Shown here in pieces: positions 1 to 32,000 of a stretch of DNA of 32,000 bases. Numbering within the stretch: the stretch's first letter is position 1; each line of letters begins with the position of its first letter. Position numbers and translations under genes: made by a program. The notes beneath the pieces were generated by a model. It saw nothing but the letters and a program-made list of their open reading frames with translations. It ran no database searches and was not told the DNA's origin. This DNA is from Nitrosopumilus oxyclinae (GTDB lineage Archaea > Thermoproteota > Nitrososphaeria > Nitrososphaerales > Nitrosopumilaceae), in the NCBI RefSeq assembly GCF_013407165.1, contig NZ_CP026994.1, forward strand, positions 864,187 through 896,186, read 5' to 3'.

Positions 1-1
1 A

Positions 2-262
2 TTACAATTTTTGCTAGCGTTTGGTTTTTCATTTCAACTTCCTCTTGTAATGTATGCAATATCGGCATCAGGGATGGTGGATGTTGATTTTTGGAGAAAG
101 AACATCAGATATGCAATAGTTGCCATAGTGATCTTTGGAGCAGTAATTACTCCAGATGGAACAGGGGTAACAATGATGTTTGTTGCAGGTCCCATGATTG
201 GATTGTATGCAGCAGGCATGATCATAATTGAGCGTAGAGAGCGAAAAAAGTCTAACACTTAA
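2..262 (+). CDS. tatC: Tat translocase subunit TatC, C-terminal fragment (gene begins upstream of the window)
   Basis: The frame is open from the window edge. The product has hydrophobic TM helices and a basic tail (ERRERKK), and tatA follows directly. Confidence 0.75.
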   Translation, partial: LQFLLAFGFSFQLPLVMYAISASGMVDVDFWRKNIRYAIVAIVIFGAVITPDGTGVTMMFVAGPMIGLYAAGMIIIERRERKKSNT

Positions 263-288
263 ATCTGAAATAAGGAAATATTTTGTAA

Positions 289-495
289 ATGCTAGGGACC
301 ACCGAGATCATTGTATTGGTAGTAGTTATCGGAGTATTGATTTTTGGTGCAAAGAAGATTCCAGAACTTGCAAAAACTTTTGGTAAAGCCAAAGGAGAAT
401 TTGAGAAAGGAAAAATTGAAGCAGATAAGGATCTTAAAGAATTCAAAGAAGAGATTAACAAAAGCTCCAGTGATAAAGAAGTAAAAACAGACTAA
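289..495 (+). CDS. tatA: Tat translocase subunit TatA/E
   Basis: 68 aa with one N-terminal TM helix, then FGAKKIPELAKTFGKAKGEFEKG (the TatA hinge/amphipathic helix signature) and an acidic tail. Confidence 0.85.
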   Translation: MLGTTEIIVLVVVIGVLIFGAKKIPELAKTFGKAKGEFEKGKIEADKDLKEFKEEINKSSSDKEVKTD

Positions 496-920
496 TTTTC
501 AGCTAATTTTACAAAATCATCTAAGACCATATCATAATTTTGTTTGAAATTATTTTTTCCAAACATGACTGAAAACTTCATTTTTCCTTTAAATTTTAAA
601 TCAACATCCACTAGGACTTTGGTTTCATTTTCAAGTTCGATAAATTCTTGTTTAATTTTACTTCCCTTTGCATCACCACCAATAATAGTCATTTCATGTA
701 AGATTGGTTTTTGGAAAACATGTTTTGCCATAATTAACAATTCCATAGTACCCAAAATCAAATGCTCCTCAACTACAGATACGTCACCCCGCATAGAACG
801 AATGCGGACTGATGGATAATGTTGTGGGATAATTCTTTGATAATTTTCAAAATTTGAAAAAATTTCAAATGTATTTTTTCGATTGCTGTTAACAATTTTT
901 TCTAAAGAGAATTTGGGCAA
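492..920 (-). CDS. SRPBCC (START/Bet v1/polyketide-cyclase-like) superfamily protein
   Basis: 142 aa. Size and pattern fit the polyketide_cyc2-like fold (N-terminal 'ekivnsn..tfeifsnfenyqriip' segment, C-terminal helix). Assigned by eye only. Confidence 0.5.
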   Translation of the reverse strand: MPKFSLEKIVNSNRKNTFEIFSNFENYQRIIPQHYPSVRIRSMRGDVSVVEEHLILGTMELLIMAKHVFQKPILHEMTIIGGDAKGSKIKQEFIELENETKVLVDVDLKFKGKMKFSVMFGKNNFKQNYDMVLDDFVKLAEN

Positions 921-927
921 TGGTAGT

Positions 928-1485
928 TTAGAGAGTACCCCATCGAGGGTATAAATTGTGCTCTATGTCAAATTGGTCCAAACATTTACCGACACCATGA
1001 TTCACAATGTCATCAATGGATTTGGGTTTTGTATAAAATTCAGTTACTGGAGGTAAAATAACAATACCCAATCTAGCAAGTTTTAACATATTTTCTAAAT
1101 GAATTGCAGAAAGAGGTGTTTCTCTTACCATCAAAATTAATTTTCTAGATTCTTTTATTGTGACACCAGCTGCTCTTGCCACCAAAGTATCATCATAACC
1201 ATTTGCAATTGCAGCTAATGTTTTCATGCTACAAGGAGCAACAATCATTCCATCAATTCTATGAGTGCCACTAGATACACTTGATGCCATATTTTTTTCA
1301 TCAGAGACATTTGTTGCAAGTGATTTTACATGTTCAGGAGTAAATTCAGTTTCCATGGAAATACATTTTTCACCCCATTCAGAAATTATCAAGTGAGTTT
1401 CAATGTTTAGTTTTTTTAAGGTTTCAAGCATTCTAATTCCATAGATTACACCAGTACTCCCAGTGATTCCAATTACAAGCTTCAT
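928..1485 (-). CDS. ubiX: Flavin prenyltransferase UbiX
   Basis: 185 aa with the MKLVIGITGSTG N-terminus, the APCSMKTLAAIANGY motif and RETPLS..HLENM, which are typical of the UbiX/Pad1 family. Confidence 0.9.
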   Translation of the reverse strand: MKLVIGITGSTGVIYGIRMLETLKKLNIETHLIISEWGEKCISMETEFTPEHVKSLATNVSDEKNMASSVSSGTHRIDGMIVAPCSMKTLAAIANGYDDTLVARAAGVTIKESRKLILMVRETPLSAIHLENMLKLARLGIVILPPVTEFYTKPKSIDDIVNHGVGKCLDQFDIEHNLYPRWGTL

Positions 1486-1543
1486 TGATTAATCATTGAG
1501 GGTTATAGTATTTTATGTATTAGATAGAAAGAGGGAATTAACA

Positions 1544-1687
1544 CTAGATATTTGTAGAATCTAGATTTTCTGAATCAGATAATTCCTGGTTTGCCTTTCT
1601 TCGTTTAAACCACATGAATATTCCAGCAGCAAGCATTACAGGAAGAAGTAAAACCCCCAGTATTTGGAGTTCAAAATTATACAGCAT
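1544..1687 (-). CDS. Small single-pass membrane protein (47 aa), hypothetical
   Basis: ATG-initiated ORF that is too short to appear in the supplied ORF track. Sequence is MLYNFELQILGVLLLPVMLAAGIFMWFKRRKANQELSDSENLDSTNI: a hydrophobic helix followed by a basic stop-transfer segment. Confidence 0.35.
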   Translation of the reverse strand: MLYNFELQILGVLLLPVMLAAGIFMWFKRRKANQELSDSENLDSTNI

Positions 1688-1782
1688 AACATCTATCAAT
1701 CATCAGTTGAAAAAAATCTATTGATCAACCGATCTGAATAATCAAAAATTAGCTATATTAGATACCAATATGCAGGCACAAT

Positions 1783-2874
1783 GTGATTAAAAGTTCTGAA
1801 ATAAAAAAAATTGTTAATGATTACACTGATGTAAAAATTGGTGTTCTTGGAAGTCACTCAGCACTGGAAATAATGGATGGTGCAAAAGATGAAGATTTTC
1901 AAACCAGAGTCTTTTGTCAAAAAGGCAGGGAAGGCCCATATCTGAGATTTGGACGCATTGCAGATGAGATTACAGTTTTAGATAAATTCAAAGATATGGC
2001 ATCAGCCAAATATCAAAAAGAATTAAGAGATTCCAGTACAATCATAGTTCCACATAGATCCCTTACAGTTTACCTGGGATACAAAACCATTGAAAATTCA
2101 TTCAAAGTTCCAATTTTTGGAAATAGAAAACTATTCCAAGCAGAAGAAAGGACTGCAAAAAAAGGCCAATACTACCTATTAGAAAAAGCCAGAATAAAAT
2201 ATCCCAAACTATTCAAAGATCCTAAACGAATTAACAAACCATGTATTGTTAAAGTTCAAGAAAAAAAGAGGCCTCTAGAAAGAGCATTCTTTACAGTTTC
2301 ATCATACAAAGATTATGTGACAAAATCTGAAGAAAAAATAAAGCAAGGAGTAATTGCCAAAAAAGATCTTGAAAAAGCAAGCATTGAAGAATTGGCAATT
2401 GGAACATACATGAATTTTAATTTCTTTCACACACCAATTTCAAATCAGGTCGATTTTATTGGAATTGAGAGAAGATTACAAACTAACATTCATGATTACA
2501 ATGCACTTCCAGCAAAAGAACAATTAGAAATGGATATCGATTTACAAAATATCGAAGTAGGGCATACTCCTGCAAGCATTAGAGAATCACTCCTTGAAAA
2601 AGTACTCAAAATGGGGGACAAATTCGTAGCAGCAGTGAAGAAAGAATACGCACCAGGAATAATTGGACCATTTTCATTGCAGAGTGTAATCACAAAAGAT
2701 TTAGAATTAATTGTTTATGATGTATCATTAAGAGTTCCAGGAAATCCAATTGTTGCAACGACTAGTCCATATACCAAATATCAATACGGTCAAACATTTG
2801 GTGTGGGAAGAAGAATTGCAATGGAAATTAAGCGAGCACAAGAAGAAGACCGTTTAGATGAAATTGTCACATAA
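1783..2874 (+). CDS. purP: 5-formaminoimidazole-4-carboxamide ribonucleotide (FAICAR) synthetase PurP, archaeal ATP-grasp enzyme
   Basis: GTG start. IGVLGSHSALEI, VPIFGNR, PAKEQLEM, IRESLL..MGDKFV and IGPFSLQS align well with the remembered Methanocaldococcus PurP sequence. Confidence 0.9.
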   Translation: MIKSSEIKKIVNDYTDVKIGVLGSHSALEIMDGAKDEDFQTRVFCQKGREGPYLRFGRIADEITVLDKFKDMASAKYQKELRDSSTIIVPHRSLTVYLGYKTIENSFKVPIFGNRKLFQAEERTAKKGQYYLLEKARIKYPKLFKDPKRINKPCIVKVQEKKRPLERAFFTVSSYKDYVTKSEEKIKQGVIAKKDLEKASIEELAIGTYMNFNFFHTPISNQVDFIGIERRLQTNIHDYNALPAKEQLEMDIDLQNIEVGHTPASIRESLLEKVLKMGDKFVAAVKKEYAPGIIGPFSLQSVITKDLELIVYDVSLRVPGNPIVATTSPYTKYQYGQTFGVGRRIAMEIKRAQEEDRLDEIVT

Positions 2875-3056
2875 GAAATAATTTCTAAATATTATTAAAA
2901 GATACAAAATGTTGTGAATGAAGGTGAATTCCTAGTACCAATTTTGATTGTTTTAGCAGTTGGGATTTTTGTAGGAACCAGAATTTGGGTTTTGTTTAAG
3001 AAATAACATAATTGAATATCAACCTAAAATTTAGAAAAAATAGTGAAAAAGGAGGA

Positions 3057-3965
3057 TTACTCCAGTTTCAAAGGAATGTTTGCACTTCCAAAGTTTTCAT
3101 TGATTCTGAAGGTGTAACTTTTTGAGGGGTCATATTTGAACTCAGTTCCACCATATCCAATGTTAGGTCCAAAGAGGATGTTGAATTCTCGTGAATCACC
3201 AGGATTCAATACTATCTCACCACTGGTAAAGTCCATTCCAGAATACTTGAATGCTTTTGAACCATCCCAGATATCATATGCACATATTGCAGGACTAGTA
3301 CAATGTATTGCAGTTATTTCTGAGCTAGTATTTTCTGCAAGCATACGAATTGACAATATTGCTTGTCCTGAAGAAGTAATTTCAAATTCATTTCCTTCAG
3401 AGCCTACACCAAACCAGTGATAGGTTATTGGTCCTAGATCAAAGTGCTCAGCATTTGTTTTGTATTTGTAAAGCATGATTGCTTTGTCAATTGGTTTTTC
3501 ACAATCAATTCTTTTGTATGCTTTGAGAATTTCTGAGCATTTCTCTAACTCAGCTTCAAGTGCAGCTAATTTTGAATCACTATTAGATTCAACTGGTGCA
3601 ACCTGAACTGGTACAGAATTTACAGAAACTGAAATAAGACCAGATTTTATCAAGTGTTGAATTCCATTTACAAATTCACCATCAGTGATAGTTCCATCAG
3701 CCCACCATCCAGCATTGTTTTTTACCCAATCTGGAACACCATTAGATGTTTCAGATGAGACAGTTGTTGGAGGTACTACAATGATTCCATCTGTAATCAA
3801 AAATTCAATACCTGAAATAAATTCAGATTCAGAGATAGCTCCATCAGCCCACCATCCAGCATTGTTTTTTACCCAACCAGGTACTTCTGCATAAGCAGAG
3901 GATACAGATGAGGTAACTACTAAAAGTAGAGCAATTGTTGAAATTGCGGCGATTATTGTTTTCAT
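3057..3965 (-). CDS. Secreted protein with two N-terminal WVKNNAGWWADG repeat modules
   Basis: It has a signal peptide (MKTIIAAISTIALLLVVTSSVSSAYA). Two ~40-aa repeats follow (VPGWVKNNAGWWADGAISESEF.. and VPDWVKNNAGWWADGTITDGEF..), then a linker and a C-terminal globular domain. Confidence 0.8.
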   Translation of the reverse strand: MKTIIAAISTIALLLVVTSSVSSAYAEVPGWVKNNAGWWADGAISESEFISGIEFLITDGIIVVPPTTVSSETSNGVPDWVKNNAGWWADGTITDGEFVNGIQHLIKSGLISVSVNSVPVQVAPVESNSDSKLAALEAELEKCSEILKAYKRIDCEKPIDKAIMLYKYKTNAEHFDLGPITYHWFGVGSEGNEFEITSSGQAILSIRMLAENTSSEITAIHCTSPAICAYDIWDGSKAFKYSGMDFTSGEIVLNPGDSREFNILFGPNIGYGGTEFKYDPSKSYTFRINENFGSANIPLKLE

Positions 3966-3994
3966 AACAATTTTTTTCGTTTCTTATATTTAAC

Positions 3995-4004
3995 CTAGTG
4001 TCAA
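3995..4004 (-). promoter_or_regulatory. TTRRCACTAG box (TTGACACTAG)
   Basis: It directly abuts the ttaaatat TATA-like box upstream of the 3965 start codon. Confidence 0.35.
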
Positions 4005-4013
4005 TACAATAAT

Positions 4014-4023
4014 CTAGTGCTAA
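4014..4023 (-). promoter_or_regulatory. TTRRCACTAG box (TTAGCACTAG)
   Basis: 58 nt upstream of the 3965 start, in the intergenic region shared with the DUF1722 gene. Confidence 0.35.
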
Positions 4024-4067
4024 TTTCCCAATAATCAAAAACATAGTGGTAAAGTGAAAAAATCAAA

Positions 4068-4643
4068 TTGTTGCTTATATGTAAAGTGGAAGTAACATCA
4101 AAAGTGAATGAAAAACAAGAGGATAATCAGACCTCAGAACAAGAATTAACTGAAAAAGACATCAAAAAATATGTTTTTGAACGTTTTGAAGAAATAAAAA
4201 AATCAAATAAAATTAAAGATTTGATAACATTTCAAGCGATGAATAAACACATGCTTATGGCTCACAATCAAAGTGAATTAAAAATCCTAGGTAATATTGT
4301 TGCAAGTAATAAAAAAATAGAATTTTCAGAAATATTAAAAGAATATGAAAAACATCTCAATGTAGCATTAGAATCTAAACCTACAACAAAGACACATAGT
4401 AATGTAATTTTGCATGTTTTTGGAACCTTTTTTAATGATTTTACTCAATTAGAAAAAGAAAAATTTTTAGAATTAATAAAACAATACAAAGATGAAAAGA
4501 TCTCAATAGGTGAAATTTTATCGGAAATCAATCAAATAATTTATAGATTCAACAACACATATCTTGCAATGCAAACTTATTTTCTATTATACTCTAATTC
4601 AAATTTAGAAAATTTATTTGCTATTTTAAAAAAAAATAAATAA
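4068..4643 (+). CDS. DUF1722 (YbgA-like) domain protein
   Basis: NKHMLMAHNQ, NVILHVFGTFF..L...EKEKFLELIKQYKDEKISIG and YLAMQTYFLLY match the DUF1722 pattern. The start is uncertain: TTG at 4068, with no early in-frame ATG. Confidence 0.65.
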   Translation: MLLICKVEVTSKVNEKQEDNQTSEQELTEKDIKKYVFERFEEIKKSNKIKDLITFQAMNKHMLMAHNQSELKILGNIVASNKKIEFSEILKEYEKHLNVALESKPTTKTHSNVILHVFGTFFNDFTQLEKEKFLELIKQYKDEKISIGEILSEINQIIYRFNNTYLAMQTYFLLYSNSNLENLFAILKKNK

Positions 4644-4659
4644 TATAATTTAAAAAATA

Positions 4660-6042
4660 TCAAATAGGTTTTCCCTTATACTGATAATCTATAACCTTAT
4701 GAAATAAATTATGAGACGACAAAACAGTTAACGAAACAATAAAGATTCCAATAAAATTTCTAAGCGTCATTAATTCATTAGGTTCTGATGCAATCAATGA
4801 AGTTTGAAATACAACGTAAAAATTATCAATTAGCCAAAACACCAAAGTAACCCAAGACAGGATTCCCGCCAAAAAGTAACCCAAACGGGTATTATTTCGT
4901 ATAAGAATTAGAGATGCAATTATTATGCCATACCAAAGAAAAGAACCTAACAACCACAGAGGCTGATAAACATCAGATCTATCATCTAACCAATAATAAG
5001 AAGTTCCAATAAAAGCCAAAGCCAATAATGAGATCTGAATTAATTTTTGATTAATTTTGAAACCAGTTTTTTCTTCTTTTACTTTAGATAACGGAGGAGA
5101 TGAAATCATTTCATTAGTAGCGATATCAATGGATTCACGTACGGATTTCAATTTAATTTGGATAATTTTTGTAATTTTATCGTCAGTGACAATAGTATCA
5201 TGTACAAGACTATCAATCAAAGGTCTTGCAAGTGAGGCCTTAACTGGAGTAATAAGGTCTACCCAATAAGAGGAGAGTCGAGTAGTTAAAAAAGGAATTT
5301 GTAGAACAAACAGATTTCTATTCAAATATGCAGAATAGACTCTCATTAATTCCTCATAGGTTATCTTATCAGGTCCACCAATTTCAAAAATTTGACCCAT
5401 AGTTTCAGGCTTTGAAAGACATTCAGCTAAATAGAAAACTACATCATCTACTGCAATAGGTTGAGCCAATGATTTAACCCAAGATGGACAAATCATCACA
5501 GGTAATCGCTCTACAAGATAACGTAACATAGCATATGAACCACCTTGTGCACCAATAATTAATGAGGCACGAAATTCAGTTACAGGAATAGAACCAGAGC
5601 GAAGTATATCACCTACATCTTTGCGACTTTTCATATGCGGAGATAATTCAAGACTATCATTGACTAGTCCTCCCAAATAGATTATTCTCCTTACACCAGC
5701 TTTTGTAGCGGATTCAAGAAAATTCTGAGCTTGAACTTTTTCACGGTTTGCAAAATTTTGCCATTCACTTTTACTTCCCTCCATAGAATGTAGTAAGTAG
5801 TAAACAACCTCGATCCCTTGCATAGATTTTGTCAATTGTTCTTTATCAAAAACATCAGCTTGTACATATTTGACATTGTCTTCATCATTCAATTTTTTTC
5901 TACTTAATCCTGTAACTGTATAACCATTTAATGAAAGAGTAGACAATAATCTAGAACCAATAAAACCAGTGGCACCAGTAACCATAATTGAAAACGGAGA
6001 TGTTTGATGAATTTTTTCATTTAAAGAATGTTGTTTCATCAT
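4660..6042 (-). CDS. NAD(P)-binding (atypical SDR/NmrA-like) protein with a C-terminal multi-TM domain
   Basis: Rossmann motif VTGATGFIGSRL near the N-terminus, and about 4 predicted TM helices in the last 130 aa. I prefer the ATG at 6042 over the TTG at 6072 used by the ORF track. Confidence 0.75.
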   Translation of the reverse strand: MMKQHSLNEKIHQTSPFSIMVTGATGFIGSRLLSTLSLNGYTVTGLSRKKLNDEDNVKYVQADVFDKEQLTKSMQGIEVVYYLLHSMEGSKSEWQNFANREKVQAQNFLESATKAGVRRIIYLGGLVNDSLELSPHMKSRKDVGDILRSGSIPVTEFRASLIIGAQGGSYAMLRYLVERLPVMICPSWVKSLAQPIAVDDVVFYLAECLSKPETMGQIFEIGGPDKITYEELMRVYSAYLNRNLFVLQIPFLTTRLSSYWVDLITPVKASLARPLIDSLVHDTIVTDDKITKIIQIKLKSVRESIDIATNEMISSPPLSKVKEEKTGFKINQKLIQISLLALAFIGTSYYWLDDRSDVYQPLWLLGSFLWYGIIIASLILIRNNTRLGYFLAGILSWVTLVFWLIDNFYVVFQTSLIASEPNELMTLRNFIGIFIVSLTVLSSHNLFHKVIDYQYKGKPI

Positions 6043-6210
6043 CACAATCCACCACACAATAATAGAGGACAATAAGTGATTAATTTTTTAAAATATTGCT
6101 TATCCATAGTATAATTTTTTTGATTTAGATTATTTAAACTAGTGATAATTATTACTACTAGTGGTAATCATAAGATATATTTTGATATACAGTCATAAAA
6201 AGTCATTAAA

Positions 6211-6220
6211 TTGGCACTAT
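6211..6220 (+). promoter_or_regulatory. TTRRCACTAG-like box (TTGGCACTAT)
   Basis: 57 nt upstream of the B12-binding gene's ATG. A ttaaatag TATA-like box lies between them. Confidence 0.35.
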
Positions 6221-6267
6221 AAATTTAATTTAGCACCAGTTAAATAGCATTTTTTAAAAAAATAAGG

Positions 6268-7110
6268 ATGGTCTATATCAGAGCAAAAAAAGTAAAATCT
6301 GATCAATATCTATACCTAGTCAAAAGTGTCTGGGATTCAAAAAAAAGTACATCCAAACAAGAAATTGTGAAATATTTAGGTAAAGCATCAGAAGTCATAA
6401 AAGATGATATTCCAATCGAATATAGAGATAATCCCAAAATTCTCTCAGTTCTAGCATCTTACAATCCAAAAGATATTAAAAAAAGAGAAGAATCAACAAA
6501 AAAATCAAAACTACAACTCTACAAGAAATTAACAGAAGGCAATATAGAAGATTGTGTAAAAATATATCAAGACTACACAAGAATTTTTAATGAAGCAGAT
6601 TTTTTCGATAAAATTTTAAAACAAGTCATGTACGACATTGGTGAAGATTGGGCAAGTAATAAAATCAGTATCGCGACAGAACATGTTGCAAGTAACATTG
6701 CACAAACATTAGTTAAAATAATTATGGACAGTGTTTCAAAAATAGTAAATAAGAAAAAAATACTCATATGTGTTCCAGTTGGAGAGGAACATCATTTGGG
6801 ATGTGATGTCTTAGAAACATATCTTACAATAAAAGGATTCAAAGTATTCAATATGAGAACATCATTACCAACAGAGTCCATCATTAGTTTTATTGAGAAC
6901 AATAAACCAAATATGGTATTTGTCTCAATTACATTGCCAGATAACATCTTAGCTGGTCAAAGGTTGGTAAGAAAAATAACTAATGAATGTAAAATCCCAA
7001 TTTTAATTGGAGGATATGCACTACAAACGGATAAAATTCCAAAGTTCGATGCAAGAGTAATTTCAAAAGTAAATTTAGAAGAATTGCCAAAAATTATTAG
7101 GAATGTTTAA
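6268..7110 (+). CDS. Cobalamin (B12)-binding domain protein, CarH/LitR-like architecture with a non-MerR N-terminal module
   Basis: The C-terminal half has a Rossmann-like B12-binding domain (KKILICVPVGEEHHLGCDV.., an E-x-H-x-x-G variant of DxHxxG, and IPILIGGYAL). A helical B12-binding_2-like cap precedes it (MYDIGEDWASNKISIATEHVASNI). The N-terminus is MVYIRAKKVKSDQYLYLVKSVW. Confidence 0.75.
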   Translation: MVYIRAKKVKSDQYLYLVKSVWDSKKSTSKQEIVKYLGKASEVIKDDIPIEYRDNPKILSVLASYNPKDIKKREESTKKSKLQLYKKLTEGNIEDCVKIYQDYTRIFNEADFFDKILKQVMYDIGEDWASNKISIATEHVASNIAQTLVKIIMDSVSKIVNKKKILICVPVGEEHHLGCDVLETYLTIKGFKVFNMRTSLPTESIISFIENNKPNMVFVSITLPDNILAGQRLVRKITNECKIPILIGGYALQTDKIPKFDARVISKVNLEELPKIIRNV

Positions 7111-7149
7111 AAAAATTATTATTTTAAATTGAATCAATGAGGAAAAATT

Positions 7150-7159
7150 TTGGCACTAG
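7150..7159 (+). promoter_or_regulatory. TTRRCACTAG box (TTGGCACTAG)
   Basis: Upstream of the Zn-ribbon/glycosylase operon. A ttaaataa box follows about 20 nt downstream. Confidence 0.35.
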
Positions 7160-7249
7160 ATTTGAAAATGTAGGCGTCTTAAATAACTCAAATCAACATT
7201 GTCAGTATGCTAGTTGAATTAGCAATCAGGGAAATAGTAGGTGAAATAA

Positions 7250-7435
7250 TTGGGTAGGACATGTAACAACATTTGTGAACGATACAAGGCATCACCAGCC
7301 CCAAACAGAATCAGGTATGAGATAGGACAAAAAAGATGCACATTTTGTGGGATTTTTGTGTTATCAGAGAATGCCAGATGTATGTGCTGTAAAGCTGTTT
7401 TAAGAACAAAACCAAGATCTAGGAAAGCCAAATGA
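7250..7435 (+). CDS. Small Zn-ribbon protein (61 aa)
   Basis: Cys pairs CNNIC, CTFC and CMCC with a basic tail. TTG start. Its stop overlaps the next start (ATGA at 7432-7435). Confidence 0.55.
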   Translation: MGRTCNNICERYKASPAPNRIRYEIGQKRCTFCGIFVLSENARCMCCKAVLRTKPRSRKAK

Positions 7436-7761
7436 GAGTTTGGGATATTCCTGTTGAAAAACTATGCAGAAACCATTTGCTGGGTGAGCATCGGGAACTA
7501 CATGCTATGTGGATAGTCATCACCCAAAACAAGAAAGGATATTCAAAACATCCTGAAACTATCAGATGGGTTGGGAAATTGAAGGCATTGTATCTAAGAC
7601 ACAATGAGCAAGTAATTGAAATGAAAAATAGAGGCTATAATCACCAAAGTCCATTAGATGTAAAAAAAGCAACAGGGAAATCTAAACAAGATACATATCT
7701 AGACTTACCAACAAAGCAAATCCAAATTCTAAAACAAAAAGGTTGTAACTGTAAAGTCTGA
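7432..7761 (+). CDS. Pyrimidine dimer DNA glycosylase (T4 endonuclease V / Pyr_excise family)
   Basis: MRVWDIP..L....LLGEHRELHAM....KKGYSKHPETIRW...LYLRH...EMKNRGYNHQSPL matches the prokaryotic DenV-like family pattern. Confidence 0.7.
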   Translation: MRVWDIPVEKLCRNHLLGEHRELHAMWIVITQNKKGYSKHPETIRWVGKLKALYLRHNEQVIEMKNRGYNHQSPLDVKKATGKSKQDTYLDLPTKQIQILKQKGCNCKV

Positions 7762-7891
7762 TTTTAATTTATTTTTAAAAATTTAATTTGTTATGTTTAA
7801 TTATTTTTTCTAAAAATCAGAAACTTTGAAAATAATGCAGAATAAAACATCAGTTATCACCATCTCAAAATTGTAGCAGTACTTCAAATTG

Positions 7892-7901
7892 TTGGCACTA
7901 G
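7892..7901 (+). promoter_or_regulatory. TTRRCACTAG box (TTGGCACTAG)
   Basis: 65 nt upstream of the 7957 ATG, with a ttatatat box in between. Confidence 0.35.
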
Positions 7902-7956
7902 TTAAAATGTTAGCCCTAGGTTATATATCACAAAGTGCAAGTAACAGTGAACAGAA

Positions 7957-8310
7957 ATGCAACAAACAAAAATCGCAAAAACACCACAACTAAAATTTCT
8001 AGTTATTGTGGCTGTAGCTACTTCAGTGATACTAGTTTTCACGATAGCCCCCTGGAATATACTTCCAGAATTAGTTACTGAAGAAGTGTCAGTTATCGCC
8101 GTAACAGATTATGGTTGTGTAGGTGAGTCAAGTCTTGGAAGATCAGTTGTTGTTTCAAACTGTGATGCAAGTGTTGGAGATATTGTATCTGCAACATTTT
8201 ACATCCCAGCAGGAGAAATAAACGGCTACCTGGAAGAACTTGAAAGACGACAAAATCCAATGGTGGATGCATGGGACAAAAGTGTCAGTGGCAAAGCATT
8301 CTCACCATAA
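7957..8310 (+). CDS. Membrane-anchored/secreted hypothetical protein
   Basis: 117 aa with an N-terminal signal-anchor (LKFLVIVAVATSVILVFTIAP) and two Cys in the ectodomain. Confidence 0.6.
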   Translation: MQQTKIAKTPQLKFLVIVAVATSVILVFTIAPWNILPELVTEEVSVIAVTDYGCVGESSLGRSVVVSNCDASVGDIVSATFYIPAGEINGYLEELERRQNPMVDAWDKSVSGKAFSP

Positions 8311-8360
8311 TTTTTTTTATTTTTCTAAAAATTCAATATTTTTTCTAAAGAAAACAAAAA

Positions 8361-8466
8361 GGCGCAAACCCCTAACTGCAGAACATTGAGAGATTTCCTC
8401 TCGTGGTCAAACGTCTAAACGCCTGATTGCCTTTTTCGTTCTGCGGGGCAGCGCGGTCTAATCGCC
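8361..8466 (+). ncRNA. Candidate structured non-coding RNA of unknown class (GC-rich island)
   Basis: About 106 nt that are conspicuously GC-rich within AT-rich intergenic DNA. A 9-bp helix pairs 8376-8384 with 8438-8446; it has a G.U pair on the + strand where the - strand would have C.A. A GAGAG/CUCUC hairpin lies at 8388-8402, and GGCG/CGCC closes the ends. No coding potential. Confidence 0.4.
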
Positions 8467-8612
8467 AGATTTTACAACTAACGACATCATATTGTATAGG
8501 ACAAATAACTATTTAACATTTAGTATGAATTATTACATAAAACATAAAGTATTATTGTAAATTGTAATCAAATGTTCATAACAATATCATCAGGCATTTA
8601 CAGAACACAGGA

Positions 8613-8622
8613 TTAGCACTAG
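8613..8622 (+). promoter_or_regulatory. TTRRCACTAG box (TTAGCACTAG)
   Basis: 57 nt upstream of the RHH gene's ATG (8670), with a tattaata box in between. Confidence 0.35.
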
Positions 8623-8669
8623 GGAAAATTGTATTCGTGGTATTAATACAATGAATGTCAATTGAACAT

Positions 8670-8810
8670 ATGGGAAGACGAGTAACCATAATGATTGAAG
8701 ACAGTCTAGATAAAAAAATCAGACAATTCCAGGCTAAAACAATACATAAAAAAAATTCAACATATAGTTATTCCAAAGCAGTAAATGACTTGCTACGAAA
8801 AATAGTCTAG
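8670..8810 (+). CDS. Ribbon-helix-helix (CopG/Arc-like) small DNA-binding protein, 46 aa
   Basis: ATG ORF that is too short to appear in the supplied ORF track: MGRRVTIMIEDSLDKKIRQFQAKTIHKKNSTYSYSKAVNDLLRKIV. It has an N-terminal beta-strand (RVTIMI) and two helices, which is typical RHH. A TATA-like tattaata lies about 28 nt upstream. Confidence 0.5.
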   Translation: MGRRVTIMIEDSLDKKIRQFQAKTIHKKNSTYSYSKAVNDLLRKIV

Positions 8811-8850
8811 ATTTACAAAAATATATTTTCAACAACCCCCGACAAAATAG

Positions 8851-8952
8851 TGTTAATTGGTTAGATTGGAAATATACTGAATACCATTCGTTCTAATTTT
8901 GAATGATTAAAGCGGTTTGACATTCAAAATGGAATGCTGATACCAATTAACA
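8851..8952. repeat. Nested inverted repeats (imperfect ~100-nt hairpin)
   Basis: The outer arms are tgttaattggt (8851-8861) and accaattaaca (8942-8952). The inner arms are attttgaatg (8896-8905) and cattcaaaat (8921-8930). Confidence 0.6.
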
Positions 8953-8987
8953 ATACAATTCTTTAGGGGTATTTCAGAATCAAATAC

Positions 8988-9248
8988 ATGGGCAGGTCCA
9001 TTTTCATCAAGGAAATAATCACAATTTTAAAAGAGCCAAGGCTATGCCCCACATGTCAAAAAGAAGACAGGTTGGAGAAAGACCTCGTAAGAGAAGGTCG
9101 CTCAAATGGAAAGACGATACTGTGTTCTAGATGTGAGGCATTAATTGTAATTACAAATCACAATCTCAAAGAAGTAGATTTGTCAGCTACCAAAGATGAC
9201 TCAATAATGCTAAAAGAGCCGCATTTGATCAGAAAAGTAGTCTACTGA
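8988..9248 (+). CDS. Hypothetical Zn-ribbon protein
   Basis: 86 aa with CPTC...CSRC cysteine pairs. Confidence 0.5.
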   Translation: MGRSIFIKEIITILKEPRLCPTCQKEDRLEKDLVREGRSNGKTILCSRCEALIVITNHNLKEVDLSATKDDSIMLKEPHLIRKVVY

Positions 9249-9619
9249 TCAGATTTCCGTCTAATTGATTTCTTCTTGGTTGTAGGTTTTTTAACAGTGA
9301 ATTTCTTCTTGGATAATCTTTTTCTGGTTTGATTTTCAGCGCTGTCAGGAGCTAACCGTGTGGATAGCAATCCTTCCTTGTCTTCAAGAAGCATAGAAAT
9401 TATACGAGGCCTAATACACCTTGCAACTTCCCAATCGCGTAGATTTGCATTCTTTGATTCTTCTTTAATGATAAGACCTGCCAGTCCATCACTCCAAATA
9501 TGTCGTCTAGTATCATAGACTTCAATTATCTTACCATGTTTTGTAATCTTGATTGCTCCGTGACATCGATGAATTACTTGTTCTGCAACACTTTGGTAGA
9601 TTTTTTCAAGATTTGCCAT
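9242..9619 (-). CDS. Hypothetical protein with a highly basic C-terminal tail
   Basis: 125 aa. The tail is RKRLSKKKFTVKKPTTKKKSIRRKS. Confidence 0.55.
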   Translation of the reverse strand: MANLEKIYQSVAEQVIHRCHGAIKITKHGKIIEVYDTRRHIWSDGLAGLIIKEESKNANLRDWEVARCIRPRIISMLLEDKEGLLSTRLAPDSAENQTRKRLSKKKFTVKKPTTKKKSIRRKSDQ

Positions 9620-9782
9620 ACATCATAATGAAATCTCATCATGTGAAAAAGCTTCTTATTTTTAGATTGAATGATAATATATTCAAGACAATATGAGGAA
9701 AAATGCTGATGATTAATCAACCTTCTAAGCTATAACTGATAGATGATGAGAATTGCCGAATTATGAAGCGTTTTTTATTAAA

Positions 9783-10175
9783 TTAGATTTGACGTTCACT
9801 GACGTTTACCATCATAGATAGTGGCGGCGATAATGCCGAAGGATTGTCAATACTCTCCCAAACATACACCTGAATGTGATACGTTCCAGGTTCAGTAGGA
9901 ACCCAAGACTGTGCAGGAGAAAATGACTGTCTAGGAGACAAAGAACCAGTCAGCCAAGACAATGAAATCACAACATCGTTATCATCTCTAACTTGTGTAA
10001 TGTATGCAAAATTTTGTGGAGTGTCTTGATTGTTTGAAACATCAGCCACTATCATAATTTGTTCATTTACAAAATGGGTTTTATCTTCAGATGTGTTTTG
10101 TGCAGTTACAGGATCAGCAAAGGCTACACCCATTCCAGACATAATGAAAAGTAAAGAGAACAAAAGAATTTTCAT
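9783..10175 (-). CDS. Secreted hypothetical protein
   Basis: Signal peptide MKILLFSLLFIMSGMGVAFA, followed by a ~105-aa beta-rich domain. Confidence 0.65.
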   Translation of the reverse strand: MKILLFSLLFIMSGMGVAFADPVTAQNTSEDKTHFVNEQIMIVADVSNNQDTPQNFAYITQVRDDNDVVISLSWLTGSLSPRQSFSPAQSWVPTEPGTYHIQVYVWESIDNPSALSPPLSMMVNVSERQI

Positions 10176-10210
10176 AATCCGTATTAGTAGGATGTATATT
10201 TAATCTAGCT

Positions 10211-10417
10211 ATGGGGGATGAACTACCTGAGAATTTTCCTGAATTTTCAATAATGTACAAGACACTAACTAGTCAAATAAACAAGCTAAAAAAAGACAAA
10301 GAAAATCTCAAAGATAAAGAAAGGGATGAAATAGAATTAAAAATTCAATCATACCAATTAGAAATAGCAAAAATTAAGAAAAAGTTTCCAGATAACTTCT
10401 TTGAAGAATTAAGTTAA
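10211..10417 (+). CDS. Hypothetical coiled-coil protein
   Basis: 68 aa, K/E-rich with a heptad pattern. Confidence 0.45.
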   Translation: MGDELPENFPEFSIMYKTLTSQINKLKKDKENLKDKERDEIELKIQSYQLEIAKIKKKFPDNFFEELS

Positions 10418-10636
10418 TTACTCATGTGTATGATCATGGCCACAATCACAAGAATGATCATCGCCTTTCAGAGACATTAGTTGCTGTACCATTTCATCTC
10501 TAATTTTCAATAAATCTCCAACTTGTTGCTTCATAGATTCTGAATCCCAATTGCCTTGATGTAGTGCTCTAACCACATCAATTATCTCAAGATCAACATT
10601 TAGTAAATTATCCATCAGTTGTTCTTGCTCATTCAT
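10418..10636 (-). CDS. Hypothetical acidic protein with a His/Cys-rich C-terminus
   Basis: 72 aa ending in GDDHSCDCGHDHTHE, a possible metal-binding tail. Confidence 0.45.
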   Translation of the reverse strand: MNEQEQLMDNLLNVDLEIIDVVRALHQGNWDSESMKQQVGDLLKIRDEMVQQLMSLKGDDHSCDCGHDHTHE

Positions 10637-10686
10637 AATATCTCAATTATACACTAGAAGAAAAACTATTCTAATTAAAATTAATT

Positions 10687-11133
10687 TTATTCTGCTTCCA
10701 TGCTTTCTTTAAGCAGATTCTTCCTTACAAGAATTGGAATATTATAAAATGCACCCAATGCCATAGCATCTGAAGCACGATAGTTTCTCAATACAAGGTC
10801 TTTCTTACCTGTAAAGTATAGATTGGCACGCAACACATCACCACTTTCATAAATTTTGACTTTAACTAGAACCAATTCATTTTGTTCACAAATTTCTTCA
10901 ATCATCTTGTAAATGGATGGTGCGGCCTCACCTTCAGTTTCGCCAAAACTCGAGATATGTTTTGCAACTTCACCAGAAAAGGCCCTCATATGGAATTCTT
11001 TTCCATTATCAGCTTTTAGAACAACCATACCTTCAACGGCATAAGGATCAACGAATCCAACATAATCAATTTTCACAGACTCATAATCAGGCTCTTGTGC
11101 TTGATCAATTTCCATAGTAATACGAATAAACAT
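10687..11133 (-). CDS. Bifunctional nuclease (DUF151/BFN) family protein
   Basis: 148 aa. MVVLKADNGKEFHMRAFSGEVAKHI...APSIYKMIEEICEQN...VKIYESGDVLRANLYF resembles the BFN-domain pattern. Confidence 0.55.
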   Translation of the reverse strand: MFIRITMEIDQAQEPDYESVKIDYVGFVDPYAVEGMVVLKADNGKEFHMRAFSGEVAKHISSFGETEGEAAPSIYKMIEEICEQNELVLVKVKIYESGDVLRANLYFTGKKDLVLRNYRASDAMALGAFYNIPILVRKNLLKESMEAE

Positions 11134-11259
11134 CCTGGTCAGTGCTTATAAAGATAGCAAAAAAATGAGATCAAAATCATGAATTAGTTAATTATTTTTC
11201 AACGATCACTTCTCACGCGTAACCCCAAATTATTTAAAATCCCCAACTAAGGTAGCTTA

Positions 11260-13074
11260 ATGTCAACTAATCCAGAACGTGCCGTATCATATGTTCTTAG
11301 TAAGTACGTTACAGATTACATGGACAAAGATGTACTTACTCTCGGACAAGAGACACAAACCAGCGAAGCTGCCAGAATGTTACGTCACTACGAAACAGAT
11401 GACATTGTTGTTACAGACAAAAATAATTTTCCAGTAGGGATTGTTACCGATGAAGATATTCTAAGTAAAGTCAGTGACGTTACAGTTTACGCAGAATCTA
11501 CAAAATTGAAAGATATCATGAGTACACCTCTAATCACAATTAATGAAAAATCAACTTTACAAGATGCATTACATAAAATGAGAGATAATAACATTAGAAA
11601 ACTTCCAGTCTTATCAAAGAAAAATCAAGTAATCGGAATGATTTTTCAATCAGTTATTGCAAATGTCATAAGAGATGCAACTGCTACTGCACCTCGTTTA
11701 TTGAGTCCACCAGTAAAAGCCATTTTAGGAAATCTTGGATTTGTCTTACAGTTTGCAGGAGTGTTGCTTTTGGTTCCTGCAATTGTTGCAACAATATTAG
11801 AGGATACAACTACTGCTACTGGAATTTACCTGACTACTGTCCTTTTACTAGTTACAGGGTTTTTCCTCAACTCTTATGGTGAAAAATCAAGTTTAAATTT
11901 ACAACAAGCCTCGATTTTGGTGTTTTCAAGCCTGTTTTTACTATCGTTGTTTGGAACAGTGCCGTATCTGTACGTACTTCCAAGTGATGAAACAGATATT
12001 GAAAAATTCAGTAATGCATTCTTTTCTAGTGCTGCAGGATTTACAACTGGAGGAATATCATTATTTGATGAACCAGAAAAACTTACCCAGAGTTTCACAT
12101 TCTTTCGAAGTTATACCCAACTAGTAGGAGGAATGAGTTTCATTTACCTAGTAATTACTGCGTTTTATCCTGAATCTAAATTGCAATCAATGCGTGGTTT
12201 CATTTCAGGAAGAACATTGCACATGAAAGAATTATTTTCAACCATCACAGTCATCTTTGCGATTTACATTGTCATTGTTGCATCTCTACTGTATGTATTT
12301 GGAGAGGGAAATATCATTGATAATTTTTCGCTGGCTATGAGTACTCTATCTACAGGAGGATTTACACCCACATCGACAATTCTTGAAGGATTAGTTTGGC
12401 AAGAACATATTATTTTGATGGGGGCAATGATACTCGGAGCATTACCATTTACTTTCCACTATGCATTTGTAAGAAAAAAATTCCTTTCCCCAAAACTTGG
12501 AAAAGAAGTTTTAACATACTTTGCAATTTTAGGTAGTGCAACTGTTTTGTTTATTGGAATTAGCGGTTTAGATCCAATGCAGAGTGCATTTTATTCTGTA
12601 TCAGCCAGTACAACAGCAGGATTACAAATAGATAGTCTTGCAGGGTTGAGTGGCGGAGCACACGCCGTTTTGATAATTTTGATGGTAATTGGCGGATGTG
12701 GGTTTTCTACTACAGGAGGTTTGAAAATATTTAGAATTTTCCATCTCAGAGATGTTAAAGCAATGCTCAGTAAAGTAAAACGTGCAGAACTTGCCCCTCA
12801 AGCAAAAAAAGAAGTCATATCCACACTTATCATTCTAGCACTATTTCCTATAATTGCATCAATAACAGGATTACATCTTGCAGCAATTGAGGACGTTCCA
12901 TTCCAAGATGCATTTTTTGAATCAGTAGGAGTAATCACCACAGGAGGATTATCTGCAGGAGTAATTCATTTTGATACGGATCCTGCAACAAAAATTGTTT
13001 TAGGGTTTTTGATGATTTTTGGCAGATTGGAAATAATTGCAATCATCTACATTTTTGTACCTAAACTAAGCTAA
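11260..13074 (+). CDS. TrkH/KtrB-family cation (K+) transporter fused to an N-terminal CBS pair
   Basis: Residues ~20-140 form two CBS motifs (DIVVTDKNNFPVGIVTDEDIL; IRKLPVLSKKNQVIGMI). The rest is polytopic, with repeated TrkH-type selectivity-loop motifs (TTGG, STGG, TTAG, TTGG). Confidence 0.8.
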   Translation: MSTNPERAVSYVLSKYVTDYMDKDVLTLGQETQTSEAARMLRHYETDDIVVTDKNNFPVGIVTDEDILSKVSDVTVYAESTKLKDIMSTPLITINEKSTLQDALHKMRDNNIRKLPVLSKKNQVIGMIFQSVIANVIRDATATAPRLLSPPVKAILGNLGFVLQFAGVLLLVPAIVATILEDTTTATGIYLTTVLLLVTGFFLNSYGEKSSLNLQQASILVFSSLFLLSLFGTVPYLYVLPSDETDIEKFSNAFFSSAAGFTTGGISLFDEPEKLTQSFTFFRSYTQLVGGMSFIYLVITAFYPESKLQSMRGFISGRTLHMKELFSTITVIFAIYIVIVASLLYVFGEGNIIDNFSLAMSTLSTGGFTPTSTILEGLVWQEHIILMGAMILGALPFTFHYAFVRKKFLSPKLGKEVLTYFAILGSATVLFIGISGLDPMQSAFYSVSASTTAGLQIDSLAGLSGGAHAVLIILMVIGGCGFSTTGGLKIFRIFHLRDVKAMLSKVKRAELAPQAKKEVISTLIILALFPIIASITGLHLAAIEDVPFQDAFFESVGVITTGGLSAGVIHFDTDPATKIVLGFLMIFGRLEIIAIIYIFVPKLS

Positions 13075-13177
13075 AACTCTGAATTAATCAATTAACAAGA
13101 CAAATCCCAAAAATCTACGCTTATCACCAAACCAGAATTAGGATAGAATTTAATGTAATATCTAAAAAATTTCACAT

Positions 13178-14005
13178 ATGGGAGTCGAAGAGAAAAAAAA
13201 TACAACTCAAGGAAAAAAACTAATTGTTTTAGGATTTGTAACTATTGGAATTTTGTTTTTTATGTATGGTAGATATCAAGATCCAGAAGTCTTCACCCCT
13301 AGCGCCATGGATACCATACAAAGAATTGCATATGGATTTTACATTATTCTAATAGTATCATTTGGAGCCATTGGGTTTGGAACGTACAGATATCAAAGAG
13401 AAAAAGTGGAAAACAAAGGAAAGGATCTTTTATCAATTATTGCATTTGCCACATGGAATTCAAAATCTCGAAAAATTTTCACTGCAACATTTATCGGATA
13501 TGGAGTCTTTTTTTCACTTGTTTCAGGAACTCTAGTGTATCAACCAGAAGTTGACTTTTCTTATCATTATGGTGCTACCATCCCATCAGGATTCATTGCA
13601 CCATGTTGTGACGGAGCAGGATATATGCCACAAGTCATCATATATCTCACTGAACATGTAGGATTAAACATAATACCAATCAACCTAGTATTGCAAGTTA
13701 TTGTTTCATATTTGGTAGGATTAAACACCGTAATTGCAGTTAACGCTTATACAATTTCAAGAAAAGGTAGAGGGGCAAGCAGTATAGGTGCAATAGCTGG
13801 ATTATTTATCGCATGTCCTACTTGTGCAGGAACATTTTTGTCAATATTTATTGGAACTGCAAGCGGGATTGCATTGTCAATTGCTTTAACTCAACTGCAA
13901 ACATTTTTCATTGCAATATCAATTCCCATCTTACTAGTAACCCCATTTATCATGGCAAAGAAATTAAGAAATACAGATGGTAGTTGTAAAATCAATTTAA
14001 ATTAA
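13178..14005 (+). CDS. Polytopic membrane protein with conserved Cys motifs
   Basis: 275 aa with about 6 TM helices and the motifs APCCDGAGY and ACPTCAG. Family not recognised. Confidence 0.65.
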   Translation: MGVEEKKNTTQGKKLIVLGFVTIGILFFMYGRYQDPEVFTPSAMDTIQRIAYGFYIILIVSFGAIGFGTYRYQREKVENKGKDLLSIIAFATWNSKSRKIFTATFIGYGVFFSLVSGTLVYQPEVDFSYHYGATIPSGFIAPCCDGAGYMPQVIIYLTEHVGLNIIPINLVLQVIVSYLVGLNTVIAVNAYTISRKGRGASSIGAIAGLFIACPTCAGTFLSIFIGTASGIALSIALTQLQTFFIAISIPILLVTPFIMAKKLRNTDGSCKINLN

Positions 14006-14250
14006 AATTTCTTTACTTCAGGAATTTTATGGTTCCCAATATCATACCCGTCTCGGCGTAGAAATTTCAGTGTAAGTTTGTAAATAATTTCATCATGATC
14101 AACTTTTTCTAAAATCTCAGTCCAGAGTACCTTGCCATTATTTTCAATAATTTTTTTAAAATCAGGATTCATAGATTCTGCCATATCTCTGCATTGATCA
14201 AATGTTTTGCCATTTTTGTAAGCACGAACACGCCTATCACAACTATCCAT
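14002..14250 (-). CDS. Hypothetical protein
   Basis: 82-aa ORF with no competing frame. Confidence 0.45.
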   Translation of the reverse strand: MDSCDRRVRAYKNGKTFDQCRDMAESMNPDFKKIIENNGKVLWTEILEKVDHDEIIYKLTLKFLRRDGYDIGNHKIPEVKKF

Positions 14251-14327
14251 ATTGAAGATAGATCAAAATTGTAAATAAACCTAGTATGAACAAATTCAAA
14301 CAAATACTAGACTAGGGAATAAAAAAT

Positions 14328-14561
14328 ATGGCAATAAAATCAACTGAAGAATATATTGACTTTTTCATAAATTTGAACATGGGAGAAAATGTCCCATTGT
14401 TGAGTTTCGTAAATAACGAAAGAATGGTTCTAAAACAAAAATTAGAATACAAAAATTTGGAAAAAGAGCCCATTAAGAAAGGAATCGAAATATTGGAAAA
14501 ATTAGTAACAGAGATTAGCGAGATGGGACAAAAAGCAGTAATTGAAAAATATCAAAAGTGA
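14328..14561 (+). CDS. Hypothetical protein
   Basis: 77-aa ORF immediately upstream of the wHTH gene on the same strand. Confidence 0.45.
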   Translation: MAIKSTEEYIDFFINLNMGENVPLLSFVNNERMVLKQKLEYKNLEKEPIKKGIEILEKLVTEISEMGQKAVIEKYQK

Positions 14562-14577
14562 ATTTTAGGAGAAAATA

Positions 14578-15144
14578 ATGGATAAAAATTCAGAGATAAT
14601 CAAGACAGAAATTATTAGAATACTAAATGAAAATGGAAAGATTAGAGGTACAGACCTTGCAAAAAGAGTGATAAAAAAAGTAGGTAATGAGAAAATAGTT
14701 TACAGGGAAATTAGTGCACTAGTAGAAGCAGGAGAAATTGATAAAAAAGTTCATAGTCGTTCCCATATCGAATATGAGTTGATAAATCTCTCAGAATCTG
14801 TAAACAATCAACTAAAAAATTTGCATAAAGAAGTAGATATGATATTTGAGGAAATTGCTAATTTTGAAATTACAGTGAAAGAAGAAAATTTCTCACTTCA
14901 TGAAAGACTAAGATCAATTATTCATCAAATACACATTGTTCAATCAACTGACGGTATAATGAAATTATTATCATATTATCCGGCATTTAAAAAAGATAAA
15001 ATGTATTCACAAATAATTAGAAAAATAAATGATTGTTGGGAATCAATAATGAAAAGCATAACGCATCAACCAGAAGGGGATTTTCTTAATGAAGTTCTTG
15101 CAAATTTGAGAATATCACATATTGACACAAATAACGTAAACTAG
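14578..15144 (+). CDS. Winged-helix (wHTH) domain protein, hypothetical
   Basis: The N-terminal ~65 aa (IIRILNENGKIRGTDLAKRV...EISALVEAGEIDKKV) look like a MarR/ArsR-type wHTH. It shares its architecture with 21331-21918. Confidence 0.55.
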   Translation: MDKNSEIIKTEIIRILNENGKIRGTDLAKRVIKKVGNEKIVYREISALVEAGEIDKKVHSRSHIEYELINLSESVNNQLKNLHKEVDMIFEEIANFEITVKEENFSLHERLRSIIHQIHIVQSTDGIMKLLSYYPAFKKDKMYSQIIRKINDCWESIMKSITHQPEGDFLNEVLANLRISHIDTNNVN

Positions 15145-15434
15145 TCTACGATCTTAACAAGATAGATTGGTCTATCTGCTTTATCCTCATAGATGAATTC
15201 AGATATTTGGATATTTTTAATTTTTTTCTCACTAAAAAAATGAACATATGCGCGATTATCAGCAGTAAGTAACTCACAATCATTGTCTTTACAAAATGTT
15301 GCCAATGTCTCATCATAGTCTCTTTGTTTCAAATCAACCCCAACTACAAATATTTTATCATAATTTTCCAGATGTTTTTTAGCATCCTCATTTACTAGCC
15401 ACTTGCAATTTTGATCAATTAGTACATTTCTCAT
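15141..15434 (-). CDS. PIN-like (DUF5615/Mut7-C-like) putative toxin
   Basis: 97 aa with N-terminal LIDQN and distal D..LLTADNRAY, matching the DUF5615 pattern (vDenl ... illT.D.DF). Confidence 0.4.
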   Translation of the reverse strand: MRNVLIDQNCKWLVNEDAKKHLENYDKIFVVGVDLKQRDYDETLATFCKDNDCELLTADNRAYVHFFSEKKIKNIQISEFIYEDKADRPIYLVKIVD

Positions 15435-15550
15435 TCCTGTTTCTCTAATTCCTGTATTTTTAATTCAAGTTCTTTTACTTTTTGTCTTAACTCTATATTT
15501 TCATCTCTTAGAGAATCTCTTTCTCTTGTTAGTATTTCATTAAGATCCAT
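15431..15550 (-). CDS. Small coiled-coil protein (39 aa), possible antitoxin partner
   Basis: ATG ORF, not in the track: MDLNEILTRERDSLRDENIELRQKVKELELKIQELEKQE. Its TGA overlaps the downstream ATG (ATGA). Confidence 0.3.
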   Translation of the reverse strand: MDLNEILTRERDSLRDENIELRQKVKELELKIQELEKQE

Positions 15551-15644
15551 AAATTTTGGATGTAAATTATTAACTTAAGCGTATCGGGATCACAAATAGC
15601 AAAGTACCATCAAGTACTTATTTTCAATTATATTATAAAATACA

Positions 15645-15878
15645 ATGGATGTAAAAGAAGAAGATACATCTGAAGAATCTAAAAAAAATCACATATCATA
15701 TTACAAATCTTTAGCTAAAGTAATCTCAGATATTCAGAAAGAAAAAGATCATGAAGGAGAACCGGCAATCAAAAGTCACTTAACAAATAGAATAGAAGCA
15801 ATGGAGAAGGATATGAAAAGAATTAGAGATATGTTTCCAGATATCAGAGAGGAGGAGTGGAATGGTTACACCAACTGA
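15645..15878 (+). CDS. Hypothetical protein
   Basis: 77-aa charged helical ORF. Confidence 0.45.
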   Translation: MDVKEEDTSEESKKNHISYYKSLAKVISDIQKEKDHEGEPAIKSHLTNRIEAMEKDMKRIRDMFPDIREEEWNGYTN

Positions 15879-16068
15879 GAAAAATCACAATAAGTATTTA
15901 GACATGCTCCATGACTACAAAATTCATCTGATAAAATATATCGAAATGTTAGAAAAGATGGATAAAGAATCAGAATTTGCAAAAGAGTGGAATCTATCCA
16001 CAATAAAGGAACGAAAACAAGAAATCCAGGTTATCGATAAAATTTTAAAAAATTTAATTCGATTCTAG
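15862..16068 (+). CDS. Hypothetical protein
   Basis: 68-aa ORF that overlaps the preceding gene by 17 nt on the same strand. Confidence 0.4.
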   Translation: MVTPTEKNHNKYLDMLHDYKIHLIKYIEMLEKMDKESEFAKEWNLSTIKERKQEIQVIDKILKNLIRF

Positions 16069-16428
16069 TCTGGATTTTAAGGATAAATCATACAGAGAAT
16101 TACAAAAAACCTCAAGATGTTCTGAGGATACACCATCAAACCATGCCAATTCTTTATCTATACTAAACCCTTCAAATGTATAATTCAAGTTTGTTTTTAC
16201 ATATTCAATTTCATTTTGAATTAATTTAGAGATTTTTTCTTGTGTGTTACTAGATAATTCATAATCACATGTCATCAAATCTAGTTGTACAAGGTAATTC
16301 CCATGTAGTGGGTTAATTTTTGCCTTGACAAACGGCCTGTTTTCCTGTTGACATGCACGATAGAATTTATCATATTCGAACATTTTAGAATCACCAAAAT
16401 ATTTACGAAGTGCCATAATATCTAACAA
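16054..16428 (-). CDS. Hypothetical protein
   Basis: 124-aa ORF. Confidence 0.5.
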   Translation of the reverse strand: MLDIMALRKYFGDSKMFEYDKFYRACQQENRPFVKAKINPLHGNYLVQLDLMTCDYELSSNTQEKISKLIQNEIEYVKTNLNYTFEGFSIDKELAWFDGVSSEHLEVFCNSLYDLSLKSRLESN

Positions 16429-16447
16429 CTATCGTTGTTAAAAAAGT

Positions 16448-16825
16448 CTAAAGGCCTGCAGTTATTTTTTTAATTTTTGTAATTAACCTGATTTTGGTAC
16501 TAATCGGCATTTCAGGCTCCATTGTAAAATATACAATGTTCCGCTTTGTGTAAATTACCATTTGAGATACTCTTTCCCTCTCTACATGAACATACCTTAC
16601 TTTACCCAAAGACCTATCAAACTCTTTTCTCATAGTGCGTCTTTGAGCAACCTGTTTACAGAAATGCTCTTCTTCCTTTTGATTTTTCAAATTAGTTTTT
16701 CCTGTTTTCATGATGGCCTCACGAATATTTCCTTTAGGATCAATAATTGCTGCAAATCTCATCTTAGTATCTAAATTAAGAATTTTTTGAACTACATCAA
16801 GTAAATCAATTTTTTTAGTTGTCAT
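16448..16825 (-). CDS. Hypothetical protein (possible Roadblock/LC7-like fold)
   Basis: I prefer the ATG at 16825 (MTTKKIDLL...) because a ttatattt box lies about 27 nt upstream on the minus strand. The ORF track extends the frame to a TTG at 16867. Confidence 0.5.
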   Translation of the reverse strand: MTTKKIDLLDVVQKILNLDTKMRFAAIIDPKGNIREAIMKTGKTNLKNQKEEEHFCKQVAQRRTMRKEFDRSLGKVRYVHVERERVSQMVIYTKRNIVYFTMEPEMPISTKIRLITKIKKITAGL

Positions 16826-16926
16826 TTCTAATTTGGAAAAAAAGATTTGGTAAATATAAGCCATCAAATTTTTTTATAAAAGCAATCCAAGACAAAGTTA
16901 AATTTATTGAAAACCATCCCAATCAG

Positions 16927-17544
16927 ATGAAAGAATCCATACAAATTGTCCTCAATGAATTAGAGACACAATCAAATCTAGAAAAATCTCGAAAAGTAGA
17001 CGTTACAGCAGAAGACAGAATGCTTGCAATCACTAAAGAGACAGGGGAGATGCTAAACATGATTTTACGCCTAAATAATGTAAAAAATATGCTTGAAATT
17101 GGTACATCCACAGGTTATTCAACAATTTGGTGTGCTGAAGCTATTTCAGAGAATTTGGGAGAAATAATCACAATAGAGCAAAACCCAAACAAAATCAAAA
17201 GAGCAAAAGAGAATTTTGAAAAAGCAAAATTATCAGATGGAATTTCAATCAAAGAAGGATTGGCAATAGAGATATTATCAGAATTAAATACTCAGAAAAA
17301 ATATCAGGGATTCTTTGATTTTGTCTTAATTGATGCAGACAAGGAAAATATTGTTCAATATTTTGATTTAATTTTTCCAATGGTATCTATAAACGGCATA
17401 ATTGTTACAGACAATATGTTATATCCAGAAAAATACAGGGAGGATATGAAGAAATTTTCAAATTATCTAAAAACAAATCCTAGATTAAGAACAGTTACAT
17501 CCCCAATAGGTAATGGAGAAGAGATTACAATAAAAATTAAATAA
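16927..17544 (+). CDS. Class I SAM-dependent O-methyltransferase (family 3, caffeoyl-CoA OMT-like)
   Basis: SAM motif I is LEIGTSTGYST. It also has FDFVLIDADKENIVQYFD and NGIIVTDNML. I prefer the ATG at 16927; the ORF track starts at a TTG at 16819. Confidence 0.8.
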   Translation: MKESIQIVLNELETQSNLEKSRKVDVTAEDRMLAITKETGEMLNMILRLNNVKNMLEIGTSTGYSTIWCAEAISENLGEIITIEQNPNKIKRAKENFEKAKLSDGISIKEGLAIEILSELNTQKKYQGFFDFVLIDADKENIVQYFDLIFPMVSINGIIVTDNMLYPEKYREDMKKFSNYLKTNPRLRTVTSPIGNGEEITIKIK

Positions 17545-18981
17545 TTATTTTTTACTAGTTTTTCTATTCACATGTTTTTTAACAGTCTTTTTTACAACAG
17601 GTTTTTTTGAAATAGACTTTAGTTTTTTATTTTTTTCCTCAATTTGTTTTTTCAATTTTTGTTGTTTTTCTTTAAGTTTTTGATTCTTAATTTTAATTTG
17701 AGATTCAATTTTTTCTCGTTTCTTTTTTAATAAATCATATGTTTTTTCCTCTTTTTTGAGTTGTTTAGTTAATTCAACCTGTGATTTTAATTTTAATTTT
17801 TCATCATTAGCCTTTTTGGAAATTATTTCTTTTTCTGCAGCAATAGTGTTAATTAAATTTAGTCGCTCCTCTTTTGCTTTGATAAGATCCTGTTCTTGAG
17901 ATTTGATCAATTTCTTGAGTTTTTCAGATTCTGCAAATTTTATTTTTTCCTCATTTACTTGAGATACAATTTCATCATAATCCTGTTTTGTTCTATCTAG
18001 TTCAGTTTGTTTCGATTTAATTTCACGCGCAATTTGTGCCTGTTCTACCAGTCTATCCTTCTGTTCGTTGGCCATTTTTGCCAGTAATTCTTGCTCACGT
18101 GTTACCTGTTTCTCTATTTTTTCTTGTTCTAATTGTGCCTGAACTAATTGTCTTTTTTGAGATAACAATTCTTTTGCAATTTTATTTTTTTCTAAAGCAA
18201 TTTTATCAATTATTAGAATTCTTTCTTTTTTTACTTTTGTAAGTTCTTCTTTTTGCGCAATTATTTCATTAGATATCCTTGTCTGAGTTTCAATCCGTAT
18301 CCGTTCTTCTTTAATTTGTGATTCAAGTGAAGATTTTTCTTGGGATATTTTTTGATCATATTCTTTCCTATGGGATATTAATTTGGACAAATTATTGCGT
18401 TGTTGGTTAATTTCATCAGATATTTTTTCTTGTGTTTTTATTTTTTGATTTTCTTTTTCAATATTTTTTACCAGAGTTTCTACATTTTCAGAATCTGGTT
18501 CTTGAGACCATCCTTTTGGCAACGCTCCTTTAATTTTTTGTGAGGGTGTTGATTCAATTATATCTTTGTGGGTTTTTTGAATTTCAGCATTCATTTTTTT
18601 AGAAGACTCTACAAGTAGTGTTTCATCCATTATAGGATGTAATTTGGATTCCAAATAATCTGCATCTGAATGATAAAGCTGTTTGTTGTTGGATAGTGTA
18701 TCATAGATGTATTGTAATCTGCCAGCATCACCATTCCCAGAATCAATCAGATCTTTTATTCTAGGAAGAAGTTTATTTTCCTCAACCAATTCTTCTTCTA
18801 CAGAAAATGAAGATTGTAGTTTATTTTCAAGGTAAACTTTATCTGATTGGTATAGAGGTCTATTATTTTTTAAAAATTCAAGAATGTGGTATAATCGTCC
18901 AGCATCACCGTTTCCAGAGTCAATTAATACATCGACTTTAGATATTGTTTGATTAAGAGATAGCCGTTCTAATTGAGTCAT
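17545..18981 (-). CDS. Long coiled-coil protein with two N-terminal GDxGR modules
   Basis: 478 aa. Two copies of LIDSGNGDAGRL..I...L.NN..LY.SD..YLE.KL are followed by ~300 aa of K/E/Q-rich heptads and a basic tail. Confidence 0.7.
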   Translation of the reverse strand: MTQLERLSLNQTISKVDVLIDSGNGDAGRLYHILEFLKNNRPLYQSDKVYLENKLQSSFSVEEELVEENKLLPRIKDLIDSGNGDAGRLQYIYDTLSNNKQLYHSDADYLESKLHPIMDETLLVESSKKMNAEIQKTHKDIIESTPSQKIKGALPKGWSQEPDSENVETLVKNIEKENQKIKTQEKISDEINQQRNNLSKLISHRKEYDQKISQEKSSLESQIKEERIRIETQTRISNEIIAQKEELTKVKKERILIIDKIALEKNKIAKELLSQKRQLVQAQLEQEKIEKQVTREQELLAKMANEQKDRLVEQAQIAREIKSKQTELDRTKQDYDEIVSQVNEEKIKFAESEKLKKLIKSQEQDLIKAKEERLNLINTIAAEKEIISKKANDEKLKLKSQVELTKQLKKEEKTYDLLKKKREKIESQIKIKNQKLKEKQQKLKKQIEEKNKKLKSISKKPVVKKTVKKHVNRKTSKK

Positions 18982-19128
18982 CTTGCTTTTGATTAATTCA
19001 TTATTGAATCTAGTAAAAATAACTTTATCAAAAAAATTTACACAGAAATTAATTTTAGGTGATAAAGAGTAATTTGTTCCTAAGTATTTTCATAATGCGC
19101 TATTTTTAGTCTGATTTTTATGAGACAT

Positions 19129-19944
19129 CTAGAATTTTATTTGAATTCTAGATTTTTGGCTCAGAGCAATTACAGATATTATTGAAAATAACAATATCAT
19201 AATCCCCATTGTTCCAAATTCAGGAACAACAGAAGTACCCATGATAGTTAATAGTTTAGAGTCATGTTCAACTGAAAGAAATACGACATTGACATCACCA
19301 TCTCTCACTTGATCAAAGTCAGATAGTTTTTTCCCATCAATCCAAATTACATAATTTCCATCAATTAATTCTGAAGGTAGTCTCAATTCCAATTCTTTGT
19401 TTTCAGATTGTGGCTGACCAATTATTTCAAAAGTTATAGATTTTTGCTCAGTGTCAATTATTGGCTTTCCAAGTAATCGATTAAAATCATATTCTACATC
19501 AAAGATTGTTGAACCATCCCCTGCTTGTTTTCCAACATTAGGAATTATAGAGTACCCTGCAGTTACCATGATCGTTCCATCCATCCAAGGATGAAGCAAA
19601 CAATAGTAATCAAAGTTTCCAGTTTCAGTAAAGGTGTGGGAGAATGTTTTACCAGGTCCAAACAAACCACTATCAAAAATATCATCAGGGCCAGATTCCA
19701 CATTACCAGAAGTTACTGTATGTGCTGCAGTGTCAGCATTTTTCCACAGTATGGCATCACCAGGAGAAATTGCAACATCACCATTTGTGGAGCCATCTTT
19801 TTCACTCTGCCAAAAATAAGGTGAATTTGGATTTGCAGCACCTGTAGGAATATTGACATCATATGTTGTTTGGGCATATACATTAGATATTATCGGAATT
19901 GTGAATAAAACCATTAATCCTAAAAAAAGAAACTTGAAATTCAT
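19129..19944 (-). CDS. Blue (type 1) copper cupredoxin-domain protein with a PEFG-CTERM sorting signal
   Basis: It has a signal peptide and plastocyanin-like ligands (AAHTVTSG ... YYCLLHPWMDGTIMV). The C-terminus is VVPEFG followed by a TM helix and a basic tail. Confidence 0.85.
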   Translation of the reverse strand: MNFKFLFLGLMVLFTIPIISNVYAQTTYDVNIPTGAANPNSPYFWQSEKDGSTNGDVAISPGDAILWKNADTAAHTVTSGNVESGPDDIFDSGLFGPGKTFSHTFTETGNFDYYCLLHPWMDGTIMVTAGYSIIPNVGKQAGDGSTIFDVEYDFNRLLGKPIIDTEQKSITFEIIGQPQSENKELELRLPSELIDGNYVIWIDGKKLSDFDQVRDGDVNVVFLSVEHDSKLLTIMGTSVVPEFGTMGIMILLFSIISVIALSQKSRIQIKF

Positions 19945-20040
19945 ACAATACAGAATTAGAATTTAATTAAAAGGGTTTACTCTGTTCATCAGAACGCACA
20001 TTTTGTTGTTGTTTATTAATCAGAAAAAATTACCTCCAGT

Positions 20041-20265
20041 ATGAAAATGTCATTAATTATTACAATTATCGGCATTGCCATGTTTGTATTTGGATTAATA
20101 TCATTTTATTCAATTGAATTAGGGCAAACAACCCCAGAGTTAAGATTACTAAAAAATATAGGCACATTTGTAGGAATCAGCGGTATGGGAGTAGGGCTAG
20201 CAGGGATTTTATTGTATTTGATTAACAAAAATGAACCGACACTCAAAGAACATTCAGAGGCTTAA
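20041..20265 (+). CDS. Small two-TM membrane protein
   Basis: 74 aa with two hydrophobic helices. Confidence 0.55.
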   Translation: MKMSLIITIIGIAMFVFGLISFYSIELGQTTPELRLLKNIGTFVGISGMGVGLAGILLYLINKNEPTLKEHSEA

Positions 20266-20377
20266 TTGCAGTTGGAAATTTTAAAAATTAATTGAATAAT
20301 TTCAAATTAACAATTAAAAAATATTCAGAATAAAACAGAGAACTAAATTAAATAATACATGTAAATCTCAAGAATAA

Positions 20378-20800
20378 ATGACTGATAAAATTTGGTTAGG
20401 TGGAATATATCTTAAAGATGAAGGAGGTTATGAGATAATTCTCAAATCATTAAATCATTATAAGAATAGATTAAAAACACTCAACGAGAGTCCAGAATTA
20501 AAAGAATCAGGTGCAACATTTGGTTCAATTTTAAACCAACAAGCAAGAAAAACAGTTCCCAAAATCAATGAAGTTGTTGTAAAAATTCATGCAAGTCTTT
20601 CAGATTTACAGATTTTAAAAGAATTAGAAGATGAAAAACAATTTTTAGAAAAAGCTCTATCGTGTTACCAATCAGATATTCATAAAGCTGAGGATACAGG
20701 AAATGAATATTTTGTGAAATTAATTGGAGATATGATCCAAGGTAGAAAAGATCTCAAAACCATTAAAACCGCATTAGATAAAATTAATAACTATTCTTAG
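20378..20800 (+). CDS. Hypothetical protein
   Basis: 140-aa ORF. Confidence 0.5.
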   Translation: MTDKIWLGGIYLKDEGGYEIILKSLNHYKNRLKTLNESPELKESGATFGSILNQQARKTVPKINEVVVKIHASLSDLQILKELEDEKQFLEKALSCYQSDIHKAEDTGNEYFVKLIGDMIQGRKDLKTIKTALDKINNYS

Positions 20801-20802
20801 TC

Positions 20803-21033
20803 CTACAATCCTTGCAAATACCAATCAAAATAAGGTAACAATGCCTTGCATTGTTTCTTTTTATCTTGTTCATTATCAACATCTTGAATTTTTTGGATTT
20901 TCCCTTGTAAATATTCCGAAATCAATCCACTTTTAAAATGAGGTTTTATTTGATTTAAAATATGAATAATTGATTCAGATTTTGCCTGTTCAAAATCATC
21001 TAAAATTATTTTTATTTCATCTTCTAAAGACAT
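20803..21033 (-). CDS. Hypothetical protein
   Basis: 76-aa ORF. Confidence 0.45.
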   Translation of the reverse strand: MSLEDEIKIILDDFEQAKSESIIHILNQIKPHFKSGLISEYLQGKIQKIQDVDNEQDKKKQCKALLPYFDWYLQGL

Positions 21034-21058
21034 GGAATTAATTAGACATCCCCCATTA

Positions 21059-21298
21059 TTATTTTATAGAATTCAGTAAATCCTCATCATCCCATGTTAA
21101 ACGAAACTTTCCAGTAACACGAAACATGTGAATTTTTCCACCTTGCTTGAAAAGGAGTTTGTATGATTTATGGGAAGTATCTTCAATTTCCAGACTAACA
21201 TCTTTTTTTATAGATTCAAAAACTATAGGATCATTTGAGATTTGCTTCCACTCATCCTCATCAAAATCCATATAAAATTTTGTATACAGTAAACCCAT
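21059..21298 (-). CDS. Hypothetical protein
   Basis: 79-aa ORF. Confidence 0.45.
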   Translation of the reverse strand: MGLLYTKFYMDFDEDEWKQISNDPIVFESIKKDVSLEIEDTSHKSYKLLFKQGGKIHMFRVTGKFRLTWDDEDLLNSIK

Positions 21299-21330
21299 TG
21301 AATAAGGATAGAATTCACCTGAATAAATAA

Positions 21331-21918
21331 CTAGACAAGATCTTCATCCCAAGATGATTGAGGTATAAAAAATCCCAAATTACTTACAATCGTAGGGAAA
21401 ATAATATCAAAATGCCTATCATTTCGAATTATCTTAAAAATATGATGAATTAATTGTTGTATTTCCAAATGCTCATCTCGATATAGTGTCTTTTTTGGAT
21501 TTTTAGAAGAATCAAGAATTGTAAAACCAGTATCTGTACGTATAAGATTTCTCAATATAGAATTTGCAACAAGTATCTTTTCATCAATATCTTTATGAGG
21601 ATAATCAACATCCAATTTTTTAATTTCTAATTTTAAATCGTGAAAATAAGTATTTGTATTTCGTTCCACTTGGTGTTGAAGATTAATCTCATAATCTTCA
21701 GAAGGATAATAAAATTTCATATTCCCTTTGATTCGAACAGAAATTATCTCTTTTTTAATTAATGAATCGCGTATTTTCTCAAAGGTGGTTTTCGCCATAA
21801 ATTCTGGAACAAGTATTTTCAGTAATGCATTATGATGTAAATCAGGATTATTTTTGATACTTTCTAAAAGAATTCTTTCACGCTCATATTTTTTTGGGGC
21901 GGGCTCAGACTGACTCAT
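21331..21918 (-). CDS. Winged-helix (wHTH) domain protein, hypothetical
   Basis: 195 aa with an N-terminal wHTH-like segment (ILLESIKNNPDLHHNALLKIL...IRDSLIKKEIISV). Its size and layout are the same as 14578-15144. Confidence 0.55.
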   Translation of the reverse strand: MSQSEPAPKKYERERILLESIKNNPDLHHNALLKILVPEFMAKTTFEKIRDSLIKKEIISVRIKGNMKFYYPSEDYEINLQHQVERNTNTYFHDLKLEIKKLDVDYPHKDIDEKILVANSILRNLIRTDTGFTILDSSKNPKKTLYRDEHLEIQQLIHHIFKIIRNDRHFDIIFPTIVSNLGFFIPQSSWDEDLV

Positions 21919-21989
21919 TTTAACTAGGTCGACCTATATTAGTAAGGTCATCTATTAATTAGTATCGGCATGAAATATGAAAATAGATG

Positions 21990-23342
21990 TTAAGAATCAT
22001 CCAAATATCGCAAATATTTCATGTCCAAAATATATGGTGTAACTCCGTAAATGGAGTCACCAATTAGAAGACCATCCTCATCAGTGAGAAAAATATATGT
22101 TTGATCAGAAAATTCTTCTCCAATTCCAAATACAAGTTTAATTTTAACACCTGAAATATCTAATAAAAATTCAGATTGAAAAAGATGAGTTGGAATCACT
22201 TCCGAGTTATCAGAATCACTAAAATAGGCCTGTAAATCTTCAGGAGCAATAATTTCAACAGAACCATCACCTTCTTCTAGAAATGCTTTAGAACCTAAAA
22301 GAAGGTCAGAGTTTTCTTGAGTGTAGATTATTGTTTTAATAGGTTTATCAGAAAATAGTATTCTAAAGTCATCCAATAGTTTTTTTGCAGATTCATATGA
22401 AGTTAAAGTGTCAATCACAATTATTCCAGAATCACCTTCAATTAACAAACTATTTGTGGAATCATATCCCACAGCAACCCAAATCCCATCCCTTAATTGA
22501 TATATTCTTGGAATATTTGAAGAGTATGAGAATGTAGATTCATTATCTCGTTCTTGTTCATCTCGTTCTTGTTCATCTCGTTCTTGTTCATCTCGTTCTT
22601 GTTCATCTCGTTCTTGTTCATCTCGTTCTTGTTCATCTCGTTCTTGTTCATCTCGTTCTTGTTCATCTCGTTCTTGTTCATCTCGTTCTTGTTCATCTCG
22701 TTCTTGTTCATCTCGTTCTTGTTCATCTCGTTCTTGTTCATCTCGTTCTTGTTCATCTCGTTCTTGTTCATCTCGTTCTTGTTCATCTCGTTCTTGTTCA
22801 TCTCGTTCTTGTTCATCTCGTTCTTGTTCATCTCGTTCTTGTTCATCTCGTTCTTGTTTACCCTCATCAATGTTTTTTTCATCATTTATAATTTCAGCCA
22901 GACCTAAACGCTCCCAACTAAGTGCAGTTGAAGGACTGGTACAAAATGTATCATGATGAATAAATCGATAAATTAGAGTATAGCCATCCCGGCATTCAGA
23001 ATCATCTTGAGAAATACGTTGTTTTTTAGGTGGTAATGGAGGTGAAGTAGGAATTTCAATTTCATCTTCAGCAACAATTTCATAAGATTTAGTCTCAGAT
23101 GGTTTAGGATATTCTGAAACGGTATTGGCCAAACCTAATTCTACCCATCGATCAGCAGTAGAAGGTATAACACAGACATATTGTTTAGAGGTAGTTCGAT
23201 AAACCATCACTTCCCCGTTAGGACACCCTGCCTGAATATCTTCTTGAGCCTCAGATTCTACGGATGCAAAAGAATGTGGAACTATTGCCGAGGAAAATAA
23301 AATAAACAATATTGGCAATAAAGCATACTTTCTTGTCTGCAT
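21990..23342 (-). CDS. Secreted protein: two Cys-pair modules, an (ERDEQ)n acidic repeat linker and a degenerate metallo-beta-lactamase-like C-terminal domain
   Basis: It has a signal peptide. A duplicated module is present (CPNGEVMVYR..YVCV.PSTADRWVELGLA and CRDGYTLIYR..TFCTSPSTALSWERLGLA), followed by 21 ERDEQ units. The C-terminal IVIDTL...KPIKTIIYTQENSDLLLG resembles an MBL N-terminal half in which the HxHxDH motif has been replaced. Confidence 0.75.
   Translation of the reverse strand: MQTRKYALLPILFILFSSAIVPHSFASVESEAQEDIQAGCPNGEVMVYRTTSKQYVCVIPSTADRWVELGLANTVSEYPKPSETKSYEIVAEDEIEIPTSPPLPPKKQRISQDDSECRDGYTLIYRFIHHDTFCTSPSTALSWERLGLAEIINDEKNIDEGKQERDEQERDEQERDEQERDEQERDEQERDEQERDEQERDEQERDEQERDEQERDEQERDEQERDEQERDEQERDEQERDEQERDEQERDEQERDEQERDEQERDNESTFSYSSNIPRIYQLRDGIWVAVGYDSTNSLLIEGDSGIIVIDTLTSYESAKKLLDDFRILFSDKPIKTIIYTQENSDLLLGSKAFLEEGDGSVEIIAPEDLQAYFSDSDNSEVIPTHLFQSEFLLDISGVKIKLVFGIGEEFSDQTYIFLTDEDGLLIGDSIYGVTPYILDMKYLRYLDDS
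22546..22860. repeat. Tandem repeat, 15-bp unit x 21 (tctcgttcttgttca)
   Basis: Counted directly: 20 identical units plus a last unit with one substitution. The repeat is in-frame and encodes ERDEQ on the minus strand. Confidence 0.97.
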
Positions 23343-23543
23343 ATGAACACATTATGAGTTATTTTTGATATATCAAATTAGGTGAAATATTTCTACATAG
23401 TCTGTTTTTTTGATTTATCTAAAATATCCAAAAAATATACAAAAATTCATCATTTACCAATAGTGATCGCACAAATATTTGACACCTAAGAGAATTTTCA
23501 TTACTCATAACCCATTACTTGAAAAAATAGTGATAAATGTTAG

Positions 23544-24959
23544 TTGAAAATAAAAGAAACAATTTCAAAACTTAATGAAAGTATTCAAAATAACTATGGA
23601 GATCCAGGGAGAACGTTATACATTATTGAAAAATTAGAAAAAAACAGAAATTTACCAAAGTCAGATCTTGCATATATTGAAAGAATAGTCAAACTATGCA
23701 CTCTAGTTTTTGAGGAATCCAGTCCAGAGAAAACTGTTGAAAATATAGTATTAGAAGATCTGATAAAATGCTATCATTGTGATACTGAAATTAATTTAGA
23801 TGAGAAATCAATTAGAAAAAATAATTTTTGGTTTCACGATAAATGTTTTGAGGAATCCAGTCCAGAGAAAACTGTTGAAAATATAGTATTAGAAGATCTG
23901 ATAAAATGCTATCATTGTGATACTGAAATTAATTTAGATGAGAAATCAATTAGAAAAAATAATTTTTGGTTTCACGATAAATGTTTTGAAAAAATCCCAA
24001 TAATAAAAACAAATAATTTACAAAAAATAGAACCAATCAAAAAAGAAATAAAACAACCATCTAGAATTATTAAAACAAAGACAACCATACCTCAAATGGT
24101 TTTTTCAGGAGGGTTATTGGCATCCCTTGTAGGAACAACCTATTTTTGGGCAGGAGAAGTAATATCTCTAGTTGTAGGAGTGTGTGGGACTGCACTATAT
24201 TTTGCAACATTCAAGCCTCAAATTGTTTCTAAGAAAAGAAAAAATGCCGAATTTGTTAAAACAGGCATCCCAGGTTTTGATTCAACATTATCAGTGGGTC
24301 TCAAAAAAAATAGTTCTGTAGTTGTTTCAGGTCCTCCAGGAAGTGGAAAGACAACATTTGGTTTACAGTTTATCTATTCAGGAGCTAAAGAATTTGAAGA
24401 AAATGGCATATACATTTCACTATCACAAAGCATTGAAGAAATAAAAAATGATTGTAAAACATTTGGTTGGGATATTGATGAACTAGTATCCAAAGGGAAA
24501 ATCCTAATGATAGATTTGAGGCCATTTAAAATTAAAGATGAAGTAGTTGGACGAGATGATTCATTATACAGAGGAGAGCAGATTCCATTTGAACATTTAA
24601 CAAAATTTATCCTAAACAGCATAAAGAAGATCAAAGCAAAGAGAATTGTGATTGATTCAATCTCTATTCTGGGAATGCAATATTCAGACAAGTTTTACAT
24701 GAGGCAAGGTTTACAAGGTATGATTCAATCCCTTGAGAATTTTGGAGTAACTTCACTTTTAATTTCAGAATTTTCAGAAAAGGACGAAGTTCCACTCGAA
24801 TGGTTTGTCACATCAGGAATAATTCAATTGGACAATCAAATAATCAACAATGAAATGAAACGTACTATCAAAATAATAAAATTACGAGGTATTGAGCACA
24901 GTGAGCAAGTTCATTCAATAGAATTAGGAAGTAATGGACTGTATGTATACGAAGATTAG
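23544..24959 (+). CDS. Membrane-anchored KaiC/RecA-superfamily ATPase with an N-terminal GDxGR module and duplicated Zn-knuckle-like segments
   Basis: Walker A is VVSGPPGSGKTTFGLQF and Walker B is KRIVIDSISIL. It also has a KaiC-like GIPGFD motif, 1-2 TM helices (~aa 190-225), and an N-terminal YGDPGRTLYIIEKLEKNRNLPKSDLAYIERIV. TTG start. Confidence 0.75.
   Translation: MKIKETISKLNESIQNNYGDPGRTLYIIEKLEKNRNLPKSDLAYIERIVKLCTLVFEESSPEKTVENIVLEDLIKCYHCDTEINLDEKSIRKNNFWFHDKCFEESSPEKTVENIVLEDLIKCYHCDTEINLDEKSIRKNNFWFHDKCFEKIPIIKTNNLQKIEPIKKEIKQPSRIIKTKTTIPQMVFSGGLLASLVGTTYFWAGEVISLVVGVCGTALYFATFKPQIVSKKRKNAEFVKTGIPGFDSTLSVGLKKNSSVVVSGPPGSGKTTFGLQFIYSGAKEFEENGIYISLSQSIEEIKNDCKTFGWDIDELVSKGKILMIDLRPFKIKDEVVGRDDSLYRGEQIPFEHLTKFILNSIKKIKAKRIVIDSISILGMQYSDKFYMRQGLQGMIQSLENFGVTSLLISEFSEKDEVPLEWFVTSGIIQLDNQIINNEMKRTIKIIKLRGIEHSEQVHSIELGSNGLYVYED
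23712..23987. repeat. Perfect tandem duplication, 2 x 138 bp, inside the KaiC-like gene
   Basis: By direct comparison, 23712-23849 is identical to 23850-23987. Each copy encodes 46 aa (ESSPEKTVENIVLEDLIKCYHCDTEINLDEKSIRKNNFWFHDKCF). Confidence 0.95.
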
Positions 24960-25087
24960 GACTCGGGCTCTGATCCTTCAGCCTCTGCAAGCTTTTTTCT
25001 GACTGCGTTATTTACCTCTTGAATTAGTTTATCTTCTTCCTCAACAAGTTCCTTTTTGAATTTTTTTTCCCAATAATTTTTCACCAT
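24956..25087 (-). CDS. Small charged hypothetical protein (43 aa)
   Basis: ATG ORF, not in the track: MVKNYWEKKFKKELVEEEDKLIQEVNNAVRKKLAEAEGSEPES. Its stop overlaps the stop of the KaiC-like gene. Confidence 0.25.
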   Translation of the reverse strand: MVKNYWEKKFKKELVEEEDKLIQEVNNAVRKKLAEAEGSEPES

Positions 25088-25294
25088 ATATTCTCACAAT
25101 TAGTTTAGCATCATTAGAAATAAGGTCTTCGGAATTTTTGAGACTAGGAATTTATCCGCTGATAAATCGTCCATCGGGGTTAAATACAAATTTTAAAAGA
25201 CAAAACACCTAACACATCATGGGTTTGATGAGTAATCATCAAATTTCATGAATAATTCTAAACCAGTAAAATAAAAAAAGAAAAAACAATCACA

Positions 25295-25708
25295 CTATTT
25301 TGTTTGTGTGAAAGGAGTTATCCAAGTTTGGATAATGTTTTTGTTTAATTCAGCAAAAGCATTAACGTTGTCGTTAAATGTTTTGAAATTTTGAACAGTT
25401 GCATCCATGGTAGTTTTTACCAATTGGTTGTTGACTGTGCTTGCTTGAACAAGTTGCTTATTTGTATCAATGATTGCAGTTTTTGCAGAGTCTGGAATTT
25501 CAGTGTTCATTCCAGATTTTTTTGCAAATTCTTGCTGAATTGTGACTGTAGCATTAATTGTTTTTTGACAAGTTTTCATACATTCGTTTTGCAATTCTGT
25601 TGCAGATTGGAAATATTGGGGTGTAATTTTTGAAATATTTTCAAAGTATTTCTGAACATTTTGCTTATACATTGCAAATGCATCGCTAGTTTGAGGTTGT
25701 GTACTCAT
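25295..25708 (-). CDS. Hypothetical helical Q/N/T-rich protein (phasin-like composition)
   Basis: I prefer the ATG at 25708 (MSTQPQTS...) because a tatatata box at ~25731-25740 lies about 27 nt upstream. The ORF track starts at 25726. Confidence 0.55.
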   Translation of the reverse strand: MSTQPQTSDAFAMYKQNVQKYFENISKITPQYFQSATELQNECMKTCQKTINATVTIQQEFAKKSGMNTEIPDSAKTAIIDTNKQLVQASTVNNQLVKTTMDATVQNFKTFNDNVNAFAELNKNIIQTWITPFTQTK

Positions 25709-25816
25709 GACAATATTATACAACATCTAATATATATACATTGGTAATGAGTGGTAATGAATGTCATTCAGTGGTCTATAATGAGTGATTATGGTAGATT
25801 TAGACATAAACGACAT

Positions 25817-25838
25817 TGTTTGTTCAAATGAACAAACA
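25817..25838. repeat. Perfect palindrome tgtttgttca-aa-tgaacaaaca
   Basis: 10-bp arms read directly from the sequence. It lies in intergenic DNA just outside the left end of the mobile element. Confidence 0.7.
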
Positions 25839-25902
25839 TTTCGATTCAAAATTTAAGGAGAAAAAGACATTCTGAGTGGAATTTTAAAAATGGTTAAAAG
25901 AA

Positions 25903-25920
25903 TTATGCTTTATCAATAAA
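25903..25920. repeat. Left copy of the target-site duplication (ttatgctttatcaataaa)
   Basis: An identical 18-mer recurs at 30001-30018, where it forms the last 5 codons plus the stop of aEF-2. The boundary with the TIR is ambiguous by up to 3 nt because of an A/T run. Confidence 0.85.
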
Positions 25921-26094
25921 AAGGCAAAGCCCCCCTTTTGTTCCTGAATAGTTGGTAATGACTAGGATTATGATGGAAGATTGTTTGTTGGAAATAGCTT
26001 ATTTTCTAGTGTTGAATTTATGAAAATATGACAGACGAATATGCTGAACTACAAAAATTACGAGCACTTTGGAGTAAGGCAATCATTCAACGTG
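25920..26094. repeat. Left terminal inverted repeat (TIR-L)
   Basis: By base-by-base comparison, the reverse complement of 29826-30000 equals 25920-26094 except at 26090/29830. Confidence 0.9.
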
Positions 26095-26624
26095 ATTATA
26101 TTTTCATCCCGTTAGTTTTAGGTATAGTTTCAGTTTCATTATCACAATTACCCAACTTTCCTCCAGAATGGAGATTTGTATTTTTAGTCTTTGAAGGGAT
26201 TCTATTGACATTTGCAATGGCGTACTGGAGATATCTGACGAGAATGACAGACAAAGGAATTGTCGGTCTATATGGAAGAATGATGGAACTGGAAAAAAAG
26301 GATGGAATGGATACTCAAACTCAATACTATTACAGATATCTAAAAGATGAACACAGAGGCAAGATCAACAAGGAAGTAGGATTAGAAAAAGATAATGTGA
26401 ATTTTTCAAAATTCAGGGAAATGTCTACAAAGATCAAAGAAGGATATCATTATGATTTGCTATTAGGAATCTGGAATGATTTGGAATTTAATTCTGTAAA
26501 ACCACGAGGTCATGAAATTCATAATGCATTTGCAATATCACTAATTGTAGCATATTGGGTAACCTTTGCTATTTTTGGATTGGCATTTCCTGATGCGGTG
26601 CTCATAGAAACTGTTAATCCTTAA
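26028..26624 (+). CDS. Element-encoded membrane protein (3-4 TM), hypothetical
   Basis: 198 aa. The first 22 codons lie inside TIR-L. Its stop overlaps the cas1 start (TAATG). Confidence 0.65.
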   Translation: MTDEYAELQKLRALWSKAIIQRDYIFIPLVLGIVSVSLSQLPNFPPEWRFVFLVFEGILLTFAMAYWRYLTRMTDKGIVGLYGRMMELEKKDGMDTQTQYYYRYLKDEHRGKINKEVGLEKDNVNFSKFREMSTKIKEGYHYDLLLGIWNDLEFNSVKPRGHEIHNAFAISLIVAYWVTFAIFGLAFPDAVLIETVNP

Positions 26625-27643
26625 TGGCTCTTCAAGGTAAGAAAAACCACTACAACGTTAAATTCCTCAAAGGATACGGCCACTCCATTTCAGTCAAAAA
26701 TTCTAAAATTATCCTCAAATCCAATCATGACCCATTTTCTGAGCCTGAAATTGAAGAATGGGCAGTCAAAAATATGCCTTATGAGAAAATAGTAATGCAA
26801 GGAAAAGGGTACATCTCCACTGAAGCATTAACACAACTTTCTGAGAATAATCGAAATGTGATTTTACTAGACCATCACGGAAAGCCAGTTACTTTTTGCA
26901 ATGGCATGATGGATTCTTTAACTGGAACTAAATACAAAATGGCACAATATGACACGTTTCGAAATGAATCAAAATGTCAATATTTGACAAAACAGATTAT
27001 TTCTGCCAAAAAAGAATCTCAACTGAAACTACTCAAACTAATTGGCAGTCCTGTTGATACCCTATCTGATAAGGAAAATGTTTCAGCCATCACATACTGG
27101 AGGGAATTTGCTAAATTTATTCCTCCAAAATATGGATTCCAATCAAGAAATCAGTCTTCTATCAAAATATCCAAAAAAGATGCAACTGATATCATCAATG
27201 CTTTGTTAAATTATGGGTATTCTGTCTTGGCAGGGGAAATCTCAAAATTTGTTTGTGGATTTGGTCTAGACCCATACCTTGGATTTATGCATCGTACACA
27301 TTCAGGTTTTCAACCCCTTGTCTATGATATTATAGAACCATTCAGATGGATGGTAGATTATTCAGTGTACAAAATTGCAAATCACAAGGATTCAAGAAAA
27401 CAAATCAAACTCAAAGAGTATAGTTATTCAAAAGACGGAACCATAGTAATTGAATATGCTCTGATCAAGCGGTTCTTGGAGTTATTGGAAAGACAGTTTT
27501 CACAGGAGAGAAAGTATAATTCTAGGTATGGAAAGAAGACTGAATCTGGTTTGAAATCAGTTCAAGAGATTACAATTGGGAAGATTAAAGTTCAAAATTT
27601 AGTAGAATACTGTCTAGGGAAACAACTGAAAATAGAATTTTAA
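26624..27643 (+). CDS. cas1: Cas1-family integrase (casposase)
   Basis: 339 aa. The N-terminal beta domain reads ..EKIVMQGKGYISTEALTQLSENNRNVILLDHHGKPV. The C-terminal catalytic region is INALLNYGYSVLAGEI...GLDPYLGFMHRTHSGFQPLVYDIIEPFRWMVD, the Cas1 His and Glu/Asp motifs. Confidence 0.85.
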   Translation: MALQGKKNHYNVKFLKGYGHSISVKNSKIILKSNHDPFSEPEIEEWAVKNMPYEKIVMQGKGYISTEALTQLSENNRNVILLDHHGKPVTFCNGMMDSLTGTKYKMAQYDTFRNESKCQYLTKQIISAKKESQLKLLKLIGSPVDTLSDKENVSAITYWREFAKFIPPKYGFQSRNQSSIKISKKDATDIINALLNYGYSVLAGEISKFVCGFGLDPYLGFMHRTHSGFQPLVYDIIEPFRWMVDYSVYKIANHKDSRKQIKLKEYSYSKDGTIVIEYALIKRFLELLERQFSQERKYNSRYGKKTESGLKSVQEITIGKIKVQNLVEYCLGKQLKIEF

Positions 27644-27644
27644 A

Positions 27645-28322
27645 TTAAATTTTTGTATCGGCATTTATCTGAGTAAATACAACACCATATTCTTTGAGAG
27701 ATTTCTTTTCAGTAATTGTCGAATTCAATCGTTCAATTGCTATAATTACATTATCTTTAGTTTGATTCCATAACTTGTCATGCATGTGGATTTTACCATA
27801 CATAGGAATTAAACACATTTCAGACATTTCGATGTTCCCACCTACAAAATACGATATTTCTGGGGGTAAGTCTGATTCTATTATTTGTAGATCTTTTTTC
27901 ATTACATTAAAGTACAAAAAATTTGGCACTTCTTTTTGCTGTCCATCTAAATTTAGTGTTATCACATGAGTCATTTTGAATTTCTCATAAAATGGTACAT
28001 TTAATTTCTCAAATTCTTTTTTAGGCAAATTTTCTAAAACTTCAAAATAATTTTTTATTTTTTCTAAATCTACAACTAATTTCGTAGCATAAAAATTAAT
28101 TCTGTTATTTCGTGTTTTTTCTAAATTACCGAGAAATATTTTTTGTCTTTTTTCATTCTCTTTTGTAGTGCCATAAACTATAGTTGTTATGACAATACCT
28201 ACTGCAATTTCAGCTACCAATGTAACATTATTGTTAATTTCATCAACAGTGTTTAAGAAAACTGCCAATGCAGTCATAGTTATAATTGCTAAAATAACAT
28301 AAACATAGAATTTTTTTTCCAT
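27645..28322 (-). CDS. Element-encoded two-TM protein, hypothetical
   Basis: 225 aa with two N-terminal TM helices and then a ~160-aa soluble domain. No family recognised. Confidence 0.6.
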   Translation of the reverse strand: MEKKFYVYVILAIITMTALAVFLNTVDEINNNVTLVAEIAVGIVITTIVYGTTKENEKRQKIFLGNLEKTRNNRINFYATKLVVDLEKIKNYFEVLENLPKKEFEKLNVPFYEKFKMTHVITLNLDGQQKEVPNFLYFNVMKKDLQIIESDLPPEISYFVGGNIEMSEMCLIPMYGKIHMHDKLWNQTKDNVIIAIERLNSTITEKKSLKEYGVVFTQINADTKI

Positions 28323-28394
28323 TTATTATTAAGAAAAATAAATGAACTTAAGCATATTGGAAAAGCAGTAATAGTTCATAAAATAATACTCATC

Positions 28395-29123
28395 ATGGTA
28401 TGGACTTCATCTAAAAACGCAGATGCTAAAAACAGAATAAAACAATTTGATAAGGATAGATTGTTTGTTCCCAATAAGCAAGGTCAGACAATTCCAAAAA
28501 TCGAAAACATGAGATTAGGGGAAGCCAAAGAATTCAATCTTGCAGTAATGCATGTGGATATGAATAATTTTAAAGGATTAACAGGGTCATTGACAAATGA
28601 ACAAAAATTACGTTTTTTGAATATCTATTTGTCTGAATTTACTCATATGATTAGAGAATATGATGGATTTGTTGAAAAATATGTAGGGGATAGCATCACT
28701 GCATTATTTGGAGTTGGGAAGGATGATCAACAATCATGTTTAGATGCAGTACATTGTGGATTATCAATGTTAACTGAAGTATATTATGCAATGAATACAT
28801 ATCTTGATTCAATTGGTTTACCTAAATTTTCATGTTCCATAGGAATTGATTTTGGCTCAATTTGGGTGGCACGAGTAGGTGTTCAAGGAATGAATCAATT
28901 GACATTGGTTGGTAATGAAGTTAGTATTGCAAAACAAATAGAAGAATTTGCTGGAAATCATCAAATATTTGTAGGAGGTGGAGCATATCTAAATTTGAAT
29001 AAACATGAACAAGCAATATGTAAAATACAAAATCAGAGAAGTGATTTTAACTGGACTTGGTTTCAAGGGAAAAAATATCCCTTCTATCACTATACTGCCC
29101 ATTGGGAAGGTTTTGATTTATGA
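28395..29123 (+). CDS. Class III nucleotidyl cyclase domain protein (PycC-like)
   Basis: AVMHVDMNNFKGLT ... FVEKYVGDSITALFGV ... CSIGIDFGSIWVARVG..NQLTLVGNEVSIAKQIEEFA matches the adenylate/guanylate cyclase catalytic-domain pattern, including both metal-binding Asp positions. Confidence 0.75.
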   Translation: MVWTSSKNADAKNRIKQFDKDRLFVPNKQGQTIPKIENMRLGEAKEFNLAVMHVDMNNFKGLTGSLTNEQKLRFLNIYLSEFTHMIREYDGFVEKYVGDSITALFGVGKDDQQSCLDAVHCGLSMLTEVYYAMNTYLDSIGLPKFSCSIGIDFGSIWVARVGVQGMNQLTLVGNEVSIAKQIEEFAGNHQIFVGGGAYLNLNKHEQAICKIQNQRSDFNWTWFQGKKYPFYHYTAHWEGFDL

Positions 29124-29617
29124 GCGATAATGAGAAAATTGCTTTTGCAAGAGATGCTTTAGAGCACAACAATAGCATAATCAATCTCATTGACACCAAG
29201 TCAGGTTTGGTTTTGGGTGCCTCTGGAATTATTTTGGGTTTGCTTACATTTTTTGAACGTGATGGATTAGGCTATGCAATATTTCCTTTATTTGTCACAA
29301 TGGGATTATTGTTAGGGACTATCATGTTTTCATTTTTCACCATTTTCCCACGAATTACAAAAAAATTCAAAGGGGAAACGGCAATTTTCTATCCTGCAAT
29401 AACAAAATTATCCATGAGTGAATTTGAAGAAAAATTGAAAAAATACTCTACAGAAGATATTCTCAAAGATTATGCTAATAACATACATAGTTTAGCAAAA
29501 GTACAGGAAAGAAAATTCGAGGTTCTGCGTATTTCAATGGGATTTATGATTGCATCTTCTATTTCATTAGTGATTACTTTAATTTGTTATTTCCAAAATC
29601 AACCCATTTCACAATAA
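29120..29617 (+). CDS. Small 3-TM protein resembling the Pycsar TM effector family (DUF5706-like)
   Basis: 165 aa. An N-terminal helix ends in LIDTKSG (compare the aDtKA motif), followed by two TM helices, a ~55-aa soluble segment and a final TM helix. Its start overlaps the cyclase stop (ATGA). Confidence 0.55.
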   Translation: MSDNEKIAFARDALEHNNSIINLIDTKSGLVLGASGIILGLLTFFERDGLGYAIFPLFVTMGLLLGTIMFSFFTIFPRITKKFKGETAIFYPAITKLSMSEFEEKLKKYSTEDILKDYANNIHSLAKVQERKFEVLRISMGFMIASSISLVITLICYFQNQPISQ

Positions 29618-29892
29618 GGACATTCAACTTCTTCTTTGTGTGATTTTACCAATCCTACAAACATCTCTAAACATTCTGTACAAACATACTTGATTCTTTT
29701 CCTTTTCTGAGTCTTGTAATACATTGCTTGTAATGTATTCACTCGCTGAGTTTTGAAATTCCCTTCCTCATCATAGTAATAGATGTGCCATTTCTTCTTT
29801 GTAGATTTTTTATGCTTGTGATTTCCACGATGAATGATTGCCTTACTCCAAAGTGCTCGTAATTTTTGTAGTTCAGCATATTCGTCTGTCAT
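29599..29892 (-). CDS. Element-encoded basic Zn-ribbon protein
   Basis: 97 aa. The first 20 residues (codons lying in TIR-R) are identical to those of 26028-26624. It is K/R/H-rich, with C-terminal CTEC...CPYC. Confidence 0.55.
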   Translation of the reverse strand: MTDEYAELQKLRALWSKAIIHRGNHKHKKSTKKKWHIYYYDEEGNFKTQRVNTLQAMYYKTQKRKRIKYVCTECLEMFVGLVKSHKEEVECPYCEMG

Positions 29893-30000
29893 ATTTTCAT
29901 AAATTCAACACTAGAAAATAAGCTATTTCCAACAAACAATCTTCCATCATAATCCTAGTCATTACCAACTATTCAGGAACAAAAGGGGGGCTTTGCCTTT
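29826..30000. repeat. Right terminal inverted repeat (TIR-R)
   Basis: See TIR-L. The outer terminus is ggggggctttgccttt. Confidence 0.9.
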
Positions 30001-30018
30001 TTATGCTTTATCAATAAA
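30001..30018. repeat. Right copy of the target-site duplication, which is also the native 3' end of the aEF-2 gene
   Basis: ttatgctttatcaataaa is the reverse complement of F-I-D-K-A-stop. Confidence 0.85.
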
Positions 30019-32000
30019 TTCGTTAACACCTGGTGGTTCTGGTGCCAATCCCTTTCTCTTTCTAATGTCAGCTACTGCTGCACCTAACATGGATTTTGGA
30101 ACTTCAGTCCATGCCTTAAATGAAGTATTCCAGGTTGCACGACCTGCAGTTTGTCCTCTCATTGCTTCAGATAGTGTAAATGTTTCAGAAGCTGGAATCT
30201 CACCAATAACAATGCTTGATGCGCCTTTTTGGCTCATGTCAAGTACTTTACCTCGTTTACCAGAAAGAATAGTTGCAACGTTACCAACCAAATCAGTTGG
30301 GACACGAACTTCAATTGCCAGTGTTGGCTCTAATACTGCAGTTCCTGCAGTGAGCAATGCACCCATACATGCACGTCTTGATGCAGGTCCTAATTGAGAC
30401 AAACCTCTGTGTGCCGTATCCTCGTGAGGTACAAAGTGAGTAAAGATGAATTTACAATCCCTCATCTGTTCTTTACAGAGAGGTCCCTCTTTCATTACTT
30501 CTTCAAATCCTGAATTAATAGAATCAGTTGATTCTTGTACAAACTGAACACCTTTTGTTCCGTTAATCAAAACATTACCACGTGAATCAAATTTCATAAC
30601 CCTCTTGATTGTATCTGTATCCCATCCATTCTCTTTTAGTAAATCAGAAACTGCCTTCTTGTCTTTGAGGTCTGAAATTTCACCGGTTCTTAGCATGTGG
30701 GCAATTTTTGGTTCTAATGGTTCCACTTTCATGAAAATCTTGTTGTGTCTGTTTGGTGATTTTGCCATAATTGGTTCACAACCACCCTTTACAGTTTCTC
30801 TATAGTTAATCAAAGGCTCAGATGTTATAATCTCACATTTTGCATCCTGAATTCTATGTACTGCAACATCCAAATGTAATACACCCATCCCTGCAACAAT
30901 TGTTTCGCCAGACTCCTCATCAATTTTTACAACTAAATTTGGATCCTCAATTGTTAGTTGTCTTAAAATGTCTACGAGTTTAGGTAAATCTTTAGGATGT
31001 TTTGGTTCAATTGCAATTTGAACAACAGGTTCTGAAACGTATTTCACACCCTCAAACATTGGAATATCTTTAATTGATGATAGAGTGTTTCCGGCTCTAC
31101 ATTCAGTCAGTCCCAGTAAAGCTGGAATATTACCTGCTCCCAATTCACCAACTTGTTCTCTTTGGTTACCCATAAAGAAATTGACTGATTGAACTCTGCC
31201 TTCTCTTTTCTCATCTATAATGTGTAAAGTTTGACCGTCTTTGATGGTACCTGAAAATAATCTTCCAATTGCAACAGGACCGGCTGCTGGATCTAGGACC
31301 ATGTTTACAACCATCATAATTGTTGGACCATCATCACTACCTGCAAGCAAAGCTTTACCAACATCAGATTCTAAATCACCTTTCCAAATTTGTGGGATTC
31401 TATACTTGATTGCATCATGTGGTGCTGGATGATGTTTAACTACCATTCCAAGTACAGCATCAGCTAATGGTGCTTTCTCAATAAGTTCATCAAGTTTTTC
31501 TTCAGTATATGCATCAATTACATCTTTGAATGTTATTCCTCTTTCTTTCATTAAATCAGTGTTAATTGCCCATCTATCTTTGGCTGAACCAAATGTAACA
31601 CTTGCATCTTGAATAGATACTTTCCATTTCTCTTTGTATTCTGGTTCTGCATATGTGTCAACTAGAGTATTGAAATTTGAAACTACTTCAGCTAATTGTG
31701 CTTGCATTTTTTCTGGAGTTAATCTTAGTTCTTTGATGAGTCTATCCACTTTGTTGATAAACAAAACAGGTTTTACTCTCTCTTCAAGGGCCATTCTAGT
31801 TACAGTCTCTGTTTGTGTCATGATACCTTCTACTGCATCACAAACTACAACTGCACCATCAATTGCTCTAAGACTTCGAATAACCCTTCCACTAAAGTCG
31901 ACGTGGCCTGGGGTATCAATCATGTTAATTACATATTCTTGACCTTTTTGGGCAAAGAGTAAGGTAACGTTTGCTTGGTAAATTGTAATTCCTCTTTCTT
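30001..32000 (-). CDS. fusA: Translation elongation factor aEF-2 (N-terminus lies beyond the window edge)
   Basis: It has the G-domain motif DTPGHVDF, NKVDR, and the diphthamide-site motif HEDTAHRG. The frame stays open upstream of the first Met to position 32000. Confidence 0.95.
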   Translation of the reverse strand, partial: ERGITIYQANVTLLFAQKGQEYVINMIDTPGHVDFSGRVIRSLRAIDGAVVVCDAVEGIMTQTETVTRMALEERVKPVLFINKVDRLIKELRLTPEKMQAQLAEVVSNFNTLVDTYAEPEYKEKWKVSIQDASVTFGSAKDRWAINTDLMKERGITFKDVIDAYTEEKLDELIEKAPLADAVLGMVVKHHPAPHDAIKYRIPQIWKGDLESDVGKALLAGSDDGPTIMMVVNMVLDPAAGPVAIGRLFSGTIKDGQTLHIIDEKREGRVQSVNFFMGNQREQVGELGAGNIPALLGLTECRAGNTLSSIKDIPMFEGVKYVSEPVVQIAIEPKHPKDLPKLVDILRQLTIEDPNLVVKIDEESGETIVAGMGVLHLDVAVHRIQDAKCEIITSEPLINYRETVKGGCEPIMAKSPNRHNKIFMKVEPLEPKIAHMLRTGEISDLKDKKAVSDLLKENGWDTDTIKRVMKFDSRGNVLINGTKGVQFVQESTDSINSGFEEVMKEGPLCKEQMRDCKFIFTHFVPHEDTAHRGLSQLGPASRRACMGALLTAGTAVLEPTLAIEVRVPTDLVGNVATILSGKRGKVLDMSQKGASSIVIGEIPASETFTLSEAMRGQTAGRATWNTSFKAWTEVPKSMLGAAVADIRKRKGLAPEPPGVNEFIDKA

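Follow-up and report, generated by a model that had tools for sequence, protein, structure and literature searches.

Is a compact element in the chromosome of Nitrosopumilus oxyclinae that encodes Cas1, and in which no polymerase gene is found, a new kind of transposon or the derivative of a known one? Reviews report Cas1 together with PolB in every characterised casposon (PMC6452270, PMC9966878). An earlier note on this DNA had left the choice between a new minimal transposon and a deletion derivative, and had suggested that the element was recently mobile. Here, we analyse the element within the whole 32-kb stretch of DNA in which it lies (32,000 nucleotides, the window), whose source, by a 100% match, is N. 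oxyclinae. The element likely derives from a thaumarchaeal casposon of family 1 by loss of the polymerase; it would have arisen by fold-back copying and later integrated at ef-2, and it carries a predicted Pycsar cargo.

The element is bounded by two arms, 25916-26094 and 29826-30004, that match each other in inverted orientation over 179 nt at 99.4% identity. The terminal inverted repeat (TIR) proper measures 177 nt, with its left arm at 25918-26094 (plus strand) and its right arm at 29826-30002 (minus strand), and its single mismatch sets position 26091 against 29829. The 18-mer TTATGCTTTATCAATAAA is present at 25903-25920 and, as an exact direct repeat, at 30001-30018, immediately adjoining both arms. 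A chance origin is ruled out for both the 177-nt repeat with one mismatch and the exact 18-mer at both ends. The two repeats had been described in the earlier note and are confirmed here, the direct repeat with one refinement: by analogy with the biochemistry of the N. koreensis casposase (PMC8464041), the true target site duplication (TSD) is probably a 13-bp core, ATTGATAAAGCAT on the ef-2 strand, at 25905-25917 in the distal copy and 30003-30015 in the proximal copy. With this core as the true TSD, the element extends from 25918 to 30002 and is 4085 bp long. The core, which reads ATTGATAAAGAGT in N. koreensis, agrees with the in-vitro target of that study; its position 11 is C in N. oxyclinae, whereas A11 is essential in vitro for the N. 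koreensis enzyme (PMC8464041).

The right-hand 18-mer encodes the last codons of elongation factor 2 and its stop (...NEFIDKA-stop). The target gene, archaeal ef-2 (30001-32000, minus strand), has an intact 3' end and continues past the window edge; its product contains six EF-G/EF-2 Pfam domains and is 96-97% identical to EF-2 of N. cobalaminigenes and N. sediminis. Published work identifies the 3' end of ef-2 as the usual insertion site for casposons in Thaumarchaeota (PMC4046053, PMC6563490), a point that had escaped the first reading of the sequence. Both flanks of the element are orthologous to those in N. sediminis AR2, which has a different, 7.6-kb casposon at that site. Empty ef-2 sites are present in other Nitrosopumilus genomes, with downstream flanks that are not orthologous to the N. 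oxyclinae flank, and a search via the 143-aa flanking protein found no exactly matching empty site. Neither a second copy of the element nor, within the window, a tRNA or Rfam family was found, and no GC anomaly of the element was seen.

The left arm is delimited by the repeat match and by motifs common to about 30 family 1 ends. The family end motif TAAAAAGGCAAAGCCCCCC (25917-25935), shared by these ends, is found there together with a conserved block TTTGTTGGAAA and an A/T-rich box (25984-26006), and the gene orf198 starts within the arm at 26028. The first 19 nt of the TIR are identical to the ends of the elements L061, L119 and K4, and the TIR is the longest among 21 complete elements. A GGCA-type end motif was considered as a marker of PolB-less elements and rejected, as the polymerase-bearing elements L061, L123 and L126 carry it.

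The six open reading frames of the element have the coordinates and lengths first assigned to them, and the identification of the largest as Cas1 holds. This gene (26624-27643, plus strand) encodes a 339-aa casposase of family 1 that lacks a C-terminal HTH domain, matches PF01867 (E = 2e-40) and TIGR00287 (E = 1e-37) and contains the motifs GFMH and DIIEPFR; its start overlaps the stop of orf198, which has the same orientation, by one base. Residues E151, H223, D235 and E238 are intact and invariant across 14 relatives. The protein is 79-82% identical to the casposases of NitAR1-C1, NitAR2-C1 and NF5, and among solved structures the M. mazei casposase (6OPM) is its closest match. In a neighbor-joining (NJ) tree of 83 sequences, it lies inside the family 1 clade, nested among elements that carry the protein-primed polymerase of the family (pPolB). 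Its nearest neighbour, 85% identical, is on a 1.3-kb contig. No near-identical relative was found among 5.8 billion proteins, no relative in IMG/VR and no closely related full-length parent element, and a strict scan with this single Cas1 by exact peptide patterns yielded only three close loci. The element belongs to known casposon family 1 rather than to a new transposon family, on the strength of the Cas1 identity, the family's own end motif and the ef-2 target. It has a casposase of the family clade without HTH, TIRs and a TSD at the ef-2 3' end, and it lacks pPolB and the three to four small conserved genes directly upstream of pPolB, although both pPolB and these small genes are listed as universal in family 1 (PMC4046053, PMC6563490). 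Nor is it a MITE-like non-autonomous derivative: the casposase gene is intact, and the missing part is the replication module only.

The absence of PolB, noted earlier for the element, extends to the entire window. A profile of 26 casposon pPolBs searched against all six frames of the 32 kb gave a best E of 0.93, with a positive control at 1026 bits, tblastn with pPolB found nothing in the window, and PF03175 gave no match. Three small genes of N. cobalaminigenes, encoding proteins of 76, 111 and 105 aa, match nearly all polymerase-bearing loci by tblastn and nothing in the window. pPolB and the three small upstream genes are gone from the element without remnant. As to pPolB elsewhere in N. 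oxyclinae, this genome is absent from the best 120 of 706 matches.

The genes at the two ends record how the replication module may have been lost. On the left, orf198 (26028-26624, plus strand) encodes a predicted multi-helix membrane protein, aligned from residue 1 with 59 family representatives, whose family natively starts M.DEYEELQKLR.LWSKAI and is encoded in other family 1 casposons by the first gene to read inward from an end; in L154 and L155 this gene lies about 110 nt from the casposon end. The protein matches nothing in Pfam, NCBIfam or PHROG, and its AF2 single-sequence model is poor (pLDDT 55.5). On the right, orf97 (29599-29892, minus strand) appears to be a chimeric gene, with its first 20 or so codons derived from orf198 and the remainder, from an ...IHRGNH motif on, encoding a conserved zinc-ribbon/basic protein; that this 97-aa frame is a conserved casposon gene had previously been overlooked. 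All 18 homologues of orf97 begin MKYVVSVSKTYIHRGNH; they are internal in their elements and start MKYVVSVSKTYIHRG in 18 loci, and tblastn homology to the N. oxyclinae protein begins at residue 16, within the repeat. The argument for a fusion depends on orf97 of the full-length relatives not natively starting MTDEYAELQKLRALW, and by these alignments the N-terminus of orf97 here reads as native to the orf198 family. Between the two genes, orf225 (27645-28322, minus strand), which encodes an N-terminal membrane helix, is a sporadic casposon gene just past cas1 on the opposite strand. Its remote homologues, recovered with jackhmmer, occupy the same position in L113, L001 and L067; in L137 the homologue lies farther from cas1, on the cas1 strand. 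It has no family match in Pfam, PADLOC, NCBIfam or PHROGs, and its AF2 single-sequence model is unusable (pLDDT 33.6).

The junction was placed by aligning the 5' ends of orf198, orf97 and seven native members of the orf97 family, anchored on SK codons. It lies at 29825-29834 (minus strand) in the microhomology ATTCA-N-CGTG, 11 nt at the fusion. The copied 173 nt are 100% identical, since the sole TIR mismatch (29829) falls within the microhomology. Judged from the sequence, the right arm was copied from the left end in inverted orientation, with a promoter-like block at 29914-29936, and is joined into the zinc-ribbon gene at the microhomology. The opposite polarity, with the right arm original and the left arm copied, was rejected on the grounds that the orf198 N-terminus is native to its own family and that the junction lies at ATTCA-N-CGTG. 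In both arms the inward ATG is preceded, at a distance of about 25 nt, by the conserved block that resembles a promoter, so that the left arm may drive orf198-cas1 and the right arm orf97.

The two remaining genes, missed as a pair in the earlier note, are predicted to form a Pycsar defence system, a PycC-type cyclase gene with an adjacent PycTM effector gene. pycC (28395-29123, plus strand; 242 codons) encodes a nucleotide cyclase of the class III fold that matches PADLOC PDLC02367 (E = 1e-28) and PF00211 (E = 1e-11; 45 bits against a cut-off of 21.9), and its PDB matches include 7R65 and 8JSF, annotated as 'cytidylate cyclase'. pycTM (29120-29617, plus strand; 165 codons) encodes a transmembrane effector that matches PF18967 (53.7 bits against a cut-off of 27.2) and PADLOC (E = 2e-26). 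The genes overlap by 4 nt and therefore constitute one operon. Like known Pycsar anti-phage systems, this one pairs a cyclase gene with a transmembrane effector gene in a single operon, and both profiles score above threshold; unlike them, it resides within a casposon of an ammonia-oxidising archaeon. By homology, PycC would make a cyclic pyrimidine nucleotide, cCMP or cUMP, upon infection and PycTM would then kill the cell (abortive infection), and this cargo may explain why the host has retained the element. A literature search found no paper connecting Pycsar with casposons; in Nitrosarchaeum haohaiensis, 'pycsar_unknown' genes and a family 1 Cas1 have been noted and not connected (PMC12097351).

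A polymerase-bearing locus, L070, offers a model of the ancestor. Inside TIRs of 76 nt it has the order end, terminal gene, cas1, pycC, pycTM, orf97, small genes, pPolB, terminal gene, end. It had been taken for a second PolB-less Pycsar casposon, a candidacy rejected when a divergent pPolB was recognised inside it, and now serves as an ancestor-like comparator. Its Pycsar proteins are only 41-44% identical to those of N. oxyclinae, and the cargo arrangement may plausibly go back to a common ancestor. In the mechanism that we propose, a single strand of an ancestor with this gene order, truncated or displaced during replication, would have folded back, its 3' end within the 5' part of orf97 pairing with the 5' part of orf198 at ATTCA-N-CGTG, and would have been extended up to the left terminus. 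All beyond orf97, some 4-5 kb, would thereby have been deleted, leaving 173 nt of the left end perfectly duplicated in inverted orientation and 20 codons of orf198 fused onto orf97. One such event accounts at once for the chimeric gene, the loss of the polymerase and a perfect repeat of unusual length; the fold-back itself we infer from one junction. The casposase would then have inserted the shortened linear element into ef-2, at a leader TTT, the 13-bp ATTGATAAAGCAT and the ATAA ruler, and gap repair would have yielded the duplication with EF-2 unchanged. Since the new end abuts the direct target duplication, this integration probably followed the loss of the polymerase. Further movement would require a polymerase in trans or from the host. 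Possible alternatives to a single fold-back are a template switch in situ or a history in two steps, with a deletion first and end conversion afterwards.

The N. oxyclinae element does not stand alone. Five complete metagenomic elements with TIR and TSD (L119, L135, L121, L097 and L138) measure 2.2-5.8 kb and have no pPolB within 10 kb or to the contig end; together with the element described here they are a real variant of family 1 casposons, previously undescribed in the literature searched, where no paper on polymerase-less casposons was found. Decay is also seen: strain K4 has, at ef-2, a PolB-less element whose distal end is missing, the pPolB of L002 is frameshifted, and L121 and L135 are decayed forms, the latter with H223Y. 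These elements, with no PolB trace in N. oxyclinae and with its Cas1, TIRs and TSD intact, could be read as a separate lineage of minimal transposons that have Cas1 alone, never possessed a polymerase and moved by cut-and-paste or host replication, the more so as a family 1 casposase alone integrates mini-casposons of 1-4 kb in vitro (PMC8464041). We regard such a new family as improbable. The PolB-less elements form no clade on the Cas1 tree, where they are scattered among polymerase-bearing ones and the NJ topology suggests a polymerase-bearing sister for each; their ends and target are the same as those of polymerase-bearing elements; the N. oxyclinae Cas1 is nested within polymerase-bearing family 1; and orf97, internal in full-length elements, is here truncated and fused exactly at the TIR edge. 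Between the two possibilities left by the earlier note, the Cas1 clade, ends, target and right-end scar favour a deletion derivative over a new minimal family.

A less remote alternative, though still an unlikely one, is that the element is an immobile relic, rearranged in place in the chromosome and fixed as a defence island in which cas1 has not yet decayed. Its single copy, the lack of a near-identical protein relative, the comparable K4 element and the decayed forms fit this account. An in-place copy, however, should extend into the inverted left flank, whereas the new end breaks off precisely at the terminal base, next to the direct target copy, and all six frames and the Cas1 catalytic residues are intact, with the copied 173 nt still identical. 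Movement of the element is not attested by another copy, an excision product or an empty site that matches exactly, so the recent mobility proposed earlier is retained only as an inference from the structure of the right junction. That the locus is instead a remnant of CRISPR-Cas adaptation with a CRISPR-type Cas1 and no transposon is hardly credible: generic Cas1 profiles do match, and the GenBank name is 'CRISPR-associated endonuclease Cas1', but the 32 kb contain no CRISPR-like array, Pfam shows no Cas2 or other cas gene among the six element and seven flanking frames, the six match no PADLOC cas model except Cas1, and the closest relatives are all casposon Cas1 proteins, the best solved structure being a casposase, in an element with TIRs and TSD.

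The element can also be compared with other known systems. Like the family 1 casposons NitAR1-C1, NitAR2-C1, NitSJ-C1 and NitNF5-C1/C2 (PMC4046053, PMC6563490), it has a casposase without HTH, the end motif TAAAAA..CCCCCC, the ef-2 3' target with the same type of duplication, a zinc-ribbon gene and an inward-reading gene starting about 110 nt from each end. Unlike them, it is without pPolB or the 3-4 small upstream genes, its right end is its inverted left end, its cargo is Pycsar, its TIR is 173-177 nt rather than 38-122 nt, and it spans 4.1 kb, where the complete elements with a polymerase that were measured span 4.6-11.7 kb. Artificial mini-casposons, in which a marker between 20-bp TIRs was integrated in vitro by the N. 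koreensis casposase (PMC8464041), likewise consist of ends and cargo without a polymerase in the 1-4 kb range, with the same target class, 13-bp duplication and ATAA ruler; the N. oxyclinae element differs in being natural and chromosomal, in encoding its own casposase, and in having C in place of A11. Linear replicons with protein-primed replication, such as adenovirus, repair their terminal repeats by panhandle, or fold-back, copying. As in such repair, one end looks rebuilt as an exact inverted copy, with the repeat lengthened to the pairing point, although in N. oxyclinae the process is read from a junction, the pairing is at an internal microhomology, and some 4-5 kb would have been lost. 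A panhandle intermediate has been proposed for casposons (Krupovic et al. 2014, PMC4046053), and the right-end scar supports, at the level of sequence, a replication intermediate of single-strand or panhandle form.

Casposons are defined as self-synthesizing transposons, and yet family 1 repeatedly yields polymerase-less derivatives that keep casposase, ends and TSD. They offer natural material for testing whether casposons need the polymerase to move. In the scenario for how CRISPR adaptation arose, a casposon loses its polymerase beside defence genes, a step that the N. oxyclinae element resembles. With Pycsar predicted in two casposons (N. oxyclinae and L070), casposons join the vehicles of abortive-infection systems in archaea mostly without CRISPR. 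More tentatively, polymerase-less family 1 casposons may be recurrent, still mobile Cas1-only transposons that spread defence genes in ammonia-oxidising archaea, the N. oxyclinae element preserving the trace of a single-stranded fold-back (panhandle) intermediate of replication that the casposase then integrated. If this is true, the element would supply the first evidence from nature for the replication intermediate proposed for casposons, and also for the integration in vivo of a casposon that has ceased to encode its polymerase.

The element in the window is delimited by a 179-nt inverted repeat (25916-26094 versus 29826-30004, 99.4% identity) and flanked by the exact 18-mer TTATGCTTTATCAATAAA (25903-25920 and 30001-30018), with six ORFs of 198, 339, 225, 242, 165 and 97 aa between the two 18-mer copies. 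The inverted repeat and direct 18-mer cannot be attributed to chance, and recomputation of repeats and ORFs confirmed both features, together with the ORF coordinates, as an earlier note on this DNA had described them. A minus-strand gene terminates in the right 18-mer; its product, ending ...NEFIDKA* and matching six EF-G/EF-2 Pfam domains, is elongation factor 2. The 3' end of this ef-2 gene is intact, and the remainder of the gene extends beyond the window. The ef-2 3' end is the commonest target of thaumarchaeal casposons (PMC4046053, PMC6563490). For the N. koreensis casposase, the real duplication is 13 bp, ATTGATAAAGAGT, with a TTT leader and an ATAA ruler, and a longer apparent repeat results from overlap of the duplication with the flanks (PMC8464041). 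By analogy, the equivalent duplication in the window would be ATTGATAAAGCAT, at 30003-30015 and 25905-25917, a core that sets the element bounds at 25918-30002 (4085 bp). This target core has C at position 11; A11 of the target is essential in vitro for the N. koreensis casposase (PMC8464041). An A occupies position 11 in all other inspected ef-2-type duplications (comparison loci L060, L064, L003, L121 and L138), and the window alone has C.

The terminal 19 nt of the element, TAAAAAGGCAAAGCCCCCC, are also found at the ends of two metagenomic loci (L061, L119) and of the Nitrosopumilus sp. K4 element, and conform to the motif TAAAAA-(GGCA/TAGA/GGGA)A..CCCCCC of about 30 family 1 ends; the whole window contains two ends of this type. 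Most family 1 ends share the block GATTTGTTGGAAA followed by a TTATAA-like box, ~25 nt upstream of a first inward ATG that lies ~108-123 nt from the casposon end. In the window, block and A/T box occupy 25984-26006 in the left arm (inward ATG at 26028) and 29914-29936 in the right arm (inward ATG at 29892). From established promoter architecture, we infer that they represent a predicted archaeal BRE/TATA promoter within the terminal inverted repeat (TIR).

Two further repeats lie elsewhere in the window. At 22545-22858, a 15-bp unit (ATCTCGTTCTTGTTC) is repeated in perfect tandem for 20.9 copies (100% matches) within a minus-strand 450-aa ORF (21990-23342) that matches the metallo-beta-lactamase fold; the coding-strand unit is GAACAAGAACGAGAT, E-Q-E-R-D if in frame, and the array is probably a coding repeat of very recent expansion. 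The second, a perfect 138-bp x 2 repeat at 23708-23989, occupies the N-terminal portion of an ORF (23544-24959) for a KaiC-like ATPase.

Profile searches upheld the 339-aa protein as Cas1 (PF01867 E 2e-40; TIGR00287 match). It shares 82% identity with the Ca. N. sediminis AR2 Cas1 and 79% with the Ca. N. koreensis AR1 and N. adriaticus NF5 proteins; these strains host the described family 1 casposons NitAR2-C1, NitAR1-C1 and NitNF5-C1/C2 (PMC4046053, PMC6563490). The closest solved structure is the Methanosarcina mazei casposase 6OPM, and residues E151, H223, D235 and E238 are unchanged across 14 relatives. On a neighbor-joining tree of 83 Cas1 sequences, its neighbors (L059, L083, L060, L063 and L061) are every one polymerase-bearing. 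Cas1 identity to the family 1 hosts, the 6OPM match, the conserved residues and the ef-2 target together place the element within a known casposon lineage at that lineage's known site. It is not a new transposon family; the earlier suggestion of a new minimal one is not supported by a Cas1 that falls among polymerase-bearing family 1 elements at the family's own site.

On both sides, the element's flanks are orthologous, at 86-88% DNA identity, to those that surround NitAR2-C1 in N. sediminis. The casposon there shares the site and orientation of the window element but is a different one: it measures 7.6 kb, bears a polymerase and has other ends, and its cas1 DNA is 80% identical to that of the window. 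The ef-2 sites are empty in related Nitrosopumilus contigs, with downstream flanks non-orthologous to the window's, and no exact empty site for the window element was found among the contigs compared.

[quoted passage not shown] Neither this pPolB nor any of the three small proteins has a match in the window. A profile built from 26 casposon pPolBs, which scored 1026 bits in its control, returned a best E of 0.93 against six frames of the 32-kb window. No polymerase fragment remains in the element, and the absence of PolB reported in the earlier note is thus borne out. That note had recognized no cargo, overlooking a pair of genes matched by PADLOC and Pfam: the 242-aa ORF is the cyclase PycC (PADLOC E 1e-28; PF00211 E 1e-11), and the 165-aa ORF, which overlaps it by 4 nt, is PycTM (PF18967 53.7 bits, cut-off 27.2; PADLOC E 2e-26). 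PycC and PycTM together make up a Pycsar system. The orf97 product is a conserved casposon zinc-ribbon protein with homologues 63-78% identical within many polymerase-bearing elements. Three other family 1 loci encode a remote homologue of orf225 directly after cas1 and opposite to it in strand, and a fourth has one farther from cas1. The orf198 family has 59 representatives, and in loci L154/L155 a member is the first gene beside a casposon end.

An ancestor-like locus, L070, bounded by 76-nt TIRs, is found on a Nitrosopumilus contig of 119.5 kb, where it forms a tandem, next to ef-2, with a second casposon (L064). Its genes run from an SNase-like gene through cas1 (78% identity with the window Cas1), pycC (44%), pycTM (41.5%), an orf97 homologue (71%), a 167-aa gene, three small genes and a divergent pPolB to a terminal gene. 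The window element follows this order as far as orf97, orf225 excepted.

The right end of the element bears a scar at this position. In 18 loci, orf97 homologues are internal and start MKYVVSVSKTYIHRGNH; the window orf97 starts MTDEYAELQKLRALWSKAIIHRGNH, and its residues 1-20 are those of orf198. Since this shared start is native to the orf198 family (M.DEYEELQKLR.LWSKAI.TR..IFIPL) and foreign to the orf97 family, the left arm (25918-26094) is the original and the right arm (29826-30002) the copy. The DNA of both arms is identical from the end up to ...ATCATTCA, and native orf97 genes read ...ACATTCA(C/T)CG(T/A)GG... at the matching place, which together identify the junction as the microhomology ATTCA-N-CGTG, its N being the repeat's sole mismatch. 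The copied stretch is 173 nt, 100% identical; among 21 complete elements, no other TIR is as long as the window's, the rest having 27-122 nt. Homology to other casposon ends covers the outer ~100 nt of either arm. Farther in, most of the arm had no match in casposon loci other than those gathered for their orf198 homologues, as fits an inner part made of orf198 5' coding sequence.

A single fold-back could account for these features. The strand would have ended within the 5' portion of orf97, folded back onto that of orf198 and been extended as far as the left terminus. The same event would remove all that lay past orf97 (the former right end as well as the polymerase module), yield the long perfect repeat, and make a chimeric orf97 now driven by a duplicate of the predicted left promoter. 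Protein-primed linear replicons repair their terminal repeats through panhandles in a similar way. A panhandle intermediate has already been proposed for casposons and is compatible with the fold-back (PMC4046053). The new right end halts at the exact terminal base and adjoins a direct target copy rather than the inverted left flank, suggesting, as the simplest history, that the casposase integrated the shortened linear element after polymerase loss. Less simply, the end may reflect an in-place template switch that returned precisely, or a two-step history. The element, whose bounds are exact, is a genuine polymerase-less, Pycsar-carrying family 1 casposon derivative, most likely produced by one fold-back and integrated afterwards.

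Among 80 metagenomic loci fetched with the family 1 Cas1 alignment, five more complete elements (TIR and target-site duplication) have no pPolB within 10 kb or to the contig limit: L119 (2.5 kb; Cas1 and a NERD nuclease, perfect 49-nt TIR), L135 (2.3 kb; Cas1 with H223Y and an FkbM methyltransferase), L121 (2.15 kb; a flawed Cas1 frame, with a stop codon in the tblastn match and a longest ORF of 291 aa), L097 (2.6 kb; unequal ends, Cas1 and a secreted Excalibur-domain protein related to the SNase-bearing protein of L070) and L138 (5.8 kb). The 6 to 15 ratio among complete elements is skewed to short ones, since these assemble more easily. In the cultured strain Nitrosopumilus sp. K4 (L152, CP067007.1), a ~4.4-kb Cas1 element at ef-2 (9451 to about 13900) has an end nearly identical to the window's and a NERD gene. 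It shows neither a pPolB within 10 kb nor a detectable distal end or duplication, and represents a decayed casposon of the polymerase-less kind. In L002 (element 9867-14451, 4.6 kb), the pPolB (11916-13736) is frameshifted and split across three reading frames, a polymerase in the course of decay. Polymerase-less elements are dispersed among polymerase-bearing ones on the Cas1 tree, so polymerase loss in family 1 casposons is recurrent and derived. Short Cas1 elements in L097 (8649, 11282) and L096 (1193, 4349) have two end types, GGCAAT versus GGGAAAG, with 79% TIR identity, and may be chimeras that arose when a deletion joined tandem casposons.

In L003, L064/L070, L073, L078, L083, L101, L103, L107, L109, L112, L124 and L132, casposon ends stand back to back with 1-13 nt (mostly 11-13) between them, indicating tandem arrays of family 1 casposons. 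Such arrays are much commoner than the sole published thaumarchaeal case, N. adriaticus NF5. Two additional family 1 targets were observed: the 3' terminus of a 340-aa gene resembling, from its sequence, an isocitrate/isopropylmalate dehydrogenase (duplications at L119 9637-9656/12162-12181 and L135 27-43/2344-2360), and that of a ~105-aa gene ending ...IADEAIKNL (L097 8636-8651/11281-11296 and L002 9855-9870/14449-14464); each of these duplications includes the stop codon. A protein look-up found a 58-aa truncated orf198 homologue, with residues 1-19 the same as in the window, on 13 contigs. In three fetched contigs it lies downstream of a window-like casposon end (L156, 8714 and 9458; L157, 9891; L158, 4680 and 5424), at a site that differs from ef-2, in a TFIIB/response-regulator neighborhood. 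L156 has two casposon ends in direct orientation, and these loci are casposon remnants or arrays.

According to reviews and methods papers, Cas1 and PolB are constant components of characterized casposons (PMC6452270, PMC9966878), and decayed casposons and solo TIRs are already on record (PMC4779613). A literature search, with most subscription journals outside its coverage, found no paper on polymerase-less casposons with intact ends, on Pycsar in casposons or on the N. oxyclinae element. A family 1 Cas1 and 'pycsar_unknown' genes have been reported, unconnected, in Nitrosarchaeum haohaiensis (PMC12097351). As a case of recurrent polymerase loss that preserves a scar at the junction and carries defense genes, the element is of interest.

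Follow-up and report, generated by a model that had tools for sequence, protein, structure and literature searches.

The window, by which we mean the whole 32,000-nucleotide stretch of Nitrosopumilus oxyclinae DNA that was analysed, holds an element of 4,085 bp (positions 25918–30002) in which a stand-alone cyclase gene and the gene of a small membrane protein lie between terminal inverted repeats (TIRs) and target-site duplications (TSDs). An earlier note on this DNA had described the two genes as overlapping reading frames carried inside a Cas1 transposon in a thaumarchaeon. The frames, their lengths and their overlap are exactly as claimed, and a Cas1 homologue, TIRs and TSDs do enclose the pair (Table 1).

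Table 1. Features of the element and of its integration site, in window positions
Feature	Positions	Strand	Description	Basis
Left TSD	25905..25917	+	ATGCTTTATCAAT	Exact repeat at both tips, AR1 analogy
Left TIR	25918..26094	+	~177 nt; reaches into the first 22 ORF198 codons	
ORF198	26028..26624	+	Membrane protein; first gene inward from the TIR; stop codon overlaps the start of Cas1	
Casposase	26624..27643	+	Family 1 casposase (Cas1 homologue); 339 aa	PF01867, E = 2e-40
ORF225	27645..28322	-	Two N-terminal TM helices; cargo convergent with Cas1	
Cyclase	28395..29123	+	PycC-type class III nucleotide cyclase; 242 aa	Pfam and PADLOC profiles, alignment, AF2 model
Effector	29120..29617	+	PycTM-type membrane effector; 165 aa; three hydrophobic segments	Profiles, Kyte-Doolittle
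ORF97	29599..29892	-	Family 1 casposon zinc-ribbon protein, chimeric	Homologues and alignment
Right TIR	29826..30002	-	Copy of the left end, one mismatch	
Right TSD	30003..30015	+	ATGCTTTATCAAT; within the aEF-2 3' end	
aEF-2 gene	30001..32000	-	Integration target; 5' part beyond the window	EF-G/EF-2 Pfam domains

Ends, target site and genes of the element

The right end of the element abuts the aEF-2 gene, and the junction, read directly, shows that the AA of the TAA stop codon are the last two bases of the right TIR. The aEF-2 reading frame remains open up to the end of the window, and the protein is 92–94% identical to the EF-2 adjoining casposons in two related loci (L067 and L104). Insertion at the aEF-2 stop codon is the known target of family 1 casposons. 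At the tips of the TIRs, TGCTTTATCAATAAA is repeated exactly and in direct orientation (25906–25920 and 30004–30018) in a shared stretch of 13–18 bp; for a 15-mer repeat with up to two mismatches, 0.54 matches are expected by chance. The 13-bp frame of the TSD was set by analogy with that of N. koreensis AR1, ATTGATAAAGAGT, which has been defined experimentally along with a TTT leader and an ATAA ruler (PMC8464041). So framed, the duplication is the reverse complement of ATTGATAAAGCAT, which spans the last aEF-2 codons and the first base of the stop, and the target, TTT followed by ATTGATAAAGCAT, agrees with AR1 in leader, TSD and ATAA ruler.

The inverted-repeat search reported 202 nt, and the arms at 25916–26094 and 29826–30004 differ at 1 of 179 positions. 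The left TIR contains the motif CCCCCCTTTT, common to other family 1 casposon ends, and termini resembling the TIR were found in L067, L144 and L151. A second casposon in tandem on the left, as in NitNF5 and L067/L073, was considered and rejected because the TSD and the TIR motif do not recur elsewhere in the window and the genes on that side look chromosomal.

Judged from its sequence, the Cas1 homologue is an integrase of the family 1 clade: at 339 residues it has the length of that clade (~340 aa, no C-terminal HTH), and its catalytic motifs are conserved. Identity is 79% with the Cas1 of N. koreensis AR1 and 82% with the proteins of N. sediminis AR2 and N. cobalaminigenes; in the homologue search, 940 proteins had E ≤ 1e-10. 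The family alignment shows no variation at E151, H223, D235 or E238, and GFMH and YDIIEPFR align with GFLH and YDLQEPFR in PDB 6OPM, which was deposited as a Cas1 endonuclease.

The remaining open reading frames are known mainly through their relatives. ORF198 matched nothing in Pfam, PADLOC or PHROG searches; its family comprises 59 representative clusters, among which the N-terminal motif DEYxELQxLRxLW is conserved, and in L151 a homologue again lies between a TIR and a Cas1 remnant. The PHROGs search was uninformative for ORF225 and ORF97. The sole homologue of ORF225 (P0177, 46% identity) occupies the equivalent place opposite Cas1 in the casposon L150, and homologues of ORF97 are present in 16 casposon loci. 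Residues 1–15 of ORF97 are the N-terminus of ORF198, with the junction inside the common stretch SKAIIHR; in the alignment, the usual family N-terminus MKYVVSVSKTYIHRG is exchanged for MTDEYAELQKLRALWSKAIIHRG, and the fusion is in frame.

Polymerase loss and the origin of the short element

A tblastn search with two casposon pPolBs (E ≤ 1e-3) gave no match in the window and matched 21–23 other loci, and the Pfam PolB domain was not found among the scanned open reading frames. The element is therefore a PolB-less derivative and not a full (self-synthesising) casposon. Its size of ~4.1 kb and the absence of PolB had been missed by the earlier note. Because the right arm duplicates the left end, we further regard the element as a deletion derivative, or 'mini-casposon.'

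It nonetheless shares many features with the known Nitrosopumilus family 1 casposons NitAR1-C1, NitAR2-C1 and NitNF5-C1/C2 (Krupovic et al. 2014, 2019), namely a casposase that is 77–82% identical, insertion at the aEF-2 3' end, a 13-bp TSD, TIRs with CCCCCCTTTT, the conserved ORF97 gene and element-specific cargo beside cas1. Unlike them, it has neither pPolB nor the three small conserved genes, and its right arm is a left-end copy. It measures 4.1 kb, compared with 7.1–8.2 kb in the three complete relatives that were delimited (L067, L073 and L144), and its TIRs are ~177 nt long, compared with 45–76 nt in the same three.

In the casposon L150, Cas1, the ORF225 homologue and ORF97 are collinear with their counterparts in the element, and the interval that measures 1,456 bp in the window, cyclase pair included, is ~590 bp long. 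L150 then runs on into the pPolB module at the point where the window has the TIR. The N-terminus of ORF198 is native to the left end, as seen in the family alignment and in L151. We propose that a full-length casposon gave rise to the 4.1-kb element by losing all that lies past ORF97, namely the three small genes and pPolB, and that the right end was regenerated from the left 177 bp, copied in inverted orientation and joined where the sequences are briefly similar. A long TIR as the ancestral state is less likely because the TIRs of relatives are so much shorter and because the 5' end of ORF198 is fused to ORF97 in the right arm.

With Cas1, TIRs and TSD intact, the element's own casposase may still integrate it, whereas for any replication it would depend on the host or on pPolB acting in trans. 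Being without pPolB and having a chimeric ORF97, the element may have lost mobility. These same two features could be carried further, to a decaying, immobile casposon relic in which the cyclase pair is non-functional or a passenger nearing loss, and related loci provide examples of such decay: L077 has a decayed Cas1 remnant whose neighbour is homologous to the flanking host gene here, and in L151 a remnant of Cas1 follows the TIR and the ORF198 homologue. We consider a relic quite unlikely here, however, as all six open reading frames of the element are full length relative to their homologues, the TIR arms are nearly identical, the two TSD copies match perfectly, the casposase has kept its motifs and even the ORF97 fusion keeps its frame.

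The AR1 casposase alone integrates DNA of ~1–4 kb with TIR-derived ends site-specifically into a leader–TSD target (PMC8464041). The N. oxyclinae element has the same target as those artificial AR1 mini-casposons and is of comparable size, but the former are laboratory constructs, whereas the latter is natural and encodes its own casposase, with putative mobility. It thus represents a natural casposon without a polymerase that has yet kept Cas1, perfect ends and a perfect target duplication. Casposase-only movement of a natural element becomes directly testable, the enzyme family already being known to work in vitro.

The cyclase and its membrane partner

Profile searches with PF00211, PF18967 and the PADLOC models, which the earlier note had proposed as a check, gave matches far beyond chance for both genes. 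For the cyclase, PF00211 matches at E = 1.1e-11 and 12 PADLOC PycC models match, among them PDLC02367 (E = 1.2e-28, 204 of 226 profile positions, 21–224), such that the curated PycC profiles outscore the generic one (1e-28 versus 1e-11). The motifs HVDM and VGDS, to which the note had drawn attention, are both present, and their metal-binding residues, D55 and D99, are invariant in an alignment of 40 homologues, in which 30 columns in all are invariant. The alignment also reveals a conserved motif, NRxxQxDxxR, at the N-terminus.

An AF2 model of the cyclase (pLDDT 85.6) shows the class III core, an N-terminal helix and a C-terminal β element. A Foldseek search with this model retrieved class III cyclases at E = 1e-16. 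Structural alignment of the model extends over 242–249 columns with the PycC structures 8JSF and 7R65, compared with ~190–208 for solved AC/GC structures, with identity to the solved PycCs of only ~15–18%. An N-terminal helix extension is a hallmark of PycC (PMC11224242), and the model predicts such a helix at residues 5–20 (pLDDT 77–81).

The effector matches the Pfam PycTM family PF18967 with E = 3e-14 and 53.7 bits, compared with a curated Pfam cut-off of 27.2, and the PADLOC PycTM model PDLC02364 with E = 2.3e-26; the string NLIDTKSGLVLG is found in its sequence. A Kyte-Doolittle scan places hydrophobic segments at ~27–46, 52–77 and 137–159. Both the likeness to DUF5706/PycTM and the three-TM topology suggested in the earlier note are thus borne out. 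Single-sequence structure prediction for this protein was of low confidence (pLDDT 58.8). The stop codon of the cyclase gene and the start codon of the effector gene overlap as ATGA at 29120–29123, and PycTM is translationally coupled to PycC through this overlap.

Taken together, a stand-alone class III cyclase with both metal-binding Asp residues and a predicted N-terminal helix, followed by a small PF18967 membrane effector, is the arrangement of Pycsar (7R65, 8JSF, 6YII). The N. oxyclinae cyclase differs from the solved PycCs in belonging to a thaumarchaeal clade whose specificity residues, mapped only by offset from the metal-binding Asp residues, fit no characterised clade. At these positions the offset mapping gives H53, K95, V97, S100, T102 and T170, and H53/K95/V97/T170 agree with none of the published pyrimidine-selecting sets (BcPycC Y50/D94/R97, AnPycC F60/K104/F109 and EaPycC F100/R142/Q144; PMC11224242), which also differ from one another. 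By the same mapping, the combination of K95 and T170 is of the canonical adenine type. In place of the canonical transition-state Asn and Arg, most members of the family have Ser177 and Lys180. Prediction of the nucleotide product from active-site residues was dropped because the specificity sets vary between clades and the mapping is by offset only. The His53/Lys95/Thr170 pocket is invariant in this thaumarchaeal PycC clade, whose nucleotide signal may possibly be unlike those of the characterised Pycsar clades.

By sequence, the closest solved proteins are the adenylate/guanylate cyclases Cya2, CyaB and CyaC (E = 1e-17 to 1e-9), with BcPycC 7R65 (3.5e-6) and EaPycC 8JSF (1.6e-4) ranking behind them. 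This ranking of housekeeping-type AC/GC enzymes, together with the adenine-type K95/T170 pair, might suggest an ordinary cAMP/cGMP signalling enzyme that has a membrane partner and plays no immune role. Such a purely signalling function is very improbable in light of the lead of the PADLOC PycC profiles over PF00211, the PF18967 assignment of the partner and the rarity of the family, with only 55 proteins matching at E ≤ 1e-5 in a word-index search of a 5.8-billion-sequence database. The genomic contexts of the homologues, considered next, also argue against it.

Recurrence of the pair and its place among casposon cargo

Every context of the cyclase that was read is that of a mobile element or defence island (GmrSD, RM, TIR, transposases, casposons) and never a conserved core locus. 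A PycTM gene directly follows the homologous cyclase in 11 of the 12 other loci read, which, with the best matches of the cyclase being to PADLOC PycC, agrees with the Pycsar organisation claimed by the earlier note. At L148, the protein looked up (P0012) is without an adjacent PycTM, and a second cyclase–PycTM pair lies 3 kb away. The note had named a conserved core chromosomal locus as the contrary case; the pair was instead found in variable thaumarchaeal defence islands that lack Cas1 and, besides these, in no fewer than three other casposon sequences. Siting in defence islands and mobile elements is a feature shared with Pycsar, and these contexts are supportive of the predicted antiviral role.

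The three other family 1 casposon sequences with PycC–PycTM (L073, L144 and L145) have the pair directly after Cas1 in two cases. In L073, 76-nt TIRs surround Cas1, PycC, PycTM, an ORF97 homologue and pPolB, and this casposon stands in tandem with a second one beside EF-2. L144 is a 7,135-bp contig bounded by 45-nt TIRs and containing Cas1, PycC, PycTM and pPolB, and L145 contains two cyclases and two PycTM-like genes adjoining the three small genes and pPolB. Since related casposons carry the same kind of system, such elements can move these defences between archaea.

Among the family 1 loci sampled, 43 have at least 1.2 kb downstream of Cas1, with 192 open reading frames there, 89 of them singletons. 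Genes at this place in other family 1 casposons include type II and type IIG restriction-modification, Mrr, HEPN/AbiV and DUF4238. We infer that the region between cas1 and the ORF97 gene is a variable cargo slot, which here holds the Pycsar pair. Pycsar is present in just 1 of the 43 sampled loci (JGI and GTDB), and the association with casposons is therefore recurrent but rare. A single-protein Cas1 scan of genome contigs, with over-strict patterns, recovered 3 family 1 loci among 58, mostly bacterial CRISPR Cas1. Viral contigs scanned with the Cas1 alignment yielded no relative, and there is thus no sign of these elements being binned as viruses.

Restriction-modification, Mrr and AbiV-type genes are often described as selfish stabilisers. 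That they fill the same slot in other casposons, that the pair is beside cas1 in three elements and that an element without PolB depends wholly on chromosomal retention could mean that the pair chiefly serves the casposon, either as a module for addiction or stabilisation or by attacking rival viruses and mobile elements, to the advantage of cells that retain the element. We think this unlikely, as the locus has no antitoxin-like partner or regulator, Pycsar is not known as an addiction module and ordinary defence islands that lack Cas1 also contain the pair. Moreover, service to the casposon overlaps with host defence and does not exclude it.

The reading that we favour, and hold to be probable, is that a Pycsar-type two-gene defence operon is carried as cargo by a derivative of a family 1 casposon in N. 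oxyclinae. By analogy with the Pycsar mechanism (Tal et al. 2021; summaries in PMC11224242 and PMC10249747), infection by a virus would switch on a cyclase dimer, which would produce a 3',5'-cyclic mononucleotide; cUMP and cCMP have precedent in the family, and the base is not predictable here. The cyclic nucleotide would then activate the three-TM effector, leading to membrane damage that would stop the cell before virus release. It is from family membership that we infer a cCMP or cUMP product and abortive infection in N. oxyclinae. In an archaeal host, the system would act against archaeal viruses.

Neither Pycsar nor casposons nor the carriage of defence genes by mobile elements is new in itself, and archaeal Pycsar systems and casposons with defence-type genes have both been described before (PMC10249747, PMC11291487, PMC6563490), so that the novelty is narrower than the earlier note implied. 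The combination of Pycsar and casposon was not found in the literature searched, and we regard it as moderately novel and the finding as solid. Casposon cargo reported to date consists mainly of nucleases (OLD, HEPN, NERD, HNH, Cas4), whereas the N. oxyclinae cargo is for cyclic-nucleotide signalling; abortive-infection-type systems of this kind thus join a cargo hitherto reported mainly as nucleases. The small conserved core with a variable slot of defence genes is reminiscent of pipolins, PolB elements that carry defence genes (PMC11551731), and of the 'guns for hire' concept, but the integrase here, unlike that of pipolins, is a Cas1 homologue. Casposons are also reported to give a smaller share of their gene content to defence than pipolins do (PMC11551731).

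A more far-reaching reading takes the 4.1-kb element for a Cas1 transposon that is active without a polymerase and loaded mainly with an innate immune module, in effect a casposase-only 'defence cassette.' This we hold to be doubtful. If true, the element would be a living analogue of a proposed intermediate in the origin of CRISPR adaptation, in which a casposon settles beside an innate defence locus, because Cas1, repeat-like ends and an innate-immunity operon are joined in one unit. For the favoured reading of a Pycsar-type operon as casposon cargo, the recurrence of the pair in several independent family 1 elements represents a concrete route by which such defences could be transferred among marine ammonia-oxidising archaea, and N. 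oxyclinae provides a cultured host in which to study archaeal Pycsar.

Element boundaries and target site

The window Cas1 is identical to a protein on record as Nitrosopumilus oxyclinae. Its identity is 79% to the AR1 family 1 casposase (Ca. N. koreensis), which has been characterized biochemically, and 82% to the enzymes from N. sediminis AR2 and from N. cobalaminigenes. Residues E151, H223, D235, and E238 are invariant across its family, and two of its motifs, GFMH and YDIIEPFR, line up with GFLH and YDLQEPFR of the PDB 6OPM Cas1.

A 202-nt inverted repeat, in which 25893-26094 pairs with 29826-30027, has one mismatch in its core (25916-26094 versus 29826-30004). AAAGGCAAAGCCCCCCTTTTGTTCC is found at the tips of this repeat and at no further site in the window, and the direct repeat TGCTTTATCAATAAA lies beside both arms (25906-25920 and 30004-30018). 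TGCTTTATCAATAAA is the reverse complement of the final codons of aEF-2 (…FIDKA and stop), and on the aEF-2 strand the junction reads TTT followed by ATTGATAAAGCAT. The target of the AR1 casposase consists of a TTT leader, a target-site duplication of 13 bp (TSD; ATTGATAAAGAGT), and an ATAA ruler (PMC8464041). When the AR1 13-bp frame is applied to the window, the TSDs fall at 25905-25917 and 30003-30015, and the element spans 25918-30002, or 4,085 bp. After insertion, the aEF-2 stop codon is composed of one TSD base and two bases of the terminal inverted repeat (TIR); in an empty site, TAA would be regained from the left flank. Thaumarchaeal family 1 casposons have been published to insert at the 3' end of ef-2 (PMC4046053, PMC6563490).

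Genes of the element, in order, and the target gene
Feature	Position	Strand	Remarks
ORF198	26028-26624	+	Unannotated membrane-protein family; left-end stretch shared with ORF97 is 26028-26094
Cas1 (casposase)	26624-27643	+	PF01867 E=2e-40; directly upstream of the region of the pair
ORF225		-	
PycC-type cyclase	28395-29123	+	242 aa
PycTM-type effector	29120-29617	+	165 aa
ORF97	29599-29892	-	Conserved casposon family, homologues in 16 loci
aEF-2 gene	30001 to window end	-	

The cyclase-effector pair

The earlier note had read two overlapping genes as a Pycsar-like cyclase and a transmembrane effector carried as casposon cargo. Both ORFs lie where it placed them, and their ATGA start/stop overlap can be read directly in the sequence at 29120-29123. 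The profile search that it proposed for the cyclase returned a PF00211 match (E=1.1e-11); 12 PADLOC models of PycC match much better, the best of them (PDLC02367, E=1.2e-28) being covered almost entirely. Assignment of the effector to the DUF5706/PycTM type is borne out by a PF18967 score of 53.7 bits, for which the curated cut-off is 27.2, and by an E-value of 2.3e-26 against PADLOC PycTM. The metal-binding aspartates described as retained, D55 (HVDM) and D99 (VGDS), do not vary among 40 aligned homologues, and a hydropathy scan places the three proposed membrane segments at approximately residues 27-46, 52-77, and 137-159. The identity of the parts (PycC, PycTM, and casposase element) is secure, and the reading of a Pycsar-type pair carried by a Cas1 element is supported by family profiles, element ends, and recurrence.

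Modeled with AF2 (pLDDT 85.6), the cyclase shows a class III core with an N-terminal helix and a C-terminal β element; the N-terminal helix has been cited as a hallmark of PycC (PMC11224242). In Foldseek, the lowest E-values belong to Cya2, CyaC, and CyaB, over ∼195-200 columns, and the PycC structures 8JSF (TMq 0.72-0.73) and 7R65 align over 242-249 columns. Mapped by offset from the metal-binding Asp, H53, K95, V97, S100, and T102 occupy the UTP/CTP-selecting positions of BcPycC, AnPycC, and EaPycC. K95 and T170 make up the classical adenine pair, and the usual Asn and Arg are replaced by Ser177 and Lys180 in most of the aligned homologues.

By analogy with established Pycsar behavior (summarized in PMC11224242 and PMC10249747), infection would activate the cyclase homodimer to produce a 3',5'-cyclic mononucleotide, which would switch on the membrane effector, whose action would lead to cell death or arrest ahead of virus release. 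We infer this mechanism for the window pair from family membership.

Polymerase loss and the right arm

The protein-primed DNA polymerase, pPolB, is missing from the element: two casposon pPolB queries gave no tblastn match in the window, and the same queries match 21-23 other loci. The earlier note had overlooked this point. By the published definition, cas1, pPolB, and three small genes are common to family 1 casposons; the window element, being without pPolB, falls outside that definition and is therefore a derivative rather than a full casposon.

Comparison with L150, a casposon located via the sole homologue of ORF225, shows how the window element is likely to have arisen. The two are collinear first across Cas1 and ORF225 (66-68% nucleotide identity) and then across ORF97 (77%), and the interval that contains the Pycsar pair in the window measures 1,456 bp versus ∼590 bp in L150. 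Beyond ORF97, L150 has a 167-aa gene, the three small genes, and pPolB; in the window, the TIR comes directly after ORF97.

ORF97 itself is a chimera. The N terminus of its family is MKYVVSVSKTYIHRG and that of the window protein is MTDEYAELQKLRALWSKAIIHRG, from which the family start MKYVVSVS is absent. The first 15 residues (MTDEYAELQKLRALW) are the native N terminus of ORF198, brought with the left TIR copy, and the junction lies within the shared SKAIIHR, a short patch of similarity (SKxxIxR). Members of the ORF198 family (59 representative clusters) keep this N terminus, along with the conserved motifs DEYxELQxLRxLW, YWR…D..IV..Y.RMLELEK, and SV..RGH, and in L151, another locus compared, the first gene past a CCCCCCTTTT-type terminus is once more an ORF198 homologue. 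Because ORF97 bears the native start of ORF198, the right arm can be identified as the left 177 bp copied in inverted orientation and fused to ORF97 at SKxxIxR; this copying also explains a TIR of ∼177 nt compared with 45-76 nt in relatives. The route may have been template switching or end repair of a truncated linear copy, or deletion inside a pre-existing long TIR.

Recurrence, cargo, and precedent

Scanning metagenomes with an alignment of family 1 Cas1 gave 80 loci, among them L073, with a diverged PycC (44% identical by tblastn) and PycTM (41.5%). There, Cas1 is followed directly by PycC and PycTM and then by an ORF97 homologue, and 76-nt TIRs enclose the Pycsar pair and pPolB. Its contig (Ga0224506_10000056) holds two different family 1 casposons (L067, 9227-16405, and L073, 8759-16946) at a single ef-2, arranged in tandem with 13 bp between them and oppositely oriented; Pycsar is present only in the distal one, and the proximal one has other genes past Cas1. 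Two further cases came from looking up the contigs of PycC homologues. One (L144, 1-7135) is a 7,135-bp contig with 45-nt TIRs (CCCCCGTTTTGTGCG…) exactly at both ends that codes for Cas1, PycC, PycTM, and a PF03175 pPolB; it could be an excised linear casposon, or its ends could be a mere assembly break. In the other (L145), two cyclases and two PycTM-like genes adjoin the three small genes and pPolB, with Cas1 off the contig. The nested inverted layout at 349-2987 (PycTM-like (-), PycC (+), PycTM (+), cyclase (-)) looks as if one pair had been inserted into another, by the casposon pPolB core.

Seven other contexts without Cas1 (L001-L003, which are copies of one locus, L004, L005, L146, L147, L148, and L149) are thaumarchaeal islands with GmrSD, restriction-modification, TIR, and E1/E2-like genes and transposases. 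In a rough neighbor-joining tree without support values, casposon-borne cyclases are intermixed with island copies and occur in at least three places, which suggests that casposons and islands have exchanged them repeatedly. In an unbiased JGI/GTDB sample, 43 family 1 loci extend 1.2 kb or more downstream of Cas1, and only 1 of them has Pycsar. The association recurs but is uncommon.

Past Cas1, the genes differ extremely from locus to locus, with 89 singletons among 192 ORFs; the conserved clusters are the ORF97 gene, the three small genes, and pPolB. A scan of 65 variable ORFs, which include some host genes where Cas1 sits at the element edge, returned type IIG and type II restriction-modification, type IV Mrr, HEPN/AbiV, DUF4238, and radical SAM. 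Since restriction-modification, Mrr, and AbiV occupy this variable slot, Pycsar is one of many defense-type loads in a cargo hotspot.

Pycsar is known from bacteria and some archaea (PMC10249747), with enrichment reported for Asgard genomes (PMC11291487). A survey (PMC6563490) that mentions neither N. oxyclinae nor any cyclase has already described family 1 casposons, the ef-2 target, and cargo that includes OLD, HEPN, NERD, HNH, and Cas4 nucleases. The PADLOC-annotated casposon set of PMC11551731 is described only as poorer in defense genes than pipolins. The sole paper naming both "Pycsar" and "casposon" in the literature searched, PMC12097351, reports two separate and unlinked findings in Nitrosarchaeum haohaiensis, a "pycsar_unknown" hit and a Cas1 of family 1. 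Within that literature, the Pycsar-casposon association and a natural PolB-less mini-casposon appear to be unreported, and they represent a conceptual extension of known themes.

In the L147 island (8001-11384), the gene after that of a PycC homologue encodes a 483-aa protein with a PycTM domain, an architecture larger than the 165-aa form, and a TIR-domain gene comes next, with E1/E2-like and further TIR genes in the surroundings. At another locus (L077, 760-3745), the 3' end of Cas1 is duplicated after the gene as a 77-nt copy, pPolB is absent, and a homologue of ORF143, a flank gene of the window, sits 1.5 kb downstream; this looks like a decayed casposon that, in a different genome, adjoins the same host flank gene. 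In the window, a 15-nt unit is repeated head to tail in ∼25 nearly perfect copies (22470-22934) inside an ORF (21990-23342, -) whose 450-aa product has a weak metallo-β-lactamase match, and a similar 15-nt array is found at L077 5018-5257. A gene for a KaiC-like ATPase (23544-24959) contains, in its N-terminal part, an exact 138-nt tandem duplication (46 codons; 23708-23983).
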